The notes beneath the pieces were generated by a model, which made no database searches, was not told where the DNA came from, and worked only from the letters and a program-made list of their open reading frames with translations. Shown here piece after piece: positions 1 through 64,000 of a DNA stretch of 64,000 bases. The stretch lies in the IMG/VR virus record IMGVR_UViG_3300045988_154312, positions 160,001 through 224,000 of that record; one strand, given 5' to 3'. How positions within the stretch are numbered: the stretch's first letter is position 1; each line of letters starts with the position of its first letter. Source of the DNA: a virus. The position numbers were made by a program, and so were the translations under genes.

Positions 1-10
1 TAGAGACATT

Positions 11-1690
11 ATGGTACCTACAGCCAAGGCTATGGCCGAAGTTATGAACCGTGTAGCCAAAGAATTAGGTTATAAAGGTCGTAGCGAAGGCGAAAGAAAT
101 CTTGAAAATAAGGTTGTCGAAATGGGCAATCTTATTCTCGAAGATTGCCGCAAGTCCATTTTCAGCGTCGACGCTGATGGCGTAACTGTCAATAATTTAA
201 AGACAGCTTTGCCATACGTCGCTGATATGGTGGCAAGTGCTCTTGGCAAGGGCAACAAATATTCTTTAGCAAAAGAAGCAGGTTTTATCTATAGCGAAAA
301 CTGTTTCGCTAAGGAATATCTTGATGAATTGGCTGATCAATTCGGCGAAGAAAGATTGTACGTGCCTGTAACTGTTTACGGCCGTGATAACGTTGCATTA
401 AATATGTACCGCTACCACGACTTCGAAACAGGTCGTGAAGGAGAGTACGTATCTTTCTTCGACGGAATTAGCAGCGACAACTGCTTGTTCTTAAGCGAGA
501 AGATTTGCGGTCAATTCGAACTTTTCCGCAAAGGAAACACAGCTTACGTCATGAAAGACGTAAGAGATTCCTTTAATGCAGTAGAATTGAAAGGACGAAT
601 CGCGTTGAGAACTCGTACGGAAAATGCATCCGATGAGATCTTTAAACTCGTTAAGTGGAACGCTTTTGCTCCTGTGGAACAAAAGGCAGAATTCTATTTA
701 ATGAGCAGTAGCTGTGCTCGTTCTAAAGGAGCTTTGTGGTACGGCAAGAATAAAGAAGCCATTGGTGATGGCTTGTTCATTCTTGCTTCTGGCAGCAATA
801 AAGTTCCTAAAGGCACACCTATGCAAGTGTGCAAGTTTGATAAAGAAGGCGGTAAATACGTCTTCAATCAAACTGGCGAAGGTAAATTTGCTATTAAGGT
901 GAACATTGATGAGTTGTGCTTCAACTATATCGATGAAAACAAAGATAGCAAAAAGAACACTATTCTCTTGTTGATGACAAAACAAGAGTCTTGTGTTGTA
1001 TTGCCAGATCCAGAAAAACCTTTAGTAGAAGAAGTTAACGAAACTCCTACTGTTGAAGTCGTAGCAAAGGCCGGAGACTCTGCTACGAAGAGCGAATGGT
1101 TAAGCATGGATAACTATAAGCGCGAAGAAGGCGCGATGGTTATCTGTGCGACTGGCCATCGTTCAGATAAATTAGGTTGCGGCAAGGGAGATGATTGGAG
1201 CTCCAAATCTCCTAAGCTACAACCTGTTCGCGATAGAATCGAAGCGAAACTTCGTTCTATCCTCGATTTTCAAGTCCTAGCGGGCGAAAAGAAATTTGAG
1301 TTGATCAGCGGTATGGCGTTAGGCGTTGACCAACTGTTCTTTAGCGTAGGGAATCAGTTACGCAAAGAATATGCTGAGCAAGGTATTACAATCGTATTAA
1401 CGGCTGCAGTGCCTTGCATTGAGCAAGACGGCATATGGAAAGACGATTGCAAAATCTCATATGCTGCTATGCTTAAGGCAGCTGACAAAAAAGTTCGTAT
1501 TTCTAATAAGAAGTACGAAGACGATAAAGGCTGCATGCAGCGCAGAAACCGTTTCATGGTAGACAATGCCGATATGGTATTGGCTTACCATGATGGAAGC
1601 GAAGGCGGTACTAAGAACTGCATCGACTACGCAAAGAGCATCGGTGCAGTAATAGAGAACGCCTTCGAGGGTCCGGAGGAAAATAAATAA
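11..1690 (+). CDS. Fusion protein: unknown ~380-aa N-terminal region plus C-terminal SLOG/DUF1273 (YpsA/YoqJ-like) domain
   Basis: 559-aa ORF. C-terminal motifs ICATGHR, ISGMALGVDQ and RNRFMVDNADMVLAYHDGSEGGT fit the SLOG Rossmann-like signature of YpsA-type proteins. Confidence 0.6.
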   Translation: MVPTAKAMAEVMNRVAKELGYKGRSEGERNLENKVVEMGNLILEDCRKSIFSVDADGVTVNNLKTALPYVADMVASALGKGNKYSLAKEAGFIYSENCFAKEYLDELADQFGEERLYVPVTVYGRDNVALNMYRYHDFETGREGEYVSFFDGISSDNCLFLSEKICGQFELFRKGNTAYVMKDVRDSFNAVELKGRIALRTRTENASDEIFKLVKWNAFAPVEQKAEFYLMSSSCARSKGALWYGKNKEAIGDGLFILASGSNKVPKGTPMQVCKFDKEGGKYVFNQTGEGKFAIKVNIDELCFNYIDENKDSKKNTILLLMTKQESCVVLPDPEKPLVEEVNETPTVEVVAKAGDSATKSEWLSMDNYKREEGAMVICATGHRSDKLGCGKGDDWSSKSPKLQPVRDRIEAKLRSILDFQVLAGEKKFELISGMALGVDQLFFSVGNQLRKEYAEQGITIVLTAAVPCIEQDGIWKDDCKISYAAMLKAADKKVRISNKKYEDDKGCMQRRNRFMVDNADMVLAYHDGSEGGTKNCIDYAKSIGAVIENAFEGPEENK

Positions 1691-1713
1691 CCCTCCGGGT
1701 CCCCCCTTCTACG
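1690..1713 (+). promoter_or_regulatory. Variant GC hairpin (ACCC-TCC-GGGT) with CCTTCTACG 3' flank
   Basis: Lies immediately after the stop at 1690. It has the same TCC loop as the main motif, and its 3' flank CCTTCTACG is shared with the copy at 4710. Confidence 0.35.
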
Positions 1714-1912
1714 TTAACCGAAGTAAGACGTGGGAGGAACGACAATTACATATGAAGATACAGGAGTATATTTATCATTCTACGATAGATGTGCTCTGGC
1801 ACTGCTGTGCCGAAATTTTATTTGAGATTTATAAGGGATTTTCCCTGCCGGGGGCCTCCTGACGGAGAGTCCCCTGCGGGGCAAGTCCTATATAAGTCGA
1901 AGTTGTGTTTCC

Positions 1913-1929
1913 GGACTCCGTCCCGAAAC
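1913..1929 (+). promoter_or_regulatory. GC hairpin (TCC loop) + GAAA(C) motif copy
   Basis: GGAC-TCC-GTCC-C-GAAAC. The downstream flank TTCTTTGAAG resembles that of the 4831 copy. Confidence 0.4.
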
Positions 1930-2480
1930 ATTCTTTGAAGCAGTTATGCATATATATGCGTAACTGTCTTTAGTGAAGATATTGGGCGTTCTGCGATAGA
2001 AATGTCGCTCCGCTCCGAAATCATCTATGAGGAATTTTTATTCCTTATCGTCTTGGACCACGGAGACGTTAAATACACGCTGAGTGGTCGTCTTTGGGGG
2101 AAGCCGGACGTTAAAGGAGCTTCCCGATTTTTATAATATTATATGTGGACGGTCCATATTGAGTTATGGCGTGAGTTCGTGGTCACAGCCGTTCACATAT
2201 AATATTATCTTTCAGCTGAGCGGTAGACCCGCCGATATCGTCCTAACTTTGTCCTTAGTGGCAGTCATAGGAAGTAGAATCGGCGGGACTACAAAATGCT
2301 TCCGGTGTGGCTTATTATACACGACCGGGGGGACCGTCAGGAGTATATTTGTTACTTCTGGCGGTATATAAATTATCTATTAATGGTTAGTGGCGACCGT
2401 CCACTTTAAAATACCGGCAGGAGAAAAAGATAAAGTTGATTTAAGTTTTAAAATCATACGATAAGTATGATATCTGTAAT

Positions 2481-2771
2481 ATGTTCTTAGACTTTCTTAG
2501 CGGAAGTCTAGATTTTAAAGAATCTTCGTTAGAAGCAAAAGTAACGAATTTGTTCTTTGAAGAAAACGGAAATCTTCTAATTAATGTATCTGCTATGGCG
2601 GATACATCAATAGGAAGATTAAAATCTCTTTTACAATTCAAATTCACAGGAGAAGTTTTGTCCTGCGAGTTTGAAGGTATTGACTACACTGTTCCCCATG
2701 CACAAATCATGGGAGAATTGGTAGATGCAATAGAAAAATTGTGTCTACCTATGTATGAGGAGGAAGAATAG
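2481..2771 (+). CDS. hypothetical protein
   Basis: 96-aa ORF with protein-like composition and an acidic tail. There is no obvious SD. It is in the same frame as the next ORF, separated only by TAG at 2769-2771. Confidence 0.5.
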   Translation: MFLDFLSGSLDFKESSLEAKVTNLFFEENGNLLINVSAMADTSIGRLKSLLQFKFTGEVLSCEFEGIDYTVPHAQIMGELVDAIEKLCLPMYEEEE

Positions 2772-2843
2772 ATAAAGACCATCGATTTCAAATATAACGC
2801 AGAAAAATACTGCGTTAAAAATTTCTTAGACGATTCTGGATTA

Positions 2844-3155
2844 TTGTCCAGAAAAGTCTGGTTCGATGACCGTGAGGGGTGTCCTCACGACCGAAAGGAC
2901 CTCAGTATTGTTTCTGTTGTAGATAACATGGCAACATGTGCCTACACAGAGTTAGACAGGAATATCGGTGAATTTGTCGAGCTCACCGTAGAAGTTCCTG
3001 TCGGAAATCTTCACCTTCGCGGTTCAGAAGCCGTTGAGGTGGAATATGAACGTATCCTTTCTACTATAGATGAAGAAGCCGCGGCAATAATCCGCGGCTT
3101 AGTGTGGGAGAAGGAAAAAGATGCAGCTGTTGCCGGCTATAACGGCTGCATCTAA
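2844..3155 (+). CDS. hypothetical protein (start uncertain)
   Basis: The ORF is open from the TAG at 2769. The first canonical start is TTG at 2844, with no SD. It may be a continuation of the 2481 ORF. Confidence 0.45.
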   Translation: MSRKVWFDDREGCPHDRKDLSIVSVVDNMATCAYTELDRNIGEFVELTVEVPVGNLHLRGSEAVEVEYERILSTIDEEAAAIIRGLVWEKEKDAAVAGYNGCI

Positions 3156-3171
3156 TTTAATAGTTTATTCT

Positions 3172-3206
3172 AGAGAGCTCCATATGGGGCTCTCTTTATT
3201 TTTTAA
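3172..3206 (+). terminator. intrinsic terminator
   Basis: AGAGAGC...GCTCTCT stem followed by a T-run, just after the stop at 3155. Confidence 0.7.
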
Positions 3207-3222
3207 TAGGAGGCATACTGTT

Positions 3223-3552
3223 ATGTTAAACCGCACTGAACATTCTGTAAAAATTTATAATACCATTGGCGTAGAAACGCCAGATATGGTATTAGAACAA
3301 TACAAAGGGGAACCTATTAGAGTTTCCTGCGAATCTCGTAAAGTCGATACCATCGAAGGTATTGATATTTATGAAAATATTTATGGTGAGGTCACTGGCC
3401 TCCCAGAATTTGCGGAAGGCGTATACTACGTCGTTTCCGCTATGGTGCGTCAAGCACTACCCGGGAGAAAAGACTTACTTTCTCCTGGTCAATTAATTAG
3501 GAATGAGGCCGGACAACCAATAGGTTGCCTAGGTCTTGTTCGCAACAGTTAA
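3223..3552 (+). CDS. hypothetical protein
   Basis: ATG preceded by AGGAGG. 109 aa. The longer 3121 start in the ORF track overlaps the terminator and was discarded. Confidence 0.7.
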   Translation: MLNRTEHSVKIYNTIGVETPDMVLEQYKGEPIRVSCESRKVDTIEGIDIYENIYGEVTGLPEFAEGVYYVVSAMVRQALPGRKDLLSPGQLIRNEAGQPIGCLGLVRNS

Positions 3553-3558
3553 GTATTT

Positions 3559-3610
3559 TAGCTTTAGTCGTAGGTATATTATATATCTATGGCTAAAGCT
3601 TTATTTTTTG
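3559..3610 (+). terminator. intrinsic terminator
   Basis: TAGCTTTAG...CTAAAGCT stem followed by TTATTTTTT. Confidence 0.65.
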
Positions 3611-3692
3611 TTAATAAATATTATAATTATACTATTAATAGAGACATTGATGGCGTAATTATGATATTTATATTTTTTTTATAAATATCGTC

Positions 3693-3918
3693 CGGCGACA
3701 GGTGTCCGCCCACATTGTTTCGGCACTCACGAAATCACGTTTTTTTATAATATAACGTGAGTGTTATGTGGGCGGTACCGTATTTGCCTTCCGACGCTTG
3801 CGACGTTGGGCTCTGGGCCCGCGTTGCTTCGTCTCTGGTCGGCAAATACTCACCTGTCGCCTCTATATGTATTCCGGCAGTGTCCCTTCGGGTCGTATGT
3901 ACGGAATATATTTTTTTC
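3693..3918 (+). ncRNA. candidate structured small RNA with its own terminator
   Basis: Nested long-range helices: GCGACAGGTG (~3695) pairs with CACCTGTCGC (~3851); CCGCCCACAT (~3706) with ATGTGGGCGG (~3766); CACTCACG (~3725) with CGTGAGTG (~3757); GTATTTGCC (~3779) with GGCAAATAC (~3841). It ends in a TATTCCG...CGGAATA stem plus T7 (3870-3918). Confidence 0.5.
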
Positions 3919-3966
3919 TTATGTATGCGATCCTGCTGTGGTCGTTTACTAGTGTGTTTTTTATAT

Positions 3967-3985
3967 GACGCTCCGCGTCGAAATG
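3967..3985 (+). promoter_or_regulatory. GC hairpin (TCC loop) + GAAAT motif copy
   Basis: GACGC-TCC-GCGTC-GAAATG, about 60 nt upstream of the ATG at 4044. It is followed by a second hairpin, GAGGG...CCCTC. Confidence 0.5.
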
Positions 3986-4043
3986 TTTTATGAGGGTATT
4001 TTGCCCTCAGTATTTTATTTGTTTCATAGAGGAGGAAATTGTC

Positions 4044-4421
4044 ATGAAAAAGATTACTGTTATTAGAAAAAACGGCGTAATTGCCGATGTTGTAGTAAGT
4101 GGCACTGAAGAGCAAGGTAAAAACTTGTTTTTAGACCATCCGTTGTTCAAGAATTATTTCGTTCGGGAAGCTAGAGTATTTGCCCCAGAAACCGAATGTT
4201 GGCGGTTCAGCGTTCCTAACCATGACGACATGGAAGTGTCTGTAATCAGAAGCTCCATGACTTATGGAGGAGCAGAAGGGCTATTCGAGTTGGCGATGCT
4301 TCGCAATGATAGATGCATATATGATACGCCTATCACCAACGATGTAGTTGGTTGGCTAGATGAACAAGATGTACTGGACATCTTAGAAGATGTTCAACGC
4401 ATCTACGGAGAGGAGGCATAG
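4044..4421 (+). CDS. hypothetical protein
   Basis: ATG preceded by GAGGAGGAA. 125 aa. Confidence 0.75.
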   Translation: MKKITVIRKNGVIADVVVSGTEEQGKNLFLDHPLFKNYFVREARVFAPETECWRFSVPNHDDMEVSVIRSSMTYGGAEGLFELAMLRNDRCIYDTPITNDVVGWLDEQDVLDILEDVQRIYGEEA

Positions 4422-4422
4422 C

Positions 4423-4710
4423 ATGAAATTTATTCTTTTCGGTGAAGCTATGCCGAAGACAGAATTTAATAGCCCAGACTGCTACCATGCGTTACAATAT
4501 GTTTTGAACACCTTCTTCAAGGATTGTGTCGTTGCAGAAAATGTGACATCCTTAGAAGAAGATGTCGTAGCGGTCTGTATTCGTTCGTGGGCAAACATCA
4601 GTTCTGAAGAAGAACCGGTATCCTATGAACGTCATCCTGCATATTTATTGGACGAAGGGAGATATAACAAATTATCTCCTAGTACTCTAGCAATCATTGC
4701 TGGAGATTAG
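4423..4710 (+). CDS. hypothetical protein
   Basis: ATG preceded by GAGGAGG, starting 2 nt after the previous stop. 95 aa. Confidence 0.7.
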   Translation: MKFILFGEAMPKTEFNSPDCYHALQYVLNTFFKDCVVAENVTSLEEDVVAVCIRSWANISSEEEPVSYERHPAYLLDEGRYNKLSPSTLAIIAGD

Positions 4711-4740
4711 CCCCCCGCCGGGGCTAAACCTTCTACGGGA
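4710..4740 (+). promoter_or_regulatory. Variant GC hairpin (GCCCC-CCGCC-GGGGC) with CCTTCTACG flank
   Basis: Overlaps the stop codon at 4708-4710. It shares the flank CCTTCTACG with the 1690 copy. Confidence 0.35.
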
Positions 4741-4830
4741 TTACTATGTCGATATTTACGGCATGGTGCTCCTGTTGAAGAATATATATAGTCTTATGTA
4801 CGGCTATGTACATTTCTCTATGTATCACAC

Positions 4831-4850
4831 GCCCCCGCCGGGGCGAAATC
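4831..4850 (+). promoter_or_regulatory. GC hairpin + GAAATC motif copy
   Basis: GCCCC-CGCC-GGGGC-GAAATC, about 55 nt upstream of the ATG at 4904. It is followed by the hairpin GAGGGG...CCCTC. Confidence 0.5.
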
Positions 4851-4903
4851 TTCTTTGAGGGGTTCTTCCCTCATATTCGTCGTTCTGTGAAGGAGGAGAA
4901 AAT

Positions 4904-5068
4904 ATGTTTATCACAGGATTATATAATTATACGTTATTAACTCCAAATGGAGCTTATATTTCCGTACAAAGTACGGACGGTGTGTTTGATATTCTTCGTG
5001 AGAACGAAGGGTGTCAATTTATATCTAAAACATTAGTTGGTTATCAAAGTTGTGCAATGGCTGATTAA
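4904..5068 (+). CDS. hypothetical small protein (54 aa)
   Basis: Not in the ORF track because it is under 60 aa. ATG preceded by GAAGGAGGAG, and a terminator follows. Confidence 0.6.
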   Translation: MFITGLYNYTLLTPNGAYISVQSTDGVFDILRENEGCQFISKTLVGYQSCAMAD

Positions 5069-5074
5069 TGTAGA

Positions 5075-5107
5075 GGTGCTGGTAAGAGATTGCCGGCACC
5101 TTGCTTT
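5075..5107 (+). terminator. intrinsic terminator (weak T-run)
   Basis: GGTGCTGG...CCGGCACC stem followed by TTGCTTT. Confidence 0.5.
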
Positions 5108-5153
5108 AATTTAGTATTTGATATTTCATTATAAACATGAGGAGGTATACATC

Positions 5154-5300
5154 ATGTTAAAGAAACAATTTATTGGTTGGTTAAACGATTTTTACGCGGA
5201 AAATCCTATCACTTTCCGCATCTTTTGGTTTTTGGTGGGCTGGTTTATCGGCTCCACTGTCAAGATGGCTGTACTACAACATCGTCTAGCAAAACGCTAG
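5154..5300 (+). CDS. small membrane protein (48 aa)
   Basis: ATG preceded by GAGGAGG. Hydrophobic segment FRIFWFLVGWFIGSTV. Confidence 0.6.
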   Translation: MLKKQFIGWLNDFYAENPITFRIFWFLVGWFIGSTVKMAVLQHRLAKR

Positions 5301-5340
5301 CGGTGTAATGATTTCGCTGGAGGGTTAACTTTTGAAGTTT

Positions 5341-5358
5341 CCCCTCCGGGGCGAAATC
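5341..5358 (+). promoter_or_regulatory. GC hairpin (TCC loop) + GAAATC motif copy
   Basis: CCCC-TCC-GGGG-C-GAAATC, followed by the hairpin TGACC...GGTCA and a T-run. Confidence 0.45.
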
Positions 5359-5698
5359 TCCTGTGACCTTCTCATTAATAGTAGGTCATGTTTTATTTCA
5401 TATAAAGCTTTATATGGAATGCTATGAGGTGTATGTTAATGTACTCATAATACCTCCCTTTAATAGATGCTTAACAATCTGATATGTATCTCATAGCATT
5501 CGATATAAGGTTTTATATACCTTAAAGTAAAGCCGTAGACTTAAAAAGTCTTAAGCTGTAGAAGCCGTTGGGACCGGCTCAAAAGAATAAGGACTTTTAG
5601 TCAAACTTCTTAATAAGATGATTTAATATCATCTTTAAAATTGTATAGTCAAATGTTTTATTTGTTATACAAAGTTCCTAACCTTACGGGAGAAGACA

Positions 5699-5717
5699 GC
5701 CCCTCCGGGGCGAAATC
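5699..5717 (+). promoter_or_regulatory. GC hairpin (TCC loop) + GAAATC motif copy
   Basis: GCCCC-TCC-GGGGC-GAAATC, about 200 nt upstream of the ATG at 5918. Confidence 0.5.
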
Positions 5718-5830
5718 TCTCATGGGGCTTTCTGTGTGGAGGTCCCTTTCATACTTTTCTCCTCTCTCTCGCGGTGAGAAACTGCGGGAGATATGAGCGT
5801 TAGATGAGCGTTGACTTATCTAGCGTTGAT

Positions 5831-5868
5831 ATCTCTTGCATGTGTGTTGATGCAAGAGGAGATTTTTT
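5831..5868 (+). terminator. intrinsic terminator inside the 5918 leader (possible attenuator)
   Basis: ATCTCTTGCAT...ATGCAAGAGGA stem followed by GATTTTTT, about 50 nt upstream of the start codon. Confidence 0.6.
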
Positions 5869-5917
5869 CACCACGAGAAGCTCAGTCGTGGTACTTTCAA
5901 AGAAAGGAGACATTTAT

Positions 5918-6625
5918 ATGTCTAAATTTGCAAACGTTGTATGTTATTTGTTCGGCTCCAACTCTAATGGTTGGGCACAAATGTTATCCGCTGTTGTAGA
6001 GGGTGTTCCTGGTGTCCGTGACACCAAACCTGTCAGAATTGAAACAGCAGGTCAATCTTATGTGGGTATGGGCTGTAATGCCGTAGCCCAAATCTTGGAG
6101 TTGTTCGCCAACAAGTCCGTTAATTACGGACAGTTCACTGGTGAAGTAGTGACTAGCGACGCTGTCGCTATCCGCTGTTATTCTATCATGAAAGCTATTA
6201 AAGATGGCTTAACGCCAGCTAAAGTAGCTGACCATGTTATGAAAGAAGCGGATACAGCTGAAGACCGCGAGCAGTTTAAGCGTCTTGCTATGGCAATCAA
6301 AGACTGTCAAAGCCAGGGTGTGCGTCTTCGCATTAGCCGTCTTTCCCAAGAGCACAGTTATGCTCTTGAGGTGCCAGAAGGAGTAGAACTCCAAGCTGGC
6401 GACGTGGTCAAATTTGACCGCGGTGTATCCGAAGACGGTGTCAAACTTGCGTATGGAGTGCAATCCAGCTACGCTTATGAAGTGGCTGAGGTCAATGATG
6501 AGCTTAAAGCTCTCAGACCTAAAAACACTCCAAATAGCAAGCACAGAATGGCGTGCGTTAACGCCACTCTTAACTTGATTCGCGAAATCAAGGCAGAAGA
6601 GGTCTCCGCAGAAGACCTCATCTAA
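5918..6625 (+). CDS. hypothetical protein
   Basis: ATG preceded by AAAGGAGA. 235 aa. The upstream extension to 5804 covers the leader terminator and was rejected. Confidence 0.75.
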   Translation: MSKFANVVCYLFGSNSNGWAQMLSAVVEGVPGVRDTKPVRIETAGQSYVGMGCNAVAQILELFANKSVNYGQFTGEVVTSDAVAIRCYSIMKAIKDGLTPAKVADHVMKEADTAEDREQFKRLAMAIKDCQSQGVRLRISRLSQEHSYALEVPEGVELQAGDVVKFDRGVSEDGVKLAYGVQSSYAYEVAEVNDELKALRPKNTPNSKHRMACVNATLNLIREIKAEEVSAEDLI

Positions 6626-6629
6626 CATT

Positions 6630-6656
6630 GGGGGCATTTTGCCCCCTTTATTTTTA
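6630..6656 (+). terminator. intrinsic terminator
   Basis: GGGGGC-ATTTT-GCCCCC followed by TTTATTTTT. Confidence 0.8.
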
Positions 6657-6678
6657 TTAGTAAAGGAGGGAGCCCCTG

Positions 6679-7167
6679 ATGGCTACTTTTAATATTAAGC
6701 ATTCCAACCAATCTATTCTTGACTATATGAGAGAAAAGATTACGGTTGAGTATAATGGCTCTGTCGAAGATGTCGACGGAGGCATTAAAGTTGAGGTTGA
6801 TGACAATCACCTTAAAGACATTACGGACGCATTCAGCCGTGCGAAACGTAATGCCATGTTCTCAGGCTGGGTAAAATCTGCCACTAAGTTTGTTGGCAGA
6901 CAAGCTGACACTGTGAAAGATGTCGGCATCGGTGCAGTTGGCATTAGCGCCAAAGGTATCTTTGGTGGTCTTAAAAAGACTGCTGAAGTAGCTATGGGTG
7001 CTACTGCTGTAATCGTAAACGAGGGTAAAGAAGCTTGGAAAGAAGCTTCTGTGAGCGATGAGCTCAGAAACCTCAAGAAATCCTTCGGTAGTACTGGCAA
7101 TGATACAGAAGGTATCGAAATCATTAAGGAAGATACTGTAGAAAATACTGCTGGCGAAAGAGCCTAG
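6679..7167 (+). CDS. hypothetical protein (Gly/Ala-rich central region)
   Basis: ATG preceded by AAAGGAGGGAG. 162 aa. Confidence 0.7.
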   Translation: MATFNIKHSNQSILDYMREKITVEYNGSVEDVDGGIKVEVDDNHLKDITDAFSRAKRNAMFSGWVKSATKFVGRQADTVKDVGIGAVGISAKGIFGGLKKTAEVAMGATAVIVNEGKEAWKEASVSDELRNLKKSFGSTGNDTEGIEIIKEDTVENTAGERA

Positions 7168-7366
7168 CAGTATAGACGATTGCTATTAATCGTCGGTAAA
7201 TATTAATAGCAGTTGCTCTAGTTGTCAGGGGCGAGTGTAGGTGACAACCTTATTCTAGTTATTTAGGATATTCCTAACTAGAACTGATAAGATAACTATG
7301 AATATCCTTATTATACAGTAATTTTATGCTTTGGACTGTATAATAGAATAAAAAGCACTAGAAATA

Positions 7367-7421
7367 GGGTTTAGTCTAGAGGAGCAGGGTTTGCTCTTCT
7401 AGGCTAAACCTTTATTTTTTC
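7367..7421 (+). terminator. strong intrinsic terminator closing the GC-rich block
   Basis: An ~18-bp stem, GGTTTAGTCTAGAGGAGC...GCTCTTCTAGGCTAAACC, followed by TTTATTTTTT. Confidence 0.75.
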
Positions 7422-7639
7422 TTATGTTGAATATACATTTAGGTAATACTGTTGTTACAGCGTTAGCTAAATGTATATTTTTTTATAATTCGCGAAAAGC
7501 ATACCGCCTGAGTACGTATGGCGTAATTCGGGTGTCAGCTTTAGCGAAAGTCCATTTTTTTGGACACTTTTGGCAGGGGCTAATTTTTTTAGTGACTGCT
7601 TTTTTTTATCGGAACGATTACGTTTCCGATCGCCAAGAA

Positions 7640-8740
7640 TTATTAAGGAGCGAGCGTCAGCGAGCGAATGTATATTTGTTTGTATATAAGCCCGAGCGAG
7701 CGAAGCGAGCGGAGGGCGTTTATTAGGTTCTCTGTGTACTCTCTTCCAAGAGAGTAGTTTTGTTTATTATTTGTATTGTAAGGCGAGCGAAGCGAGCCGT
7801 TAATATTCTTTGTTTACTTTCTTCTTAAGAAAGTAAGTATTGTATTATTTATTAGTAGTAGTTCTCTGCTATCTCTCTTGTAAAGAGAGTAGTTATGTAT
7901 TATATATATTTATATATGTAGATTCTCTGTTATCTCTCTTCTCAAGAGAGTAATTAGTTATTTATATATATATGTATCATAATAGTATTAACGCAGCGAG
8001 CGAAGCGAGCGGAGTATCTGTTATGTATAGTATATAGTTATTCCCGACGAGTGAGGAGGATACGACGAGCGAGTTGTAGTGTCCTAGCGTAAGCGACGAT
8101 CATAAGAGTATATATTTATATATTATATATAGGGCGAGCGAAGCGACCGTCAGGGAGCGGAGCGAGCATAGTATTATTATATAATATATTATAGGGAGCC
8201 TCAGCGACCGGAGTATATATATAGTCTTATAGGAGCTAGATAGGCAATAAGGATTGATAAGGATTTAGTATATCGTGATATAGTATATCGTATTATACTA
8301 TAGTAGTATATAGTCGATCCTTATTTACAGTAAGAAGGAAAAATCGGCCTTGAATTTCTGGAACCGAAGGTTTTAAAAAATTACGATATTTTCCGCCCGG
8401 GAGTATCTGTATCATATATATAGTAGGGAGCGTTAGCGACCGATGGTATCATATATATACGTTAGTATATATTAAGTATTTTCTGCCGTCGGTATTTTGT
8501 TAAAAGAGAGACTAGTATATGTAATAATAGCCGCTTAGGATATTATGGTTTATATATAATATGTTTTTAGTTAATGTTTTTACTGTACATATTATATGTA
8601 CAGGTATTAAAAACTTTTAGGGTGGGATATCTTATAATAATATTGAACGTCAGTGAAATGTTATTATAGATTTAAATCTTATATTAGATATAATTTTAAT
8701 GAGAGCTATTAATGTGAAGAATAGGGAGCGCCGCGAATCT
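7640..8740. repeat. Dispersed GCGA-rich islands (GCGAGCGAAGCGAGCG-like) in an AT/TATA-rich background
   Basis: Copies near 7648, 7691, 7781, 7991, 8045, 8131, 8192, 8424 and 8721. Three of them are followed by GGAGTAT(C/A)T. Confidence 0.8.
7728..7953. repeat. Four copies of a ~30-nt hairpin unit (TTCTCTG..CTCTCTT-loop-AAGAGAG)
   Basis: Units near 7728, 7811 (variant ACTTTCTT/AAGAAAGT), 7862 and 7922. Confidence 0.7.
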
Positions 8741-9524
8741 ATTCAGCTATTAAAATTCTTAGTCGACACGATAGTATAGTATGGTAGAGATCGTGTCGAT
8801 AGGTTACGAGTGCTAACGAGTTATATGTAGAATTCGTTATTAAGAATAGTGTTATCGATGTAGCTTGCGAAGAGAAATAGTATTCTTTAGAATTCGTAAC
8901 AATATATCTAATGCGTTTGTGTGTCTATCGATATATATCAAGAAAATATATACCGACGTGTGCGAATGGAGTTTACGAAGTGTGGCACGCAATCAATTTT
9001 TATATCTCGTAACGAAGCCGTTTACGGTTCGTATTAGTATTATATATAGCGAAGCGAACAATGTAAGCGGAATGTAACTATATAATATTTAATACGAATT
9101 ATACCAAAGTATTAGAAGTTAGTAAGCGTCTAATAAGTAGGTGGTTTTTTGTTTGGGATCCGCCGTTATCTTAGTATTTCATTTACTAGCTAAGGTATTT
9201 AAAAGTCCCTTGCGTTTATTTTAGTCGAGTTATTATTTAATATATATTATATATAATAATAACGAAGAGCCATTACTGTTAAGAATGGATAGTAGACGAA
9301 ATTGGGAACGGGCCCCAATAATAGTTATTAGATTTTTAATATAATAACGTTAATGGTTCGTCGTGTACGATCCTCTGCGAGTTGTTTATCTTCACAGCAG
9401 ATTAATTACTATTAAGAGTTTGGAGCATTTTTAAAATGGGACAACATTTTGTTAGTATTCTTTGTCTATATTATATATATAAAAAAAAGACCCCCATGGG
9501 GCCGTTATATATTGTTTTGTATCT

Positions 9525-9561
9525 GGAGCGGTGAAACTTCGTTTCACCGGTATATTACTCA
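9525..9561 (+). repeat. Conserved 37-nt element, copy 1 (GGAGCGGTG hairpin CACCGGTATATTACTCA)
   Basis: Stem CGGTGAAAC/GTTTCACCG with a TTCG loop, and conserved flanks. Confidence 0.8.
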
Positions 9562-9684
9562 TGCTTGAGTAAGAGTTATTTAAAAAATAAAAAAATATGT
9601 CAGAAAATAAAAAAGACCCCGAAGGGCCGTTTTTATATAATTATTTTTTTAATGTTCAGCTGTCGCTATCAATAATAAATTATT

Positions 9685-9722
9685 GGAAGCGGTGTAACGT
9701 AGTTACACCGGTATATTACTCA
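9685..9722 (+). repeat. Conserved element, copy 2
   Basis: Stem CGGTGTAAC/GTTACACCG, with a compensatory A:T to T:A change relative to copy 1. It has the same GGTATATTACTCA flank. Confidence 0.8.
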
Positions 9723-9846
9723 CTTTAGATGCTTAGTTGTCAAAAAATAAAAAAATATTTTTTATTTAATTATATATATAGCAAACAATAAAAAAAAACA
9801 GCCTTAGATTTTTATATCCAAGACTGTTTTGTGTGTGTAAATTTCA

Positions 9847-9881
9847 GGAGCGGTGAACTGCGTTCACCGGTATATTACTCA
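9847..9881 (+). repeat. Conserved element, copy 3
   Basis: Stem CGGTGAAC/GTTCACCG with a TGC loop, and the same flanks. Confidence 0.8.
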
Positions 9882-9985
9882 TATTAGTATATCATTAATT
9901 AATTTTGTAAAAATAATTAAATATTCATTATTAATGCATAATTGAAAGTACGGATATTTTTAAGTAAAAAAAATACAAAAAATTA

Positions 9986-10011
9986 AAGTCAGATAATATC
10001 TGGCTTTTTTT
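9986..10011 (+). terminator. intrinsic terminator after element copy 3
   Basis: GTCAGAT-AAT-ATCTGGC followed by T7. Similar A-run/stem/T-run hairpins lie at ~9481-9506, ~9608-9635 and ~9790-9832. Confidence 0.55.
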
Positions 10012-10633
10012 AATTTTGGTGTCGCCTGCGGTATATATAGGAAACAATAAAACATAATATACAGAATATGTATATTTATGAATACGAGCTTTTTTCAAAA
10101 GCGTTCTTCGACCATAGCTTACTCCGAAAAGTTTAAATGAAACGTCGTAAGCGTAGTAGTGACGCGGGTTTTTAATAATTTTATGTATAAGATTATTTAG
10201 GGTTAGGAACGATCGATATAAAAATTGCTCCCTTAACAGTTCTTATTCATCTCTTATATATACTATATATATAATATAATAATATTTATTTTTTTAAATA
10301 GTCCGCCGTCTCCTCACGAGCGCCAACACCAGTTATTTATTGCTTTATATACTATATATATAGGTAAAGCTATGGCTTTGTTCGTGCAGAAGATACGGCT
10401 CTTGGACTATAGGTGATACTGACTATACAGTATGCTCCCTTGGGGGGTGGGGGGAGTCAGTAACACTCTCAAGTTAGTTATTTTTATCTAAAAACTAATA
10501 AAAATCGTTTATGGCTATTAAAATGATCATAAGTCCGCAACACTTTAAAATCTCCCTTTAACAGCTAAAAACTAGTATTTTTTAAAATATCAAGTTGCTT
10601 TTATTTGCTATATTTTAGCCTATTTTCATATTA

Positions 10634-10689
10634 GATGTATTTGGTCCGATGTATTTGGTCCGATGTATTTGGTCCGATGTATTTGGTCA
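10634..10689. repeat. 4 x 14-bp perfect tandem direct repeat (GATGTATTTGGTCC), iteron-like
   Basis: Read directly from the sequence. The last copy ends in A instead of C. Confidence 0.95.
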
Positions 10690-11015
10690 CATAATATATT
10701 TAATTAGCGTAGCGTATTACTATATATATCATTAATCTGTTATAGCAACTTTATTAGTACTTAATAGCTGTATATAGTCATATATATAGTTTATTGTTAT
10801 ATTATATATATGGTTTAATATATATTATTAGTATTAAGTTATATTATATATTGCTATACTATGTATATATAATAGTATTAGTATATATGTATTATGTTAT
10901 TATATATTGTATTAAGATATATAATTAAGAGAAACTATTAAATGGAAAGATGCGGGCGATTTTGTATATGGTATTTTATATCAAGTCGTTCACGGATCCG
11001 TATATGGATTTTTAA

Positions 11016-11204
11016 ATGTATTGTATTTTGTCGGAGGAAAATATTATTTTAATAATATCAGCAGTAATTATGTTTTTACTATATAAATTAGGCAATAAAT
11101 TATTTAAAGAGCACTATTATAACAGTCGATTAAAAACTATATATTTAATTTTATGTTTTATAATAGTATGCATATTAATTAGACTATTATATTTATATAT
11201 ATAA
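11016..11204 (+). CDS. small membrane protein
   Basis: 62-aa ORF with two hydrophobic segments. No clear SD. Confidence 0.4.
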   Translation: MYCILSEENIILIISAVIMFLLYKLGNKLFKEHYYNSRLKTIYLILCFIIVCILIRLLYLYI

Positions 11205-11222
11205 GATTAATATTCTTTAGTG

Positions 11223-11240
11223 CGTGCTCCGCACCGAAAT
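11223..11240 (+). promoter_or_regulatory. GC hairpin (TCC loop) + GAAATC motif copy at the head of the small-gene array
   Basis: GTGC-TCC-GCAC-C-GAAATC, about 47 nt upstream of the ATG at 11287. Confidence 0.5.
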
Positions 11241-11286
11241 CTCCCGTAGTCCTTTTTTGTTGTATAGGAGTTAATGAGCGTAGCGA

Positions 11287-11487
11287 ATGAATCAATATTT
11301 AGTCGATCAGATTGTCGACCATAGCGACTGGATACGGTATACGCGTCCAAGGAAGATGTGTTATTCTGACGATATAAGCAAGAAATATGATCTAGATAAT
11401 ATAATCGTAGCAATTAGCGAAAGTTATTATAAATATAGTGCTGAATTATATTTACAATATTATATGTATTTAATAGTAGCAGAATAA
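11287..11487 (+). CDS. Tyr-rich C-terminal motif family, member 1
   Basis: 66 aa. C-terminus KYSAELYLQYYMYLIV. Confidence 0.6.
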   Translation: MNQYLVDQIVDHSDWIRYTRPRKMCYSDDISKKYDLDNIIVAISESYYKYSAELYLQYYMYLIVAE

Positions 11488-11503
11488 ATGGAGGAAACTA
11501 ATA

Positions 11504-11767
11504 ATGAAATATTTAATACAAGAAAAAGTTGTCGGCGATATTAATCTTGAAATCGAAGCTTCCGATATGGTTAAAGCTGTTAAATTAGCTAGAAAATATA
11601 TCGAAGATAATTATAAAGATATTTTTATCGACTACGATTGTTTCCAAGAGAAACAAGTGTTTGGTTGTTCTGATCGAGAATTTAATAAAGACAGTAAAGA
11701 AGGATTTATTATGATTATTCGTGAAGACAAAAAAACAATGAGTCATTTTGAAATAAAAGTTAAATAA
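11504..11767 (+). CDS. hypothetical protein
   Basis: 87 aa. SD GGAGGAA upstream. Confidence 0.7.
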   Translation: MKYLIQEKVVGDINLEIEASDMVKAVKLARKYIEDNYKDIFIDYDCFQEKQVFGCSDREFNKDSKEGFIMIIREDKKTMSHFEIKVK

Positions 11768-11774
11768 AGTCGTT

Positions 11775-11978
11775 ATGAATAAGAATGAATTAATCGATAA
11801 TATTATCGATGCGGCCTGGATAATAAAAACAAAATATCCAAAATATATGCCGTCCCGAAACTTTCATATAGTCGACGTTATTACAAAAATTACTGTATAT
11901 AGTAATGGTAGTCAAGAAATTAACGGTATGATTTATTATAGCTATTATTTATTTTTAGGACATTTAGATTATGAATAA
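11775..11978 (+). CDS. Tyr-rich motif family, member 2
   Basis: 67 aa. C-terminus NGMIYYSYYLFLGHL. Confidence 0.6.
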   Translation: MNKNELIDNIIDAAWIIKTKYPKYMPSRNFHIVDVITKITVYSNGSQEINGMIYYSYYLFLGHLDYE

Positions 11979-12174
11979 ATCAAAGTTTTTCAATGAATTG
12001 GTATATTATAATATCGATAAATGTAAGATAAATAAATATGAAAAATATAATGTCGTTTATAATACTGGTTATAGTATTCTTAGGAATTATATTATTTATC
12101 GTAATGGCGACGAAAAATATAGTGCAAACATATATGTTTATTATTATCTATATTTAAGTTTAGAACATATATAA
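11971..12174 (+). CDS. Tyr-rich motif family, member 3
   Basis: 67 aa. C-terminus KYSANIYVYYYLYLSL. Confidence 0.65.
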   Translation: MNKSKFFNELVYYNIDKCKINKYEKYNVVYNTGYSILRNYIIYRNGDEKYSANIYVYYYLYLSLEHI

Positions 12175-12186
12175 AGGAGGGATTAT

Positions 12187-12414
12187 ATGGAATGTTATAC
12201 TATATCTAAAAGAGAAATATTTATATCAGAAGTCAGAAGAATGACATCTAACGTTATGTGCATTTCATATTTCCCCCATCGGAATATTGAGCCGGCATAC
12301 TTTAATTTAATGGAAGGAATGTCTTATGACGGCGTAAAAAAAGATCCTTTATTCTTATACGATTATTATATATATTTATCTCTTCTAGAATTAGGATATT
12401 ATAATGAACCATAA
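12187..12414 (+). CDS. Tyr-rich motif family, member 4
   Basis: 75 aa. SD AAGGAGGG. C-terminus LYDYYIYLSLLELGY. Confidence 0.7.
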   Translation: MECYTISKREIFISEVRRMTSNVMCISYFPHRNIEPAYFNLMEGMSYDGVKKDPLFLYDYYIYLSLLELGYYNEP

Positions 12415-12622
12415 ATTAAATAATATAGTTAGTAGAGAAAATTCAAAATTGCCTAATAAGATTTATAATAAATATATAGCAAGGCCAGATATTCAAGGCG
12501 ACTTATTAGTATATTATGATCTCGTATATGAATATGTATCTAATGGTATTGCATTATATGATTATTATATATTTTTAAATTATGTAGAATTAGGATACGA
12601 TAATGGACTGCAAAATAAATAA
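12404..12622 (+). CDS. Tyr-rich motif family, member 5
   Basis: 72 aa. C-terminus LYDYYIFLNYVELGY. The N-terminus is related to the members at 12603 and 16668. Confidence 0.65.
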   Translation: MNHKLNNIVSRENSKLPNKIYNKYIARPDIQGDLLVYYDLVYEYVSNGIALYDYYIFLNYVELGYDNGLQNK

Positions 12623-12797
12623 TATAATTTTTAATCATAATTTATTGTTACCTGATGAACTTTATAATAAATATATAATAAAACCAAATTTTTATAGTCG
12701 TATGGTAGTTTATTTCGGTCTTAGATATAAATACATATCTAATTCAAAAGAACTATATGACTATTATATATATTTATCATTAACAGGAACATTATGA
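12603..12797 (+). CDS. Tyr-rich motif family, member 6
   Basis: 64 aa. Contains LPDELYNKYII and KELYDYYIYLSL. Confidence 0.65.
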   Translation: MDCKINNIIFNHNLLLPDELYNKYIIKPNFYSRMVVYFGLRYKYISNSKELYDYYIYLSLTGTL

Positions 12798-13003
12798 AAG
12801 AATATCATTTATCAGAAGTATTAAGAATAACTTATCTTGTATACACTAAATATAATCGTAAGTATGATATAGATCTTAATTTTTTAATGTGTAGAAAATG
12901 AAATAATATTATCGTATATATAAATGAATATAACGATACGTATTCTGGTAACTTATATTATGATTATTATATATATTTAAGTTTAATGGATAACAGTATA
13001 TGA
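12794..13003 (+). pseudogene. Tyr-rich motif family member 7, interrupted by an in-frame TGA
   Basis: The reading frame is colinear with and highly similar to 20103..20312 (MKEYHLSE(V/I)LRI(T/S)YLVYT..YSGNLYYDYYI). TGA at 12899-12901 replaces the TTA (Leu) codon of the paralog. Confidence 0.75.
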
Positions 13004-13197
13004 ATTGGAAAATGAAGTATTATCTAATAAATTTTGAATATGATATAGTGAGCAATTCATTTAGATGTAATACACAAAAATATATACTAGTTAATAATTC
13101 AAAATTTTTATATAATATAAATCTTGATGACGATACAAGGAATAGTGGATTTTATTATTATTACTATATATACTTAATGTTTATTGACAAGAGCTAA
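13000..13197 (+). CDS. Tyr-rich motif family, member 8
   Basis: 65 aa. C-terminus GFYYYYYIYLMF, with mixed TAT and TAC codons. Confidence 0.65.
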   Translation: MNWKMKYYLINFEYDIVSNSFRCNTQKYILVNNSKFLYNINLDDDTRNSGFYYYYYIYLMFIDKS

Positions 13198-13209
13198 TAA
13201 GGAGAATAT

Positions 13210-13572
13210 ATGAAATTTGATCGATGTTTATTAAACGACAACACATATCTTTTCTTAGGCTATGATAAAGGACAAGAAGTATATTGCTTGCGAAATATTA
13301 TATGCATTAGAATTAAAGGAGTTTTAATGGTCGACGCTAGTTTGTTAAGAGTAAGAAAACGCAGCGCCGATAGTTTTGATATTAAGATGACATTACATAT
13401 TAATAGTAATAATGAAGTGTATAGATCATCCTATATATCGTTAAAACATCCTAATAAAAGTATTGTTATTAGAGATGACGACAGTCATCGTAAGGAATAT
13501 ATATTAGCATTAAGAAACTATATTATGGAATATAACAATATAGAACTATTAAGGAGTGAAAATATGTGTTAA
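13210..13572 (+). CDS. hypothetical protein
   Basis: 120 aa. SD TAAGGAGAA. Confidence 0.7.
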   Translation: MKFDRCLLNDNTYLFLGYDKGQEVYCLRNIICIRIKGVLMVDASLLRVRKRSADSFDIKMTLHINSNNEVYRSSYISLKHPNKSIVIRDDDSHRKEYILALRNYIMEYNNIELLRSENMC

Positions 13573-13886
13573 ACTTAATTTCAAAGTATCAAGACGATAT
13601 TAAAAACTTTATTATTAATAAATATAGTCTAGGTAAAAAAAAATATAATTTCGATTATTTTTGTGAATCAGTTTTTAATTTAAAAGAACTTGATCTTTAC
13701 TATAAAAATGCTTGTCATTGTAAAATTATAAAATATAGTTGGCATCATGATAAAGAAGATCCATATCCTAAAAATATTGTTATACAATTTGAAAATAAAG
13801 AAACATTAAAAGATGTATCTCTTGATGATTTATTTTTAACAAAAAGTTCGTTAAAACAATACAATTGGTTTTTTAAAGAGAATTAA
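13566..13886 (+). CDS. hypothetical protein; paralog of 18086..18538
   Basis: GTG start after AAGGAG. It shares C(H/K)(I/V)(I/V)KY(S/D)W...LF LT..SL(K/E)(Q/K)Y(N/G)WFFKE with the 18086 gene. Confidence 0.65.
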   Translation: MLNLISKYQDDIKNFIINKYSLGKKKYNFDYFCESVFNLKELDLYYKNACHCKIIKYSWHHDKEDPYPKNIVIQFENKETLKDVSLDDLFLTKSSLKQYNWFFKEN

Positions 13887-13901
13887 TAAGAAAGAACGCA
13901 C

Positions 13902-14231
13902 ATGAAACATTTATATTGTAAAGAAAAATTCGACAAAGAAAAATATGATCATATATTAAAATTAAAAGTATTAATATCTCAATGTAATTGCGGTAGTATG
14001 CTTCTATATCTTAATAAAATAATGGTTAAATTAGAAGCAATTGAACGCATCGAGTTCGATAAAAATAATGAATATCAATTAACATTATATATTCATTATC
14101 AAAAAAACAATAAAGATCTTTATGAAATCATCGAAGTAAAATTTGAAGATTATGAAGAATTCGAAGAATATAAAGAAATGATCGGCGACATTTTCTGTTA
14201 TACATTTATTAACGAAGAAGCGACTTATTAA
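13902..14231 (+). CDS. hypothetical protein
   Basis: 109-aa ORF in the + strand array. Confidence 0.6.
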   Translation: MKHLYCKEKFDKEKYDHILKLKVLISQCNCGSMLLYLNKIMVKLEAIERIEFDKNNEYQLTLYIHYQKNNKDLYEIIEVKFEDYEEFEEYKEMIGDIFCYTFINEEATY

Positions 14232-14242
14232 GGAGTAAAATT

Positions 14243-14557
14243 ATGGTACTAGAATTCTTAAGCGAAACCGATGCTCTTAATGCTTTTACATTTCATGGAC
14301 AAGATGTATTTAAAAGATTAAGAGAGCATCCATTATTCGTAGAAATTGAAAAAGAATATACACCGATAAAAGGCGAATCTATATTTAGTATCGGCTATGA
14401 TTCTGGACTAGAAAATCGTTATGTTACACGATTTATTAAAATAAAACGATATAAGAATTATGTGCGATTAATTCCAGAAAACGATACATATAATTGGATC
14501 GCAAAAGAATTAATCGATTTATTTATTTCCGATATGAAGTATAATGTTATTGTATAA
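14243..14557 (+). CDS. hypothetical protein
   Basis: 104 aa. SD TAAGGAG. Confidence 0.7.
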   Translation: MVLEFLSETDALNAFTFHGQDVFKRLREHPLFVEIEKEYTPIKGESIFSIGYDSGLENRYVTRFIKIKRYKNYVRLIPENDTYNWIAKELIDLFISDMKYNVIV

Positions 14558-14569
14558 GGAGTAAAAACT

Positions 14570-14779
14570 ATGAAAAATTACGACCATGTTATAAAAAACA
14601 AAATATTACCTGGCGGCAAGCTTATATCTGATTATCAGATTATGACAGGAAACGGCTTGAACGAAGTGGAGTTGGAATATATCGACGAAGTCGGTATTTT
14701 GCCAGTAGCCCCAAAAGATCAATGGATTATCCCGAAAGGCTACGTAGTTGATTTAGATGGCTGCGTTAAAAAAGCATGA
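14570..14779 (+). CDS. hypothetical protein
   Basis: 69 aa. SD TAAGGAG. Confidence 0.7.
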   Translation: MKNYDHVIKNKILPGGKLISDYQIMTGNGLNEVELEYIDEVGILPVAPKDQWIIPKGYVVDLDGCVKKA

Positions 14780-15084
14780 GAGATAAAAGTTACGCAATAG
14801 TATTTTATCACTATGATAAGAATAATAATTTTCATTACGGCGTTATTTCTTGTGAATACGGTTTTATGCGTCAATTATATTCTGCGTATTATACATATAT
14901 GACAGCTAGTATTGACTGTATGATTTCGATAATCGATGCTAACGAATTAAAGTATTTAGAAGAAATGGAACTAGCTTATGACGATCCAAATTATTATGCT
15001 AATGAAATACAAATGGCTATCGAAGAATGTAGCGTAACAGAATTGATTAAAAAATTAAATAAAAGAAGGGAAACTATACTATGA
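14776..15084 (+). CDS. hypothetical protein
   Basis: 102 aa. ATGA overlap with the previous gene. Confidence 0.65.
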   Translation: MRDKSYAIVFYHYDKNNNFHYGVISCEYGFMRQLYSAYYTYMTASIDCMISIIDANELKYLEEMELAYDDPNYYANEIQMAIEECSVTELIKKLNKRRETIL

Positions 15085-15302
15085 AAATATTATTAGCAGG
15101 ATTAATTATTGCTTTATTTACAGTATCAGCTATTGCCGCAAAAATATTAGGTATCGCAACAGTAATTGCTTTTGTATTAGCGTTAATCGGTTTATTCGAT
15201 GTACAAATGAGTACGGCTATTAATTTATTATTATTAACAGTCGGCGCCGGAACTTTTGCAATTATTTTAATGGCTATCGGTAAAGTATTAGCATTTAGAT
15301 AA
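15081..15302 (+). CDS. small membrane protein (2 predicted TM segments)
   Basis: 73 aa and almost entirely hydrophobic. ATGA overlap with the previous gene. Confidence 0.65.
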   Translation: MKILLAGLIIALFTVSAIAAKILGIATVIAFVLALIGLFDVQMSTAINLLLLTVGAGTFAIILMAIGKVLAFR

Positions 15303-15303
15303 T

Positions 15304-15480
15304 ATGAATAAAAAACTATATCATGATATAACAAAACATATATATAGTATAAGTCTTAATAGAGATTTCGATAGATTTTTAATAGTACTTAATCTTAATA
15401 TAGATTTAACTAAAATATATGATAGCGAGATATACTATACTTTATATAAATATTATCTATATATAATGATTAAGATATAA
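15304..15480 (+). CDS. Tyr-rich motif family, member 9 (58 aa, below the ORF-track cutoff)
   Basis: Translated by hand: MNKKLYHDITKH...EIYYTLYKYYLYIMIKI. Confidence 0.5.
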   Translation: MNKKLYHDITKHIYSISLNRDFDRFLIVLNLNIDLTKIYDSEIYYTLYKYYLYIMIKI

Positions 15481-15490
15481 AAGGTTTTGT

Positions 15491-15688
15491 ATGAAAAATA
15501 GATTAGAACAGATCTTAGTAAATATTGAATACAATATGAGAAATGACTATTACTGCTATAGTATTATTAAAAAATATCGTATAAATAATAATATTAGATT
15601 TAATCTTGGCGACGAAGATAGCTTTTTATTTGTCGATGAAAATTATTACTACTATTATATATATTTATGTATATTTAATATATCTTAG
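15491..15688 (+). CDS. Tyr-rich motif family, member 10
   Basis: 65 aa. C-terminus ENYYYYYIYLCIF. Confidence 0.65.
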   Translation: MKNRLEQILVNIEYNMRNDYYCYSIIKKYRINNNIRFNLGDEDSFLFVDENYYYYYIYLCIFNIS

Positions 15689-15715
15689 TATTAATATATA
15701 TTTAACGAGGTGATT

Positions 15716-16330
15716 ATGAAAAGTTCAAACGATACGAGTTTAGATTACTCGTTAAAACATATGCTAAATAAAAACGACTATAAGATTGTGTATTATGGTC
15801 AACATATTATGAAAAATGACGATTGTTATTTGTATGACTATCATACAGAAATAGAGCATAAAAATAGTCCTTATCTTATTAGTATTTTTCGAGAAGGTAA
15901 GGCGTCGCGTTTTTACGAAGATAATAAAGATTATTATTTCGTAAAAATCGTAAATCAATTAAATAACGATCAAATATCTTATCAAAGAATTAGCGAACGT
16001 TCTGAAGACGTAATTAAATATATCGTTAATAAATTATATGTTTTTAAAAATAATCAAGATATAGATTTATTAAAAGAATTTAAAGATCGATATACTAATA
16101 TATTTGTTACAGAAGACAATAAAATATGTTTATTATTTGTTGCCAACAATAAATTCACAAATTTTATTATTAAATATGAAGACAAAGAATATAAATTTAT
16201 TATTTCGTTAGACGGTTGTGATAGAGCCGAAAGAACTGCTAATAATAGAATAGAATTAATTAATCGTATCGAAGAACGATTAATGGAATTTGATGATATT
16301 ACAGAAGGCATTAGGAGCGATATAAAATAA
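15716..16330 (+). CDS. hypothetical protein
   Basis: ATG about 5 nt after the GAGG SD. About 204 aa. Confidence 0.65.
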   Translation: MKSSNDTSLDYSLKHMLNKNDYKIVYYGQHIMKNDDCYLYDYHTEIEHKNSPYLISIFREGKASRFYEDNKDYYFVKIVNQLNNDQISYQRISERSEDVIKYIVNKLYVFKNNQDIDLLKEFKDRYTNIFVTEDNKICLLFVANNKFTNFIIKYEDKEYKFIISLDGCDRAERTANNRIELINRIEERLMEFDDITEGIRSDIK

Positions 16331-16659
16331 TGGCTATTGAATTTAAATTTGATGAAGATATAAAGTTAATATATCAAGATTTTACGTACGATATATTTAT
16401 TGACGATCATTGCACAAAATATGAAATATATGATAGCGGAAATGCCGTAACTGGATATATTCGTTTATTTATATTAAATAAAGAAACTAATTATATTAAA
16501 ATTCTTAACGATATTTTTATCGAAATTGATCGTAATAATAATTTTATCTATATAGATCGAGATAATATTAGAGATGAATTATATCTTGTCCAATTATTAG
16601 AATTGAACGAAATTAAAAAATCTATATATAACTATATCGACAATATATCAGGATATTAA
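16330..16659 (+). CDS. hypothetical protein
   Basis: 109 aa. TAATG overlap with the previous gene. Confidence 0.6.
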   Translation: MAIEFKFDEDIKLIYQDFTYDIFIDDHCTKYEIYDSGNAVTGYIRLFILNKETNYIKILNDIFIEIDRNNNFIYIDRDNIRDELYLVQLLELNEIKKSIYNYIDNISGY

Positions 16660-16667
16660 TATGAAAA

Positions 16668-16874
16668 ATGAACGATAAAATAAGAAAAATAATTTTTAAT
16701 TATAATCTACAAATGCCTTGTGAACTTTATAATAAGTATATAATACGCTCAAATATGTATAATCGTATGATAATTTGTTTTAGTGCTAAACATAATTGTT
16801 CATCTAAAACAAAAGAATTATATGATTATTATATATTTTTAAATTGTATGGATATAATTAGACGAAATTACTAA
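16668..16874 (+). CDS. Tyr-rich motif family, member 11
   Basis: 68 aa. Contains MPCELYNKYII and KELYDYYIFLNCM. Closest to the member at 12603. Confidence 0.65.
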   Translation: MNDKIRKIIFNYNLQMPCELYNKYIIRSNMYNRMIICFSAKHNCSSKTKELYDYYIFLNCMDIIRRNY

Positions 16875-16889
16875 TAAGGAGGCGATCAT

Positions 16890-17222
16890 ATGAACTTCGA
16901 ATATAATAAAGAGAAATACATGTATAAAAATATTAAAGACGAATTACCATTCGATGATGATAGTTATATGTGGCGAAGTGATGAATACGGGCTATATGGC
17001 GTTGAATTTTATCCGGTAGAAGCACCAGGATCAAACGGTAAATTAGCTCAATGCTTCGGAAAGAATTTAGCTTTAGAAAGTTATGCATCTTACGATTCTA
17101 TGTATTTAACAGAGAAATCTGCAATCGACTTCGAAATCGATAAGATTATTTTTAAAAATATCACGAATCAAAAAGAACTTAATTATATGTATGAATTATT
17201 AATGTTAAAACAAAATGAATAG
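16890..17222 (+). CDS. hypothetical protein
   Basis: 110 aa. SD TAAGGAGG. Confidence 0.7.
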   Translation: MNFEYNKEKYMYKNIKDELPFDDDSYMWRSDEYGLYGVEFYPVEAPGSNGKLAQCFGKNLALESYASYDSMYLTEKSAIDFEIDKIIFKNITNQKELNYMYELLMLKQNE

Positions 17223-17418
17223 TCAAAAAATAAAACTTTTAAGAAATACTTGTGAAGGCCATATTTTAAATTTGGATAATCATATATATATAAAATATGC
17301 ATTATCGACAAACATTGAAAAAGATGGACTTGACCGTATTGAATCTGACGATGTTCTTTTTATGGGTCTTAGTTTTATATATAATTATTACATATATTTA
17401 AGTTATGTAGAATTATAA
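17215..17418 (+). CDS. Tyr-rich motif family, member 12
   Basis: 67 aa. C-terminus SFIYNYYIYLSYVEL. Confidence 0.65.
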   Translation: MNSQKIKLLRNTCEGHILNLDNHIYIKYALSTNIEKDGLDRIESDDVLFMGLSFIYNYYIYLSYVEL

Positions 17419-17432
17419 AAAGGATTAATAAT

Positions 17433-17762
17433 ATGTATAATAGTAATTGTTATTTAAATTTTAGGACTGATTTATTTGCCGACACTTTTTTTAACGTAAT
17501 TCAAAAACATCATGACCTAGAAATTCGTTGTGAACAAGCATTATGGGTACCGTTCGATTATTTATTGTATAAGAATACTATTACAATAAAATATAAAAAT
17601 CAATATAACGAAGAACTAACATTAATTCTCAATAAAGATAACGAAATAATAAAAGCAACGACCGTCGTTAAAGAAAAATATCCAGAAGACGGCACCGATT
17701 CGTTTTATTTTATCAATGCATTTCAAGAAGTAATGTTCAACGATTATTTTTTAAAGGATTAA
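17433..17762 (+). CDS. hypothetical protein; weak paralog of 17767..18084
   Basis: 109 aa. Both proteins end in (F/Y)NDYF. Confidence 0.6.
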   Translation: MYNSNCYLNFRTDLFADTFFNVIQKHHDLEIRCEQALWVPFDYLLYKNTITIKYKNQYNEELTLILNKDNEIIKATTVVKEKYPEDGTDSFYFINAFQEVMFNDYFLKD

Positions 17763-17766
17763 TATT

Positions 17767-18084
17767 ATGTATATAAGATTTAAAACAAAAAAATTCGCTA
17801 CTGAATTTATTGATGCAGTAAAAAAGAGCGCAGGAAAATCATTCTATTTTAAAGAATTCGGTACATGGGATTTTTATTATATCAACGAAAAAGAAAACGG
17901 AATCGTAATATCATATCGAAATAGAAAAACAGATTATATTATAATAATAAATATTTTTATTGATAAGTATATGAAAAATCAAATAATTTTTAATACGTAC
18001 GAAGGATATGATTCTATATATACTCCGTTATTTTATAATGAATATAAACAATTATTTTATAACGATTATTTTATCGGTGAATAA
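17767..18084 (+). CDS. hypothetical protein
   Basis: 105 aa. Confidence 0.6.
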   Translation: MYIRFKTKKFATEFIDAVKKSAGKSFYFKEFGTWDFYYINEKENGIVISYRNRKTDYIIIINIFIDKYMKNQIIFNTYEGYDSIYTPLFYNEYKQLFYNDYFIGE

Positions 18085-18085
18085 A

Positions 18086-18538
18086 ATGGATGAACACATA
18101 ATAGAAAATAAAAACTTTTGGGATATTATGTTTAATGAATTAGATAAGACTACCAATGAAGATTGGAAAAAATTTGTCGAAAAGCATGACGAGGAAAGGA
18201 ATAAAAAAATGGATAAACAATTATTTTTAAGATATCGAGATCATTTTGATAATCTTATCAGAGAAAAATATCTTCTCGACAACAAAACATATGACTTCGA
18301 TAACTACGATATCGAAGATTTTGAATTTGAAAAATTAGATTTTTATTATGACGACGGCCGTGAATGTAAAATCGTAAAATACGATTGGGACGGCGAAGGA
18401 AAATGGTCTTATATTAATAACATTACAATTCGTTTTTCTAACGGCGAAATAATGGAGCACGTAAGCGGATATCATCTTTTCTTAACAGTAGAATCATTAG
18501 AAAAATATGGCTGGTTCTTTAAAGAAGACGACTATTAA
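18086..18538 (+). CDS. hypothetical protein; paralog of 13566..13886
   Basis: The ATG at 18086 lies 2 nt after the previous stop. The longer 18008 start overlaps the upstream gene. Confidence 0.65.
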   Translation: MDEHIIENKNFWDIMFNELDKTTNEDWKKFVEKHDEERNKKMDKQLFLRYRDHFDNLIREKYLLDNKTYDFDNYDIEDFEFEKLDFYYDDGRECKIVKYDWDGEGKWSYINNITIRFSNGEIMEHVSGYHLFLTVESLEKYGWFFKEDDY

Positions 18539-18552
18539 TAGTATTTTGTCAA

Positions 18553-18720
18553 ATGAACGATAAACTAATAAGAATGATAAATAAGTTTCATAGGCACCAT
18601 TGTGAATCATATACTGGATATTATCGAACATATAGTATTAGATTTAATGTATCTCCTAACTATGTTAAATATATGCCCGATATATTATTTCATTATTATG
18701 AGTATTATACTTATATATAA
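18553..18720 (+). CDS. Tyr-rich motif family, member 13 (divergent, 55 aa)
   Basis: Translated by hand: MNDKLIRMINKF...ILFHYYEYYTYI. Confidence 0.45.
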   Translation: MNDKLIRMINKFHRHHCESYTGYYRTYSIRFNVSPNYVKYMPDILFHYYEYYTYI

Positions 18721-18731
18721 AGGAGAGATTT

Positions 18732-18944
18732 ATGAGATATAAAGTCGTATTTACTAAATTTAAAGGATTGAATCATTTCGAAGAAACCGAAAGTGCCAGC
18801 GACATAATCAAAGAATTCGTTAAACAAAACAATGCTTTAAAAATAAGAAATATTTTTACCGAAGATAATATTACCTTTGGTAAAGTTCAAGATCTCGATG
18901 GTTTTGATTACGGTATGATTATTATTAAAGAAGTTGCATCATGA
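18732..18944 (+). CDS. hypothetical protein
   Basis: 70 aa. SD AAGGAGAG. Confidence 0.7.
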   Translation: MRYKVVFTKFKGLNHFEETESASDIIKEFVKQNNALKIRNIFTEDNITFGKVQDLDGFDYGMIIIKEVAS

Positions 18945-19126
18945 TTAAAATAATAAATCAAAAGTTAGTCGATGCCGTTTTTAAATACGATGATTATGAG
19001 CCTAACGATCTTGTTCAATATTTAACGTGCGAAAATTTCGAAGAAAAATATTATACATATATGTATACTAATGGTGAATATTATTACTATTTTTATCTAT
19101 CAATAGGATTAATTTGTAATCTATAA
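18941..19126 (+). CDS. Tyr-rich motif family, member 14
   Basis: 61 aa. C-terminus NGEYYYYFYLSIG. Confidence 0.6.
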   Translation: MIKIINQKLVDAVFKYDDYEPNDLVQYLTCENFEEKYYTYMYTNGEYYYYFYLSIGLICNL

Positions 19127-19185
19127 AAGCGAACATATATCCGCTTTTAAGAATTTATGCAGTTTAATAATAATAGCAGGATTTT

Positions 19186-19214
19186 TTGTAAAAAAAAGTA
19201 TTTTATGATATAAT
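19186..19214 (+). promoter_or_regulatory. SigA/sigma70-type promoter
   Basis: TTGTAA, a 17-nt spacer ending in TGA (extended -10), then TATAAT. It lies in a 120-nt gap after a weak hairpin. Confidence 0.6.
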
Positions 19215-19247
19215 AAAAGGTTATGATATACTAATAAGGAGAATAAT

Positions 19248-19478
19248 ATGACTGAAAAAGAAGCAATAATTATCGAAGAAATATATTTAATAGAAAATTA
19301 ATTAAAAGAAAAAACATTAGATTATTTTCTCGATAAATATTATGGCGGTAAAACCTTAGAAAAATTACAACCATTTCAACGAGAAAAAATATTAAAATGG
19401 ATGCAGTCATGTCTCGAAAACGAAGAGATGGCTCTCGATAATATTAGTAGTTGGGCTTTAGAACATGGATATTTCTAA
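19248..19478 (+). pseudogene. hypothetical gene interrupted by an in-frame TAA
   Basis: ATG with SD TAAGGAGAA. A 77-codon frame is broken only by TAA at 19299-19301 (MTEKEAIIIEEIYLIEN*LKEKTLDYF...ALEHGYF). Confidence 0.55.
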
Positions 19479-19481
19479 ATC

Positions 19482-19703
19482 ATGACTGATAAATTTATAG
19501 AAAAAGTATACATTACGTTACAAATTAAAATATCGTTAGATATATTTAATCAGGATCTCGAGCGTTTTTTAATGGAAACAAATGCCAGAAAATTATATCG
19601 TATATATATTTTAACTAATAAAAATCAGAAATATGATGATTACTATGGCTATTATCTATACTTATTACTATGTACCGATACTTTATTGGAAGGAATAATA
19701 TAA
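19482..19703 (+). CDS. Tyr-rich motif family, member 15
   Basis: 73 aa. Contains YDDYYGYYLYLLL. Confidence 0.6.
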   Translation: MTDKFIEKVYITLQIKISLDIFNQDLERFLMETNARKLYRIYILTNKNQKYDDYYGYYLYLLLCTDTLLEGII

Positions 19704-19903
19704 TGTATACTGATAAGCTAGTAAAATATATGTCTTTAAAAAACGATCAGTATTATAAAGACGGTAATACTAAATATCTTTCGCTTAATAATTTAAATAA
19801 TCCTAAAGCGATATTTTCATATAAAGCGTATCAGGATCAAGAAGGAATAGCATATAGTGCCAATATATACTACTGGTATTATCTATGCTTAATATTAATA
19901 TGA
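19703..19903 (+). CDS. Tyr-rich motif family, member 16
   Basis: TAATG overlap start. C-terminus AYSANIYYWYYLCLIL. Confidence 0.6.
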   Translation: MYTDKLVKYMSLKNDQYYKDGNTKYLSLNNLNNPKAIFSYKAYQDQEGIAYSANIYYWYYLCLILI

Positions 19904-20106
19904 ATGGAAAAACAAATGAATTTAAGTTTTCATTAAAATTATTTGATCGTAAAATAAAAAGTAATAGCATATATATAAAATTAACACCAACAATTAATTG
20001 TCGAACAGTATATATTTTATTTATTAAAAATATAAAATATCGTAAATTATATTATTATTATATATATTATACATATTTATCATTATTAGATGTAGACACA
20101 CTATGA
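19900..20106 (+). CDS. Tyr-rich motif family, member 17
   Basis: ATGA overlap start. C-terminus KLYYYYIYYTYLSLL. Confidence 0.6.
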   Translation: MNGKTNEFKFSLKLFDRKIKSNSIYIKLTPTINCRTVYILFIKNIKYRKLYYYYIYYTYLSLLDVDTL

Positions 20107-20312
20107 AAGAATATCATTTATCAGAAATATTAAGGATATCTTATCTTGTATATACTAGATATAATCGTAAGTACGATATAGATCTTAATCTTTTAATATG
20201 TAGAAAATTAAACAATACTGTCGTATATATAAATGAATATAACGACAAATATTCTGGTAACTTATATTATGATTATTATATATTTTTATTGTTGTTAGGT
20301 AATATCGAATGA
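20103..20312 (+). CDS. Tyr-rich motif family, member 18
   Basis: 69 aa. C-terminus KYSGNLYYDYYIFLLL. This is the intact counterpart of the pseudogene at 12794. Confidence 0.7.
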   Translation: MKEYHLSEILRISYLVYTRYNRKYDIDLNLLICRKLNNTVVYINEYNDKYSGNLYYDYYIFLLLLGNIE

Positions 20313-20503
20313 CTAATAAAATGATAAAAGAATTAAATATATATATGAATACAATACAGGATAGTAGGCATTTAAGTATGCGATATATTAGAATACTTGA
20401 TAATATATCGATGCTACCAACATATTTTAAATTTAATCGTGGCCCATGTCAGTATTTATCTTGGTATTTTTTATACTATTTTTATAATCAGGAATTAAAA
20501 TGA
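20309..20503 (+). CDS. Tyr-rich motif family, member 19 (divergent)
   Basis: 64 aa. C-terminus YLSWYFLYYFY. Confidence 0.55.
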   Translation: MTNKMIKELNIYMNTIQDSRHLSMRYIRILDNISMLPTYFKFNRGPCQYLSWYFLYYFYNQELK

Positions 20504-20715
20504 TTGCGAACAATAAACTCGACGGCGTATTAGAATATTTTACAGAAGACATGTGTTATCATGACGAAATAGAGCCTGGTAGCGAACCATTTTTAATGTT
20601 ATATAATACACATGTTATTTTCGATTTAGATGACTGTCCAAATTTATATTATTACTATTATAGTTTTTATATATATGTTATGTTAATTAAGGAAGAAGGT
20701 CTATATGAAATTTAA
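20500..20715 (+). CDS. Tyr-rich motif family, member 20
   Basis: 71 aa. Contains NLYYYYYSFYIYVML. Confidence 0.6.
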   Translation: MIANNKLDGVLEYFTEDMCYHDEIEPGSEPFLMLYNTHVIFDLDDCPNLYYYYYSFYIYVMLIKEEGLYEI

Positions 20716-20917
20716 AGTATTACTATTAACAGTTCTGTTAGGTGTATCCGTATTAAGTATTAATGCATACGATTCCGATAAAAAAGAGTGTAATCAATAT
20801 TTAGACTGTAAATATTATCAAAATGTGAATATTATTAACTTACATTATGAAAATGACGGAAAATCTGTTAAATTGGTACAACCTAATAACAGTTTTCATT
20901 ATAAAAAAACAAAATGA
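20705..20917 (+). CDS. small secreted protein (signal peptide)
   Basis: N-terminus MKFKVLLLTVLLGVSVLSINA, then a polar mature part with 2 Cys. Confidence 0.6.
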   Translation: MKFKVLLLTVLLGVSVLSINAYDSDKKECNQYLDCKYYQNVNIINLHYENDGKSVKLVQPNNSFHYKKTK

Positions 20918-21138
20918 TCAGCAAACAAAATAGAGCTCTGTCGATAACTTATCGAGGTATAAAATTATACGAGAATTTTAATAAATATTCTATTGTTAAT
21001 AATTTAAAAATTCACGACAAATTAACAAATATATGTGTATATAATGACAATGAACGCATGTTTAGTGCTAATATGTATTATAGTTATTATGTTATATTAC
21101 ATTTAATTGACGAAAAATTTAAAAGGAGAAGGACATGA
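20914..21138 (+). CDS. Tyr-rich motif family, member 21
   Basis: 74 aa. Contains MFSANMYYSYYVILHL. Confidence 0.65.
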   Translation: MISKQNRALSITYRGIKLYENFNKYSIVNNLKIHDKLTNICVYNDNERMFSANMYYSYYVILHLIDEKFKRRRT

Positions 21139-21602
21139 ATTGTGAGAAGAATTTGAAAATTAAGTCTTCGGGCTTAACAAAGTTGTTGCGATCTATGAAT
21201 TACAATACGTCTGTCGTCGTTATTAAAACAGATTACGGTTATAAAACAACGTTAATGGCTTTACGTGACGATGGTAATTTTTTACAATTAACAGTATGCT
21301 TAAATTATCATGGTAGCATTGTCGATACTATACATATTCGTATGAATAATACTAAGAAAGATTTAAAATACGAAGATTTTATTTATTTTAAAGCTAACGA
21401 TCCGTATACTGAACGTAAGGACTTATCCGAAGCTATTGCTAATTTAATTATTAATACGAATAGAAAAGTCGATATGTTTTATACTTTTTCATTAAAAAAT
21501 ATTAAAACAGCCTTATTAGACCCAGTATTAATTAGACAATATTTATCTGTGCAACGACAAATGAATAGAATTACTAATACTATTAATGAAGTAAAGATTT
21601 AA
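21135..21602 (+). CDS. hypothetical protein
   Basis: 155 aa. ATGA overlap and SD AAAGGAGAAGG. Confidence 0.7.
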   Translation: MNCEKNLKIKSSGLTKLLRSMNYNTSVVVIKTDYGYKTTLMALRDDGNFLQLTVCLNYHGSIVDTIHIRMNNTKKDLKYEDFIYFKANDPYTERKDLSEAIANLIINTNRKVDMFYTFSLKNIKTALLDPVLIRQYLSVQRQMNRITNTINEVKI

Positions 21603-21604
21603 AA

Positions 21605-21865
21605 ATGGTTTATAATATTATTAAATATAGCAGACATAATAACGATACATATGTATATATACAAAAAATGCCTGGCATTTATAATCGAAATCTAAGTTTA
21701 TATTTTGCATATATATATAGTATATTCGACTTTAAGTTTCGATATAGTATTGTTAAAGATATAGATTTTCAAGCATATGTTAATTTTAGATTATTAGATG
21801 AAAGTATTAATCCTAAAAATGTCGACATCTTAAATATATTAAAGAGTAAAAATTATGAAATATAA
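21605..21865 (+). CDS. hypothetical protein
   Basis: 86 aa. Confidence 0.55.
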   Translation: MVYNIIKYSRHNNDTYVYIQKMPGIYNRNLSLYFAYIYSIFDFKFRYSIVKDIDFQAYVNFRLLDESINPKNVDILNILKSKNYEI

Positions 21866-22139
21866 AATATTATTAAGAAAGATGCCAGTCGATGAATATG
21901 CCTATGAATTATGTTACGATGCTTTTAATAGTAATTTTAATAGTTCTTTATATATAACATATTTGTTGTTTAATATGTATCCAAAAAGTAGTGTATATTT
22001 AGTTAGCAATACAAAATTAGAGGCATTAGTGTCAATACCTACCCCTGATTATATATTTATGGAAGAGTTAGAAAAACATAATTTATTAAGTATTATAGAA
22101 AGAAATAAAGATGAATCTATTAAGCGAGACAGAATATAA
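21855..22139 (+). CDS. hypothetical protein
   Basis: 94 aa. Confidence 0.55.
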   Translation: MKYKILLRKMPVDEYAYELCYDAFNSNFNSSLYITYLLFNMYPKSSVYLVSNTKLEALVSIPTPDYIFMEELEKHNLLSIIERNKDESIKRDRI

Positions 22140-22476
22140 ATTAAAAGAGCTTGGCCTCACATTAGACGATATTCAGTTTGTGATGTGTACGGAATCTGAA
22201 TACGGTAGCGACTTTATTTTTATGAACAAAGATACGTTTATTGGAAAGGCTACCCTCGTTAATTACGATAATGGATATGGATCTCAAGAGATTAAAAATA
22301 ACTTAACAATTTATACTAAGACTCATATCATTTATCGATTTGAATACGACGGAGCAGAATGCTGGAAATATATTCCGACAATTACTGGCCTTGACGAATT
22401 CTTACAGGATGAAAAAAACTGGAAAGAATTTAAGCTTGAATCAAAGGATTATTATGAAAAACAAATTCCGTTCTAG
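22111..22476 (+). CDS. hypothetical protein
   Basis: 121 aa. Confidence 0.6.
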   Translation: MNLLSETEYKLKELGLTLDDIQFVMCTESEYGSDFIFMNKDTFIGKATLVNYDNGYGSQEIKNNLTIYTKTHIIYRFEYDGAECWKYIPTITGLDEFLQDEKNWKEFKLESKDYYEKQIPF

Positions 22477-22667
22477 AATTAATAAATGGATTAAAACTAA
22501 AATCTCATCAGTATTGCTTCCATATTATACATGGATAGTATTTGAAAAGCAGGAAAAAATTGGTGAAAAAAATTTAAATTATACCACATTTATTTCTTTT
22601 TCTTAGAAAAATATTTATAATTATAATAAAGAAGAGAAATAATTGTGGATTTTTTTATAGGAAAAAT

Positions 22668-22970
22668 ATGAGTGAAACATATATAATTTCGTCATATGCA
22701 AAAAATGATAGGGATCGATTATGTCGGTTTAAAACATATAAAGCTGATAATATGTTCGTTCGAGCATACCATCTAGCATATTATGTATATATTAGTTATG
22801 CGTATGAGAAATATCGTATTTGTATATATCCAGAAGGAACGATAGGCAATCGATACGATATAACGTTCGAGCAGATTGCTGAAATGTACGATATTGTTCA
22901 TTGTATTAAAAATAAAGAGTATAGCAAAAAAATGAATTCTAAAAAACGTAAGTGGTTGAAAATATTTTAG
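22668..22970 (+). CDS. hypothetical protein
   Basis: 100 aa. Internal aromatic stretch AYHLAYYVYISYAY. Confidence 0.6.
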   Translation: MSETYIISSYAKNDRDRLCRFKTYKADNMFVRAYHLAYYVYISYAYEKYRICIYPEGTIGNRYDITFEQIAEMYDIVHCIKNKEYSKKMNSKKRKWLKIF

Positions 22971-22980
22971 GAGGTATTTA

Positions 22981-23283
22981 ATGGGTTATACGTTAAAACA
23001 TAGTATTGAAAAAACTGCCAAAATTATTAATAATCTTGATATTAATCAGTTTAATGGCGATCGTCAAAACTATTATATTGAGTCAGTAGAGTTTGTTAAC
23101 GAAGGTATATTCCCATCAATTCGTTTTATTATTAGAAATGACCAGACTGGTGCAATTGATAAACGTTGCGGTATGTTGCGCAAAATTCCGAATAGTAACG
23201 AAGTCGAATATCGTGACGGAACAGTTAAAATGTATGACGGTATCATCTGGACATTTTTAAAAGAAGCAGGTATAACATTATGA
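22981..23283 (+). CDS. hypothetical protein
   Basis: 100 aa. SD TAGGAGG. Confidence 0.7.
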   Translation: MGYTLKHSIEKTAKIINNLDINQFNGDRQNYYIESVEFVNEGIFPSIRFIIRNDQTGAIDKRCGMLRKIPNSNEVEYRDGTVKMYDGIIWTFLKEAGITL

Positions 23284-23474
23284 ATCATAAAAATTATTAT
23301 GATATCTGTGATTCAGCTCAAAAAATTTATGATAATAATCCTGCATTTTTTCCAGGAAATAATATTAAGAATGATGCAAAAACTAAAATGAGAGAATTCA
23401 ATGTTATTGGTGACGAATTTAATGCTTTATTCTACTATGAATATATTATGTATTTAATCGGAAAAAATTTATAA
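23280..23474 (+). CDS. Tyr-rich motif family, member 22
   Basis: 64 aa. C-terminus FNALFYYEYIMYLIG. Confidence 0.6.
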   Translation: MNHKNYYDICDSAQKIYDNNPAFFPGNNIKNDAKTKMREFNVIGDEFNALFYYEYIMYLIGKNL

Positions 23475-23926
23475 TGTTTAAAACTCAAAAAGAATTAGTT
23501 GAAAATTTATTTTATGTAGGATATAATCCTAAGCTTATTCTATGTAATTTGAAACAAGATCGTATTATTAGGATTGCTTCAAAAAGTGAAAGCATGTCGA
23601 GCCCTAAAAACGGCATATGTATTATTGAATTTAAACTAAAAGATCATCGTTTAATACATCATACAGGTTATAATTTAAATTATACGAGGACTCCGATCGT
23701 TAATTTTATTATCGATGTAAAAAATAAAAAAATTAAAGAAATAGAATTTAAATATCGAGCAGCAAATAATTCCGGCTATATAAAAAATTTTTCGAGTATC
23801 GATAATATTAATTATTTGTTCGATAAAAATCTATTAATTTATCATGATTATATTGTCGGATTTCTATTTGTAAATTATGTTAAGAAAACTGTTAAAAATC
23901 TTAGTAAAAACTACGAGGAGGAATAA
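23474..23926 (+). CDS. hypothetical protein
   Basis: 150 aa. TAATG overlap. Confidence 0.6.
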   Translation: MFKTQKELVENLFYVGYNPKLILCNLKQDRIIRIASKSESMSSPKNGICIIEFKLKDHRLIHHTGYNLNYTRTPIVNFIIDVKNKKIKEIEFKYRAANNSGYIKNFSSIDNINYLFDKNLLIYHDYIVGFLFVNYVKKTVKNLSKNYEEE

Positions 23927-23992
23927 ATATGTTTAAGAAATTCATGAATGAATTGCGTTGGTATATTGAAGAACTATTAAAGGAAATTTAAT

Positions 23993-24211
23993 ATGAAATA
24001 TCGATTAATATTTAACAAATTAAAAATCGAAATAGTATGTGACTGTAATGATTTAACAAAGACAATCGATACTGTTATTATGAATCATAATAAATATGTT
24101 AAAAACAATCACGAATTGAATTATCAAATATATGGCAATGGTCATGGTAGTAATGTCGAAATATATTATAATGGCACATTACTCGAGATTGTTGAAGTAT
24201 CAAAAGCATGA
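23993..24211 (+). CDS. hypothetical protein
   Basis: 72 aa. Confidence 0.55.
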   Translation: MKYRLIFNKLKIEIVCDCNDLTKTIDTVIMNHNKYVKNNHELNYQIYGNGHGSNVEIYYNGTLLEIVEVSKA

Positions 24212-24603
24212 TTAACTGGTTTAAATTATTATATTCGATTAATCATTATAGTCCGATGGTTCGTATTAAATCATCTACTAAAGATTATTCAACTATTTAT
24301 TATTTATTAAGAATAGATGATGAACCATTATATTTTACATTTTTTAACAGTTCCGATACCATTGATTTTCAAGTCATGTTTTTTACATATAATATTCGTA
24401 GAAATATTCGTGAATATTCTATTACGTTAGCTGCTTTTCAGAATAATGGAAAAATGCATCAAGTATATACTATAGATAATCATTTATTGTATAATATAAT
24501 TAATAAAAGTATGTGTAAGCATTTAATATATTATATGTACTTAGAAACTGATAAAGCTCGACAATTAATTGACGAAATATTAGAGGAATATAAAGATGAA
24601 TGA
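24208..24603 (+). CDS. hypothetical protein
   Basis: 131 aa. ATGA overlap. Confidence 0.6.
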   Translation: MINWFKLLYSINHYSPMVRIKSSTKDYSTIYYLLRIDDEPLYFTFFNSSDTIDFQVMFFTYNIRRNIREYSITLAAFQNNGKMHQVYTIDNHLLYNIINKSMCKHLIYYMYLETDKARQLIDEILEEYKDE

Positions 24604-24784
24604 TTTTGGAAAAGTGTTATCGACATATTTTATGTATGATAACAATATCGAAAATAAAAGCCCGACTGATCTTTGTATTGATCTATATAATATAAAACAA
24701 GAATTAGATGCGATCGAAGATGAAAGAACAGTCCGCGAATATTTAAAATTAGCAAAGCTATTAAGAAAAATAGGGCAGCTATGA
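24596..24784 (+). CDS. hypothetical protein
   Basis: 62 aa. Confidence 0.55.
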   Translation: MNDFGKVLSTYFMYDNNIENKSPTDLCIDLYNIKQELDAIEDERTVREYLKLAKLLRKIGQL

Positions 24785-25170
24785 AGTGGGACAAATTTAT
24801 AAAAGAATATAACGATTTAACTGAGTATTTATATAATTATTGGCTTTTTAAAGGTAAAGAAAATAAAAAATTAAATTTATTTTTATTTCAGCATCCGCTT
24901 AAAATTAATTATATTAAATATTATTATTCATATGAAATTGCTCAAAATCAAATTAATTTTCAAATTAGTGTAAAACAATCTGGAAAATCAGTCGATTGTT
25001 TTAATCTATTTTTTAATGAAAAAAATAATATTCGATATGCATTAAGAGAAAATGATTTTTTTAATCGACAATCATTATCTAATATAAACGTCCATAAAAC
25101 TATATTTTTATGGACGTATTTTTTAATGCTTTCAAAAGTTGCTGAATATGAAATAGGAGAATGTTTATGA
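24781..25170 (+). CDS. hypothetical protein
   Basis: 129 aa. ATGA overlap. Confidence 0.6.
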   Translation: MKWDKFIKEYNDLTEYLYNYWLFKGKENKKLNLFLFQHPLKINYIKYYYSYEIAQNQINFQISVKQSGKSVDCFNLFFNEKNNIRYALRENDFFNRQSLSNINVHKTIFLWTYFLMLSKVAEYEIGECL

Positions 25171-25538
25171 CTTTATTCGATAAATCAAACGCAATTGCTT
25201 CCATTCTAGAACGTCATAAAAGTCTTAATATTTTAGATGACATTACTGATATGGAAATTTATAATCAAGACTTTAAAATTTATTTTTTAGTCGCTAAAAC
25301 TATGCTAGGATTAAATAATGAATTACCAGAAGTACTATATTTTAGTATTGAAGATGGTGACGATGTAGTATACTTCGATTTATTCGTCGAAAAAGATAAA
25401 GACGAAGATTATGATCCTGTCTTTATTACGACTGAAACAGAAGATAATATTATAAACTATAACAATTCTTTAGAAGTATTATTCCCAGCTTTAATAGAAT
25501 TAGCATATTATAAATTAAAGGAACGAATGTTTAATTAA
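25161..25538 (+). CDS. hypothetical acidic protein
   Basis: 125 aa. Confidence 0.6.
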   Translation: MFMTLFDKSNAIASILERHKSLNILDDITDMEIYNQDFKIYFLVAKTMLGLNNELPEVLYFSIEDGDDVVYFDLFVEKDKDEDYDPVFITTETEDNIINYNNSLEVLFPALIELAYYKLKERMFN

Positions 25539-25587
25539 TAAGTTAAGCTAGGGCTGTCACTAATTTACCACCATTTACTTTACGGTT

Positions 25588-25605
25588 GGGCTCCGCCCCG
25601 AAATC
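25588..25605 (+). promoter_or_regulatory. GC hairpin (TCC loop) + GAAATC motif copy
   Basis: GGGC-TCC-GCCC-C-GAAATC in a 115-nt gap, about 50 nt upstream of the ATG at 25654. Confidence 0.5.
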
Positions 25606-25653
25606 TCTTCACACGTTTTCTAATGTGGTTTAGTTAGACGAAAGGAATATATT

Positions 25654-26007
25654 ATGCAACAGGTAACATTTGAATCTAAAGAACAAGCTAAAGAGTTTTT
25701 TATTGCTTTGGGTGAAAATCTTAAAGCCAGTCAAAACAAAATTTTTGAATTTAGTGGTCAACAATGGAACTTCGATAAAACTCCAGAAGTAACACCTAAT
25801 ATTATTAATGCTGTATTAGTATCTGAAAACAACGTACTATATGTAACAGCTAATTTAAGTAATGATACAGTATATTCCGATATTGATTTAGAAGATAATA
25901 TCTCTGGATTTAGTTATAATCAATTACAAAAATCTGTATTATTGTCTAATTTAGTATATATTATATTAGAAGATTATACTCAATTTATGTTCTGTAAAAA
26001 TGAATAA
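25654..26007 (+). CDS. hypothetical protein
   Basis: 117 aa. SD GAAAGGAA. Confidence 0.65.
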   Translation: MQQVTFESKEQAKEFFIALGENLKASQNKIFEFSGQQWNFDKTPEVTPNIINAVLVSENNVLYVTANLSNDTVYSDIDLEDNISGFSYNQLQKSVLLSNLVYIILEDYTQFMFCKNE

Positions 26008-26383
26008 TAAAACCAGTTCTAGATTACTTAGTGCAATGTTTTTTAACGTGAGCTTTTTCCAATCGAGAATACCAGCATTAATAATAGGTGACCGACGTTT
26101 TAAAATCGATTTTGATGTTGACGATGGATCTAATATTATTGTACGAACATACGATGATTTTTTTAACGAACAAGTTATATTTTTTAGTACGAGGTTAATG
26201 GCTGTCGAATCGATGACTCAGCTCTCGACAAAAGAAGAAGATGCATTATTTTCTGGTTTAATACATCGTACGGTTATCCCGAAAAAATTATATTCAGAAT
26301 TCGATACGTACAGAATATTAAAACAATTTAATTTATACGTGCAGTATATAATATTTTCATTTAACTATATGCACTGGAGGTGA
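26000..26383 (+). CDS. hypothetical protein
   Basis: 127 aa. Confidence 0.6.
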   Translation: MNNKTSSRLLSAMFFNVSFFQSRIPALIIGDRRFKIDFDVDDGSNIIVRTYDDFFNEQVIFFSTRLMAVESMTQLSTKEEDALFSGLIHRTVIPKKLYSEFDTYRILKQFNLYVQYIIFSFNYMHWR

Positions 26384-26387
26384 TAGT

Positions 26388-26672
26388 ATGATTCAATTAG
26401 GTTTTGGATCTGATAAAGAAACAAAAGATGTATATAATAATTTAAAAAAATTAATTGAAAAAAATATGTTCCCAGAATATGCTATTACAAATTTCGAAGA
26501 AAATAAGGCATGTGATTCTTTTTCATTTACGATTGAATACGACGAAGAATGTATATATTCATATACTATATGGTACGAAGCCGGTATCTTATATATCGAA
26601 CCAGAAAAAGAAGATTACGGCACGGAAGATATTGCATTTATTTTATATCCGATTGCCGAAATGTTATTGTAG
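26388..26672 (+). CDS. hypothetical protein
   Basis: 94 aa. SD TGGAGGTGA. Confidence 0.7.
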   Translation: MIQLGFGSDKETKDVYNNLKKLIEKNMFPEYAITNFEENKACDSFSFTIEYDEECIYSYTIWYEAGILYIEPEKEDYGTEDIAFILYPIAEMLL

Positions 26673-26686
26673 AAAGGTCGACGTAT

Positions 26687-26779
26687 ATGTTAGCATTATT
26701 ATTAGCCATATTTTTAATGGTATATTTAGCATTAGCTATTGGAGGAACATTAGCTGGCTGGGACGAGAAAGAAAAATAA
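26687..26779 (+). CDS. 30-aa hydrophobic peptide
   Basis: MLALLLAIFLMVYLALAIGGTLAGWDEKEK. SD GAAAGG upstream. This is the tail of the alternative-frame ORF 26549..26779. Confidence 0.4.
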   Translation: MLALLLAIFLMVYLALAIGGTLAGWDEKEK

Positions 26780-26780
26780 T

Positions 26781-27014
26781 ATGGATCAGTTCTATATAGA
26801 TTTTGCATCATTAATAATATTCATAATAATATTTTTAATGTTTATATTAATTATATATCTTTTACATACTACATATAGAATATATAAAACAAAAAAAGTA
26901 TTAGATTCATTTGACTATACACTTAAGATGTATTATCGAATGTTTTTTAAATTTTGGACAATATCAATATTATTTTTCGTATGTGGCATAATCATTAAGA
27001 GTATATTAGAATAA
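26781..27014 (+). CDS. small membrane protein (2 TM segments)
   Basis: 77 aa with two long hydrophobic segments. Confidence 0.6.
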   Translation: MDQFYIDFASLIIFIIIFLMFILIIYLLHTTYRIYKTKKVLDSFDYTLKMYYRMFFKFWTISILFFVCGIIIKSILE

Positions 27015-27325
27015 TGTATTTAAAAGATCTAATAAATTGTGTAAACAATTGTAAGATAAATGATGAAAAAAATATATATCTATTAAAGAATGAAAGATTT
27101 CAAATATTTATGCTTATTTCTATTGTAGATAGTAGTTTACGATTTTCAATATATGATCTTCATTCGTCAAACACAACTGTTTTAGAACTAGAAGCACAAA
27201 ATAAACATAGTTTGCATGAATGGCATGGATATACTGTATGGTTAGAAGATTTTAAAAAGAAACTACCTAATATGTGTACATACTTAGCATATTTGTATGT
27301 TTTTAATATAAACAAAAATGAATAG
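27014..27325 (+). CDS. hypothetical protein
   Basis: 103 aa. TAATG overlap. Confidence 0.6.
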   Translation: MYLKDLINCVNNCKINDEKNIYLLKNERFQIFMLISIVDSSLRFSIYDLHSSNTTVLELEAQNKHSLHEWHGYTVWLEDFKKKLPNMCTYLAYLYVFNINKNE

Positions 27326-27962
27326 AATAAAAATAGAAGATAAAATATTTTTTAAGCGGTTCGAAGTATTTCGAAGTAGTAATCGTAATCGTATTACGAT
27401 GAGGCGACGAAAATATAAAATTCATCAATATTATACGACCGAAGGATCTCGATACGAAGTATTAGATCGAAACGAAGTTTGTATCGGAGTTTTTAAAATC
27501 GACGAAGTCGAACAGTTTATGTATTCTGTCGATTTAAGCGAAGAAGATTTGCTATTAATTATTAAAGGTATAGAAAATGTTATTTATTCATATCGTATTC
27601 CGTTAAAGTACGATGGCTATTCGTCTTTAGCATATATTGAAGAAGCTGTTAATCAGTTACAATTTAATAATGTTATTGTTATCGGAGATCATAAAGTAGC
27701 ATTTGAATTAAATCGAGTTAACGACACTATCGGAGAAATTAGAATCGAAGCTAGAACTACTAATATCGATATGTATAATATGCAGATGATATTACAGTAT
27801 CAGTTCTACGATAATTGCATGCATATATTTTGGTATAAAACATTAGTAAAAAGCAAAGAAAAAACATATAAGATATACTATAAATTCTTAATAGCTTTAT
27901 GTAGCTTAATACAATATCAATACATTAATTGTATATTAAGCGTAGAAAGAATTCCGTTTTGA
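27318..27962 (+). CDS. hypothetical protein
   Basis: 214 aa. Confidence 0.65.
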   Translation: MNRIKIEDKIFFKRFEVFRSSNRNRITMRRRKYKIHQYYTTEGSRYEVLDRNEVCIGVFKIDEVEQFMYSVDLSEEDLLLIIKGIENVIYSYRIPLKYDGYSSLAYIEEAVNQLQFNNVIVIGDHKVAFELNRVNDTIGEIRIEARTTNIDMYNMQMILQYQFYDNCMHIFWYKTLVKSKEKTYKIYYKFLIALCSLIQYQYINCILSVERIPF

Positions 27963-27969
27963 GGTAAAT

Positions 27970-28269
27970 ATGGATACATATATTAGAATTACAGACTGGG
28001 CAATATGCCAGCATTTTGAAATGTTAATTAATACTCATCGAACAACTGGTAAGTTTACTATCGAAGACTTAGACAATGTATCGTGTGAAATTGCATATGA
28101 CAATGCATATCATCGATTACATATATTAATCGACGAAGATAATTATTTTATTAGCGCAATATATGATGCTAATGTAAAAACATTATATTGGAATGTTGAA
28201 AATAATATTTCGTTTGACGATTTTGAAAAAGTATTACAGGGAGCTCAATATGTTAACCCTGTCGCTTGA
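27970..28269 (+). CDS. hypothetical protein
   Basis: 99 aa. SD GAGG upstream. Confidence 0.65.
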   Translation: MDTYIRITDWAICQHFEMLINTHRTTGKFTIEDLDNVSCEIAYDNAYHRLHILIDEDNYFISAIYDANVKTLYWNVENNISFDDFEKVLQGAQYVNPVA

Positions 28270-28471
28270 AACACTTGAATATATAAAAATATTTTTAGAT
28301 ATAATTTTAGGAGCGTTGTTAGGCGCAGGTATACATTTTTTACTTACAAAATATGTCGATAAAATATATAACGTATATAATGAAGACGGCGATATTAAAT
28401 TATTGTTAACAGTATTGCCATCGACTATTATCGTATTAATGCTATGGAGTATTATTGTATGGATGAGATGA
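28250..28471 (+). CDS. small membrane protein
   Basis: Internal ATG after GGGAG. 73 aa with 2 hydrophobic segments. Confidence 0.55.
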   Translation: MLTLSLETLEYIKIFLDIILGALLGAGIHFLLTKYVDKIYNVYNEDGDIKLLLTVLPSTIIVLMLWSIIVWMR

Positions 28472-28746
28472 AATTACAATTAGAAGTATTATATAAAATC
28501 TTAACATTAGATTTTCATAAATTCTATCGTCGGCAAAAAGGATCGTATGACCTAACTATTAAAAAAATAAGTGATGCTGCTCTCGTTACGGTTGACTGGA
28601 ACGAAAACAAAGATTTCGTTAAATTCCAGATTTACTGGAATTCAGAAGAAAGACACGTAAACTTTAGTTTTAATTTCGATACGAATAAAACAGATGCATT
28701 ACTTATCGTAAAAGATTTGTTGCGAGGCAATGAAGATAATGATTGA
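28468..28746 (+). CDS. hypothetical protein
   Basis: ATGA overlap start chosen. 92 aa. Confidence 0.55.
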   Translation: MKLQLEVLYKILTLDFHKFYRRQKGSYDLTIKKISDAALVTVDWNENKDFVKFQIYWNSEERHVNFSFNFDTNKTDALLIVKDLLRGNEDND

Positions 28747-28763
28747 TATAAGGAGGTATTTTT

Positions 28764-29048
28764 ATGGGAATGATTAACGAAATTACTAATAAATTAATTG
28801 GCGTTAAAGGCCGTATTGCATTTGAACACAAAGGATATATTGTTTATATCGATAATTCTCGTAAGAAAGAAGTCGATAGCGGCGATATTCAGATCTTTAA
28901 AGATCGCGAACAAGTATACGATTATTCTATCGCATATCCTTGTAAAGAATGTAAATCTAAAGGTATTTACAACAATAAAAAAGATAAATTTATTAATAAT
29001 ATCGATCTAGAAAAACTGTACGAGATTATTATGACAACGGATTTATAA
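28764..29048 (+). CDS. hypothetical protein
   Basis: 94 aa. SD AAGGAGG. Confidence 0.7.
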   Translation: MGMINEITNKLIGVKGRIAFEHKGYIVYIDNSRKKEVDSGDIQIFKDREQVYDYSIAYPCKECKSKGIYNNKKDKFINNIDLEKLYEIIMTTDL

Positions 29049-29049
29049 C

Positions 29050-29697
29050 ATGATTTTTCTAAAAGATAAATATCGAATTGTTCTAGATAAAAGAAACGTA
29101 ACATCAATTATCGTTACGGCATTAACTGTGCTATTTTTTGTGTTTTGTGATCTTAATTATGCTACCGATAATGAAAAACTGGTATTATATCAAACGCCGA
29201 TATTAATTATCGTCGTAAGTATTATTACAATCGATATGTTACCTAGTAAAGTTAATCCATTTCATGCTGATAGTTTAATATTAAGTAGAATTGATGAAAA
29301 ACAAGCTGATAAAGTATTCGAAATATTTAAAAATACTTTCGATTTTATAATACATGAAATATTCTATTCTCCACATGAAATGCATTTAGAAATTGAGAAT
29401 ATTTCGATCGGTCAATTAAAAGATATAACATTATCAATTAATGCTAGATACGTAATGGATACAGGCATTAGAACTATACTTATTGATATAGCGATATATA
29501 AATTAGATAAAAATAATTCTTTAGTGTCTTTTTTTATACCATTGTCATCTAATGTTCCTAAATCTATTAATGAAATGCGAATTTCTAAAAATTTAGCACA
29601 ATGGACAGATATTATTATATTTACTAAAACAATAGAATATTATTTATTAAATCATCAATATAACGGAGCTATTAAAAATGAAAAAAGAAGAATTTAG
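29050..29697 (+). CDS. membrane-anchored hypothetical protein
   Basis: 215 aa with N-terminal hydrophobic segments. Confidence 0.6.
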   Translation: MIFLKDKYRIVLDKRNVTSIIVTALTVLFFVFCDLNYATDNEKLVLYQTPILIIVVSIITIDMLPSKVNPFHADSLILSRIDEKQADKVFEIFKNTFDFIIHEIFYSPHEMHLEIENISIGQLKDITLSINARYVMDTGIRTILIDIAIYKLDKNNSLVSFFIPLSSNVPKSINEMRISKNLAQWTDIIIFTKTIEYYLLNHQYNGAIKNEKRRI

Positions 29698-30082
29698 ACA
29701 ATTATGTTGGCTATTTCGACTATTTTTAATAGCTATCGATATTGAAAATTATCAATCAAAAGATTTTAAAATCGGCGAATTTAAATATGCTCTTAGATTA
29801 ACAGCTGTCGAACATATTCTTCATATCGAGTTGTTAAAGAAAAATAATCCGATCGTTGCTTCGTTATCAGGTGTTGATTATTTTCCGCAGGAATCGTTAA
29901 GTTTTAATTTTAGAACGAACGATATATTAAACGATTATTTCGAATTATTCTTTGACGGTAGTAAAGTAATTGAAGAAAATCTTAATATACTGTATAATAT
30001 ATCATATAATATATGTAATCCTGTAGAAATAATGAAAGGACTAGTTAATAACAATGGTCGGAAGAATAAAATTTACTGGTAA
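29678..30082 (+). CDS. hypothetical protein
   Basis: 134 aa. Confidence 0.55.
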   Translation: MKKEEFRQLCWLFRLFLIAIDIENYQSKDFKIGEFKYALRLTAVEHILHIELLKKNNPIVASLSGVDYFPQESLSFNFRTNDILNDYFELFFDGSKVIEENLNILYNISYNICNPVEIMKGLVNNNGRKNKIYW

Positions 30083-30368
30083 GCTAAGTGCTATTAATAG
30101 AATTAATAATGAATTATTGAATAAAGATATGTTCGCAGGCAATTGTATCGTTAAAGAAAAAATTCGTTGCGATAATATTTTAATGCTAACAATCGAAACT
30201 GATTACGATATTAATTCTGCATATTTAGTTTCATTAAGCGATACATATCATGTGAATATCGAATATAGTATTAGCAATCATGTCGATCATATAAAACATA
30301 GTGGTATTATTGTATTCGAACATAATAAAGCTGAAATCGTAGAAGAAAAGAAATTTACATATGAATAA
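30054..30368 (+). CDS. hypothetical protein
   Basis: 104 aa. Confidence 0.55.
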   Translation: MVGRIKFTGKLSAINRINNELLNKDMFAGNCIVKEKIRCDNILMLTIETDYDINSAYLVSLSDTYHVNIEYSISNHVDHIKHSGIIVFEHNKAEIVEEKKFTYE

Positions 30369-30819
30369 AAAATTAAATCGAAAAGTATTTTTCTCGATCA
30401 AACATAATATGTTAATGAATTCATTTTGTCGAGACTATAAGTTTAAAAACTTTGAAATTTCGGCTTATAAGACAAACATAAGATTGTTTAATAAAGAAAC
30501 CAAATTGTTAAAAATTGCTAATAGTTGTAAAACGTTAGAAACGTTAGTTAATACATACGAAGAATTAAGACAAGTCGGTATGATTATATGGCTATTAGGC
30601 TTTTACGCATTTCAATTAGATAAAGATTTAGATGTTAAAAAACATTTTAAACTATTCGAAGAAATCGAAAAAGTAACATTAACACAACCATTAAACTTAA
30701 GTCCAGACGATATTCAGATCCGTCAGTTAAGAGAGTCGTTAGAACAAGCAGCCAATAGAATTAATGCACAAATAAATTTTTGGTCGAATATACTTCCCGA
30801 AAGGAATGGTGGTCGATGA
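30361..30819 (+). CDS. hypothetical protein
   Basis: 152 aa. Confidence 0.6.
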   Translation: MNKKLNRKVFFSIKHNMLMNSFCRDYKFKNFEISAYKTNIRLFNKETKLLKIANSCKTLETLVNTYEELRQVGMIIWLLGFYAFQLDKDLDVKKHFKLFEEIEKVTLTQPLNLSPDDIQIRQLRESLEQAANRINAQINFWSNILPERNGGR

Positions 30820-31493
30820 ACGGAAGTTTACGTAATTTATTTAAACGTCATCGTCAAAACTTTAATCCAGAAAGTTTATTACGCGATCTAAAAAAAGATC
30901 AGAATAAAAAAAATCTGGTCGATAAAATTAAAGAAATGGAGGAAACTAGGAAAGCAGAAGTGTTAGAACCTGAACGAAACAACTATCCTCAGTGTAAGGT
31001 CGATTTGGTCGCACAAGTACAAAAAGAAATCGAAGAAGAAAATACTCCGAATGAACCGGCGGACGATATTCAAGAAATTTCAGTACATGCTGATTGTCCG
31101 ACCGTATCGTTAGATAATTGGACGACAGAAGAACTTGTGCGATCGATTCAAAAAGGTAAAGAAGCCGCTAAACATATCTTACAAAATTATGAGTTCTGGA
31201 ATAGTATGGTCAAAGAATGCGATCAGGCATTAGGCGATTTGCGTCATTTCGCAGAATTCTACGACGATGCGACACAAGAAGAAATTAATAAAGTATATAC
31301 CTTAATGACAGAGTACAGTCGTAAACGTCGTGTATATAAAGACCGTGTCGAAATCTTTAAAGACATGTTTGCTGGCAAAACTAGATTTGAAAATATCTAT
31401 GCACCAGTTAATCAAATGTCTAATAAATTTAATAAGATGAATATTGAGCGTCAGTATTCTCCACGGATACTTAAGGACTTGTTCGAGCGTTAG
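30816..31493 (+). CDS. hypothetical protein
   Basis: ATGA overlap start. 225 aa. Confidence 0.65.
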   Translation: MNGSLRNLFKRHRQNFNPESLLRDLKKDQNKKNLVDKIKEMEETRKAEVLEPERNNYPQCKVDLVAQVQKEIEEENTPNEPADDIQEISVHADCPTVSLDNWTTEELVRSIQKGKEAAKHILQNYEFWNSMVKECDQALGDLRHFAEFYDDATQEEINKVYTLMTEYSRKRRVYKDRVEIFKDMFAGKTRFENIYAPVNQMSNKFNKMNIERQYSPRILKDLFER

Positions 31494-31515
31494 TCACGTT
31501 CTACATTATCCTTCT

Positions 31516-31534
31516 GGGGCTCCGCCCCGAAATC
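31516..31534 (+). promoter_or_regulatory. GC hairpin (TCC loop) + GAAATC motif copy
   Basis: GGGGC-TCC-GCCCC-GAAATC. The stem is the strand-swapped version of the 5699 copy, with the same loop and flank. Confidence 0.5.
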
Positions 31535-31551
31535 ACTTTTGTGTTCTTTAC

Positions 31552-31582
31552 AAGAAGCTAGGTTTAACTAGCTTCTTTTTTT
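31552..31582 (+). terminator. intrinsic terminator between the motif and the next gene
   Basis: AAGAAGCTAG...CTAGCTTCTT followed by T7. It ends 7 nt before the ATG at 31589. Confidence 0.75.
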
Positions 31583-31588
31583 GTATAT

Positions 31589-31942
31589 ATGGATAGTTAC
31601 GATAGAATAATAAAACGATTAATATCGGCAAAAATCCCTAAGAGATTCCGAGATATCCGTGAATATCTTATTGACGATAAAGATTTTAAATATAAACATA
31701 CGTCGATCACATTATTCGATCGGGATTGGAGAATTTCAGGATACGTGCCGAATACTTTTGTCGTAACTGATTTTTCAGCAAATCATACGATGAATCATTA
31801 TATCGATTATAATACAAAACGATATTTAATTCATAAGCATTGTAAAGTATTTGATAGCCGAAAAGAAGTTACGAATGAGGAAGCATATAAAGCTAAAATT
31901 CTATTATTGTGGTTAGTATATTTTTATTATACGGGGTATTAA
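31589..31942 (+). CDS. hypothetical protein
   Basis: 117 aa. Confidence 0.6.
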   Translation: MDSYDRIIKRLISAKIPKRFRDIREYLIDDKDFKYKHTSITLFDRDWRISGYVPNTFVVTDFSANHTMNHYIDYNTKRYLIHKHCKVFDSRKEVTNEEAYKAKILLLWLVYFYYTGY

Positions 31943-31944
31943 AA

Positions 31945-32310
31945 ATGAAATACTATCTTGAAGTCGAGAGTGATATTCATCACCCAACAGCAAAAGAAAT
32001 TGCCGAAATTATCGGCATATATAATATAAGTAATCAGCCTCACGCTATGTTCGTACGAGCATATCTAGGACGTAGTACATTACAGTATTTAGGACGTAAC
32101 GGTATGGTTCAAGTATTTAATAATTACTCAGCTATATTAGCATTAGCTAACGACATGTATGAATATTGTAAGCGTGAAGGTATTAACGAAGTGTATTATA
32201 GTTTAGATGACGGACGCGGATATAATTTAAAATTATTTAAGGGCCGTATTCGTACAGCTATTAATAGATTGGAAAATATGTGTAAGGGAATGATAGAAAA
32301 TGAAAAATAA
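31945..32310 (+). CDS. hypothetical protein
   Basis: The ATG lies 2 nt after the previous stop. 121 aa. Confidence 0.6.
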   Translation: MKYYLEVESDIHHPTAKEIAEIIGIYNISNQPHAMFVRAYLGRSTLQYLGRNGMVQVFNNYSAILALANDMYEYCKREGINEVYYSLDDGRGYNLKLFKGRIRTAINRLENMCKGMIENEK

Positions 32311-32566
32311 TAACCAAGCAGAAATCTGCCGCAAAATTGGAATCATTATCGGCAGTTTATTGAATATTTGTGTAACGTTAATATTAGCATTAGTTAAAGC
32401 TGTATCTTCTGAAGCTAAAAATGTATCGAAAGGATTCGACGAGGCTGAAGAAGTAACATCTGAAGATATTAAATCTGTCGAAATTAAAAATGAAGTCAAC
32501 GATATCGATGCCGAAATCGAACGTTTAATGGCATTGAAACAAGCTAAAGAATCTAATAACAATTAA
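32300..32566 (+). CDS. membrane-anchored acidic protein
   Basis: 88 aa with one TM segment and an acidic tail. Confidence 0.6.
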   Translation: MKNNNQAEICRKIGIIIGSLLNICVTLILALVKAVSSEAKNVSKGFDEAEEVTSEDIKSVEIKNEVNDIDAEIERLMALKQAKESNNN

Positions 32567-32568
32567 TT

Positions 32569-33282
32569 ATGGCTTATATATCAATTGGCAAAGAAGAAAG
32601 AATTATTTTATCGACGATATATGAATTTGTAGCACAATATCCAGCATTAAAATATGATTATATTTTGTCCCCTGATCCTAATCGTACTCATATTAGAATC
32701 GAAAAAATTTTCGTATTAGAAGATACAATTACTGTGCATATAGAATATAGAACTATAAACAATAAAGAAATAATAGCATTTGAATTAAACTTAAATACTA
32801 ATACTGTTAATTTTGATAACGATGCAGATCGTGAATTTATTAGAGATATTATGTTTTTACCAAGTGTCGTGAATTATAAATTCATCGAGACATATAAAAG
32901 TAAAGATTTGTCGACTTTTGCTAATAATTTAAGAGAATGCTATTTTTTAAGAATAAGTAAAGGTTATGATCTTTGGTATAAATTTTTGTTTATATTTTCT
33001 GATATGTTTAGCGATATAAACGATGGTGCGCTTTTTAGTATTGATACTATGTTTTTAGCAGAAGAATCAGCTATTAGATTTTTAAAAAACGGATCGATTT
33101 GTATCGTAGATAGTAATCAAACAAATAAATATAATAAAAATATTAGATTTTTGCCATTATATTTAATGGAATATTTAATTCAGGGGTATTATTTAGATGC
33201 AGTACAAATTCAAAGCGATATCGAAGAATTTCGACGACAATCAGAAGAAAATGTTAATAACTGGATCGCTGTTAATGGATAA
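32569..33282 (+). CDS. hypothetical protein
   Basis: 237 aa. Confidence 0.65.
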   Translation: MAYISIGKEERIILSTIYEFVAQYPALKYDYILSPDPNRTHIRIEKIFVLEDTITVHIEYRTINNKEIIAFELNLNTNTVNFDNDADREFIRDIMFLPSVVNYKFIETYKSKDLSTFANNLRECYFLRISKGYDLWYKFLFIFSDMFSDINDGALFSIDTMFLAEESAIRFLKNGSICIVDSNQTNKYNKNIRFLPLYLMEYLIQGYYLDAVQIQSDIEEFRRQSEENVNNWIAVNG

Positions 33283-33583
33283 TAATGAATATTTCATTAA
33301 TAGTATTCCGGTCGATCCAAAAACAATTGGTCAATCGACTGGACTAAGGGATAAACATGATCAAGAAATATTTATTAACGATATCATTCATTTTAAAGCA
33401 AACTATGGTAGTTATTTACTAGAATTAGCTACGGCAACTGTAGGATTTGATAAACTAAATGGTAGATTAGCTGTTAAAATGAATGATAATATATTGGCGT
33501 TATGCGATATGAATTATTCGGATGTTGAGTACGAAGTGCTCGGAAACATATGGGAAGGAAAAATAGATGGACAGAAACTTTAA
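33275..33583 (+). CDS. YopX-like protein (start uncertain)
   Basis: Contains GQSTGLRDKHDQEIFINDII...YEVLGNIWE, which fits the YopX-family pattern. It is a tandem paralog of the next gene. Confidence 0.55.
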   Translation: MDNNEYFINSIPVDPKTIGQSTGLRDKHDQEIFINDIIHFKANYGSYLLELATATVGFDKLNGRLAVKMNDNILALCDMNYSDVEYEVLGNIWEGKIDGQKL

Positions 33584-33950
33584 AGCAAGATGTCTGAAAG
33601 ACAGATCTTGGAAAACTGGTTTTTATTTAATTAAGAAAAAAGAACCATGTATTAAAGATATTAAAAATGTATGGCCAGTACACGAACAAACGATTTGTCA
33701 AAGTACTGGCTATTTAGATTGTAATAAGAAAGAAATCTTTATCGACGATCTAATTAAGTTTAGTGCAGAATTAAACAGCGAAAAAATTGAATTCGAAGAA
33801 ATTCAAGTATTATTTGATCCGGTGTATGCTAAATTAGTATTATTTGCTGGCGATCATTCTTATGATTTTGTCGATCCTAATTATAAAAATCCTCGATACG
33901 AAGTTGTCGGAAATATTTGGGATAAAGTTGCATTGGCAAAGAAGAAGTAA
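33567..33950 (+). CDS. YopX-like protein
   Basis: Contains CQSTGYLDCNKKEIFIDDLI...YEVVGNIWD. Confidence 0.55.
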   Translation: MDRNFKARCLKDRSWKTGFYLIKKKEPCIKDIKNVWPVHEQTICQSTGYLDCNKKEIFIDDLIKFSAELNSEKIEFEEIQVLFDPVYAKLVLFAGDHSYDFVDPNYKNPRYEVVGNIWDKVALAKKK

Positions 33951-33994
33951 TATAATAGGTGTACAAGCTTGTTTTTTTAAAAGAAGGTATACCT

Positions 33995-34345
33995 ATGAAT
34001 TATCACAAACTTTTAGAAGACTGTGACTTTATTAAGGTAAAGCAAACAGTCGAAATCCGTCCTCATGACGAAAACAAAGGCTTTTTTGAATATGTAAATC
34101 ATATTTTTAAAAGTGTAAATAACGGTCATCGTTATGGACCTGCTGTTAAGACTAATATCTTAACGATATATAATCGTGGCAATTATATTGCTTGCGAGAT
34201 GGGCGATCAACGTATCGACATCCGTCGAAATAAGATCGTTATTTATGTCCCTGGTTTAAAAGCTAGTAACGAAGAAACATATAGAAAATATGCTGTATGT
34301 AATATCGGCGTATTAAGCTATATTTACAATTGTAAAAAATACTAG
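33995..34345 (+). CDS. hypothetical protein
   Basis: ATG after GAAGG. 116 aa. Confidence 0.6.
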   Translation: MNYHKLLEDCDFIKVKQTVEIRPHDENKGFFEYVNHIFKSVNNGHRYGPAVKTNILTIYNRGNYIACEMGDQRIDIRRNKIVIYVPGLKASNEETYRKYAVCNIGVLSYIYNCKKY

Positions 34346-34775
34346 CTTTTAAATAATAATTGCGGTATTGAAACGAAAGCTAAGTCGTAAGATATGCCAA
34401 CGTTTACTGAAGGTTATATGTAATAATATAGTCAAGTGCCCAATGGATTGAAACTCATAAGAGAATATAATATCCTAAAAGACCGCAACTTTCATTAGTA
34501 ACAATACTAGCGTGGAAGAAGTAGTGGGCTACCATATCAAAAGATATGGATTAATTAATCCTAGTATAACATGCTAGGCCTAAGACATAGGATGCAAGGT
34601 ATGAGATAGCCTAGACATAGCGTTAATCTTAGGAGAGCCGTCAGCGAAATGTTGCCGGACATTGAAGAATTCGTCGATAATATATTGACGAACGTTAGAA
34701 GACTCGTTAGCAAAAAAGCTAACGACCATTAAGAGAGCGATCATCAATAGCTAAGATGGTCGCTCTTTTTTATTT
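34346..34775 (+). ncRNA. candidate ~430-nt structured non-coding RNA (class unknown)
   Basis: No ORF and locally higher GC. Several helices are visible: TTGCGGT pairs with ACCGCAA at long range; GGATTAATTAATCC; CCTAG..CTAGG; TTCGTC..GACGAA; GTTAGC..GCTAAC. It ends in a 12-bp-stem terminator. Confidence 0.5.
34734..34775 (+). terminator. strong intrinsic terminator
   Basis: AGAGCGATCATC-loop-GATGGTCGCTCT followed by TTTTTTATTTT. Confidence 0.8.
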
Positions 34776-34789
34776 TAGGAGACTAAGTA

Positions 34790-34996
34790 ATGAACTACGA
34801 AACATTAGTAACGATCGGCGTAATTTCTTTAGGATTATTAGCTACGATTTGTTTCGTCGTATATCAAGTATTTGAAACACGACGTATGCGTATTCAATAT
34901 GATAATGGATATACTGAAGCTGAAATTAAAGAAATTTTACATGCCGAAATTGATCCGCTATTAAATATTAATAAAGGAAAAGCTAATACAAAATGA
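34790..34996 (+). CDS. small membrane-anchored protein
   Basis: 68 aa. SD TAGGAGA. N-terminal TM segment. Confidence 0.7.
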   Translation: MNYETLVTIGVISLGLLATICFVVYQVFETRRMRIQYDNGYTEAEIKEILHAEIDPLLNINKGKANTK

Positions 34997-35355
34997 AATA
35001 TTGTATAGAAGATAATTACAACGATTTATTAAATTTATTCTTTGGAATACAAAAAAAACAAGCTGCTGGTACAGTATATATGTTATTGCAAAATGAATTA
35101 TATATTATCGATACAGAATTAATTGCTTGTAGCGACAAAATTTTAATTAATTTTAAAGTATCAGAAGATCAAAAAAAGAAAACTGAAAATTTTAAAACAT
35201 ATGTTTGTATATTATCAAAATCCAATTTTGATAACGGTGTCTTTAAAATCAATATTGAAAATAATGAAGATACCAGTGTCGAATTAGAAATTATTCAATT
35301 ATTAACTGAAAAATTGTATGGTCATAATACAATTAGGGATGCGAAAGGATTTTAG
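34993..35355 (+). CDS. hypothetical protein
   Basis: 120 aa. ATGA overlap. Confidence 0.6.
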   Translation: MKYCIEDNYNDLLNLFFGIQKKQAAGTVYMLLQNELYIIDTELIACSDKILINFKVSEDQKKKTENFKTYVCILSKSNFDNGVFKINIENNEDTSVELEIIQLLTEKLYGHNTIRDAKGF

Positions 35356-35356
35356 T

Positions 35357-35749
35357 ATGAAAATCGACATTAACGATAATTTTAAATGGCTTTTAGAAAG
35401 TTTGTTAAACGAAGGTTATGACGGATTTTTCATCGATGATATGTACGGTGCTATATTCACTAAGAATGGTAAAGTTACAAGTATCGATACTTCTAATTTT
35501 ATCACGAGTAATTTTTACAAAGCTTGTTCTGATTTAGAAGAAAACATTGAATATAGTATTAAAGATTTTATCGAAGGAAAGCTTGATGATAAGAATTTTA
35601 AATTTGGCGATAAAGTTATCATTAGACTTAACTGTGAAGAATTTAACGGTATTTTTATTAGAAAAAGCAATAAAAGTAATGTCGTTGCTACTGAAGAATC
35701 TAAAGGCTTATTATTAATTAGTAATAAAAATATTAGAAAAGCTGATTAA
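35357..35749 (+). CDS. hypothetical protein
   Basis: ATG after AAAGGA, 2 nt past the previous stop. 130 aa. Confidence 0.6.
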   Translation: MKIDINDNFKWLLESLLNEGYDGFFIDDMYGAIFTKNGKVTSIDTSNFITSNFYKACSDLEENIEYSIKDFIEGKLDDKNFKFGDKVIIRLNCEEFNGIFIRKSNKSNVVATEESKGLLLISNKNIRKAD

Positions 35750-35772
35750 TTTTTAATTAATAAGGTGAAAAA

Positions 35773-36285
35773 ATGATCGACTTAAATAAATTAAAAAAAT
35801 GTATCGATTTAGATAATCCAAATAAAGCTTTAGAATATTTAGAGAATAATATAACTAAACATGAATTATACATGTATATTGTTAATAAAATCATCGATCA
35901 AAAAAATAATGATTGTGTTTGTATTCCGATGCCTACAGTCTATAATTTATTTATGTCTTATATTCAGGATAAGTGTAATGAACCTTATAAATTATTAGAA
36001 GAAGTCATTGAAGAAAAACCATTAATCGATGTTAAATTATCTAATAATTTAAAAAATCTTCGTTTGAAAAATCTAGATGATTTTAGAAAAAAATTTATCG
36101 GAACAGAAGATGAACATAGATGGATTATTGATTTTACTAGATATATTATATATATTAATAAAGGCAAAGCAAAACATATTTATATATTAAGTCCTTTTTA
36201 TTCTAAAAAAGAAGACAATATATATGGCATGTTTGTTTATAACGTTAATTTTATCGATAATTTTAAATTCGTAGATGAACGATAA
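35773..36285 (+). CDS. hypothetical protein, tandem duplicate A
   Basis: 170 aa. Its N-terminal ~85 aa are closely similar to the next gene (YIVNKIIDQK(N/D)N(D/E)CV..PMPT(V/M)YNLFMS(Y/F)IQD). Confidence 0.7.
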   Translation: MIDLNKLKKCIDLDNPNKALEYLENNITKHELYMYIVNKIIDQKNNDCVCIPMPTVYNLFMSYIQDKCNEPYKLLEEVIEEKPLIDVKLSNNLKNLRLKNLDDFRKKFIGTEDEHRWIIDFTRYIIYINKGKAKHIYILSPFYSKKEDNIYGMFVYNVNFIDNFKFVDER

Positions 36286-36300
36286 TTAAAAGGTGAAAAA

Positions 36301-36876
36301 ATGAAAGAATTTAAATTAGAAGAACTTAAAAAAGCTATCGATCCTAAAGATCCGAAGAAAGCTATTAAATATTTAGGCGAAACGATTACACGTGAGCAAA
36401 TGTATACATATATCGTTAATAAAATTATCGATCAAAAAGATAACGAATGTGTATTTTTACCAATGCCTACGATGTATAATTTATTTATGTCATTCATTCA
36501 AGATATGTGTGACGAACCATACAAACTATTAAGTGATATCATTCAGGAGAAACCAACGTTAGAGATTAAAAAGCTCAAAGAGCTTGAAATTAAAGAAGTC
36601 GAAACTGTTGGTCCTGTTGCTAAATATTTGCTTAATAAGTTTAATCTTGAAGATTATGATGACTTTAGAAAAAAATATATCGATACAGATTTCGAATATC
36701 GTTGGTGGCCATTATTCGTAAAATATATTTTAGAAAAGAATAATGGTAAGGCTAAGAAATTTGAATTATTAAGCCCGTTTTATGCTCCGAAAAATAGTAC
36801 GAGCGATTATGACCTTTTTGCTCCTGAAGATTTCGAAGTAATCGATGATTATAAGTTCGTAAATGAAAGGGAATAA
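36301..36876 (+). CDS. hypothetical protein, tandem duplicate B
   Basis: 191 aa. It has the same SD context (AAGGTGAAAAAATG) as duplicate A. Confidence 0.7.
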   Translation: MKEFKLEELKKAIDPKDPKKAIKYLGETITREQMYTYIVNKIIDQKDNECVFLPMPTMYNLFMSFIQDMCDEPYKLLSDIIQEKPTLEIKKLKELEIKEVETVGPVAKYLLNKFNLEDYDDFRKKYIDTDFEYRWWPLFVKYILEKNNGKAKKFELLSPFYAPKNSTSDYDLFAPEDFEVIDDYKFVNERE

Positions 36877-37431
36877 TGCGTTTAGTATATAATAATAGAG
36901 TCTATCACATGGTCTATCTAACAGATGCCGTATTAAAAGATGGCACCTATTAAAATGCAAAAGAGCACTCGTGATTTTAATCGTGAGATAAATTTTGCAA
37001 GCTAGTAGGGGTGTTGGGAAACTAGCACCTAGCGGCGGTTTTTACCCGTCCAACAAAGACACTGAATTGCTGGAAACTCCTAAAGCTTGAATAGCTACTG
37101 CGTGATATCTTTTTAAGATATGAGCGTAAATGCAGCGAAAGCAGAAAAAATATTCAAGATGGTATATGGTTAAATCCTAAGTGCTATAATAATGGACAAT
37201 CAGCAGCCAAGCCCGCAAGGGAAGGTTCAACGACTAGACCTCGTGAGGGTCGTACACTATAAGCGTTTGATAGTGGAAGTGGTGTCGCCTAAGTTGTATG
37301 TTATTACGATATGGATAAGATATAGTCTGTGCTCATGTGAAAGCATGAGGTGCACGTAATGGTGCCGGTCAGAAGTAGCGATTTTGATTGAACAATCATC
37401 CTCTCAAAGAAGTATTCTTCGGTTTTATATA

Positions 37432-37460
37432 TTGAAATTAAACACTAAATTTGGTAATAT
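37432..37460 (+). promoter_or_regulatory. SigA-type promoter for tnpB inside the element
   Basis: TTGAAA, a 17-nt spacer, then TAATAT (within TGGTAATATAAT). Confidence 0.5.
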
Positions 37461-37502
37461 AATAGTATATATCTATTATTATTACGAAAGGAGGTGTGCC
37501 TC

Positions 37503-38594
37503 ATGAATAAAAGTTTTAAAATTAGAATTTATCCTAACCAAGAACAACAAATATTAATTAATAAAACATTTGGTTGTATTCGATATGTTTATAATTATAT
37601 GCTGAATCTTAAACAAAAAGCATATAATATATTTGAACTTAAAATAAATTTTGTAAAAACATCTAGTATTCTTACAAGACTTAAACAACGTAAATCTTGG
37701 CTTTGCGAAGTTGATGCTGTTGCTTTACAGCAATGTTTAAGAGATTTAGATGCTGCATATACTAAATTTTTTAATGGCTCAGGATATCCTAATTTTAAAT
37801 CTAAACGAGGTAAAAACTCCTATCGTACTAATGGTAAAACTATAACTTTAGATCAAAATAATAAAAAAATTAAAATCCCTAAAGTTGGTTGGATTAAATT
37901 TAGAGATAAAACTAATTTTATTGGTTTAATTAAGATTAATAATATTACTATTTCTAAATCTTCTAGCGGAAAATATTTCGCTAGTATTTTAGCCGAAGTC
38001 GATATTACAGCTTTTGCGAAAACCAAGAAAAGCTGTGGTGTCGACTTAGGGTTAAAAGATTTTTGTATTTTGAACAATGGAACTAAATTTGAAAATCCAA
38101 AATTTTTAGTGCGTAACGAACGACGGCTCAGATTATTACAAAAATCTTTAAGTCGTAAAGTATATGGCTCTAAGAATTATGAAAAGGCCAGAATTAAATT
38201 GGCTAAATTTCATGAATATATAGCTAACTGTCGTAAAGATTATTTGCATAAAATATCATTATTTTTAGTTAAGAACTACGATATTATTTGTGCCGAAACT
38301 TTACAAGTTAAAAATATGCTTAAGAATCGCAAACTAGCTAAAGCCATTAGCGATGTTAGTTGGTATGAATTTTGTCGACAATTAGAATATAAATGCTTGT
38401 GGTATGATAAGAAATTTGTACAAATTAATACATATTTTGCATCATCACAACTATGTTCTAATTGTGGATTTAAAAATTCTGACGTTAAAAATCTCGATGT
38501 CCGTGAATGGACTTGCCCAGAATGTGGACAACATCACGATCGAGATATTAACGCAGCAACTAATATTTTAAATCAAGGATTAACTTTAATATAA
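37503..38594 (+). CDS. tnpB: TnpB (IS200/IS605-family RuvC-like RNA-guided nuclease)
   Basis: 363 aa. SD AAAGGAGG. RuvC motifs CGVDLGLKDF and IICAETLQVKNM, zinc ribbon CSNCG..CPECG, and C-terminal HDRDINAATNI. No tnpA gene is nearby. Confidence 0.85.
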   Translation: MNKSFKIRIYPNQEQQILINKTFGCIRYVYNYMLNLKQKAYNIFELKINFVKTSSILTRLKQRKSWLCEVDAVALQQCLRDLDAAYTKFFNGSGYPNFKSKRGKNSYRTNGKTITLDQNNKKIKIPKVGWIKFRDKTNFIGLIKINNITISKSSSGKYFASILAEVDITAFAKTKKSCGVDLGLKDFCILNNGTKFENPKFLVRNERRLRLLQKSLSRKVYGSKNYEKARIKLAKFHEYIANCRKDYLHKISLFLVKNYDIICAETLQVKNMLKNRKLAKAISDVSWYEFCRQLEYKCLWYDKKFVQINTYFASSQLCSNCGFKNSDVKNLDVREWTCPECGQHHDRDINAATNILNQGLTLI

Positions 38595-38789
38595 TTTCAA
38601 TATATAGAACCGTGGGACTCACGGGGATAGCCTACTGTCTTAGTATAAGACGTGCGTAATAAGCATAAGCTTATTATAAACGCAACTATTGGGTAGGAAC
38701 CTCGTCACTTTTAGTGATGAGAGGATGTCAGGTTAGTGAAGGACTGTGTGAAGACGGTAAATCTTATATTATTAATTGGGAGGATAAAG
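38595..38789 (+). ncRNA. putative omega RNA scaffold / intron 3' segment
   Basis: Directly downstream of tnpB. Hairpins include CCGTGGGACTCACGG and CTCGTCACT-TTT-AGTGATGAG. The extent is uncertain. Confidence 0.4.
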
Positions 38790-38909
38790 ATTTTGATATA
38801 GAATATCCTAGTTCAATTTCTTTAGCATAAACTGAGTAATATATAATTGCCAGTACTGTTAAAATATACATAAGTGTGCTGGTTTTTTAGTATAACGAAA
38901 GGAAACAGC

Positions 38910-39155
38910 ATGAGCGCATCCTTTGTAATATCGATTGTCCAGCTACTCATGTTGATGGGTACTTTCATACTTTGTATAGCTTCTATATTAATAGTAGCTG
39001 GAATATTCGATCTTCTTTGTTCTAAAGAAGAAATACGTAAAAAAGAAATTAACACACAATTAACATGGAGCATCGTCGCATTTTTAGCAACGTTGTTCTT
39101 TATTTATATTTTGTTCGATATGCAACATTTAATCGAAATAAATATAATACCTTAA
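38910..39155 (+). CDS. small membrane protein (2 TM segments)
   Basis: ATG after AAAGGAAA. 81 aa. Confidence 0.6.
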   Translation: MSASFVISIVQLLMLMGTFILCIASILIVAGIFDLLCSKEEIRKKEINTQLTWSIVAFLATLFFIYILFDMQHLIEINIIP

Positions 39156-39319
39156 TTTCTATATGGATCGTATCGGTAAAACTATCGATTGTAATTTCAA
39201 ATTAGTGTTTTTTAGCCTTGGAGATGGTTGAATTTCGCTAATTTTCATGTCGCCATACGATTTGTTATTTAATATAATAGCAATAAGAAGACGAAACAGA
39301 AAGTTAGGAGATCAAACAT

Positions 39320-39637
39320 ATGAAGATTTTAAAAACTGTATTTTTTGCTTTTACGTTATTATTAGGTATTGCTTGCATACCTAATGCTAACGCTACTGAA
39401 TTAACTGCGTATACGCATACAGGTAGCGTAATGGCTAACGGTGAATGGCCATACGAGGGTGCAGTTGCTAGTAACGATTATGCCCTTGGTACAATTTTAA
39501 ATATTAACGGCTACAACTATGTAGTTGCAGATCGAATGGCACCTGGTATTCATGGAGTTATTGATATCTTCATGAATGACTATGATAGAGCTATTAAATT
39601 CGGTCGACAATACGGCGAAGTCTACGTCGTAGCGTAA
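39320..39637 (+). CDS. secreted 3D-domain (MltA/RlpA-like barrel) protein
   Basis: Signal peptide MKILKTVFFAFTLLLGIACIPNANA. Contains LTAYTHTGSVMANG, GTILNI and VVADRMAPG..IDIFM, which fit the 3D-domain pattern. Confidence 0.6.
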   Translation: MKILKTVFFAFTLLLGIACIPNANATELTAYTHTGSVMANGEWPYEGAVASNDYALGTILNINGYNYVVADRMAPGIHGVIDIFMNDYDRAIKFGRQYGEVYVVA

Positions 39638-39780
39638 TCATAATCGATCCATTTTACGTATTACTCTCCCGTTAAAGTACTGGATACTATCCAGCACATG
39701 TATATTTTAATATATTTACATATAACGTTACTATTCTCTCGTCATAGTAACTATTAATAAATAAGGATAGGCGTCTTATT

Positions 39781-40296
39781 ATGAATAATTTATTAAAAGA
39801 TTTGTCGGCATTTGGATATGCCAGAGCTCTCGGACTTCGGACGAGATTTTTAAGTCGTGAATTTTGGACATCTTTTGTATTTACTATTATATTTTTAGCT
39901 AATATGCTATTGTTCGATCATTGTAATAATATGACAATGTTTCATTTAATAGTATTATCTTTACCATATTTAATCGTATTATTTGTGTTAAATGCAATTT
40001 ATCATAATACGGTTATGTATTTACTAGGTAAAGTAAAACGTGTCGACGAAGAAAATGAATTGTATTTAGCTAGTATTGCTGGCTATGCTATTTTAAATAA
40101 TATTATGAATGCCATTGGCATTATTTTTAGTATGACCGGATTATTTTATTATTCCGGCTTTGATCAAGGGATTTTAATGAATCCTATTCTGTTTGTGTTC
40201 ATTGTATTCCTTGTGATTTTTAACACATATATCTGTTTAGCCAATATGGTAAACGGATTTAAAATATATTTAATTACACGAAATCAAGAGGAGTAA
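39781..40296 (+). CDS. polytopic membrane protein
   Basis: 171 aa with 4-5 hydrophobic segments. Confidence 0.65.
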   Translation: MNNLLKDLSAFGYARALGLRTRFLSREFWTSFVFTIIFLANMLLFDHCNNMTMFHLIVLSLPYLIVLFVLNAIYHNTVMYLLGKVKRVDEENELYLASIAGYAILNNIMNAIGIIFSMTGLFYYSGFDQGILMNPILFVFIVFLVIFNTYICLANMVNGFKIYLITRNQEE

Positions 40297-40298
40297 TT

Positions 40299-40700
40299 AT
40301 GCCTATTCTATGGAAAACTACAAAATCTAATAAGACAAGTACATATAAAGGATATGTACCAATACCATCGACAATCGATGAACCATCATTTGCTGAAAAA
40401 TGGAAACGATGGCGAACTGGAGATCCTGCTAAGTTTTTGACATATAAAGATTTACAAGAATTAGTTTTATATTGCTATAATAAAAATCTTAGCGTAACGA
40501 CGACAGAATTAGAATTAGTTTTCCATGATAAGCATATTTATGACAAAGAAACGGCAATTAAATATATTAATGAACACATGAATGAGTTCGGCTATATCGA
40601 TGAATATAGCGGACGAGTTATACATCCTGGTCAAGGAGGTAATAATACAGGAACTAATAATAGCAATAATAATTGCTGTTGTTGCTGTAAAAAACCATAA
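40299..40700 (+). CDS. hypothetical protein with C-terminal Asn-rich tract and a CCCCC-KKP tail
   Basis: 133 aa. SD GAGGAG. It ends ...NNTGTNNSNNNCCCCCKKP. Confidence 0.65.
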   Translation: MPILWKTTKSNKTSTYKGYVPIPSTIDEPSFAEKWKRWRTGDPAKFLTYKDLQELVLYCYNKNLSVTTTELELVFHDKHIYDKETAIKYINEHMNEFGYIDEYSGRVIHPGQGGNNTGTNNSNNNCCCCCKKP

Positions 40701-41071
40701 TGGACATACATAAAATATATATCGATATTTTAACTAGTTATAATATATTAACAGTCTTTAAAGGCGATGTCGACAAGGAAGACTTAAAAATTATTATTAG
40801 CTTATTTTTATTAAGCTATACAAATCTTAGTATTATTAATCGAGATCGCAGTCTTAAAAAAGACGAAAAAGTCGAGAATTTCTTTAATGCTATCGATAAA
40901 ATTATCGACAAACGATTCGTTAAAGATATCCTAGATAAAGAAACATTAGAATCTATCATATTAGATTTTAATAAACGTATTAAATATATGAAAGAACATG
41001 GACTCGATATCGAAGTCTATGAAGAAATGAAGACGCCTGGCGTCGATTCGATTAAATATATTATCGAATAA
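40700..41071 (+). CDS. hypothetical protein
   Basis: 123 aa. TAATG overlap. Confidence 0.6.
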   Translation: MDIHKIYIDILTSYNILTVFKGDVDKEDLKIIISLFLLSYTNLSIINRDRSLKKDEKVENFFNAIDKIIDKRFVKDILDKETLESIILDFNKRIKYMKEHGLDIEVYEEMKTPGVDSIKYIIE

Positions 41072-41075
41072 GTTA

Positions 41076-41115
41076 AGCTCCCCACGATAAACTTATCGTA
41101 AAGGGAGCTTTTTTA
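41076..41115 (+). terminator. intrinsic terminator
   Basis: AGCTCCC..(inner ACGATAA/TTATCGT)..GGGAGCT followed by TTTTT. Confidence 0.75.
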
Positions 41116-41127
41116 ATTGGAGGTATA

Positions 41128-41469
41128 ATGCGAAATATAGATTTAATTCGTAACTATAACAAAATCCAAGATATTGTCGCTATCTTTAATAGCATTAAAG
41201 TAAGTCGTCGAGCAGTATTCGGTGAAGAAATTATGAAAAAACAAACTATTAATGTCGAATTAGGCAAATTGTTTGTTAAACATAAAGTACTTGACGATTA
41301 TCCTGTCTTTAAAATTCTTGTAAAATTACTTGTCGCATGCTATAATAACCCAGAAGAAACAAACATCTCTGAGCTTAAGATTACAAACGATCTTACAGAC
41401 GATGAAATTAAAGAAATTTACGATAGCTTAGAAGAACAAATTAAAGAAAATCCAGGTATTTTCGCATGA
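41128..41469 (+). CDS. hypothetical protein
   Basis: 113 aa. SD TGGAGG. Confidence 0.65.
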   Translation: MRNIDLIRNYNKIQDIVAIFNSIKVSRRAVFGEEIMKKQTINVELGKLFVKHKVLDDYPVFKILVKLLVACYNNPEETNISELKITNDLTDDEIKEIYDSLEEQIKENPGIFA

Positions 41470-41762
41470 ATTTAACTGTAAATCAGATCTTGAGTTTAGA
41501 CGATCCTGAAGAGTATATTCGTGGTCTATTCGTTCGACTATGTATTATTAACTATCGTATAAAACAAAAAGGATTGACTAAAGAAGACCAATACGAAGTC
41601 ATGCAATTAATCGAAAGTATCGCTAATACGGTCGGATACAAAGAAGAAATTCTTAATAAGTGTATCGATATTTTTAGCGTTACGATGAATATGCATCATG
41701 ACTTCTATTTATCTTGGGACTTGGTCGATGAATATTTGAAGGACAAAGTAAAATTATTATGA
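41466..41762 (+). CDS. hypothetical protein
   Basis: 98 aa. ATGA overlap. Confidence 0.6.
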   Translation: MNLTVNQILSLDDPEEYIRGLFVRLCIINYRIKQKGLTKEDQYEVMQLIESIANTVGYKEEILNKCIDIFSVTMNMHHDFYLSWDLVDEYLKDKVKLL

Positions 41763-42190
41763 TTTTTATAAAGGAAAATGTTCTGAAACATGTCGACAAA
41801 ATGGTCGAAGATTTAAACTTTCCAGAACAAATCGGAAGTTTACAAGAATTAAAAGAAATTATTACGCAGGCAATTAATTATAGTACAAGTAAAGATCGAT
41901 CAGAACAATTGTATTTTAGCCTAAATGAAAAACGATTAATTCTATCGATTGATGAGCAGAATTTAGGCACATTCTATTCGGAAGAAGCAGATATGCCAAT
42001 TATCTGGACAGAAATCGAAGATTTTGTACCGTCGCCACATGAAGACGATCAATATACTTATGTAAGTACAGTATACGAGACTATTATCATTAGTGATAAA
42101 TTAAAGCCATTGATTGTTGGCCTATTTTTAGATATTAGTTCAGTGTTACCAGTTAATTATATTAGGAGTTTTAAATATGAATGTAAATAA
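41759..42190 (+). CDS. hypothetical protein
   Basis: 143 aa. ATGA overlap. Confidence 0.6.
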   Translation: MIFIKENVLKHVDKMVEDLNFPEQIGSLQELKEIITQAINYSTSKDRSEQLYFSLNEKRLILSIDEQNLGTFYSEEADMPIIWTEIEDFVPSPHEDDQYTYVSTVYETIIISDKLKPLIVGLFLDISSVLPVNYIRSFKYECK

Positions 42191-42653
42191 AGCTATTAAA
42201 GAAATTAATAATGCACTGACTAATACGGTCGTCGAGATTTATGGAGACAGCGGATCTGGAAAAAGTTATATTGCAGATAAAGTTGCCGAAACAAAAGATT
42301 TTGCTTTGCTAATCGATAGTCTTATGCAACGTACAGAAGGTCAGTATTATATTATTCAATCCAACAAATTGGAAGATGCCGAAGAATTAATTAAAGATTT
42401 TGACTTAATTGTTATCGATGACTTCTTCCAATTGGCTGGTGATCCTAGGAGCAATATTTACAAATTACAAGAATGGGTTTATAATAATAGAAAGTTGTCA
42501 ATTATTTTAATTAATCAGATTCGTGCAAATTTTAATGAACGACGTCCAGAAAAATTTGTTCCGTATGCTGATTATTTATTACAACGTTACGCCGATCGGA
42601 GATTCTATACAGAATTCAAAAATGGCGAATATGTAATTACTCAAGTTAAATGA
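42177..42653 (+). CDS. small P-loop NTPase
   Basis: Walker A at YGDSGSGKS and a Walker-B-like LIVIDDFF. 158 aa. Confidence 0.6.
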   Translation: MNVNKAIKEINNALTNTVVEIYGDSGSGKSYIADKVAETKDFALLIDSLMQRTEGQYYIIQSNKLEDAEELIKDFDLIVIDDFFQLAGDPRSNIYKLQEWVYNNRKLSIILINQIRANFNERRPEKFVPYADYLLQRYADRRFYTEFKNGEYVITQVK

Positions 42654-42662
42654 GGTGAACCT

Positions 42663-43259
42663 ATGATTATTGTAATTTCTGGCCCGAGTGGTAGTGGCAA
42701 AAGTACGCTTGCCGGCTTATTCGAAGTTAAAGGTTTTAAACGTATCGTAACCTCGACTAATCGCGATCGTCGATTAAACGATCCAGAAGGTCAATATTAT
42801 TTCGTTCCGAAAGAAGAATGGAACGACGACGATTATATTTGTGTTACTAATTATGGTGGCAATAAATATGGTATTGATAAAGGTTATTTCGACGAGATTA
42901 ATAAAGACTTAAATTATATTGTCGTATTAGACGAGCCAGGTCTTAAAGAACTAAAAGAATATTATGACAATGTATATGGTTTTTATTTAAATGTTGTCGA
43001 AAAGACTTGTCGTGAACGCATGGCTCAACGTGGTGATGCTGCTGACAATATCGAGAAAAGAATTGCTTATGATAAAGAGCATGATCGTTTTAATTATTTA
43101 ATTGACGACGACGATTTATACGATCAAGCATTCTTTGGCGAAGAACATCCGTCAGTTATCATGCGTCAGATCATGGATTATTTTAATAATAATCCAGATA
43201 GCGAAGAAACGATCGACGAAGGCGAAGAAATTCTTGCTATGCTACATAAACAAAAATAA
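42663..43259 (+). CDS. guanylate-kinase-like nucleoside monophosphate kinase
   Basis: Contains ISGPSGSGKSTL, TSTNRDRR..PEGQYYFV and RMAQRGD, which fit the Gmk-fold pattern. Confidence 0.6.
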   Translation: MIIVISGPSGSGKSTLAGLFEVKGFKRIVTSTNRDRRLNDPEGQYYFVPKEEWNDDDYICVTNYGGNKYGIDKGYFDEINKDLNYIVVLDEPGLKELKEYYDNVYGFYLNVVEKTCRERMAQRGDAADNIEKRIAYDKEHDRFNYLIDDDDLYDQAFFGEEHPSVIMRQIMDYFNNNPDSEETIDEGEEILAMLHKQK

Positions 43260-43270
43260 ATAATATATAA

Positions 43271-43296
43271 AGCCCCTTTTATAGGGGCTATTTTTA
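43271..43296 (+). terminator. intrinsic terminator
   Basis: AGCCCC-TTTTATA-GGGGCT followed by ATTTTT. Confidence 0.75.
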
Positions 43297-43308
43297 ATGG
43301 AGGAAGTA

Positions 43309-44025
43309 ATGGCATATTCTGATAAAATCGAACAGGCTGCTGTAATTTTATTTGATAAACGTGATGATCGTAATAAATTAAGCCTGCGTATTCGTGACCT
43401 ATGTAATATGGATTGGTCAACCGAAACATTTACGTCATTCTCTGCTATGTGTGCTATCGAAATGTCTAAAAAGCATTATTGGGCTAAAGATTGGTCTAAT
43501 ATGAATTCATTGCATATGGCACGTATTTGGTGTATTCTAAATGCCGACGGTGCTACGTTAAGAGAACGTATCGATAATGCTGGCTTTACAGGCCAAAAAA
43601 TTAACGAGATGATTATCGAAGGTGGCGGGACATTACGAAAACAAAAATTTGATATAACTATTCGTAATAGTGAATGCTTTAATAGTACTGAAATTAAATT
43701 ATTAGAAGCTATTAATAGTAGAACTAAAAATAAACGTTTAGCGTCGATGCGTGAAAAGATCACGCCAGAACATCGTGAATTGGCTACGAAGCATCGTTTA
43801 GAAACTCATCAGTATGCTAAACATAAGGAAATTGCAAACAAAACTTTAAAAGAAGCAGTTAAAACTGTTAAAGAAATTAAGAAGCCAGCTCCACGATATG
43901 TTACATATAAATGTATCGTTATCGATAGTAAAAAAAGTAAATTTGATAATATTGTCAATGCAATAAAATTAATTTTGAGTGGTAATTTTAAGGAAGTAAA
44001 GGAAGAAGTCCGTGAGTGTAATTAA
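43309..44025 (+). CDS. hypothetical protein
   Basis: ATG after GGAGGAAG. 238 aa. Confidence 0.65.
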   Translation: MAYSDKIEQAAVILFDKRDDRNKLSLRIRDLCNMDWSTETFTSFSAMCAIEMSKKHYWAKDWSNMNSLHMARIWCILNADGATLRERIDNAGFTGQKINEMIIEGGGTLRKQKFDITIRNSECFNSTEIKLLEAINSRTKNKRLASMREKITPEHRELATKHRLETHQYAKHKEIANKTLKEAVKTVKEIKKPAPRYVTYKCIVIDSKKSKFDNIVNAIKLILSGNFKEVKEEVRECN

Positions 44026-44581
44026 AGATAATGACGGTGTTCGCATCGGTATTTTTGATAAAATGCTCGAAGAACGAGTATTATTTATCGTCGGAGAGAT
44101 TAATGACGAGTTAGCAAATTCTATCGTTGCCCATTTGTTATATCTTAATAGTAAAGATAGCCGTAAACCAATTACATTGTATATTAATAGTCCTGGCGGT
44201 GTGATTACTTCCGGATTCGCTATCTATGATACGATGAAATTAGTTAAAGCACCAGTTCATACTATCGGTTATGGTATGTGTGCTAGTATGGCTAGTTTTC
44301 TATTAAGTATGGGTGATAAACGTAGTGTATTGCCTAATACATGTGTAATGATTCATCAACCATTGGGTGGCGCACAAGGTCAACAGACCGAAATCGAAAT
44401 CACATATAAACGTATCACATCTCTTCGTGAGAAATTTGAAAAGATGTATGCCGAAAAATCTAACGGCAAATCTTCTTATAAGCAAATTCACGAAGCTTGT
44501 GAACGTGATAATTATCTCGATGCTAAAGAAGCACTAGATATGGGTTTAGTCGATGAAATTATCGGAGGTGAAGACGAATAA
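44012..44581 (+). CDS. clpP: ClpP-family serine protease
   Basis: GTG start. Contains LYINSPGG, GMCASMASFLL (catalytic Ser), MIHQPLGG (His) and ERDNYL (Asp region). Confidence 0.85.
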   Translation: MSVIKDNDGVRIGIFDKMLEERVLFIVGEINDELANSIVAHLLYLNSKDSRKPITLYINSPGGVITSGFAIYDTMKLVKAPVHTIGYGMCASMASFLLSMGDKRSVLPNTCVMIHQPLGGAQGQQTEIEITYKRITSLREKFEKMYAEKSNGKSSYKQIHEACERDNYLDAKEALDMGLVDEIIGGEDE

Positions 44582-45876
44582 TGAAATGTTCATTTTGTGG
44601 TAAAGACATCAACGATAATGAAAATAATCGAGTGACCTTTAGTTCTTCTGTAGACGAAAATATTTTCATCTGCCAAGATTGCGTTGAAAATATGAGTATT
44701 CAGTTGGTCGAAGATAATCCAGATTTAAATTTTGGTGTTAACTTGGAAGAAGATTTTGGTCTCGAAGATACACCAAAACCAAAGGTTAAAAAATCTAAAT
44801 TATTACCTTCACAAATTAAAGAATATTTAGACGAAAGTGTAATTAATCAAGATTATGCTAAGAAAATTTTAAGTGTAGCTGTAGCTAATCATACTAAGCT
44901 ATTAGAATATAATGCACTTAAAAAAGAAAAAACTGGTATCGATGTAGAGAAATCGAACCTTTTACTTTTGGGCAAAACGGGATCGGGTAAGACATGGATA
45001 ATTAAACAAATTTCTAAATATTTAAAACGTCCTTGTGTTATTGCCGACGCGAGTAGCCTTACAAAAAGCGGATTCGTGGGGGAAGATGTAAATAGCATAA
45101 TTGCAAAATTATACAGAGAAGCTGGCGAAGACGTTTCGAAGACTGAACAAGGAATTGTGTACATCGATGAAATCGATAAGATTGCTGCTCGAGATCCTGA
45201 AAACGCAGGTGCTCAAGGTAGTGATATCGGTGGTCGAGATGTGCAATATGAATTATTAAAACTTGTTGAAGGTGGCAAGGTTGCTATTAAAACAGGTGGT
45301 ATGTTAGGTCAAGGTTCGACAGTCGAAATCGATACGACAAATATTCTATTTATTTGTGGCGGTGCCTTTACCGGTATTGAAAAAAAGATTGCCGAACGTT
45401 TAAATAAGTCGATCGATAACGGTTTCGGCTTTACAAATGTAAAGTCCGAAAACGAAATTCAAGATGAAATCACTTACAACGGTTTAATCGATAATATCTT
45501 GCCAGAAGATTTAAGTAACTTCGGTATTATTCCAGAGTTATTGGGTCGATTACCAGTGATTTGTCCGTTAAAAGAATTAAGTATCGAAGATTTAGAAAAT
45601 ATTTTAACACAACCTAAGCATGCTATCTTTAAACAATTAAAAGAATTAGTAAGCATGTATGGTGTCGAATTAGAATTTGATGACGATACGATTCATACGA
45701 TTGCTAAATTAGCTTATGAACGTAAAACTGGTGCTCGTGCACTACGAAGTGTATGTGAAGCATTAGTCGACGATAAGATTTTCGAGATCACTCCGAAGAC
45801 TAAGAAAATTAAAATTACTAAGGAAGATGTCGAAAAGAAATTTGAATTTTATCTAAAGAAGGAGGAAAATGAATAG
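44581..45876 (+). CDS. clpX: ClpX AAA+ unfoldase
   Basis: N-terminal zinc ribbon CSFCGK..CQDC. Walker A at LLLGKTGSGKT and Walker B at IVYIDEIDKI. Contains TGARALRS. TAATG-coupled to clpP. Confidence 0.9.
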   Translation: MKCSFCGKDINDNENNRVTFSSSVDENIFICQDCVENMSIQLVEDNPDLNFGVNLEEDFGLEDTPKPKVKKSKLLPSQIKEYLDESVINQDYAKKILSVAVANHTKLLEYNALKKEKTGIDVEKSNLLLLGKTGSGKTWIIKQISKYLKRPCVIADASSLTKSGFVGEDVNSIIAKLYREAGEDVSKTEQGIVYIDEIDKIAARDPENAGAQGSDIGGRDVQYELLKLVEGGKVAIKTGGMLGQGSTVEIDTTNILFICGGAFTGIEKKIAERLNKSIDNGFGFTNVKSENEIQDEITYNGLIDNILPEDLSNFGIIPELLGRLPVICPLKELSIEDLENILTQPKHAIFKQLKELVSMYGVELEFDDDTIHTIAKLAYERKTGARALRSVCEALVDDKIFEITPKTKKIKITKEDVEKKFEFYLKKEENE

Positions 45877-46731
45877 ATGTACGATTTAGTATCTATCATC
45901 GAAGCAGCATTAATTACAGCAGCTGATAAGATGGCTAATAATATCGATAAATTAAATGTCGATGAGATTAGACTGCTTCATGAAATGTATATTGCCGGTA
46001 CTATCGAAAAACTTCAACAAAAGCTTGTTGCCGAAAATAATCAGGAACCAGCAGTTGAAAAAGAAACTAAAGAAACTGTATCGGAAATCATAACGGCTAA
46101 CAAAGAAGTTAAAGAAGAAAAACCTAAAGCTAAGCGTGGTCGTCCTAAATCAAAAGCTAAAGAAGAAGACGTGCCTGTAACAGATTTCGAAGGTAATGTA
46201 TTGCCTCCAGAAAAATTAGCTAAAGGTAGCGAAGATAAAGTTCATGATGAAGAACCAGCTTTCGTACCCAGTAAAGCAGAAGTTAAACCTGAAGTTGTTG
46301 TCGAAGAAACTTCTGCAACTGAAGAAGCAACAAAACCTTTAGAGTTTAACGAAGCTCAATTAGATTGTTATGTGTCTGAATTTAAACGTGAAGAAACATT
46401 TGAATCTAATCCAGAAGCAAAAGCTAAACTTACGCCTCAACGTAAGAAAATTAATGCTTTCGTAAAAGAAGCCGAAGGCAATAAGGCATTATTACGTAAA
46501 TATTTTGACGAGATCTTAGACGACGCCGACAAAGGTATGTCGTTTAAAGAAATTACGCCTTTCTATGTCGATAATTTAGCGCATTATTTAACGTTGCGTG
46601 AAGAATTAGCACGTTATAACGAAGATCAAATTGTCGAAAAGATGAAAGAAATTTCTGGCGGAGTGTTGCACGATATCTCTCAATTGAATCGCTATAATAT
46701 CGAAGCCATTTTAACAGTTCTTAAAGCATAA
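45877..46731 (+). CDS. hypothetical Lys/Glu-rich protein with an AT-hook-like KRGRPKSK
   Basis: 284 aa. It starts 1 nt after the clpX stop. Confidence 0.65.
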   Translation: MYDLVSIIEAALITAADKMANNIDKLNVDEIRLLHEMYIAGTIEKLQQKLVAENNQEPAVEKETKETVSEIITANKEVKEEKPKAKRGRPKSKAKEEDVPVTDFEGNVLPPEKLAKGSEDKVHDEEPAFVPSKAEVKPEVVVEETSATEEATKPLEFNEAQLDCYVSEFKREETFESNPEAKAKLTPQRKKINAFVKEAEGNKALLRKYFDEILDDADKGMSFKEITPFYVDNLAHYLTLREELARYNEDQIVEKMKEISGGVLHDISQLNRYNIEAILTVLKA

Positions 46732-46786
46732 TATATGCTTAAGATATATTTTAAATAATTTTATTTAAGAAAAGGAGACAATTAAC

Positions 46787-47221
46787 ATGTCTATGAACAA
46801 ATTGATTTTACAAGGTCGTATTCCTGCAAGCGAAAAATTCCGTTTTGACGTTCGTTTCGGCGATGGCGAAAATGAACGTTCTTTTGCTAATTTTCAAATG
46901 TCTGTACGCCGTAATTGGAAACCAAAAGACGAACAATATTATCCTGAAGATATCTTTAATGTAGTAGCTTATGGTCCTAATGCTGACATTATTGGTAAAC
47001 ACGTAAAACGTGGCGAAGAATTTTTGATTGCTTGTCATTTACAAAATAGAACATACGAAGACAAAAATGGTAATACTGTTTATACTAATGATATTATTGT
47101 CGACGAATTCTATTTTGAAGATCATCGTTCTGGTGGTAATAGCCAATCTAATTTCGATAATTTTGACGATGCACCAGCTAATAACACAACAGACGATGAC
47201 GACGACGTTCTCGACATCTAA
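46787..47221 (+). CDS. ssb: single-stranded DNA-binding protein
   Basis: OB-fold SSB pattern (LILQGRI..FNVVAYGPNADIIGKHVKRGEEFLI..RTYEDKNGN) and an acidic tail DDDDDVLDI. Confidence 0.85.
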   Translation: MSMNKLILQGRIPASEKFRFDVRFGDGENERSFANFQMSVRRNWKPKDEQYYPEDIFNVVAYGPNADIIGKHVKRGEEFLIACHLQNRTYEDKNGNTVYTNDIIVDEFYFEDHRSGGNSQSNFDNFDDAPANNTTDDDDDVLDI

Positions 47222-47250
47222 TTGTTAAATTAGCCATCGTATGGTATAAT
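47222..47250 (+). promoter_or_regulatory. SigA-type promoter
   Basis: TTGTTA, a 17-nt spacer ending in TGG, then TATAAT. Confidence 0.5.
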
Positions 47251-47253
47251 TGT

Positions 47254-47287
47254 AGTGGGTATACATATTGTGTGCCCACTATTTTTA
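47254..47287 (+). terminator. hairpin + T-run after ssb (overlaps the predicted +1 of the promoter)
   Basis: AGTGGG...CCCACT followed by ATTTTT. Confidence 0.5.
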
Positions 47288-47308
47288 TTATATTTACGAG
47301 GTGTGCTT

Positions 47309-47689
47309 ATGGATCAATTAGAGCATATTGATTCCCAGATTCAAGACTGGGAAAAGTTTTTTAAATTAGATAATGAACTTAGAAGTAACTTAAATCAAAT
47401 TTCAGAATATGTCGGAGAAAAACTTGCTAAAGGCAAATTTGGCGAACCTATTCAGGTCGAATTCGACGACAAAATATTCCAGTTTGTATTTAGAGTTGGT
47501 ACTTCTGGTTTACGTGGTCGTGTCGATTCTTATATTGCTAATAGTAAATTATTAGTAAAACCTAGAGGCTTTAAAGCACAAGTCGATTTTAACCAAGACG
47601 TATCATTAGCCGAGACGATTGGCGAAACGGCTCGAGGTATTTTGTATCGTTATTATGATTTGATCGACGACGAAGATCACGTATATTAG
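47309..47689 (+). CDS. hypothetical protein
   Basis: ATG after CGAGGTG. 126 aa. Confidence 0.65.
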   Translation: MDQLEHIDSQIQDWEKFFKLDNELRSNLNQISEYVGEKLAKGKFGEPIQVEFDDKIFQFVFRVGTSGLRGRVDSYIANSKLLVKPRGFKAQVDFNQDVSLAETIGETARGILYRYYDLIDDEDHVY

Positions 47690-47697
47690 GTGTTTAT

Positions 47698-48636
47698 ATG
47701 TTTAAAAATATGATTTGCGGTCTACGTAATTATCTTAAGAATACTTATAATAATAACGTCGACGCACAATATTTAAGTATTTTAACTAATATTATTGCTA
47801 ATGGTACTCGCAAAGAAAACCGTACAGGTACTGCTGCGTATAGTATTCCGCATCAGCGTATGTCTTTTGATTTATCAAAAGAATTCCCGCTGCTGACAAG
47901 TAAATTTGTCGGTCTTAAAACAGCGACGAAAGAAATGTTATGGATTTGGCAAGATAAATCTAACGACGTTAATTTATTAAATAAGAAATACGGCGTTAAG
48001 ATATGGGACGAATGGAAACGTACTGACGGTACTATCGGTAAGGCATATGGTTATCAGTTAGCAAAACAATATAAGTATTTTGACGTCGATGCTGAAAATG
48101 CTTTTAAACTTAAAAAAGAAGGCAAAATTAGTGATTATCGTGTCGGTAAAAATGGCGAAATCTATATGGATCAGGTCGATAAATTAATTTACGATTTACA
48201 TTATAATCGCGATAGTCGACGTATGGTCGTTAGTTTGTGGAATGTCGAAGATCTTAACGATATGGCATTACAACCATGTGCATTTTTAACCGAATGGAAT
48301 GTTACCGATGGTAAATTACATTGTCTACTCAATCTCAGATCGAGCGACTGGTGCATTGGGAGCCCCTATAATATAGCACAATATGCAATGTTAGTATTGG
48401 TATTAGCTAAAACTAGTGGATTAAAACCTGGTAAGTTTACCGTTATGATTAACGACTGTCACGTGTATGAGAATCATCTAAAAGGTGCTGTTCAGCAATT
48501 AGCTAATAAGACATATGCATTACCAAAAGTAACATTAAAAGAAGGCTTCGACAGTTTTTATGAATTCGATGCTGACTGTTTTGAAGTTAAAAATTATAAA
48601 CATAGTGGCAAAATCGAATTTGAGGTTGCCGTATGA
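47698..48636 (+). CDS. thyA: thymidylate synthase (ThyA type)
   Basis: Contains NRTGT, KIWDEW, DSRRMVVSLWNV, LQPCAF (catalytic Cys) and LRSSDWCIGSPYNIAQYA. Confidence 0.9.
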   Translation: MFKNMICGLRNYLKNTYNNNVDAQYLSILTNIIANGTRKENRTGTAAYSIPHQRMSFDLSKEFPLLTSKFVGLKTATKEMLWIWQDKSNDVNLLNKKYGVKIWDEWKRTDGTIGKAYGYQLAKQYKYFDVDAENAFKLKKEGKISDYRVGKNGEIYMDQVDKLIYDLHYNRDSRRMVVSLWNVEDLNDMALQPCAFLTEWNVTDGKLHCLLNLRSSDWCIGSPYNIAQYAMLVLVLAKTSGLKPGKFTVMINDCHVYENHLKGAVQQLANKTYALPKVTLKEGFDSFYEFDADCFEVKNYKHSGKIEFEVAV

Positions 48637-49109
48637 TTAATATAATCGTTTGTAAAAATAACTTCGATTATATCGGTAAAGATAATAAAATGTTATATCA
48701 CATCCCAAAGGATTTAGCATTTTTTAAACGAAAAACCGTTAACCATGTAATTATAATGGGCAGAAAAACATTTGAAAGTTTACCTGGTTTATTACCTAAC
48801 CGTGAACATTGGGTTATTACCAGAGATCCGAGTTTTAACAAAGCTCGTTCATTTAATAGTATCGATGACGTTCTAGAGGCCATCGATCAAAATGTAGACT
48901 ATTATATTATTGGTGGCGGTGAAATATATAAACAATTTATGCCATATGCCGATTCTTTATATATAACAGAAGTCGATGATTTTAAAGTAGGCGACGTTAG
49001 ATTTCCGTCGATCGACATGACAAAATGGCATTTATCTGTTTCGCGTATCGATATCGATGAAAAATCTAACTTAACTCTACAATTTAAGAAATATTTACGA
49101 AAGGGCTAA
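48633..49109 (+). CDS. folA: dihydrofolate reductase
   Basis: Contains IGKDNKMLYHIPKDLAFFKRKT, IMGRKTFESL and YIIGGGEIY. ATGA-coupled to thyA. Confidence 0.85.
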   Translation: MINIIVCKNNFDYIGKDNKMLYHIPKDLAFFKRKTVNHVIIMGRKTFESLPGLLPNREHWVITRDPSFNKARSFNSIDDVLEAIDQNVDYYIIGGGEIYKQFMPYADSLYITEVDDFKVGDVRFPSIDMTKWHLSVSRIDIDEKSNLTLQFKKYLRKG

Positions 49110-49114
49110 ACCTT

Positions 49115-49699
49115 GTGAATAATTTCATTAATATTGCCGGAACGTTATGTGATATAAAAAAATCACATACCGAACGTTCTGGCCAAGATATATATTCTGC
49201 TAATGTTAGCATGAATATTGAAAAGAAACATATTAAAGTACCTGTTCAATTTAAAGATAATGTTAAACAGGTCTATAATTTAAAAGAAGATTCACACGTA
49301 AATCTTTACGGTGAATTGCGAACAAAAAATCTTAAACAAGATAATGACAAAAGTAAATTAAGCGTATTTGCTTTTATTACACAAGGTAATCGGCAAGTTA
49401 ATAATTATAACGAAGTTGTATTAACTGGTTTTATTTGTAAAAAGAGTAAAATTATCAATAAAAAAAGTCATAATATCTGTAGCGTGATCATTGCTGTTAA
49501 ACGTAATAACGATACGGTTCATGATTTTATTCCTTGTGTCGGTCATAACTTAAATGCTAATCTATTTCGAGATATGAAGTTACGAACTAATATTAAAGTT
49601 ATCGGTAAATTTGTTAATCGAGAATATTACGATCATAAAGAACAATGTACGAAAACGACTTACGAAGTTCTCGTAAAAGATATTCAGGTGTTACCATGA
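49115..49699 (+). CDS. hypothetical protein (possibly an OB-fold, SSB-like)
   Basis: GTG start. 194 aa. Only a weak resemblance to the SSB N-terminus (INIAGTL..VNLYGELRT). Confidence 0.5.
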   Translation: MNNFINIAGTLCDIKKSHTERSGQDIYSANVSMNIEKKHIKVPVQFKDNVKQVYNLKEDSHVNLYGELRTKNLKQDNDKSKLSVFAFITQGNRQVNNYNEVVLTGFICKKSKIINKKSHNICSVIIAVKRNNDTVHDFIPCVGHNLNANLFRDMKLRTNIKVIGKFVNREYYDHKEQCTKTTYEVLVKDIQVLP

Positions 49700-50445
49700 T
49701 CAATCTTCGTAAACCGATCGTACGATTCGAAAAAGATTCGTTATATCGTATAACAAAAGAACCCGATACATATCTTAAAATAGAAAATCGTGTATATTAT
49801 TTCTATACAAGATTAAATAATTATCTTAACTACAATATACATATGAAATACTTAGTCGTTACTAAGCAAGGTTGGTATAAAGTAATTAGTGGTGAGATGC
49901 TCGATATTAAACGAAAACAAAAAATCATCACTTTGTCTAATAATGATGATGAAATTGTGGCAATCGAACCATTATACTCCAATTTATTCTACGTTGTTAC
50001 GACTCATAACAAAATTCTTCTTATCGATATCGAGTTCAAACCGATGAACTTACGCACAACACGTGAAAGTGCCGGTAAAAAGAATCTTGTTAAACTAAGC
50101 AACGGCGAAGAAATTAAGCTAGTCCTTAATCGTTTCTACGAACAGGAACTTAATAGCTTGCTTATTATTAACGATCGTGGAGAAATTAAAGTTATTGACG
50201 ATGCCCCGCATAGAAGAAAAGGTAATTTGCCAAAACCTATCTCCAAAGATATCCCTATTAAACTTATCGTTCCTTTAAATAAATTAAACAATTCGATTAT
50301 CGGTATCGATAATTATATATATTTATTAAATGAATATGATTTTAAAGATTACGTTAAAAAATATAACGGAATGTTTAAAAAGTATCCTAAATTTAAAGGA
50401 AAAGTATTTACGAACTATGAGCTCGTTAAAGGTGTAACATATTAA
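49696..50445 (+). CDS. hypothetical protein
   Basis: ATGA overlap start. 249 aa. Confidence 0.6.
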   Translation: MINLRKPIVRFEKDSLYRITKEPDTYLKIENRVYYFYTRLNNYLNYNIHMKYLVVTKQGWYKVISGEMLDIKRKQKIITLSNNDDEIVAIEPLYSNLFYVVTTHNKILLIDIEFKPMNLRTTRESAGKKNLVKLSNGEEIKLVLNRFYEQELNSLLIINDRGEIKVIDDAPHRRKGNLPKPISKDIPIKLIVPLNKLNNSIIGIDNYIYLLNEYDFKDYVKKYNGMFKKYPKFKGKVFTNYELVKGVTY

Positions 50446-50738
50446 TGGACACAACACATTTAGAAACTTCTTTAGCCTCATATGTCGGTATGTTCTCTCA
50501 AACATTACAAGGAACAAATACCGAAAAGAATCAAGCAATTATTAGTACTTTTTTAAAAGTAATTAATAATTTAATGATTGCTGAAGACGTACAAAAAGAT
50601 GTTGCTATTAAACCTATTATTATGTTAGTATTAGAATACTTAGTAGATTATAATAATTTACTTGCTAAAAATGGCAAAGCCGACCAAGATGTAGCTACGG
50701 CAATTAAAGTACTTAATACTATTTCTAACAGACAATAG
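50445..50738 (+). CDS. hypothetical protein
   Basis: 97 aa. TAATG overlap. Confidence 0.6.
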   Translation: MDTTHLETSLASYVGMFSQTLQGTNTEKNQAIISTFLKVINNLMIAEDVQKDVAIKPIIMLVLEYLVDYNNLLAKNGKADQDVATAIKVLNTISNRQ

Positions 50739-50747
50739 GAGGTTTAT

Positions 50748-51011
50748 ATGGCAAGAAAAAAAGCAGAAACTATTATCGAAGACAAAGCCAAAGTAACTGA
50801 TATCGAACGTAAAAAACGTATCGAACTCGTAATGGCAAATCTTCGCAAAAAAAACGATGGTATTATTGTCGGAAAGCTCAGTGATCCTGAAGTAAAAGAA
50901 CAGCTTCACTTTGAATTTATTCCGACACCATCGATTAATTTTAATTCTGCGACTGGCGGAGGTATTCCTAAAGGAAATGTTTGTATTATCGCCGGTGCAG
51001 AAGATTCGGGT
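50748..51011 (+). CDS. recA: RecA-like recombinase, exon 1
   Basis: SD TAGGAGG. It ends inside the Walker A motif (IIAGAEDSG|), and the in-frame continuation is intron sequence. Confidence 0.8.
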
Positions 51012-51224
51012 AAAATATTTGCCCCTACAATTAGTGATAATTGTATGCAAATTCTGTGATATGCTGGAAAGCCCTATGAGGTAATCAGCAGGCAGCTTAA
51101 TCGCGCCCCAACGACTATCCGTAAGGAGTACGCTACAGAAGTAGCGGAAGCGCAGAACATCTTAATTAAGATGATGATATAGTCTACTCCCCTAATAAAT
51201 ATCGGGAAACCGAGGGTATGAAGG
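51012..51224 (+). mobile_element. ORF-less group I intron (213 nt) in the recA-like gene
   Basis: U at -1 (51011) and a terminal G (51224). An IGS-like GCCC at 51021 can pair with exon CGGGU. P/Q/R/S-like blocks are ATATGCTGGAAAGC, AATCAGCAGGC, CAACGACTATCC and GATATAGTCTAC. Splicing restores GAEDSGKTSLILE. Confidence 0.8.
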
Positions 51225-52136
51225 AAAACAAGTTTAATTCTTGAAACAATCGGTAAGATGCACCGTGAAAACTCAGAAGGTCATTTTGCTTTATGGCTTG
51301 AAAGCGAAGCATCACTAAACTTAGATTATATGGTAAATCAGTTTGGTATCGATCCAGAACGATTTTTCTTTATTCAGTTCGATCGAAACCATTCGGCCGA
51401 ACAATGTTTAGATCAAGCTGAATCATTATTGCAAACTGGCGTATTCGATTTATTCTGTATCAATACATTAAAAGCATTAATTCCAGAATCTGAAATGAAT
51501 AAATCGATGGAACAAATTAATGTTGGTGCCGCTGCGCGAATGAATAGTCGGGCAATGGGTAAATTCGTACCGTTGATTAAACAATATAAAACGGCAATGG
51601 TATTAATCCAACATTTAACGACTAACATCGGTGGTTTTAGTATGTATGGCGACAATTTAATTTTAGCTGGCGGTCGTGCTATTCGTACGGCTAGCATACT
51701 AACTGTCGAAATGCGTAAAGCTAGTATATTGGATACTGATCCTATCGGTAAAGAAGACGGTATTAAAATTAATTGTAAGATTACTAAAAACCATTGTATT
51801 CCGAGAGAATTCCCGTATCGTAAATTTACGTATTATGCAATCTTTGGTGAAGGCATCGAACAAATTCTTAGTACACTCGATGAATTAATCGATATGGGTA
51901 TTATTCATAAAGCTGGTGCTTGGATGCAACAGCTTGATCCAGAGACTGGAGAGATTGTCGACAAATGGAATGGCCGTAATGCCTTTAGAGAAGACATGAA
52001 AGCCAATCCTGATAAACTTGAAAAGCTTAAATCTTTAGTTCACGGTACCTTCGAAACTCTTAGCGAAGAAGAGGTTGTCGAAATTAAAGAACAAGAAAAA
52101 TTAGCCGAAGAAGCTGAAGAGGCTACTAATGGCTAA
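51225..52136 (+). CDS. recA: RecA-like recombinase, exon 2
   Basis: Continues KTSLILETIGK..., with RecA core motifs (LFCINTLKALIP, QINVGAAARMNSRAM, VLIQHLT). The spliced product is about 392 aa. Confidence 0.8.
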   Translation, partial: KTSLILETIGKMHRENSEGHFALWLESEASLNLDYMVNQFGIDPERFFFIQFDRNHSAEQCLDQAESLLQTGVFDLFCINTLKALIPESEMNKSMEQINVGAAARMNSRAMGKFVPLIKQYKTAMVLIQHLTTNIGGFSMYGDNLILAGGRAIRTASILTVEMRKASILDTDPIGKEDGIKINCKITKNHCIPREFPYRKFTYYAIFGEGIEQILSTLDELIDMGIIHKAGAWMQQLDPETGEIVDKWNGRNAFREDMKANPDKLEKLKSLVHGTFETLSEEEVVEIKEQEKLAEEAEEATNG

Positions 52137-52752
52137 TTGTTTATTCGGAGATGAGTGGTATACATGTCTTACCGTTACGGGAAATAAATGTACAGAATGT
52201 ATTAAACATGACTCTGAACTAAGTAAGAAAAAATTAAAACAAACTAAATTTAAAGCCCGTCCGGATAAACGGATGGGCTCTAAATTTGAGTTGAAGAATC
52301 ATAATGCTAACGAAGCTTTAGTTAACGATGTCGTTAATAGAATGACTCCTAATAGTGGAGCGGGCAAGATTAAAGGCGATCAAGAAATTAAAGGTATTAT
52401 TAGCGTTAGCGAAGAATTAAAAACTCAAGTAGCTGAAAAGGCTCGCGGAAAGAAAACATTTACGATCCATAAAGAATGGCTCGATAAATTAAAGCGAGAA
52501 TCTCAGGATCGAGAATTTTACTACTTGAAATTTTGTTTTCACGAAAGTGAAGACGATGTATTTGTCGTCGTCGATCAAGAAATCATTATGTCTATGATTA
52601 AGACTATGATCGAAGACAGGAGAAAGGCTAATAATGCTGATCATCTAATACGATTAGCTAATCTCGAACGAGATAAAGCTATAGCCGAAAATAATCTATT
52701 AAGAGCCGAGAAGGCACTGTTGGAGGAAAAGATAAATGAGCCTACTGAATGA
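52129..52752 (+). CDS. hypothetical protein; possible PD-(D/E)XK nuclease/resolvase with N-terminal Cys cluster and C-terminal coiled coil
   Basis: Contains C..C..C..C at the N-terminus, then GSKFE, NSGAGKIKGD and SEELK, compatible with an E/D/ExK motif. Lies next to the recA-like gene. Confidence 0.4.
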   Translation: MANCLFGDEWYTCLTVTGNKCTECIKHDSELSKKKLKQTKFKARPDKRMGSKFELKNHNANEALVNDVVNRMTPNSGAGKIKGDQEIKGIISVSEELKTQVAEKARGKKTFTIHKEWLDKLKRESQDREFYYLKFCFHESEDDVFVVVDQEIIMSMIKTMIEDRRKANNADHLIRLANLERDKAIAENNLLRAEKALLEEKINEPTE

Positions 52753-53359
52753 AGCTCGTAGTAAACATGCCGAACGTATCTGGAACGAATATTTAGAAAA
52801 TTACAAACAATATCCTGTTCCAGAATATGTAAAGCAAGATTTATTACTACCTATTAACTCAGAGCCTGAAAAGCGTAGCGATATTATAATTATTAAAGAT
52901 CCGTATCCAGAAAGTACATCTGTATTTGATAGAGATCATGTATATGCTTCAGTGTTTAAAGTATTAAATAAGAATATTCCGATTAAAGGTAATACTGTTA
53001 TCGATTGCTTGCCATATACTCCGTTCGTTACGATCGGAGATAAAATTAAATATCGTGCGCCAAATCTTGAAGAGCAAAAGATTGCACGACAATATTTATA
53101 CGAACTAATCGATTGCGTTAACCCTAAGTTGATTATCTTATTCGGGAATATTTCTTTACATATGTTTAAAGAAGATAGTACTATTTTAAAAGATAGAGGT
53201 ACGGCTTTTACTAATATGGGTCATTTATTCTTCCCAATGTATAGTGTTAACTATATTAAAAAATTAGAAGGAGAGATGAAGAAAGAAGCCGAATCTATTC
53301 TAATTAAAGATATCGAAACGTGTAGTGCACTATATAAAACAATTATGGAGGAAAAATAA
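52736..53359 (+). CDS. hypothetical protein; possible uracil-DNA-glycosylase-fold domain
   Basis: Weak pattern only: NPKLIILFGNISLHMF and FFPMYS resemble motifs of family-4-like UDG folds. Confidence 0.35.
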   Translation: MSLLNEARSKHAERIWNEYLENYKQYPVPEYVKQDLLLPINSEPEKRSDIIIIKDPYPESTSVFDRDHVYASVFKVLNKNIPIKGNTVIDCLPYTPFVTIGDKIKYRAPNLEEQKIARQYLYELIDCVNPKLIILFGNISLHMFKEDSTILKDRGTAFTNMGHLFFPMYSVNYIKKLEGEMKKEAESILIKDIETCSALYKTIMEEK

Positions 53360-54051
53360 TGCCGTTAGATAAAGATTTTGATCTATTTGATGAAATCGAA
53401 GATCAGGAAGTACCTGGTCTAGATACTGAACTTAAAGAAGAATCTAAACTAGATCTTATTACAGATGAAGATACTGTTACTATTAAAGAAGAAGTAACAG
53501 AAGAAATTAACGAAGAAACTGTTAAGGAAGATGAAGTTGTCGAAGACAACGAACCAATTAAGAAAATTAAAACGACAGGTGAAACATTTAATCGTATCAG
53601 TGATTTTATTGTCAATCCTGTAGCTGACGATGAATGGGAACGCTTTAAAAACGATACCTTGATTAAAATGTCTGGTATTCAAATTAAAGAAAACATTCCG
53701 CCTAACGTTATTTTACATGTAGCAGCTGATTTGGATAGCATGTATAGTTCTATCTACGATAAATATATGGAGACAAAAACTGGCTTAGAAAATTTTACGA
53801 ATAAAGAAGACGGTATTTTAGCCGTTATTAAGGCAACGAATGCTAAAGGTTCTAACGAAACAGAACGTAAGGCTAATGGCGTTGCTGCAGCTGAAAAATA
53901 TAAAATCGATAAGACAACTGTTAATTTATTTCATTTGATTGCAGAAACACGTAGTCGTTTGAATTTCTTGCAAGGAATTATTGACCAAGTTCGTTTTAAG
54001 AAAGATTTATTAGTGACAGCATCTGCTGCAATTAAGGTATTAAATAAGTAG
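53359..54051 (+). CDS. hypothetical protein with a highly acidic N-terminal third
   Basis: 230 aa. TAATG overlap. Confidence 0.65.
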   Translation: MPLDKDFDLFDEIEDQEVPGLDTELKEESKLDLITDEDTVTIKEEVTEEINEETVKEDEVVEDNEPIKKIKTTGETFNRISDFIVNPVADDEWERFKNDTLIKMSGIQIKENIPPNVILHVAADLDSMYSSIYDKYMETKTGLENFTNKEDGILAVIKATNAKGSNETERKANGVAAAEKYKIDKTTVNLFHLIAETRSRLNFLQGIIDQVRFKKDLLVTASAAIKVLNK

Positions 54052-54118
54052 ACAAATAGCTTCTTTTATGATATTATAATTGTATAAACAATGTAATTAT
54101 TATAAAGGAGCATTTTCT

Positions 54119-54748
54119 ATGTTAACATTAAAAGAAATTTTTCAAACAAGAAATATCAGTCAAGACTTTTTTAAGTCTAATAAGTATGTGAATCAAGGCG
54201 CATCATATTTAAGTATTGATGACGTTACTATGATTCTTAATGAGTTGTTTAATGGCAACTGGTCTTTTGAAGTAGTACGTACTTGGTCAGAAACATATCT
54301 CGCTTATAATCAAGAAAAATCTGATAATAAGACAGAAGACACATATTTCTATGCCCACGGTCGTTTAACTATTAATACATTAAACGAAGACGGATCTCCT
54401 TTACAAATTATTAAAGAAGATATTGGCAGTAATTGTGTTCGTAAGTCTGATAAAAATAATAGAATGGATTATTCTAGCGGATATAAATCTGCCGTAAGTA
54501 GTGCTTTAAAAGGCTGTGCTGCCAACTTAAATATTGCTGTATTTAAAGATGATAATTTCGACAATATTAAAGAATTTATTAATAAGAAAAAACTTAAAGC
54601 ATATAAAGCTCAGGATGGAAAATGTTTTAGTGATATTGTTACTAAGTTTGCAGAAAATAATAATATTAGTCCAAAAGAAGCTTTAAGTGATCGTAAATTC
54701 TTAAATATGTTAGTATTATACATCGAAAGAGAAAGTGGCGAACAATAA
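54119..54748 (+). CDS. Rad52/Sak-like single-strand annealing protein (tentative)
   Basis: ATG after AAAGGAG. Contains ILNELFNGNWSFEV, HGRLTI and SSGYKSAVSSALKGCAANLNIA, which resemble Rad52-family SSAP motifs. Confidence 0.5.
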   Translation: MLTLKEIFQTRNISQDFFKSNKYVNQGASYLSIDDVTMILNELFNGNWSFEVVRTWSETYLAYNQEKSDNKTEDTYFYAHGRLTINTLNEDGSPLQIIKEDIGSNCVRKSDKNNRMDYSSGYKSAVSSALKGCAANLNIAVFKDDNFDNIKEFINKKKLKAYKAQDGKCFSDIVTKFAENNNISPKEALSDRKFLNMLVLYIERESGEQ

Positions 54749-54939
54749 TGATTATTTCAGATCCAGAGGATAAAGTATATTTTAAATGTCCTCGATGCGG
54801 GAATCGACGATTCGAAAAGGTCGAGTTATTTGAGTTCAAAATGTTCCCACGACAAAATGAATATACTGCATTAAAAGATGCGGATGTTTATCGTTGTCAT
54901 AACTGTAAACATATCGTAACGAAAGATCAAGTCCGTTAA
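54748..54939 (+). CDS. zinc-ribbon protein
   Basis: 63 aa. CPRCG ... CHNCK. Confidence 0.65.
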   Translation: MIISDPEDKVYFKCPRCGNRRFEKVELFEFKMFPRQNEYTALKDADVYRCHNCKHIVTKDQVR

Positions 54940-54957
54940 GGGCTTGGTCTTTTTTTA
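54925..54957 (+). terminator. intrinsic terminator (overlaps the stop codon)
   Basis: GATCAAG...CTTGGTC (one G:U pair) followed by T7. Confidence 0.5.
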
Positions 54958-54975
54958 TTAGTATAGGAGACAACA

Positions 54976-55590
54976 ATGTTAATTAATTTGTACGATTATC
55001 GAATTAACATTAGAACGGCTGGCCCATCGATGCACGATAATTTGCGAAGTGAATTATACTTTGCGGGTTGTCAACGTGCTATGAATGGTACACCATGTAA
55101 GGGTTGTTTTAACTATGATCTATGGCAAAGTGATGTCGGCAGCATGATCGATCACAAATTAATAGTTCTTAAGTTAAACGACATGGGATCTGTTAAGAGT
55201 GTTACGATTGTCGGTGGTGAACCTACTGATCAAATCGATGGCTTAGTTGAATTATGTAAAGAATTAAAAGCTAACGGCTATCATATTATCGTAATCACAT
55301 GGAAGTCGTTAGAAGATATTTGGAAATTTGACGATGTCGATAAATATATCGAGTTATTCTATAACATCGATATGTTAGTCGATGGCGTATACGATGAACA
55401 TCAACGTATCTATGATGATACCGAAACAGTTCCGTTATATAGTTTTGTCGGTAGTTCTAATCAATTAATTCATGACTTCAGTAAGTATATTGAAGGTCAT
55501 AAAGTTTTTAAATCATATCGCATCACAAAAGATATTATCGATATGAAAATTCGTGAAGATGGAGGGGCTGAATTTGTCCGACGTAATTAA
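54976..55590 (+). CDS. nrdG: NrdG-like radical-SAM activase (anaerobic RNR activating protein family)
   Basis: Contains FAGC..8..CKGCFN, TIVGGEPTDQ, MLVDGVYD and VGSSNQLIHDF, matching the NrdG layout. Confidence 0.55.
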   Translation: MLINLYDYRINIRTAGPSMHDNLRSELYFAGCQRAMNGTPCKGCFNYDLWQSDVGSMIDHKLIVLKLNDMGSVKSVTIVGGEPTDQIDGLVELCKELKANGYHIIVITWKSLEDIWKFDDVDKYIELFYNIDMLVDGVYDEHQRIYDDTETVPLYSFVGSSNQLIHDFSKYIEGHKVFKSYRITKDIIDMKIREDGGAEFVRRN

Positions 55591-56050
55591 TATTAAAGAA
55601 ACATTAATTAATACATCATTAATTTTAGATCAAGATAAAAAGAACTTTTCTATTAAATACGATCTTAATATCGATGAAGACGATGCTGTATTAAATTTTA
55701 GCATTACTAGTGCTGATAATAAACAAACGATTACTGAACATTTAGATTGGGATGAAGATGTTATCCCGATGCTAAGTAAATGTATTAAAGGTAAATGTTC
55801 GTTAACAGAATTAAAACAATATAACGATTATGTTAAAACATTAGTCGCTGAAAAATTTACGTTAGATTTTCTTAATGGTTTCGTCGATACTCTCGAAATA
55901 TTCTATCAAGAAGTATGTAAAATTAGCGATAGAACTATTGCTGCTAAACTTAATAGTGGTTTTACCGAAACTATTAAGACAATGGATATTTTTATTACTC
56001 AAATGAATGAATATCTCGAAGAAGATAGAAAAATTAGTTTGAGTGCTTAA
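55553..56050 (+). CDS. hypothetical protein (start uncertain)
   Basis: 165 aa. It overlaps the previous gene by about 38 nt. Confidence 0.55.
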   Translation: MKMEGLNLSDVINIKETLINTSLILDQDKKNFSIKYDLNIDEDDAVLNFSITSADNKQTITEHLDWDEDVIPMLSKCIKGKCSLTELKQYNDYVKTLVAEKFTLDFLNGFVDTLEIFYQEVCKISDRTIAAKLNSGFTETIKTMDIFITQMNEYLEEDRKISLSA

Positions 56051-56075
56051 TTTTAATTAACAAAAGGAAGTAAAA

Positions 56076-57146
56076 ATGGATAATCTTAAATTAATTAACA
56101 TGGGTAAAGGTAACGGCTATCGCCCTGTCGTATGGATTAAATCTTTAGAACGCGAACGTGCGATGTCTTATGTATTTAATCTTATCGACGAAGATAATCG
56201 TAGTTTAGGTTCTTCTGATTTAGAAGATTGTTTCGCAGAAACAGAATCTAAAAAAGTATTGGTATTATCTCCCGAAAGATTTTTAGGAGAGTTTAATCTT
56301 AATTCTTTAAAAAATAAAAAAGAGCGTTCTTTCGACTATAACGAAGATATTAAAGTAATCGATACGCTTAAAAATAAACAACAAATTCGTAATGCATTAA
56401 TGGCATTAGAAGCATTAAAAGAAAATGAATTAAAAGGTTTGCCTGCATTATTTATCGAGCCAAATTTATTGTTTACGAATGAAACATATTTGTATTTGTT
56501 TAGTAATATGATTAATTTTAAAGCCGATGGTTCTGCTATTTATGTCGTATCAACAGTAAGTCCTAATGAAAAGATTAAGAACTTATGCTACGAAATTGAT
56601 CTCGATGCTCTTACGCTAAAAGAAATCAAACGTTATTTAAATAAATATGAATGTGAAGACATCGATAAATGTGCCGAAGCTTTGTTAGGTCTTACGTATA
56701 TTCAAATGTTACAAACTATTGAATATGTAGCTGATAATAAGACTATTAACGAAGCTGAAATTCATAAATTTAAATCTGAAAACTTCGATACAAGTATGCT
56801 CGAAGTAAGTCATCCTACTATGTCTGTCGACGATATGGGTGGCTATAAAGATTTTAAAGATTATGTAAAAACATTACCAATGTTCTATACAAAAGAAGCA
56901 CGCGAAAAGCATATTAAATCTCCTAAAGGTTTTATTGCGTTTGGTGTGCCAGGTTGCTCTAAAACTGTATCGGCAAGTATTATTGCAAATACATTAAATG
57001 TTCCGTTAGTTAATATTAATTTGAGTAAAATTATGCAAGGCTTTGTTGGTGCTTCTGAAGCTAATATGGAACAAGCACTTAACCAAGTAAAACAGTTAAA
57101 ATACTGTGTCTTGTTGCTTGACGAAGCGGAAAAGCTCTTTGGCGGT
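56076..57146 (+). CDS. Ycf46-like AAA+ ATPase, exon 1
   Basis: Walker A at FGVPGCSKT and Walker B at VLLLDEAEKLFGG|. The ORF then runs into a stop 9 nt later, inside the intron. Confidence 0.8.
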
Positions 57147-57159
57147 TATTATTAAGAGT

Positions 57160-57188
57160 TTGCAAATACCTTTTTTATCCTGTAATAT
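57160..57188 (+). promoter_or_regulatory. possible SigA-type promoter for the intron ORF
   Basis: TTGCAA, a 17-nt spacer, then TAATAT. Confidence 0.35.
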
Positions 57189-57222
57189 ATAGTTAAATAC
57201 TAGTTATTTACAGGAGTTTAAC

Positions 57223-58407
57223 ATGGAAAACAATAAAAATAAATGGATATTCTATACATGTAAAAATTGTAGCTCGGAATTTAAACGTATGAGATGCGAC
57301 GTTAATTTTCGAAAAAAGAAAAATCCAGACTTTGAACCATTATTTTGTTCAAAAAAATGCATGCATGAATTTGCTCATAAAAACATTGTATATCATGACT
57401 ACATCTGTCTTGAATGTGGAAATATGTTTCAAAAAAGTGAGCGAGAAATTAAAAATGCTAATAAAAAAAATCAGCCTATAAAATTCTGTTCTCGAGAATG
57501 TAAAGATAAACATTGGGGACGTAATCAGTTAAATGTAAAATGTGATTGCTGTGGGAAAGATTTTAAGGTACAACGAAAATTTAAAAACAAAAAACATTAT
57601 TTTTGTTCTTCTAATTGTTGTAAAAAATTTAATGAAGATAATAATCTTCGAGGAACAACTATTGATTTAATTTGTAAAAAATGCGGAAAGACTTTTACAG
57701 TTACAAATAGTTATCTTAAAAAACAATTAAAAAGAAAACAAAATGTAGTATATTGTTCATTAGAATGTAAAAATTCTGATCATGAAAATTTTAAAAAAAA
57801 ATATGATTACAAATTAGAAAGTTTAAAATGTGATTATTGTGGCAAAAGAATAGAAAAAGGTTTAAATCGATTAAAAGATTATTTTCTTGGTAAAAATAAA
57901 CACATTTATTGTTCTAATGAATGTGCCACTTTGGCAAAGAAAAAACAAATCGAAGTTTCTTGTGACTATTGTCATAAAAAATATACTATAAATGAATATC
58001 GTTTTAAAAACAATAATAAAAATTTTTGTTGTTTAGAGCATAAGAAAGCATTTGTTCAAAAAGAAAAAGAAACGTATGCAGAAATATCGCATTATTTAAG
58101 AACATCTAAAAAATATAATACATGGAGGCTTTCATGTATGGAACGAGATAATTTTAAATGTGTAGAATGTCATGAAGATTCTAACTTAATTGTTCATCAT
58201 ATTAATGAATTATATAATATTGTAAAAAAATATAATTTTATTTTAGATGACATATTAAATAGTTTTGAATTTAATGACATAAATAATGGTATGACATTAT
58301 GTAAAGAATGTCATAATAAAAAACATCCATGGTTAAAAGATGAAAAAGGAAGATTTGTAAATAGCATAGCCGCGTCATTATCAACAGATTCAGAAGATAA
58401 TGACTAG
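57223..58407 (+). CDS. HNH homing endonuclease with six tandem zinc-ribbon repeats
   Basis: C-terminal motif CVECHEDSNLIVHHIN...NNGMTLCKECHNKKH. The N-terminal ~270 aa hold six repeats of C-x2-C-x(15-25)-(F/Y)C(S/C)xxC. Confidence 0.85.
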   Translation: MENNKNKWIFYTCKNCSSEFKRMRCDVNFRKKKNPDFEPLFCSKKCMHEFAHKNIVYHDYICLECGNMFQKSEREIKNANKKNQPIKFCSRECKDKHWGRNQLNVKCDCCGKDFKVQRKFKNKKHYFCSSNCCKKFNEDNNLRGTTIDLICKKCGKTFTVTNSYLKKQLKRKQNVVYCSLECKNSDHENFKKKYDYKLESLKCDYCGKRIEKGLNRLKDYFLGKNKHIYCSNECATLAKKKQIEVSCDYCHKKYTINEYRFKNNNKNFCCLEHKKAFVQKEKETYAEISHYLRTSKKYNTWRLSCMERDNFKCVECHEDSNLIVHHINELYNIVKKYNFILDDILNSFEFNDINNGMTLCKECHNKKHPWLKDEKGRFVNSIAASLSTDSEDND

Positions 58408-58660
58408 CTTTGGGGAAAAAATCTGGAAGGCTAAGTTGTATTAATATACAATATGCTAATCAGAGGTGAAGGTTTAATAAAATTAAACCAGCCGCAACGC
58501 GTAGTAGGTGAAAAGATATAATCCTACCAAGAGGCCCCAACCCTATGAATCTTTTATAAAGGTGAAAAGGTACGCTAAACTGGATCGGAAAAGACCGATC
58601 GATGAAAATGAAGGAAACTTCCAGAGCTGTATGTAAAAATATACAGGATAATAACATATG

Positions 58661-59227
58661 TATGCAAGTTCTAATAGTACTGATGGAGGCACTTTGTCTC
58701 GTGTAATGAGTCGTTTGTTAACATTCTTGCACGAAAATGAAAATACACTTACTATCTTTACTAGTAACGATATTACGAAGTTACCTCCAGAACTATTACG
58801 TGCTGGACGTATCGACAGTCAATGGTATTTCCCAGTACCTAATAAGAAAGAAGCTCGTGAAATCTTAGATATCTATTTAGCAAAATATGATATTAAAGTA
58901 ACGCCAGCTATGATGAAACATTTAATGTCTGGTATCGATAAATTTACTGGTGCTGAAATCGAACAAACTGTAATTAATTTACAACGTGTATTGTTCTTAA
59001 ATCAAACAGAAACATTGACTAAGAAATTAATCGAAGAAGCATTAAGTACTATCGTACCAGTTACACGTAGCTCTACCGATGCAATTCGTATGCTCGAAGA
59101 ACATGCTCGTCGCTTTGCTGTGTATGCATCTAAACCAGAAACTGATCTTATTAATGATAATGAAGACGAAGATTATTCTGTGTTTCAAGACGACGAAGAA
59201 GACGAAGCAGTAAGTATGTTTAAATAA
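58661..59227 (+). CDS. Ycf46-like AAA+ ATPase, exon 2
   Basis: Contains TIFTSNDITKLPPELLRAGRIDSQWYFPVPNKKEAREIL (sensor and arginine-finger region). The spliced product is about 545 aa. Confidence 0.8.
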   Translation, partial: YASSNSTDGGTLSRVMSRLLTFLHENENTLTIFTSNDITKLPPELLRAGRIDSQWYFPVPNKKEAREILDIYLAKYDIKVTPAMMKHLMSGIDKFTGAEIEQTVINLQRVLFLNQTETLTKKLIEEALSTIVPVTRSSTDAIRMLEEHARRFAVYASKPETDLINDNEDEDYSVFQDDEEDEAVSMFK

Positions 59228-59243
59228 GGAATTAGATTAATAA

Positions 59244-59615
59244 ATGGCAATTATTAAGTTTAATGCTAATGCAAATGCTAAAAAAGAATCTAATTCTGAA
59301 AAAGCTAAAGCATTAGCAAAACAATTAAATGAAAAAGCTGATAAGAAATTGAAGGAGGAGGCACAGATTCTCATTCGAGATATCAATGTCTGCCTTCAAT
59401 CTCTTCAAGCTTTCGAAGCATTAACAGAAGATGTATTTCCCGTAAGTGAAGTATTAGCCGACACATTATCGACTATTACACGAGTTATTATTGACTCTAA
59501 GGGGAATACATTCTATAATGATAGTAAGGCAGTCGAACTTCGTCAAAAAGCGAAAAAAGGCTATATTAAACGAACTTTTCCTAAAGAATATAAGTTCGTT
59601 AAAGATAATATCTAG
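59244..59615 (+). CDS. hypothetical protein
   Basis: 123 aa, Lys/Ala-rich at the N-terminus. Confidence 0.6.
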   Translation: MAIIKFNANANAKKESNSEKAKALAKQLNEKADKKLKEEAQILIRDINVCLQSLQAFEALTEDVFPVSEVLADTLSTITRVIIDSKGNTFYNDSKAVELRQKAKKGYIKRTFPKEYKFVKDNI

Positions 59616-59624
59616 GTAATATAT

Positions 59625-59649
59625 AATTACGATACCGTAATTATTTTTA
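59625..59649 (+). terminator. intrinsic terminator
   Basis: AATTACG-ATAC-CGTAATT followed by ATTTTT. Confidence 0.5.
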
Positions 59650-59693
59650 CAATATATACGTATATTTTATTTTAAAACAGGAGGACAATTATT

Positions 59694-60101
59694 ATGTCTA
59701 AATACGTACGTCAACAAATCGAAACTTTATCTGATGTGGATCAATCCGTTTTCATGCAAATGATGCAAGACGATCGTTTTGAAAAAGGCTTTACAGTCGA
59801 CTTCGACGATAAACGCCTTGCTGACAATTACTATGGCGTAACAGTACCAAGAGATCAACGTGATGTTGATTGCACTGTTCGCATCAATGGTAAAACTCAA
59901 GTCGGTCTTGTATTCAAAGAAGATGGTAAACTTGAAATCCGTGGCGATTTCTGGGGCACTAGCATGTCTTTGAAAACTTTGTCCGAACAATTGGGTATGT
60001 TGTATCAAGCATATAACTTTGCTTATCAATTGGACGCTATGAATTTCATGGGTCAAATCGAACAAACTCAAGATTATATCGAACTTACTTATACTCGATA
60101 A
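59694..60101 (+). CDS. DUF1257 (Ycf35)-like protein
   Basis: SD CAGGAGGA. Contains VGLVFKEDGKLEIRGDFWG, which resembles the DUF1257 signature. Confidence 0.45.
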   Translation: MSKYVRQQIETLSDVDQSVFMQMMQDDRFEKGFTVDFDDKRLADNYYGVTVPRDQRDVDCTVRINGKTQVGLVFKEDGKLEIRGDFWGTSMSLKTLSEQLGMLYQAYNFAYQLDAMNFMGQIEQTQDYIELTYTR

Positions 60102-60111
60102 TATAAATAAT

Positions 60112-60148
60112 AAGGGGTCGTTTTTCGGCCCCTTTTATTTATTTTTTT
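60112..60148 (+). terminator. intrinsic terminator
   Basis: AAGGGGTCG-TTTTT-CGGCCCCTT followed by a T-rich run. Confidence 0.8.
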
Positions 60149-60175
60149 AGTTAATCAGAAAAGGAAGATTTAAAA

Positions 60176-60364
60176 ATGCAAGAAATTAAAATTCGTATTA
60201 CAAAAGACGGTCAAGTTACATATGAAACTCAAGGTTTCCAAGGTCAATCTTGTGAACAAATCGTTCAACAAGTAATGGTATCCAATGGTAAAGTTGAAGA
60301 AGATACTAATAAACCAGAATACTATGATAGTGTACCTGAATTTATTAATAACATTGGTAACTAA
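60176..60364 (+). CDS. DUF2997-like small protein
   Basis: IKIRITKDGQVTYETQGFQGQSCEQ...PEYY matches my recollection of the DUF2997 pattern. Confidence 0.45.
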   Translation: MQEIKIRITKDGQVTYETQGFQGQSCEQIVQQVMVSNGKVEEDTNKPEYYDSVPEFINNIGN

Positions 60365-60379
60365 TAAATAAGAAAAATA

Positions 60380-60407
60380 AGTCGGCAGTTAATTCTGTCG
60401 ACTTTTA
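60380..60407 (+). terminator. intrinsic terminator
   Basis: AGTCGGCAG-TTAATT-CTGTCGACT followed by TTTT. Confidence 0.7.
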
Positions 60408-60479
60408 TTATATCTAATTATTTAGGCGTATAGCCTGTTCTTAATTGTTATATGTATTATATATGAAAGGAGAGGCTAT

Positions 60480-62448
60480 ATGTCTAAGTTATTAGAAGGT
60501 CTAAATGAACAACAATTGCCTGTAGCAAAACGCATTAACGGAAAATTTATCGTTAATGCTAGTGCCAGGCAGTGGTAAGACTGCAACTATCGTTACTCGT
60601 ACTGCTTATATGATCGAACAAGGTATCGATCCTGCCAATATTTTAATGTTTACATTTACTCGTAAAGCAGCACTTGAAATGAAAGAACGCATGATTGCTA
60701 AAATCGGTGCAATTGCTAAACCAGTTACAGTATGTACATATCATTCTTTCAGTTCTATGTTATTAAGAAAATTTTCCTATCTTATTGGATATGAAAATAA
60801 CTTCACAGTATGTGATGCTGACGAGAGTGAAAAAATCATTAAAGATATTTGTGGTTCTAATATTAAATTAAAAGACGTTGCGATCATTATGATCGGTCAA
60901 TGGAAAACACAAGGTTTAACATATACTGAAGCTAAGCAAGATAAAGAAATCCAAGCTAATTTTACATTAGCTGCCGATGTCTATGAGAAATACCAACGTA
61001 AATTAGAATCCGAAAACATGATGGATTTTAATGATCTAACTATGTTAGCTGCTCGTATTTTGAATAACTATACAGAAGTGCAACAATACGTTTGGAATAA
61101 ATATAAATACGTTATCGTCGACGAAGCCCAAGATAGCGCGGTTTCTAACTGGTATTTCATTAACAAGATTGCTGAAGGCAATGAAAACTTATGCATGGTT
61201 ATGGATAATAATCAAAGTATTTATGCATTCCGTGGTGCTGAAATTGATTTCATCTGTAAGCAAATTGTCGACGGTGGTTTCGATCAATACGTGTTAGAGC
61301 AAAATTATCGCTCTACTAGCAATATTGTTAATGCAAGTAATGCCGTTGTCGATAATAATCCAGCTATTATTAAAAAAGAAGCTTTTAGTAAACAAGATGC
61401 TGGTACTAAAATTTACGTTAAGCAAGTTAATGATCAAACTGCTGAATCTGAATATGTCGTAAGAAGTATTCATGCCGCAGTTAAAGGCGGTCTTAACTAT
61501 AAAGATATTTGTATTTTAGCTAGAACTAAACGTCAATTTGAAATTTTTGAAAAAACTTTTTTAAAATGTGCAATTCCTTATACATTAGTAAGTGGTTTAC
61601 CATTTTGTAATCGTAAAGAAATTAAAGATATTCTAGCTGTATTAAGATTGCTGTTAAATAATAAAGATGAAGAAGCATTAAAACGTATTATTAATATTCC
61701 TAAATGTGGTATTGGCGATGCATCCTTTAATAAATTAATGTTAGAATGTGGTGAATCTAGCGTTATTGAAAAAGCTAAGAAAAATGTAATGCTATTAAAA
61801 GGCAAGGCTAAAAAAGGCGCCGAAACATTCTTGAAAAAGTTTGGTAGAGTCGTAAAATTTGCTCAAGAAAATGTCGAACCAGCATTAATTATCGAATATT
61901 ATTTAAATGAATTTGATTATAAAAATTATTTGATCGAGTCCTATCGCTCTGAAGAAGACAAAGAAAAAAATGACGAAGACAAAACTCAAAACGAAGCTTG
62001 GACTCGTCAAAAGAATGTCGATGAGTTAATTCATATTGCGGAAGAATATGATTGTGTAAGCGATCTATTAGAATCGACATTAGGTTTCGACGAGGAATCT
62101 GTCGAAGAAGAAGAACGTGATGCTGTTAGCCTTATGACTATTCATGCATCTAAAGGTCTTGAATTCGATATGGTATTTATCGTTGGCGGTAATGAAGGAT
62201 TATTCCCTCACCAAAATTCTTTAAACGACATTGCTCAGATTCAAGAAGAACGTCGTCTATGGTATGTAGCTATGACTCGAGCTAAAAGCATTCTAAGCAT
62301 TTCTTACTTCAATTTATATAAACAATTTGGTCAAACTAAAGTATTAAAAGGTAGTCGCTTTATCGAAGAGATTCCGTCTGAATTTAAAAAAGAAAGTTTA
62401 ATGGAATCTAAAAAAGTTAAAGTTGAGAATATTGATAATTTATTTTAA
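60480..62448 (+). CDS. UvrD/PcrA-like SF1 helicase; needs a +1 frame change near 60567
   Basis: The ATG at 60480 (SD GAAAGGAGAGG) encodes MSKLLEGLNEQQLPVAKRINGKFIVNASA and stops at 60576-60578. The next frame carries GSGKT from 60556 on, plus the motifs VIVDEAQD, QNYRS, MTIHASKGLEFD and LWYVAMTRA. Confidence 0.8.
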
Positions 62449-62501
62449 TTTTAATGGTAATATATTAGTACGGTTAAGATTTAAATAAAAGGATATTCTC
62501 T

Positions 62502-63128
62502 ATGCAATTTTTAAAATTATTATTTGAAATGCTGAAAGAATTTTATACTAAGCATAAGATAATATGCTGGGCTATATTAGCAATTATTATTATGATAGTA
62601 ACTAATTTATTTCAGTATTTTGTCGATCAAAAAAAATATGAGGATTGGGATCGTAAACATCATGTAACTAGTTACAGTTTTGAAGATCAAAAGCATATGT
62701 CTTATAATGATAAATTAACTTTTGATAATATGCGAAGAGAGCTAATAAATAAGAGAAGCACTCCGGTCATTCAAGAAGTAGTTAAAACTCAATATGTATA
62801 TGGTCAAGAACCTCAAACTGTATTTAAAGAAGTCCAATACGTTGCTCGTGGCGGTGAATCTAATATTATTAGTCAAAAAACACAAGAAGCGATTCGTGGC
62901 AAAGCCGACGAAACTAAAATTATCGAAGAAGAAAAAAGTGTCGACGTATATAAGATTAATCACGAGAAAAAGTTTAAATTAAAAGTCGGAGCTACTTATC
63001 TAGACGGTAAAGGTTATATGAACTATGGCGTTCAATATAAGCGTATCGAAGGCATTGTTCATACTAAAGATATGAATCCAAGTCATATCGATGGCGGTAC
63101 AGTAATGTGGACGGCATATCAACGATGA
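62502..63128 (+). CDS. membrane-anchored hypothetical protein
   Basis: 208 aa with an N-terminal TM segment. Confidence 0.65.
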   Translation: MQFLKLLFEMLKEFYTKHKIICWAILAIIIMIVTNLFQYFVDQKKYEDWDRKHHVTSYSFEDQKHMSYNDKLTFDNMRRELINKRSTPVIQEVVKTQYVYGQEPQTVFKEVQYVARGGESNIISQKTQEAIRGKADETKIIEEEKSVDVYKINHEKKFKLKVGATYLDGKGYMNYGVQYKRIEGIVHTKDMNPSHIDGGTVMWTAYQR

Positions 63129-63433
63129 TGTGTCAGAAACTAATAAGCCCTAATGAATTATTAAACCAGTATATTAAAGAAACTGGCATGACGACTAAAG
63201 AATGGGCTACGATATTAGATATTCCTTATAGAAAATTAAAATTAATAAGAATCGGCGCAGAGGATGTCGATCTTACATTACTAACTAAATTAAGTATGGC
63301 TACTAAAACTTCATATCGTATATGGAGCGACTGTTTTTGGACACATAAAGCTTATGTATATAGCCAGGCAATATTAGATAAATTTCCGACAAAGTTTAAG
63401 AAAACTATTAACAAATTAATAGGATATGAATAG
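63125..63433 (+). CDS. hypothetical protein with a possible helix-turn-helix
   Basis: ATGA overlap start. Contains GMTTKEWATILDIPYRKLKLI, which looks like an HTH. Confidence 0.5.
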   Translation: MMCQKLISPNELLNQYIKETGMTTKEWATILDIPYRKLKLIRIGAEDVDLTLLTKLSMATKTSYRIWSDCFWTHKAYVYSQAILDKFPTKFKKTINKLIGYE

Positions 63434-63461
63434 ACGGTCTCATTGAGGCCGTCTTTTTTTA
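63433..63461 (+). terminator. intrinsic terminator
   Basis: GACGGTCT-CATTG-AGGCCGTC followed by T7. Confidence 0.75.
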
Positions 63462-63482
63462 TTATATAAAGGAATAAAAAAA

Positions 63483-64000
63483 ATGAGAGATTTAATTATT
63501 ATGCGAGGCTGTCCGGGTTGTGGTAAAAGTACAGCTATCGAAGAATCTGGTCTTAAAAATTATGTATTAAGTCCAGACGATATTCGATTAATGTTACGTG
63601 CCCCAGAAGTAAACGAAGACGGCGAATATCGCATTAGTCAACAAGATAATGCGTTAGTATTTCAAATATTGGATACGATGCTCGTTAATCGTATGAAAAA
63701 CGGTTCACCAACGATTATCGATGCGACTCATTGTAGTTCTGGTAAATGGCATACAAAACAAATTAATCGATATCGTGATCTTGCTAAAGAATATAAATAT
63801 CGATTATTCTATTGGGAACCAGAACGTGAAGATGTCGAAGTGTATGTCGAACGAAATAAATATCGTGACGAATTAAATCGTGTTCCGGAAAACGTAATTC
63901 GTAATATGTATCATAATTGGGAAACAATTAATTTGTCTAAAGATTTTACAAAATTAGATACATTAGCATTTCGTGATGATTTTAGTAATCTAATAAAAGA
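63483..64000 (+). CDS. P-loop kinase, polynucleotide-kinase/AAA_33-like (partial; runs off the window)
   Basis: Hand-translated open frame: MRDLIIMRGCPGCGKSTAIE...IIDATHCS.... No stop before 64000. Confidence 0.6.
   Translation, partial: MRDLIIMRGCPGCGKSTAIEESGLKNYVLSPDDIRLMLRAPEVNEDGEYRISQQDNALVFQILDTMLVNRMKNGSPTIIDATHCSSGKWHTKQINRYRDLAKEYKYRLFYWEPEREDVEVYVERNKYRDELNRVPENVIRNMYHNWETINLSKDFTKLDTLAFRDDFSNLIK

Follow-up and report, generated by a model that had tools for sequence, protein, structure and literature searches.

An orphan group I intron core chained to a small conserved RNA element and a terminator in an intergenic spacer of a jumbo phage

The ORF-free spacer at positions 34346-34775 of the window, by which we mean the whole 64,000-nucleotide stretch of virus DNA analysed here, is, as comparison with related loci shows, a composite of several RNAs chained one behind the other rather than one RNA. 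In it, an orphan core of a group I intron that lacks P1 is joined to a conserved RNA element, which is small and unclassified, and to a terminator. The 5' part of the composite, 34356-34550 (module A), is the catalytic core, P3-P9, of an intron from a group I lineage confined to the phage clade to which the window belongs, and the same lineage supplies the gene-splitting, self-splicing introns found in the UvrD-like and AAA+ genes of this clade. We consider that the copy in the window is probably an immobilised, 5'-truncated and non-splicing intron residing in a 3' untranslated tail, and not a trans-acting RNA.

The source clade comprises AT-rich jumbo phages of about 230 kb and about 28% GC from human-microbiome metagenomes. 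Searching INPHARED with positions 33000-36000 by megablast and blastn gave no known-phage match, and the UvrD-like helicase of the clade is at most 35% identical to that of phages of Bacillus, Staphylococcus, Listeria and other hosts. Among the neighbouring proteins, Pfam and PHROGs searches recognised only YopX, for two upstream genes. On its 5' side the spacer is bounded by the stop codon of a 116-aa gene, homologues of which occur at 31 IMG/VR loci, and on its 3' side by the Shine-Dalgarno (SD) sequence and ATG of a 68-aa gene starting at 34790. A preliminary description had singled it out as an ORF-free, GC-enriched and highly paired gap ending in a strong 12-bp terminator that abuts the SD sequence, and these observations were all borne out. 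No plus-strand ORF of at least 30 aa exists between the upstream stop codon and the ATG at 34790, the only spacer ORFs listed being two mechanical ones on the minus strand. The GC content is 0.35-0.40 across 34400-34800 compared with 0.21-0.33 in the flanks, and the minimum free energy of the plus strand of 34346-34775 is −118.5 kcal/mol versus −86.0 +/- 4.7 in dinucleotide shuffles (z = −6.9; z = −4.3 for the minus strand). In the terminator stem, AGAGCGAUCAUC (34734-34745) pairs with GAUGGUCGCUCU (34755-34766), followed by a T run at 34766-34771, an SD sequence TAGGAGA at 34776-34782 and the ATG; our terminator scan missed this hairpin only because of its 9-nt loop. No terminator was found between the upstream stop codon and the RNA region, and neither a tRNA nor a tmRNA was found. 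The parts of the region are as follows.

33995-34345, plus strand: upstream gene, 116 aa, without a family match and ending in a TAG stop codon (34343-34345) immediately before the RNA region.
34356-34550, plus strand: module A, the P3-P9 core of a group I intron, lacking P1 and P2, identified with covariance models and covariation.
34557-34661, plus strand: module B, a three-hairpin element of 105 nt, present in 31 of 31 related loci with or without module A.
34664-34729, plus strand: insert with two hairpins (34670-34692 and 34704-34725), seen in the window only and flanked by a CAUU repeat.
34734-34772, plus strand: intrinsic terminator, in which a stem of 12 bp closes a loop of 9 nt and is followed by a U run.

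The distribution of these parts among relatives (designated below by L numbers) separates them from one another. Behind the upstream gene the spacer comes in two size classes, 156-170 nt (19 of the 31 loci) and 373-430 nt. The short form contains the counterpart of 34557-34661 and the terminator only, with module A absent and module B placed directly after the identical upstream stop codon, whereas the long form has the counterpart of 34356-34550 added on the 5' side. Because close relatives lack the core, and because the module-A pattern matched nowhere in full-length short-form contigs and genomes, module A is an accessory element. A second sub-clade (L053, L054, L063, L067, L072, L073, L092, L100 and L105) carries module A elsewhere, in an ORF-free region of ~620 nt between a 53-aa gene and an SSB-like gene, where it is followed not by module B but by an unrelated structured sequence. 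The insert at 34664-34729 is absent from all relatives and has no exact match in IMG/VR. Therefore, what looks like a 430-nt RNA is a chain of four separable parts, and the single unit of ~430 nt implicit in the preliminary description has to be given up.

A metagenome scan raised the number of module-A copies to 39 distinct ones, of which 14 possess a 5' hairpin and the 3' flank seen in L073-type phages, 10 combine the hairpin with module B, 13 have module B without the hairpin and the remaining 2 are unrelated chance matches. When bacterial genomes were scanned with the P4-P5 motif, a single match covering P4-P5 only was returned, from a Lactobacillus johnsonii MAG, in which it sits on a short contig. 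Sequence divergence within the spacer does not follow that of the neighbouring coding sequence: between the window and L023, 10% of the third codon positions of the adjacent gene are different while identity is 77% in module A and 64% in module B, and compared with L029, the adjacent gene is 76% identical while the RNA modules are 85-86% identical. The RNA alleles thus have had a history different from that of the adjacent gene.

The identity of module A was established with covariance models working in both directions. Model R1, built from 20 distinct module-A sequences, scores 226 bits on module A itself and matches the UvrD introns of eight relatives (L129, L116, L124, L112, L126, L122, L130 and L138) with 43-53 bits (E~1e-11). 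Conversely, model R3, built only from the UvrD-type and AAA-type intron cores of relatives, matches 34356-34541 with 47.3 bits (E~1e-10), a score exceeded in the window only by that of the AAA intron itself. R1 also recognises the core of that AAA+ intron (58406-58601; 20 bits) as a second, divergent copy in the window. The resemblance of the 5' part to the P3/P4 region of the group I introns in the window, remarked upon in the preliminary description, is thus real by reciprocal matching.

The introns on the other side of these matches interrupt recognisable genes. In L129, the UvrD gene is broken within its Walker A motif, between the GAGSG and KT codons, by an inserted intron of 344 nt; the last nucleotide is U in the 5' exon and G in the intron, and without the intron the frame is restored (...NAGAGSGKTSTIV...). 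In the window, the AAA+ ATPase gene is split by an intervening sequence of ~1.5 kb (~57148-58660) with an HNH ORF inside, exon 1 corresponding to Pfam AAA positions 4-71 and exon 2 to positions 74-130; the gene is intact in L129 (533 aa). The recA-like gene is split by an intron at 51002-51206 (RF00028, 66 bits), with exon 1 covering Pfam RecA positions 3-66 and exon 2 positions 78-261. To the latter intron R1 gives a weak full-length match (51048-51207), in which the outer helix aligns to P3 and the next hairpin to P8, followed by J8/7-P7' and P9, and the helix order of module A is collinear with that of this Rfam-annotated intron.

The Rfam group I model RF00028 (gathering score 50 bits) gave no match to module A of the window at E<=10, and a weak one (19 bits, E 0.026) to the L073 homologue that covers J8/7-P7'-P9. 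However, this model also failed to detect the AAA+ and UvrD introns, which are bona fide, and the test is therefore uninformative for this subtype. Two whole-window Rfam scans returned no group I intron at all and, at gathering and E-value thresholds alike, nothing else of relevance to the spacer, while local scans placed two introns above the gathering score, the recA intron and a canonical-subtype intron at 36963-37349 (74.6 bits). Since such scans miss real introns, an absent Rfam match is not evidence against a known family in the window. An Rfam search had been put forward in the preliminary description as a check; it does give no family match to the region, but is misleading when taken at face value, since bona fide introns of the subtype are missed as well.

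The helices of module A were assigned as follows.

34360-34366 (UUGCGGU) with 34482-34488 (ACCGCAA), plus strand: P3, which R1 aligns to the P3 of the recA intron.
34371-34375 with 34401-34405, plus strand: P4, with four of five pairs changed on both sides.
34371-34405, plus strand: P4-P5 region, with J4/5 AAA, P5 GCUAAG...UAUGC and J5/4 CAA.
34406-34437, plus strand: P6 hairpin, ACU-GAA-GGU UAUAU...AUAUA GUC-A-AGU.
34438-34442 (GCCCA) with 34525-34529 (UGGGC), plus strand: P7, forming a pseudoknot with P3 and 98% paired.
34445-34475, plus strand: P7.1/P7.2-type hairpin between P7 and P3', GGAU...AUCC with an inner CUC/GAG.
34489-34518, plus strand: P8, CUUUC/GGAAG with a variable extension hairpin, aligned to the P8 of the recA intron.
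AAGUAGU, plus strand: J8/7, read from the sequence.
34532-34549, plus strand: P9 hairpin, with loop GAAA in relatives and AAAA in the window.

With a hand-curated structure and 20 sequences, 96% of the cells are standard pairs, compared with 38-44% when the partners are slid, and cells changed on both sides number 44 versus 13.8 in shuffles. Every helix of the core has compensatory support; nine pairs are changed on both sides, and such changes are present in P3, P4, P7, P7.1/7.2 and P9. In P3, UUGCGG/CCGCAA becomes UGGCGG/CCGCCA, with UA replaced by GC in 4 sequences; this is the TTGCGGT/ACCGCAA helix of the preliminary description, which exists and covaries although its coordinates had been off by about 8-10 nt. 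The P5 motif GCUAAG...UAUGC is conserved in the UvrD and AAA introns and is like the core of the 11-nt GAAA-tetraloop receptor (CCUAAG...UAUGG). The lower stem of P6 covaries between paralogs (ACU/AGU, GGU/GCC and ACC/GGC). In the P7.1/P7.2-type hairpin, GC is replaced by AU in 6 sequences, and the bona fide introns also contain GAAUAUAAU; two hairpins occupy this place in the recA intron, and a P7.1/7.2 arrangement is typical of the phage introns of subgroup IA. The hairpin of L073 homologous to P9 is the one that Rfam aligns to P9, and J6/7, which reads GCAAC in real introns, is missing or reduced in the window.

P7 deserves separate treatment, as no such helix could be found when the region was first described. 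It is present in a non-canonical form, and it covaries: at alignment column 89/209, 11 copies have U-A and 5 have C-G, across several sub-lineages, and the four U-G cells reflect an alignment offset. The pair G34438-C34529, a G-C pair in all but 2 of the 20 sequences, has its G in the 5' strand and is by position and orientation a candidate for the guanosine-binding pair, and the crossing of P3 and P7 is found in every group I intron. Other assignments were tried and rejected. An initial P7 candidate, ACU 34406-34408 with AGU 34522-34524, was dropped because in paralogous introns the 5' strand covaries with its local partner, making it part of P6. Reading UUGCGG/CCGCAA as P4 with GACUA as the 5' strand of P7 failed as well, the GACUA-like word being unconserved and the helix being aligned to P3 by R1. 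A Racr-like CRISPR-repeat mimic was likewise dropped, since the two AUUGAAAC words that gave weak CRISPR-repeat matches (Rfam E 2-3) fall in J3/4 and the P7.1 loop of the intron fold.

What the core has lost is the apparatus at its 5' side. In the window just 14 nt separate the upstream stop codon from P3, compared with about 65 nt of P1 and P2 before P3 in the bona fide UvrD intron, the P1 of which contains a U.G pair (GGU-AUUGA, with the exon boundary after GGU, paired with UCAUUGCC). Before P3, no intergenic copy has more than a single P2-like hairpin (GGCAAG...CUUGC); it is kept in L017, L012 and L073, and there is none in the window or in the L022-type and L029-type copies. Compared with L017, the closest relative, the module A of which is 94% identical to that of the window, a deletion of ~25 nt between AAUAA repeats has removed this hairpin. 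No conserved guide pairing that could serve as P1 or as an internal guide sequence was found in any intergenic copy, and a candidate P1 formed by the loop of the 5' hairpin (GUUUA with exon UAAAU in L012) was discarded as the loops differ between copies. Because P1 and the internal guide are absent and the P2-like hairpin is deleted, no normal selection of a 5' splice site is expected for the window copy. The L073-type phages have a further hairpin upstream of the P2-like one, so that some copies might still splice from a non-coding transcript.

There is also no interrupted host gene: the flanking ORFs are complete, and alleles that have module A share the TAG of the upstream gene with those that lack it. 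The unit shared by the copies has boundaries like those of group I introns, with a 5' flank ending in U and a 3' end reading ...AUAGGG (AUAUGG in the window), and is found in two unrelated genomic contexts, which leaves some chance that it can splice. A precise homing-type insertion was rejected, since the indel that distinguishes L012 from L015 cannot end in G. The immobilised truncated intron would be transcribed by read-through from the 116-aa gene upstream and would stay in the transcript as a folded RNA, and the transcript would continue through module B and the two window-specific hairpins to end at the terminator, the folded tail possibly having a stabilising role. The suggestion of a decayed intron in the preliminary description was essentially right for the 5' 195 nt.

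Module B consists of three hairpins.

34560-34578, plus strand: B1, with changes on both sides.
34579-34633, plus strand: B2, a long stem CCUAAGA/UCUUAGG with an internal hairpin and changes on both sides.
34638-34658, plus strand: B3, with a GAAAU loop and changes on both sides.

The B2 stem occurs as CCUAAG/CUUAGG, CCUGCA/UGCAGG, CCUAUAC/GUAUAGG and CCUACAC/GUGUAGG, and its 5' strand (CCUA or CCUG) can pair either locally with UAGG or CAGG or over a long range, with both partners tracking it except in L031, where the local alternative fails. Module B is single-copy, with no paralogs in the window or in 30 loci, and Rfam gave no match to it. A small peptide ORF in it (MLGLRHRMQGMR) is not conserved in relatives. 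It is a covarying but unclassified RNA. The terminator behind it is likewise conserved with compensatory changes, and L023, L026 and L027 have a different hairpin at the same place.

A conserved structured element placed directly before a strong terminator and the SD sequence of the next gene, with a B2 strand that has two alternative partners, raises the possibility that module B and the terminator form a riboswitch- or attenuator-type leader controlling read-through into the gene at 34790, with module A being incidental. We regard this as very unlikely, since no anti-terminator pairing is conserved. Moreover, a different gene follows the element and terminator in L023, L026 and L027, no terminator follows the element in L029 and L031, the local B2 pairing has its exception in L031, and module B travels with the upstream gene even where the downstream gene or the terminator differs. 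It is more improbable still that the whole 430 nt makes up a single large structured non-coding RNA of a new class, on a par with OLE, ROOL, GOLLD or raiA, as the preliminary description had entertained. The strong folding z-score, the conservation in relatives and the lack of any match at E<=10 in 34200-34900 to Rfam, including those four and the ribozyme families, would fit such a class, but module A occurs with other 3' partners and is homologous to bona fide introns, module B occurs without module A, and the insert is confined to the window; only 34557-34661 keeps the label of unclassified RNA. The same description had raised an IStron relic and a TnpB-associated guide RNA. A tnpB gene with its own 3' region does lie at 37494-38594, 2.7 kb downstream of the spacer, with the intron 36963-37349 just upstream of it, and the 9-mer GATAGCCTA is indeed present both in the spacer (34605-34613) and in the region 3' of tnpB (38626-38634). 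However, by our own estimate about 200 chance 9-mers are expected between 430 nt and both strands of 64 kb, and relatives read GAGAAGCCUUAG at this place, so that the shared word is unconserved and due to chance. Blastn of the spacer against the window finds only chance words, R1 scores just 7-9 bits on the IStron-type intron (below 9 bits on 36963-37349, which belongs to the canonical subtype) and on the 3' region of tnpB, and omega RNAs overlap the 3' end of tnpB. An origin of the spacer RNA as an IStron relic or omega RNA has in our opinion almost no chance of being correct.

More weight has to be given to the way in which the fold of module A has been kept. The window copy shows signs of decay (L9 AAAA, no J6/7 GCAAC and no P2), and yet compensatory change has preserved pairing within lineages without the 5' hairpin, as in P4, which reads GAAUC/GAUUC in L022 and GAACC/GGUUC in L023; at least a dozen independent compensatory events were counted by eye. 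The module-A fold is still under selection, which is the one unusual point of the region. Since a dead relic in a dispensable spot should decay, a residual activity or a structural role may remain. Module A could accordingly be viewed as a working, domesticated group I ribozyme kept for a job other than cis-splicing, such as hydrolysis at the terminal G of the core (about 34549) to release a module-B RNA or, alternatively, branching or capping in the manner of GIR1. The P3-P9 core including the G-C pair of P7 is kept with compensatory changes in lineages without P1 and P2, a module-A unit stands upstream of a structured RNA at two different loci, and the size of ~190 nt together with the absent P1 recalls GIR1. 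On the other hand, module A is accessory and absent from many close relatives, L9 has changed from GAAA to AAAA and J6/7 is missing or reduced in the window, and inspection by eye revealed no pairing like P10 or P15. Because of the signs of decay and the dispensability of the window copy, we favour a stranded, truncated copy over residual activity and consider a working ribozyme unlikely. The broader proposal that module A and its ~39 distinct relatives constitute a group I-derived ribozyme family lacking P1 and exons, with a non-splicing reaction taking place in non-coding transcripts, seems to us unlikely too. If it were true, the family would process or cap the RNA downstream of it (module B, or the long structured RNA upstream of the SSB gene of L073-type phages) and would represent in bacterial viruses what the GIR1 lariat-capping ribozyme is in eukaryotes.

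Taken together, a striking signal of an unclassified large RNA finds its explanation in group I introns, and two blind spots are exposed: the single model RF00028 misses an intron subtype that splits UvrD and AAA+ genes in human-microbiome jumbo phages, and whole-window scans missed the two canonical introns that were seen by local scans. The intron core itself has neither exons nor P1, yet its folded state is kept by compensatory evolution while the core is shuffled among phages as an accessory module. Should it be active, it would count among the rare cases of group I ribozymes domesticated outside eukaryotes; should it be inactive, it would show in fine detail how introns become stranded in the spacers of phages and decay there.

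Short group I introns are numerous in jumbo phages elsewhere, with a mean of 18.5 per genome and an average length of ~206 nt (PMC12880540). The gut jumbo 'Jug' phages, a group different from the source clade, likewise come from the human microbiome and have many group I introns of only ~200 nt, together with HNH endonucleases that are either free-standing or encoded within introns, but their introns were described as interrupting genes such as terL, nrdD and the DNA polymerase gene (PMC12880540), whereas module A interrupts none. Compared with IStrons (e.g. CdISt1, a group I intron combined with IS200/IS605), of which the window holds an IStron-like unit (36963-37349 plus tnpB), module A belongs to a different intron subtype, shows no significant similarity and has no adjacent tnpA or tnpB; like the intron of an IStron, it is a group I RNA able to sit outside essential genes. 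Close structural parallels are the subgroup IA-type phage introns T4 td, Twort orf142 and the SPO1-like ones, with which it shares the helix order from P3 to P9 (P3, P4-J4/5-P5-J5/4, P6, P7, an extra hairpin, P3', P8, J8/7, P7' and P9), the P3/P7 pseudoknot and the G-C pair at the J6/7 end of P7. The homologues of module A that split UvrD and AAA+ genes resemble these introns further in having a U before the intron and a G at its end, and one carries an HNH homing endonuclease gene. Unlike them, module A is intergenic, has no P1 or guide, no P2 (in the window) and no host gene, and belongs to a subtype that is undetectable with RF00028, with a reduced J6/7 and a non-canonical P7 (GYCCA/UGGRC versus GACUA/UAGUC). 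GIR1, known from the twin-ribozyme introns of Didymium and Naegleria, differs in sitting inside a larger eukaryotic rDNA intron upstream of a homing endonuclease mRNA, and of its rearranged core elements P10, P15 and DP2/DP2.1 none was identified by eye in module A. The two have in common a group I-derived core of ~190 nt that is placed upstream of another RNA without a P1 substrate helix, and, as in GIR1, the fold of module A is conserved in a copy that would no longer act as a splicing intron.

The intron subtype to which module A, the group I intron core lying between genes, belongs is also represented within a protein-coding gene of the window, where the recA-like and AAA+ ATPase genes are each split by an intron:

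50748-~51040 and ~51230-52136: exons of the recA-like gene, interrupted by the intron at 51002-51206
51002-51206: canonical group I intron in the recA-like gene, 66.2 bits (Rfam RF00028)
~57148-58660: intron in the AAA+ ATPase gene, which is uninterrupted in the related phage locus L129
57223-58407: HNH endonuclease ORF inside the AAA+ ATPase gene intron
60481-60600: 5' part of a UvrD-like helicase gene (ATG 60481, stop met at ~60578)

The core of the AAA+ gene intron (58406-58601) is of the same subtype as module A and is invisible to Rfam. The P7-to-P3' interval of the recA-like gene intron holds two small hairpins. The main ORF of the UvrD-like helicase (60556-62448) lies in a frame different from that of the ATG 60481 start, and the apparent frameshift falls in the Walker A codons, at the exact site of the UvrD intron in relatives. 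Possible explanations are an assembly error and damage to the homing site.

Module A also forms part of a larger ORF-free region in one group of related phages, and in the window it follows a 116-aa gene preceded by two YopX-family genes:

L073, ~10000-10640, - strand: ORF-free, hairpin-rich region of ~620 nt, with a 53-aa gene on one side and an SSB-like gene on the other
Window, 33197-33583 and 33567-33950: YopX-family paralogs, two in tandem, just 5' of the 116-aa gene
L167, 3218-3252: CUGGAAGGCUAAGU...AUAUGCUAAUCAG, the intron subtype's P4-P5 motif, on Lactobacillus johnsonii MAG contig DBFNNF010000358.1

The L073 region, whose start follows an extended -10-like TGTATAAT, includes a module-A unit plus ~300 nt of other structured sequence that gave no Rfam match, and it has counterparts in L053, L054, L063, L067, L072, L092, L100 and L105. 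Relatives differ in gene content between the YopX-family paralogs and the 68-aa gene downstream of the terminator, with up to ~3 kb inserted there in contig 3300008328_000005. At ~5625-5950 in L029 and L031, module B, the three-hairpin element, is followed by no terminator and by >300 nt more of ORF-poor sequence, including CCGGACUGACGAGUCUGG, a hammerhead-like CUGANGA word, and UAAGAUAUCAGCAGGGG. The L167 motif was the sole match to the subtype P4-P5 motif in the bacterial-genome scan; its contig is 3.9 kb long, and the match to R3, the covariance model built from UvrD-type and AAA-type cores of relatives, is limited to P4-P5.

Three further features concern the Rfam scans and tnpB:

9289-9459: OTKONC RNA (RF03053) match, 138.5 bits, E 6e-22
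36963-37349: canonical group I intron, RF00028 match, 74.6 bits (Rfam, local scan)
37494-38594: TnpB, 366 aa, with HTH_OrfB_IS605, OrfB_IS605 and Cas12f1-like TNB domains

OTKONC RNA, a name not found in the literature search, was the sole match in the whole-window E-value scan, scoring just below its gathering score of 141.4. Whole-window scans did not recover the two group I introns, though these reach 66-75 bits in local scans, because speed filters drop them in the AT-rich window. The TnpB gene lies directly downstream of the intron at 36963-37349, and the pair resembles an IStron-like unit carried by a jumbo phage.

Follow-up and report, generated by a model that had tools for sequence, protein, structure and literature searches.

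A probable non-autonomous group A IStron in an intergenic spacer of a large phage

The analyzed stretch of viral DNA (the window, 64 kb) contains, at positions 36951-38731, an element that we take, with a probability of roughly 85%, to be a non-autonomous IStron of group A (IS200/IS605 type), that is, a single-strand transposon lying between genes of a large phage. IStrons are composed of a group I intron, TnpB, and a guide RNA, which move together. From the contigs of its relatives, the size of the phage genome is estimated at ~230 kb; one contig with an identical TnpB is 229,922 bp long. All parts of the element lie on the plus strand. The assignment as an IStron, proposed in an earlier note on this DNA, is borne out by a covariance model match, by empty sites that lack all parts jointly, and by 19 copies of the same architecture elsewhere.

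Comparison with unoccupied sites delimits the element. In four related phage contigs (L010, L013, L015, and L021), the sequences corresponding to positions 36950 and 38732 are contiguous, with a clean junction from which the intron part and tnpB are jointly missing; the whole IStron, both ends included, thus measures 1,781 bp. The earlier note had named independent insertion of the two parts as one outcome that would speak against an IStron, and the four relatives show the opposite. The empty site reads ATCTAT/GTTAGTG and the occupied site CCTAT/element/GTTAGTG, indicating insertion without target duplication. The flanks are 95-98% identical between the occupied phage and its four relatives, and occupancy here beside empty sites with near-identical flanks suggests a recent gain. 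A 27-codon open reading frame that runs across the empty junction from an ATG at 36940 was rejected as a gene, since this codon is ACG in L010 and L015. The location within the window is intergenic, as had been proposed; this holds for the present copy but not as a trait of the family, most copies of which interrupt genes. Further copies, tnpB fragments, and solo ends are absent from the 64-kb window.

The 5′ flank CCTAT (36946-36950) contains the transposon-adjacent motif (core CTAT) and provides the last bases of the 5′ exon, with U36950 as the predicted splice-site uridine. The right end reads ...GATGTCAG and terminates with ...GGATGTCAG at 38731; the last base of its TCAG terminus (38728-38731), G38731, serves as terminal G of the intron and directly precedes the predicted 3′ splice site. 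In an alignment of 34 copies, the sequence ...GAT[G/A]TCAG is present in 31, and similarity ends exactly at that point. The 3′ flanks of these copies are unrelated to one another, so target specificity resides only on the 5′ side. Subterminal palindromes are found at both ends. The right one forms a hairpin at 38700-38724, and the left one, CTCGTGAttttAATCGTGAG (36968-36987), is enclosed by an extended P1 stem (36956-36962 with 36993-36999), nested between P1 strands 36946-36952 and 37003-37009. The shape of the left hairpin is kept in all intron-bearing copies, and the hairpin is near-identical in the tnpA-bearing relative L110. Group A IStrons likewise end in TCAG and carry subterminal palindromes, the left one inside P1 (PMC4227781). 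The hallmarks of group B (IS607) elements are not seen: the target motif ends with AT and the element with TCAG, and the transposase of sister copies is of the Y1 HUH type.

The group I ribozyme spans 36951-37354, from P1 to P9, as indicated by covariation and by Rfam. In a search of positions 36700-39000, RF00028 (Intron_gpI) matches 36963-37349 over model positions 1-253 with 74.6 bits (E 1.6e-18); the gathering score is 50 bits, so the region upstream of tnpB passes the covariance model check that had been suggested for it. Whole-window Rfam scans, in both gathering and E-value mode, missed the intron, which was found only by the 2.3-kb search; absence in large scans is therefore no evidence of absence. 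The core blocks occupy the places at which they had been read by eye: P-like AATTGCTGGAAA at 37065, Q-like AATCAGCAGCC at 37197, R-like GTTCAACGACTA at 37225, and S-like AAGATATAGTC at 37317. The GACTA/TAGTC pairing noticed between the latter two is P7 (37232-37236 with 37323-37327) and is invariant in 16 relatives, across which compensatory changes are observed at 30 of the 69 predicted intron pairs.

P1 is formed by the internal guide sequence UAGUAGG (37003-37009) and CCUAU/UA (36946-36952), so that the CCTAT bases of the flank are complementary to the intron. All seven pairs are formed, and a G37005·U36950 wobble falls at the transposon end. Across the family, the guide covaries with the target motif, with GTAG accompanying CTAT, GTAA accompanying TTAT, and GTC accompanying TGAT. 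Because the U·G wobble and the terminal G lie at the ends and exact removal restores the reading frames of sister copies, we infer that the predicted splice sites coincide with the transposon ends. A candidate strand that could bring the 3′ splice site to the ribozyme, CAUCCUCUCA (37397-37406), is complementary to 38718-38727. The resulting helix has 10 bp in the window element, and helices of 8-10 bp are found at the same place in nine copies (the window element, L002, L008, L011, L016, L017, L020, L023, and L025); in a covariation test it did not rise above shuffles. We hypothesize that this helix docks the 3′ splice site.

The tnpB gene (37503-38594, 363 codons plus stop) is preceded by a ribosome-binding site, AAAGGAGG (37487-37494). 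Its product matches three Pfam domains (PF12323, PF01385, and PF07282), which together make up a full TnpB, and aligns with the ISDra2 TnpB structures 8EXA and 8H1J (E 1e-98) colinearly over 360 residues. Residues D178, E262, and D345 align with the catalytic triad D191, E278, and D361 of ISDra2 TnpB, and both CxxC pairs of the zinc finger are present (CSNC from residue 318 and CPEC from residue 338). With the domains, the D-E-D triad, and the zinc-finger cysteines all kept, the description of tnpB as full length and intact in appearance stands. Relatives of this TnpB with >50% identity were absent from 185,579 species genomes, in a scan that reaches close relatives only. A megablast of positions 35700-40300 against GenBank phages gave no match, and a sensitive search of the same phages returned only partial matches to tnpB or the intron core, the best of them in Clostridioides phage ES-S-0173-01 and C. 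botulinum phage c-st; the DNA similarity to c-st is ~70% and confined to tnpB.

The promoter-like site reported between the intron core and tnpB (TTGAAA-17-TAATAT with an upstream TG, 37432-37460) is present. Such a pattern is no more frequent than chance predicts in this AT-rich DNA (16 sites found vs 18 expected); both hexamers are conserved, with a variable spacer, in ~28 of 33 relatives. A likeness to the promoters of the phage itself was rejected, as BLAST gave only weak matches (10870, 12904, and 13498), which reflect AT-rich sequence and nothing more. An internal promoter in an IStron is not unprecedented.

A predicted omega RNA scaffold occupies 38544-38731, with an uncertain 5′ limit. 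It comprises a stem-loop (38610-38624), a long-range stem (38631-38636 with 38692-38697), and a terminal hairpin (38700-38724) that is identical with the right-end palindrome. The three helices are supported by covariation, with 97.7% of cells paired and eight pairs showing double changes; four of the five measures in the shuffle test were reached by 0 of 500 shuffles. A possible pseudoknot pairs GAUAU (38544-38548) with AUGUC (38725-38729) and is conserved, with one-sided changes only and no double changes. No Rfam family matches the omega RNA, the best hit being Ref70 at 22 bits. The presence of structured RNA after tnpB had been recognized correctly, but it extends 137 nt past the stop codon rather than ~200 nt, and the sequence beyond 38731 is phage flank that is also found in empty sites. 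The predicted guide, GTTAGTGAAGGACTGT (38732-38747), corresponds to this 3′ flank and to the start of the 3′ exon, in keeping with the known TnpB mechanism, in which the guide is taken from the flank (PMC10690162). Empty sites carry CTAT followed by the guide sequence, the first 11 nt of which are identical.

Using tblastn with two TnpA probes, no tnpA was detected in the 64-kb window, whereas both control loci and L017 gave TnpA matches with the same probes. The element is therefore considered non-autonomous. Sister IStrons in 12 viral contigs contain tnpA, and at least five of these contigs also hold TnpA-less copies. The tnpA-bearing sisters have GGAACCTCGTCACTTTAGTGGTGAGAGGATGTCAG at the right end and, at the left end, hairpins near-identical to that of the window element. 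The transposase of the sister copies is a Y1 HUH enzyme, one allele of which reads HIR rather than HIH; an HIH-type TnpA occurs in L106-L115. The lack of tnpA had been listed as an unusual trait; it is confirmed for the window but is not unusual, TnpA-less IStrons being common. All eight IStron copies of C. difficile 630 are without full-length TnpA (PMC10690162), and CsISt1 carries ORF B only (PMC4227781).

The element is a member of a large family, apparently not described before, that is dispersed among related phages. Viral contigs contain >30 close relatives at different sites, and 19 copies at ~16 other sites match the window element in order, ends, and length (1743-1824 bp). Their target motifs are CTAT, TTAT, and TGAT/CGAT. 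Phage genes are interrupted in sense at at least 10 distinct sites and are restored by exact removal of the element. Removal from L012, L015, and L017, for example, yields ORFs colinear with window ORFs 59676-60098, 39751-40293, and 41077-41466, at 90-96% identity. Other copies are inserted in the second or third codon of a gene, or divide a start codon. The family also includes tnpB with the right-end module and a 161-nt left end, without ribozyme (L003-L006), and truncated copies (L010, L019, L021, and L027). A comparison of element and flank identity at shared sites detected no homing; the values are compatible with homing and vertical descent alike. Elements of this kind were known before, and the present one is notable mainly for its spread within a phage lineage.

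Four other explanations of the locus were weighed. We give practically no credence to the arrangement put forward in the earlier note, in which hairpin 36968-36987 represents P1, the 5′ end falls at 36972/36973, and the 3′ end follows G38789. That hairpin does contain a U·G pair (U36972·G36983), the Rfam model aligns its own P1 there, and position 38789 is a G. Nevertheless, empty sites join 36950 to 38732 and so place the ends between 36950 and 36951 and between 38731 and 38732, 22 nt away on the left and 58 nt away on the right. Positions 38732-38789 occur in element-less phages and hence are flank, the similarity of the 34 copies stops at ...TCAG, and the sister ORFs are restored only by excision at the equivalents of 36951 and 38731. 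The hairpin corresponds to the left palindrome found within P1 in group A IStrons (PMC4227781), and P1 pairs CCUAU/UA with UAGUAGG instead. It is also extremely improbable that the locus arose from two independent insertions side by side, one of a group I intron on its own and the other of an IS element with TnpB only. The ribozyme-less copies with the 161-nt left end and the truncated copies do indicate that the modules can exist apart, but both parts are missing from the four empty sites with their clean junction, order, length, and ends are constant in the 19 copies, and the P1 of the ribozyme employs the target motif of the transposon.

Whether the IStron still functions is a separate matter. 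It could be a dead relic, immobile and inactive in this phage after losing splicing, cleavage, and transposase altogether, which would agree with the failure to find tnpA in the window, with an intergenic position that imposes no selection for splicing, and with the decayed copies and the HIR allele elsewhere in the family. We regard this as unlikely, given a full-length tnpB ORF with every catalytic and zinc-binding residue, intact ribozyme core blocks, terminal G, and omega RNA stems, end hairpins that match those of tnpA-bearing copies, and the recent gain suggested by the four empty relatives with 95-98% identical flanks. Domestication of TnpB, with the phage using nuclease and guide to exclude competitors or to regulate a neighboring gene, is very unlikely. 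The first 11 nt of the guide are identical to the empty allele of close relatives, so that cutting would harm co-infecting competitors, an advantage of the kind known for homing endonucleases (PMC13565253), and the family is abundant in the phage lineage. Against this, the copies occupy many unrelated sites with a different guide at each, which is the pattern of a transposon and not that of a function kept in place; sites are polymorphic for occupancy, and decay of copies is frequent.

As a group A IStron, the element most closely resembles CdISt1 and the CdiIStrons of Clostridioides difficile and FnISt1 of Fusobacterium (PMC4227781, PMC10690162). It shares with them the order 5′ ribozyme, tnpB, and 3′ omega RNA (putative here), insertion without target duplication after a T-rich motif ending in AT, a TCAG 3′ terminus with subterminal palindromes, the frequent lack of full-length tnpA, and, as predicted here, splice sites at the transposon ends. 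It differs in its motif, which is CTAT (CTAT, TTAT, and TGAT in the family) vs TTGAT, ATTAT, and TTTAT, in its replicon, a large phage rather than a bacterial chromosome, and in the intergenic position of this copy. The closest solved TnpB structure is that of ISDra2 (IS8301) of Deinococcus radiodurans, which has the same catalytic triad and is likewise an IS200/IS605 element with an AT-ending motif. Its guide (omega RNA or reRNA) comes from the 3′ flank, as is predicted here; unlike the present element, it has no ribozyme, possesses its own tnpA, and uses TTGAT. Recognition of CTAT by TnpB, in place of the TTGAT of ISDra2 and the C. difficile elements, is predicted.

Group B (IS607-type) IStrons such as CbISt3, CbISt4, and CboIStron are also found on phage or phage-like replicons, but their TnpA is a serine enzyme, their targets end in GG (TGGG), their 3′ end is CGG, and G is the last base of their 5′ exon, traits that do not fit the present element. 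A phage host, thought unusual in the earlier note, has precedents in CbISt3 and CbISt4, known from C. botulinum phages c-st and D-1873 (PMC4227781). For CboIStron, TnpB cleavage, self-splicing, and competition between splicing and an omega RNA pseudoknot have been shown experimentally (PMC10690162). Phage genomes also contain self-splicing group I introns that encode protein homing endonucleases (T4 td, Twort, and SPO1-type), and the present element, with its predicted self-splicing intron, probably resembles them in spreading through the cutting of intron-less alleles during co-infection. In contrast to theirs, its nuclease would be RNA-guided, with a target that is read from the flank and could be reset by transposition, and the intron is at the same time a DNA transposon.

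These precedents (PMC10690162, PMC4227781, and PMC13565253) frame a possible mechanism. Read-through transcripts from upstream genes would fold P1 by pairing the target motif CCUAU with the internal guide UAGUAGG, and splicing at U36950 and after G38731 would produce uninterrupted phage RNA, with ...GGCACCUAU joined to GUUAGUGAAGG. As the copy is intergenic, splicing would have no obvious benefit here, and its loss could be free of cost. The conserved internal promoter may give rise to tnpB mRNA, the 3′ end of which would constitute an omega RNA reaching ~16 nt into the flank (GTTAGTGAAGGACTGT). TnpB with this RNA would then cut element-less copies of the site (CTAT plus guide match), such as those in a related phage that infects the same cell or those left by excision, and repair from the occupied copy would reinstate or spread the element, amounting to homing. 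Movement to new sites would need Y1 TnpA in trans, and related phages could supply it from within sister IStrons that have near-identical end hairpins. Sharing a single 3′ end, splicing and guide RNA formation would be expected to compete, as in the C. botulinum IStron.

As regards the window, the yield is modest, namely one intergenic, non-autonomous IStron with corrected coordinates. The wider reading is tentative, and we put it slightly short of an even chance: a lineage of ~230-kb phages may harbor its own radiation of IS605-type IStrons, some autonomous (tnpA and tnpB) and many tnpB-only, in which TnpB and omega RNA replace the protein homing endonuclease. Co-infecting phages would exchange the elements by RNA-guided homing, TnpA acting in trans would carry them to new genes, and motif and internal guide would co-evolve. 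No description of such a radiation with RNA-guided homing was found in the literature searched. IStrons unite the activities of a ribozyme, a transposon, and an RNA-guided nuclease in one sequence, and to our knowledge, their experimental dissection has so far been limited to Clostridium elements. The family adds dozens of natural variants in related phages, with occupied and empty alleles of the same sites, coexisting tnpA+ and tnpA− copies, and three motifs that shift with the ribozyme guide. For phage annotation, it means that genes interrupted by these elements, one of them at its start codon, will be annotated wrongly as fragments. It also makes three questions testable: whether TnpB serves as the homing endonuclease of phage introns in co-infection, how splicing and guide RNA production are balanced in a host gene essential to the phage, and how target motifs shift. 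If the wider reading is true, these phages would hold a natural system in which the specificity of intron homing is programmable.

The ends of the element were mapped by BLAST, comparing window positions 36300-39400 with viral contig loci that encode TnpB relatives (L numbers). In four such loci from related phages with flanks 95-98% identical (L010, L015, L013 and L021), positions 36950 and 38732 are adjacent. The sequence of this empty site is ...AAAAGACGGYATCTAT/GTTAGTGAAGG..., against ...AAAAGATGGCACCTAT/1,781 bp/GTTAGTGAAGG... at the occupied site in the window. The IStron therefore spans 36951-38731 and has generated no target duplication. These empty sites refute the ends proposed in the earlier note (36972/36973 and 38789), and 38732-38789 is ordinary phage flank outside the IStron. 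The right end is sharp throughout the family, with 34 copies conserved through ...GAT(G/A)TCAG and then passing immediately into unrelated sequence. Group A (IS200/IS605-type) IStrons are defined by insertion behind a T-rich motif that ends in AT, by the lack of a duplication, by TCAG and by subterminal palindromes (PMC4227781, PMC13565253); the window IStron shares insertion after an AT-ending motif, lack of duplication, the TCAG terminus and subterminal palindromes. The copy is indeed intergenic, lying 74 nt past the stop at 36876 and 179 nt ahead of the next start at 38911. A lone ORF spanning the junction was rejected as a gene, its ATG being lost in relatives. Directly upstream are two paralogous ORFs in tandem, 35773-36285 (+) and 36301-36876 (+), encoding 170 and 191 aa; neither matches Pfam, and the latter, the only one scanned against PHROG, has no match there. 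A hairpin at 36922-36949 (+) sits just 5' of the insertion site. Empty alleles read AGATGCCGT-attaaaag-ACGGCATCT, the window version has one mismatch, and the IStron entered 2 nt beyond the hairpin foot.

The four group I core blocks recognized earlier at 37065, 37197, 37225 and 37317 are present, and 36963-37349 aligns with the complete Rfam group I model at 74.6 bits (E 1.6e-18; gathering score 50). This match appears only when the search is limited to 2.3 kb; two whole-window scans missed the intron because of speed filters. Compensatory changes in 30 of 69 predicted ribozyme pairs across 16 relatives show structural selection on the entire ribozyme. The GACTA/TAGTC pairing corresponds to P7 and is invariant in the 16 relatives. 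The hairpin at 36968-36987, previously suggested as P1 and also aligned to P1 by the Rfam model, is the left-end palindrome. P1 pairs CCUAU/UA (36946-36952) with UAGUAGG (37003-37009), so that a U·G wobble coincides with the end of the transposon, and an outer stem of UGCAAAA (36956-36962) with UUUUGCA (36993-36999) encloses the palindrome. Among 19 intron-bearing copies, the internal guide varies together with the DNA target motif: GTAG accompanies CTAT, GTAA accompanies TTAT and GTC accompanies TGAT. A group I intron requires a terminal G, and the final base of the IStron is G in 31 of 34 copies.

The sister copies bear on splicing. Nineteen with both ends defined measure 1,743-1,824 bp and occupy about 16 different sites; at 10 or more distinct sites the element is within an ORF and in sense, and the window holds uninterrupted alleles for several occupied sites. 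Excision in silico from L012, L015 and L017 yields ORFs colinear with window frames 59676-60098 (96% identity), 39751-40293 (90%) and 41077-41466 (96%), respectively, with the junction exactly between codons. The L030 and L032 copies are inside codons 2 and 3 of their genes, and the L008 copy splits a start codon (AT/G). From the sense insertions in genes and the exact ORF restoration, we infer that the family must splice.

The window is empty where relatives are occupied at 31927, 36890, 39396, 39687, 39768, 40047, 41343, 42319, 42782 and 59735, the occupants being L003-6, L013, L007, L010, L021, L015, L017, the tnpA-bearing copy of L017, L023/25 and L012. These sites show extensive insertion polymorphism. 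The copy of L003-L006 (~2839-4222) is inserted precisely after TTTAT, at the site empty in the window at 31927; its left end is just 161 nt with no ribozyme core, and it represents an internally deleted copy or a sister element without the intron. In L010, L019, L021 and L009, tnpB and the right end remain; missing are the left end, the entire ribozyme and, further 5', 12-31 nt of flank that included the target motif; in L010 and L019 the lost flank ends in TGGATAC. A truncated copy in L027 (1918-3630) directly follows five tRNA genes, its right end giving way to the 3' half of a tRNA, and the original insertion was probably within a tRNA gene belonging to a phage tRNA array. The right end of the L028 copy (4222 onward) runs straight into TGCTGGAAA ... 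AATCAGCAGGC, which resemble group I P and Q blocks, and this copy seems to lie inside or beside another group I intron; L022 (~6046) was noted alongside it. L016 and L022 have 100% identical 5' flanks, elements only 93.6% identical and unrelated 3' flanks, a pattern that hints at recombination at the element.

The tnpB gene (37503-38594) is full-length and intact, as first described, with three TnpB Pfam domains. Its product is colinear with the solved ISDra2 TnpB (E 1e-98); D178, E262 and D345 align to catalytic D191, E278 and D361, and both CxxC pairs are kept. Structured RNA does follow tnpB, but over 137 nt from stop to right end rather than the ~200 nt claimed. The conserved structure comprises these 137 nt plus the end of the ORF, with a stem-loop (38610-38624), a long-range stem (38631-38636 with 38692-38697), a terminal hairpin (38700-38724) and a possible pseudoknot (GAUAU 38544-38548 with AUGUC 38725-38729). 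Counting the possible pseudoknot, this layout matches that of omega RNAs, which have three stem-loops plus a pseudoknot (PMC10690162). Across 29 copies, pairing is kept in 97.7% of cells, and both sides have changed in eight pairs; on four of five measures, none of 500 shuffles reaches the observed value. Changes in the pseudoknot pairs are one-sided only, which leaves the pseudoknot consistent with the data yet unproven. The predicted guide would be the 3' flank GTTAGTGAAGGACTGT; empty alleles of relatives read CTAT followed by this sequence, with the first 11 nt identical. A 10-bp complementarity (37397-37406 with 38718-38727) shares bases with the terminal hairpin and with a pseudoknot strand. 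Tested for covariation, it gave a negative result, and we therefore offer this helix as a hypothetical candidate for competition between splicing and guide formation. We note that 38604-38777 (+) weakly matches Rfam RF02841 Ref70, an Enterococcus sRNA (22 bits, E 0.71), and that in its 5' half the first omega-RNA stem and the GAUAGCCUA motif are well aligned; Ref70 could be a guide-RNA scaffold of an IS605 element or IStron in its own right. The near-consensus promoter reported at 37432-37460 exists as TTGAAA-17-TAATAT, although as a bare pattern it is no better than chance. Both hexamers are conserved in about 28 of 33 relatives and the spacer is variable, which suggests a promoter in use.

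The 64-kb window contains no tnpA, as the earlier note stated, in a tblastn search with two TnpA probes that recover TnpA in control loci. L017 carries a second, more divergent IStron with ribozyme, Y1 transposase gene (132-144 codons) and tnpB. This type of tnpA is found in 12 viral contigs at 91-100% identity, at least five of which also harbor TnpA-less copies. Most TnpA copies have an intact HIH (or HVH) motif and catalytic tyrosine. TnpA of L017 (5716-6150) and L116 reads HIR at this metal-binding HUH motif, where nine sister copies read HIH or HVH, and is possibly an inactive allele. The tnpA-bearing copies follow CGAT or TGAT at different sites. At the right end they are nearly the same in sequence as the window IStron, and one left hairpin (L110) is a near match; because the ends agree so closely, mobilization of the window IStron in trans by a sister TnpA is plausible.

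The window looks like phage sequence. Its long ORFs are all on the + strand, PHROG matches include thymidylate synthase, a UvsX-like recombinase and an HNH endonuclease, and one helicase has counterparts with ~35% identity in large Bacillus, Listeria and Staphylococcus phages. IMG/VR viral contigs, the longest about 230 kb, contain close relatives of the region. The HNH domain (PHROG 1271, E 1e-21) belongs to a 394-aa ORF at 57223-58407 (+), which may be a free-standing homing endonuclease. A 133-aa ORF at 40299-40700 (+) ends in an unusual N- and C-rich tail, ...NNTGTNNSNNNCCCCCKKP, and 9289-9459 (+) matches Rfam RF03053 OTKONC RNA at 138.5 bits (E 5.8e-22), slightly below the gathering score of 141.4.

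Phage location and absence of tnpA, initially considered unusual, both have precedents, and so does an internal promoter. IStrons are known in C. botulinum phages c-st and D-1873 (PMC4227781), though these are IS607 type whereas the window IStron is IS200/IS605 type. Lack of tnpA is common: none of the eight C. difficile 630 copies encodes full-length TnpA (PMC10690162), and CsISt1 has ORF B only (PMC4227781). In the literature, expression of tnpA and tnpB is also attributed to a promoter within the IStron (PMC13521648). The established IStron model (PMC10690162, PMC13565253) provides the best reading of the functional steps. Read-through transcripts would be spliced at the transposon ends, and the internal promoter would supply tnpB mRNA and omega RNA. 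TnpB with omega RNA would cut empty alleles, so the element would be restored or spread by homing; TnpA in trans would give access to new motif-bearing sites. Splicing and guide formation would contest the same 3' end.

The family includes more than 120 protein clusters at >=82% identity, on contigs topping out near 230 kb; a scan of 185,579 species genomes, which reaches close relatives only, returned no TnpB relative above 50% identity. The window IStron belongs to a known kind, and the radiation of an IS605-type IStron family within a phage lineage is the part for which we found no description in the literature searched. The family is a natural test bed, of moderate interest.

Follow-up and report, generated by a model that had tools for sequence, protein, structure and literature searches.

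An intron-split AAA+ ATPase linked to DUF1257 and DUF2997 proteins in a widespread module of phages and plasmids

A gut jumbo phage carries an AAA+ ATPase gene that is interrupted by an intron and followed by genes for two small proteins, one of the DUF1257 (Ycf35) family and one of the DUF2997 family. Do these three genes belong together and, if so, what might their products do? The locus lies in a 64,000-nucleotide stretch (hereafter, the window) of IMG/VR virus record IMGVR_UViG_3300045988_154312, positions 160,001 to 224,000. An earlier note on this DNA, made without database searches, had described a Ycf46-like ATPase linked to two DUF genes, a trio of unknown function located in a replication/recombination block; the block is borne out by RecA, UDG, Rad52, ThyA and UvrD neighbours, and the searchable literature is indeed silent on the phage trio. 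The features of the locus are collected in Table 1. On the + strand, no terminator-like sites were found between 54953 and 60112.

Table 1. Features of the ATPase locus (positions refer to the window)
Feature	Coordinates	Strand	Evidence and remarks
NrdG-like radical-SAM protein, 204 aa	54976..55590	+	Pfam Fer4_12 (1.7e-16) and Radical_SAM; apparent recurrent extra member of the module
165-aa ORF between radical-SAM gene and ATPase	55553..56050	+	No Pfam, PHROG, NCBIfam or PADLOC match
AAA+ ATPase, exon 1	56076..57146	+	D1-like degenerate N-domain, followed by Walker A (GVPGCSKT), pore loop (GFVG) and Walker B (DEAE)
Group I intron, 1514 nt	57147..58660	+	Intron-less alleles; 10 relatives interrupted at this very position; 8 pairs of the structure covary
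Putative HNH homing-endonuclease ORF, 394 aa	57223..58407	+	Cys-rich repeats, then HNH; PHROG 1271 'HNH endonuclease' (1.2e-21)
AAA+ ATPase, exon 2	58661..59227	+	Sensor 1 (TSND), arginine fingers (RAGR), lid domain, acidic C-terminal tail, stop codon
123-aa ORF, clade-specific	59244..59615	+	No family match; 44% identical ORF in L006
DUF1257 (Ycf35-family) protein, divergent, 135 aa	59694..60101	+	hhalign to Pfam-positive members; UniRef name
Terminator-like hairpin	60112..60134	+	Between DUF1257 and DUF2997 genes
DUF2997 protein, 62 aa	60176..60364	+	Pfam PF11211, 9.2e-13, 48.3 bits (cutoff 24.1), profile 1-47 of 47
Terminator-like hairpin	60379..60404	+	Closes the unit

The two ATPase exons match successive parts of Pfam PF00004 (profile positions 4-71 and 74-130, respectively). 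Joining position 57146 to 58661 yields a single unbroken match (residues 289-415, profile 4-130, 88 bits against a cutoff of 21.2), which is obtained only with the intron removed. Two intron-less alleles (P0001 and P0002; 98% and 97% identical, 545 aa) read LLLDEAEKLFGGYASSNSTDGGTLSRV, the predicted splice product, and their junction, DEAEKLFGG followed directly by YASSNSTDGG, is exactly the one predicted; the split at DEAEKLFGG recognized in the earlier note is thus confirmed, and the intron is of the homing type. To judge from these alleles, exact excision restores the reading frame, and splicing would be required for an active ATPase.

The intervening sequence has the hallmarks of a group I intron. 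Its 5' splice site is a U.G pair in P1, it terminates in omega-G, and an internal guide (GCAUA-GCCGC) pairs with both exons (P10 and P1). The structure model comprises a P3-P9 core including the P3/P7 pseudoknot (73 pairs, with 99.7% of cells paired), which none of 500 shuffles matched. Compensatory changes were found at eight pairs, located in P2, P6, P9 and P9.1, while P1, P3, P4, P7 and P10 are invariant, consistent with the structure and uninformative on covariation; P8 was not placed in the model. The putative HNH ORF, which scores slightly below the cutoff of the Pfam HNH model (19.6 vs. 21.4 bits), occupies the P1 loop, downstream of the 5' splice site and upstream of the internal guide sequence. 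Three states of the intron occur (absent, ORF-less and full), its ORF-less versions being 300-362 nt long and still retaining the 3' end of the HNH ORF, and it is common to phages whose ATPases are just 57% identical; this polymorphism and sharing between divergent phages had previously been overlooked.

The closest parallels are HNH-associated phage introns of group I, such as that of the Bacillus phage SPO1 DNA polymerase gene, with I-HmuI, the Staphylococcus phage Twort introns and those of T4 td, nrdB and sunY. With phage introns of this kind ours shares a self-splicing type, insertion into a strongly conserved catalytic motif within a gene of a DNA-metabolism block (here three codons past Walker B), a free-standing ORF, here a putative endonuclease, that loops out from the core, and presence or absence among close relatives with decay to ORF-less forms. 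It differs in that an AAA+ ATPase gene is not a classic target, that the ORF occupies the P1 loop, and that the Rfam group I model is blind to it (RF00028, 12-13 bits against a cutoff of 50, in the P4-P5 region only). The intron had been read as the mark of an essential gene; a conserved motif is targeted, as homing needs, but essentiality is not proven thereby.

The spliced product is, by its residues, a classical-clade AAA+ (PF00004) protein of ∼545 aa. Across 18-22 homologues, the Walker A lysine (K296), Walker B D349/E350, sensor-1 asparagine (N393), arginine finger R407 and the Val-Gly of the pore loop (V324-G325; pattern aromatic/hydrophobic-Val-Gly) are invariant, and the second arginine finger (R404) is nearly so. 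Its motifs (GVPGCSKT, DEAEKLFGG and TSNDITKLPPELLRAGRID) and acidic tail agree with the Ycf46-type layout noticed earlier; the architecture is that of Ycf46, an N-terminal ∼250-aa domain preceding one active AAA module in a protein of ∼500 aa, and a member of the same 90% cluster bears the IMG name 'AAA domain-containing protein ycf46'. Pfam, NCBIfam and PHROGs contain no Ycf46 model, so that 'Ycf46-type' here denotes architecture, motifs and this name. The Ycf46 proteins of Synechocystis (Slr0374) and S. elongatus (Synpcc7942_0417) resemble the phage ATPase in size, N-terminal domain and single classical-clade AAA module, and share with it the pattern DExEK...DSG...LLTxxxE...T(S/A)N(D/N)...LPPEL.R.GR.D; cyanobacterial plasmid homologues are 33-35% identical to a related phage ATPase over 83-91% of the latter's length. 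In both model cyanobacteria, ycf46 shares an operon of three genes with those for two small hypothetical proteins (PMC7496141; bioRxiv 10.1101/2025.07.21.665879). In contrast to this chromosomal stress/CO2-response gene, the phage gene is phage-borne and intron-split.

A second resemblance, overlooked in the earlier note, emerged from sequence and structure comparisons. By sequence, the active domain is closest, among solved structures, to the D2 domains of VAT, Cdc48 and p97 (E about 1e-84 to 1e-90). The N-domain aligns to the ATPase's own sensor-1/lid region (hhalign 96%, E 3e-9), and the AF2 model superposes over its full length on D1+D2 of p97, Cdc48, Rix7 and 55LCC (E about 1e-21, TM 0.55-0.59). 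Motif inspection and alignment of homologues revealed no Walker A or B motif in the N-domain, which is a degenerate D1-like AAA fold without a nucleotide site. It is on account of this fold that the protein resembles Cdc48/p97, the likeness extending from the D2 match and the D1+D2 superposition to conserved pore-loop, Walker and arginine-finger residues. It differs from Cdc48, p97 and VAT in lacking both Walker motifs in the D1-like domain and the double-psi-barrel N-domain, and it does not qualify as a type II AAA+ protein, a class that needs two nucleotide-binding AAA domains.

Of the two small proteins, DUF2997 was confirmed directly by Pfam (Table 1). The DUF1257 assignment is borne out by profile-profile comparison, although Pfam DUF1257 (PF06868) gave no match to this ORF even at E ≤ 10: hhalign ties it to Pfam-positive DUF1257 proteins (98%, E 2.4e-13, 123 columns), a homology that spans the full-length profile and is found at the same genomic position. 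A 97% identical protein is labelled 'DUF1257 domain-containing protein' in UniRef, profile A8 retrieves mostly PF06868 proteins, and the syntenic L010 protein gives a weak PF06868 match. The AF2 model of the protein is moderate (pLDDT 66.6), and no structural neighbours of it were found. Both genes lie downstream of the ATPase as described, but as the second and third genes, the 123-aa ORF intervening.

The expectation that the trio co-occurs in phages and bacteria was upheld across phyla, in viral and plasmid loci alike, and far beyond chance. DUF2997 lies within 8 kb of the ATPase in 25 of 63 lineages, in variable gene order. At viral loci seeded with DUF1257, DUF2997 is adjacent in 8/8, and the ATPase is present in 7/7 of those with enough upstream sequence; 7 of 8 inspected plasmid loci (from cyanobacteria, Paenibacillus, Bacillus, Rhizobium and Manganitrophus) carry the full trio. 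At three phage loci representing two ATPase lineages (L050, L059, L063), DUF1257-DUF2997 fusions adjoin the ATPase. DUF3150 proteins are found in 13/25 DUF2997-positive lineages as compared with 3/38 negative ones. In those 38 lineages, mostly of Clostridia, Thermoanaerobaculia and mycobacteriophage cluster O, DUF partners were undetected within 8 kb, which indicates that the ATPase can function in their absence or with others. The trio is a widespread module, recurring on phages and on plasmids from many bacterial phyla.

We consider it probable (roughly 0.6) that this is a conserved mobile-element module of three co-working proteins: a remodelling ATPase and a DUF1257/DUF2997 cofactor or client. 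By analogy with its family, a hexameric ring is the most likely form of the Cdc48/p97-like ATPase, which would use ATP to thread or remodel protein. Since DUF1257 and DUF2997 occur as a single fused polypeptide in certain phages, they probably form a complex, which would be a dedicated cofactor/adaptor or a client of the ATPase. Cdc48, p97 and VAT likewise depend on small dedicated cofactors, although the candidate cofactors here are unrelated to the UBX or Ufd1-Npl4 proteins of Cdc48/p97. The module lies within the early replication/recombination block, with an NrdG-like radical-SAM protein in the same unit here and in several unrelated elements, and a DUF3150 protein filling that slot in other lineages.

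The radical-SAM gene, which went unmentioned in the earlier note, as did DUF3150 proteins as recurrent partners, appears to belong to the module, its orthologues adjoining the ATPase in unrelated elements. It was rejected as NrdG proper: its top NCBIfam match is NrdG, at 63.2 bits as against the equivalog cutoff of 126.1; alignment of this clade reveals a CX8CX2C rather than a CX3CX2C motif; and the window contains no NrdD-sized ORF. Its presence bears on an alternative reading, in which the locus is a radical or iron-sulfur maintenance module: DUF2997, with its invariant cysteine, and DUF1257 would jointly act as a small carrier of redox equivalents, sulfur or radicals serving the radical-SAM enzyme, and the ATPase a (re)activase like Rubisco activase/CbbX or the dehydratase reactivases, in support of anaerobic nucleotide supply in the phage. 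At least seven unrelated contexts have the gene beside the ATPase or the DUF pair, a few bases away in Paenibacillus, Spirochaete L096 and L170, yet it lies within 8 kb in only 7 of the 25 DUF2997-positive ATPase lineages, and it could simply be the NrdG of the phage, whose NrdD gene would then lie beyond the window. A G-x-x-C motif, usually in the form G-F-x-G-x-x-C (GFQGQSC in this phage), occurs in every examined DUF2997 member long enough to cover it, but a lone cysteine is unable to bind a cluster by itself, and 15 of 77 distinct sequences have another residue in place of the first glycine of G-F-x-G, evidence against a classical R-V-x-G-Y type of glycyl-radical site. ThyA, ThyX and RecA neighbours point to nucleotide and DNA metabolism, and Hsp70/GrpE genes join the cluster on a Pseudanabaena plasmid. 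Cyanobacterial chromosomes tie the DUF2997-Ycf35 pair to the 4Fe-4S ferredoxin Fed7, with no adjacent ATPase reported (PMC4284462); the same two small families thus stand beside a 4Fe-4S protein, a ferredoxin there and an NrdG-like radical-SAM enzyme here, while the AAA+ ATPase sets the phage module apart. On balance, we regard the maintenance reading as unlikely.

A bolder version, which we offer as a long shot, is that the module constitutes a previously unrecognised radical/redox protein system of mobile elements: the radical-SAM enzyme would act on DUF1257-held DUF2997 so that a protein radical, persulfide or iron-sulfur species is generated or carried, and the ATPase would load, reset or deliver it. 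If true, the same chemistry would account for the Ycf35/DUF2997/Fed7 and Ycf46 genes found in cyanobacteria and plastids, which are otherwise unexplained.

It is rather improbable that the module serves host take-over or anti-defence, with a DUF-guided ATPase unfolding or dismantling host proteins early in infection or after plasmid entry. Where the host element is recognisable, trio loci are on phages, plasmids, phage-plasmids or putative prophages; the module lies in early regions beside cI-like repressors, and plasmid neighbours include toxin/defence-type genes (zeta toxin, RloB, Fic, PIN). The AAA core also resembles that of IetA and SGI1 SgiA (74-82 bits), AAA+ ATPases paired with a subtilase (IetS and SgiT, respectively) in a defence or toxin-antitoxin system (PMC10954446). 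The phage module, in contrast, has no protease partner and a different N-domain; PADLOC models match no DUF protein, only the generic AAA core matching IetA (74 bits vs. a cutoff of 510). It is therefore not the Iet system, nor any known defence system. Synteny within DNA-metabolism blocks is conserved from gut phages to Bacillus pBL141-2, which would be unusual for fast-evolving counter-defence genes, and the homologues in cyanobacteria and plastids, Ycf46 and Ycf35, belong to housekeeping or the stress response.

That gene proximity merely reflects inherited synteny, the three proteins acting independently, is very hard to credit: the whole 10-kb block is syntenic within the jumbo-phage clade, so that linkage there is little informative, but linkage across phyla, with shuffled order (the DUF pair up- or downstream of the ATPase), otherwise unrelated neighbours and DUF1257-DUF2997 fusions, largely refutes it. 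Two further ORFs of the block are restricted to this clade: the 123-aa ORF proved unrelated to the post-ATPase ORFs of other lineages on comparison, and the 165-aa ORF, which was compared with DUF3150 and found not to be related, has syntenic counterparts of 156-270 aa in L005, L006, L008 and L010.

Ycf46, Ycf35 (DUF1257) and DUF2997 have long been listed as 'conserved hypothetical' families in cyanobacteria and plastids. In the window, an intron-split Ycf46-like AAA+ ATPase gene is followed by genes for a divergent DUF1257 protein and a DUF2997 protein, within a row of tightly packed + strand genes (54976-60364). The earlier note had described this gene structure, the family assignments and the linkage from the sequence alone, and both its observation and its interpretation were upheld overall. 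The sequences are already present in databases, where they carry automatic DUF/ycf46 labels; the novelty lies in defining a module, comprising a fusion of two of its members, a pseudo-D1 domain in the ATPase, radical-SAM and DUF3150 partners, and a mobile intron series.

Features of the window in and around the ATPase gene row
Feature	Position	Strand
TnpB / IS605 OrfB-type gene	37494-38594	
ClpX/HslU-type AAA+ protein gene	44581-45876	
ThyA gene	47698-48636	
recA, apparently split	50748-52064	
Terminator-like hairpin	54921-54953	
Radical-SAM protein, 204 aa	54976-55590	+
165-aa ORF	55553-56050	+
359-aa ORF, C-terminal end ...LLLDEAEKLFGGYY, then stop	56076-57155	+
ATPase exon 1	56076-57146	+
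ATPase intron	57147-58660	+
Cys-rich ORF, 394 aa	57223-58407	+
189-aa ORF, start within AAA domain	58658-59227	+
ATPase exon 2	58661-59227	+
123-aa ORF	59244-59615	+
135-aa ORF (DUF1257)	59694-60101	+
Terminator-like hairpin	60112-60134	
62-aa ORF (DUF2997)	60176-60364	+
Terminator-like hairpin	60379-60404	
UvrD-like helicase gene	60480-62448	

The first and third pieces of the ATPase match Pfam AAA at profile positions 4-71 and 74-130, and joining base 57146 to 58661 yields a 545-aa protein with a single continuous AAA match (88 bits). Two insertion-free database ATPases (545 aa; 98% and 97% identical) contain ...DEAEKLFGGYASSNSTDGG..., exactly the predicted junction, so that the split proposed earlier at DEAEKLFGG is confirmed and both of its boundaries are settled. 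In-frame stops and non-coding flanks rule out an intein.

The intervening sequence is instead a mobile group I intron. Because the Rfam group I model failed to recognize it in the window or in ORF-less relatives (12-13 bits vs. 50), the structure was built by hand and tested for covariation (nine sequences, 500 shuffles). In P1 the final exon base, U, forms a pair with G; the guide, GCAUA-GCCGC, base-pairs to both exon 2 (P10) and exon 1 (P1); P2-P7, a P7.1-like hairpin and P9-P9.2 are present, and the terminal base is G. In this structure 99.7% of cells are paired, with compensatory changes in eight pairs, and none of the 500 shuffles equals it; the core helices P1, P3, P4 and P7 are invariant, and are therefore consistent with the structure without testing it. 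The 394-aa ORF, located between splice site and guide sequence (the P1 loop), probably encodes an HNH endonuclease, as it matches an HNH endonuclease PHROG (1.2e-21) and scores just below the Pfam cutoff.

Ten close relatives carry the intron at the identical nucleotide, as does a second phage clade with an ATPase of only about 57% identity; the intron itself is ∼90% identical between the two clades, which points to lateral spread. Three states are found in the population (L-numbers denote fetched loci): absent (L012-L014 and database proteins P0001 and P0002), ORF-less (300-362 nt; L015-L019, L021, L030, L033-L038), where the last codons of the endonuclease ORF are kept, and full-length (the window, L020, L023, L024, L039-L041). 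In L042, the ATPase gene carries a second, ORF-containing insertion (9514-11154) directly 3' of the arginine-finger motif RAGRID, plus an ORF-less intron at the DEAEKLFGG site. Absent, ORF-less and full-length introns, singly or in pairs, provide a clean natural series for tracing spread among diverged phages. The recA gene of the window also appears split, with residues 1-89 of a relative's RecA aligning to 50748-51014 and residues 81-368 to 51201-52064; the roughly 190 nt inserted there may represent a second intron, one that lacks an ORF.

Alignment of the ATPase with 17-21 homologs (identity down to 20%) spans the full length, including the N-terminal domain. The Walker A Lys, Walker B Asp-Glu, sensor-1 Asn, second arginine finger and pore loop 1 Val-Gly are invariant, and the first arginine finger, R404, nearly so; among solved structures, its relatives are D2 domains, those of VAT, Cdc48 and p97. 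The N-terminal 245 residues, which have no Pfam match, can be aligned by hhalign to the sensor-1/lid region of the same protein (96%, E 3e-9), and an AlphaFold model (pLDDT 74.6) superposes on D1+D2 of p97, Cdc48, Rix7 and 55LCC (570-590 columns, E about 1e-21, TM 0.55-0.59). Together, the self-alignment and the superposition make the protein a Cdc48-like tandem whose D1-like domain has lost its nucleotide site. A member of the ATPase's 90% cluster bears the IMG label 'AAA domain-containing protein ycf46'. A clamp-loader reading, suggested by weak PHROG matches, was rejected as generic P-loop likeness (E about 1e-5 vs. 1e-65 for the own-family PHROG). The window encodes another AAA+ protein 10 kb upstream, which belongs to the ClpX/HslU type (AAA_2 + ClpB_D2-small); the ThyA gene comes after it.

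The 62-aa protein has a clear DUF2997 match, confirming the assignment in the earlier note. That of the 135-aa protein to DUF1257 was borne out not by a direct Pfam match, which it lacks, but by end-to-end alignment of its clade with Pfam-positive DUF1257 proteins (hhalign 98%, E 2.4e-13). In agreement, a syntenic counterpart in a more distant jumbo phage matches PF06868 weakly, a protein 97% identical to the 135-aa protein carries the UniRef label DUF1257, and the proteins retrieved with a wider-set profile are almost all PF06868. An initial homolog search with this ORF returned near-identical gut-phage proteins only, and tblastn against phages gave no match. Its AlphaFold model is moderate (pLDDT 66.6; beta-alpha-beta3-alpha), and Foldseek returned no significant neighbor (best, phosphoglucomutase domain 4, E 0.07, TM about 0.4); PDB sequence searches with DUF1257 and DUF2997 profiles gave chance-level matches only. 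In three phage loci, representing two ATPase lineages, DUF1257 and DUF2997 form a single fused protein adjoining the ATPase, the strongest sequence-level sign that the two may act as a complex.

The co-occurrence proposed in the earlier note extends across phages and plasmids. We fetched 76 viral and 80 bacterial-genome loci of ATPase relatives, screened them with our own HMMs, and grouped the ATPases into 63 lineages (70% identity clusters). DUF2997 lies within 8 kb of the ATPase in 25 of these (19/31 viral, 6/32 genomic), and DUF1257 is detectable as well in 15 of the 25; a diverged DUF1257 adjoins at least one of the 'DUF2997-only' loci. Gene order varies, the DUF pair being upstream or downstream of the ATPase. 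When viral loci were seeded with DUF1257, DUF2997 was adjacent in 8/8, and the ATPase was found in all seven with enough upstream sequence. Among known phages, the trio occurs for example in Aeromonas phage HJ05, Pseudomonas phage SM1 and Rhizobium phages, and 7/8 plasmid loci inspected hold it under PGAP names (Pseudanabaena, Geminocystis, Planktothrix, Paenibacillus polymyxa, Bacillus licheniformis, Manganitrophus, Rhizobium phage-plasmid). On the Pseudanabaena galeata plasmid pPg_01 (L172, 589-8746), the trio sits inside a larger cluster encoding GrpE, Hsp70, DUF1257, an ATP-binding protein, a hypothetical protein, DUF2997, the AAA ATPase and a 734-aa protein, linking it to chaperones. The 8-kb HMM search found no DUF pair in 38/63 lineages, mainly Clostridia, Thermoanaerobaculia, mycobacteriophage cluster O and a streptococcal satellite, which have other conserved neighbors. 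Many Clostridia / Ruminococcus loci (L088-L152) have DUF-less ATPases flanked by two other conserved ∼500-aa proteins, often with a WYL-domain protein, which suggests a different partner set in this branch.

No terminator-like hairpin was detected in the window between 54953 and 60112, which fits a single unit that extends from the radical-SAM gene up to and including DUF1257. The hairpin in the DUF1257/DUF2997 gap is strong (9 pairs, 6 G-C, then a T-run), and might lead to unequal expression of the two partners. TnpB / IS605 OrfB-type genes lie at differing sites in related phages (also L005 8225-9478 and L006 1184-2272), and in L005 one separates the ATPase from the downstream ORFs.

Further partners are lineage-specific. 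The radical-SAM protein of the unit matches Fer4_12, its best NCBIfam match being NrdG at half the cutoff, and NrdG-like radical-SAM genes adjoin the ATPase or the DUF pair in unrelated elements, namely in viral L045, Campylobacterota L089, Spirochaete L096 and contig L170, as well as on P. polymyxa pPPM1a, a Treponema plasmid and B. licheniformis pBL141-2. On pPPM1a the order is ATPase-DUF1257-DUF2997-radical SAM, and the genes lie a few bases apart. The jumbo-phage clade has CX8CX2C, a five-residue insertion in the cluster-binding motif; orthologs in other elements retain CX3CX2C. DUF3150 is a fourth partner, present in 13/25 DUF2997-positive lineages vs. 3/38 negative ones, and annotated as such on the Manganitrophus plasmid. 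The clade-specific 165-aa and 123-aa ORFs are not diverged DUF3150 (hhalign probability <1%), and 'post-ATPase' ORFs do not form one homologous group across lineages, homology being within-lineage only.

The best-supported reading is that the trio constitutes a protein-remodelling module, in which a hexameric, Cdc48-like ATPase with a single active ring would act on, or together with, a DUF1257-DUF2997 complex, accompanied by a lineage-specific extra component (radical SAM or DUF3150); the data directly establish the gene structure, the families, the linkage, the fusion and the D1-like fold, and from there we infer ring formation, threading, partner contacts and biological role. The main rival, a system for maintaining radicals or iron-sulfur species in which the ATPase would be the activase, draws on the radical-SAM link, a link to Fed7 (PMC4284462) and the invariant G-x-x-C of DUF2997, but the radical-SAM gene occurs in a minority of lineages only; a classical glycyl-radical motif in DUF2997 was weakened by a motif survey. 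An anti-defence or take-over role would fit the mobile-element distribution, but has no specific support, PADLOC making no defence-system assignment for the module. Literature hints are indirect: in two cyanobacteria, ycf46 belongs to a stress operon of three genes (PMC7496141; bioRxiv 10.1101/2025.07.21.665879), and ycf35 and ycf46 tend to disappear together in freshwater red algae (PMC5940233). As a compact trio travelling across many phyla on phages and plasmids, with its occasional fusion and its frequent radical-SAM or DUF3150 partner, the module turns three orphan families into one testable system, for which phages HJ05 and SM1, the Rhizobium phages, Paenibacillus pPPM1a and Bacillus pBL141-2 offer cultivable entry points.

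From the standpoint of phage biology, the module belongs to the early region of very abundant human-gut jumbo phages, in which it is widespread. A megablast comparison with GenBank phages gave no close match to the region; near-identical genes occur on hundreds of metagenomic contigs of 215-235 kb, one NCBI/UniRef source being 'Myoviridae sp. ctJ2i1'. Relatives share the order RecA / UDG / Rad52-like / radical SAM / ATPase / DUF pair / UvrD, and the RecA-to-UvrD block is also syntenic in a 205-kb linear Bacillus licheniformis element; upstream of the block lies ThyA in the window and ThyX in relatives. The UvrD-like gene has a one-base insertion within Walker A, reading ...VNASARQW and a stop, then PGSGKT in another frame (relatives, ...VNSSAGSGKT; tblastn pieces 60480-60566 and 60568-62445), either an assembly error or a pseudogene. 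Positions 1-8000 of the window have a G+C content of 40-43% vs. 22-35% elsewhere in it, and the ORF at 11-1690 encodes a C-terminal YpsA/SLOG domain.
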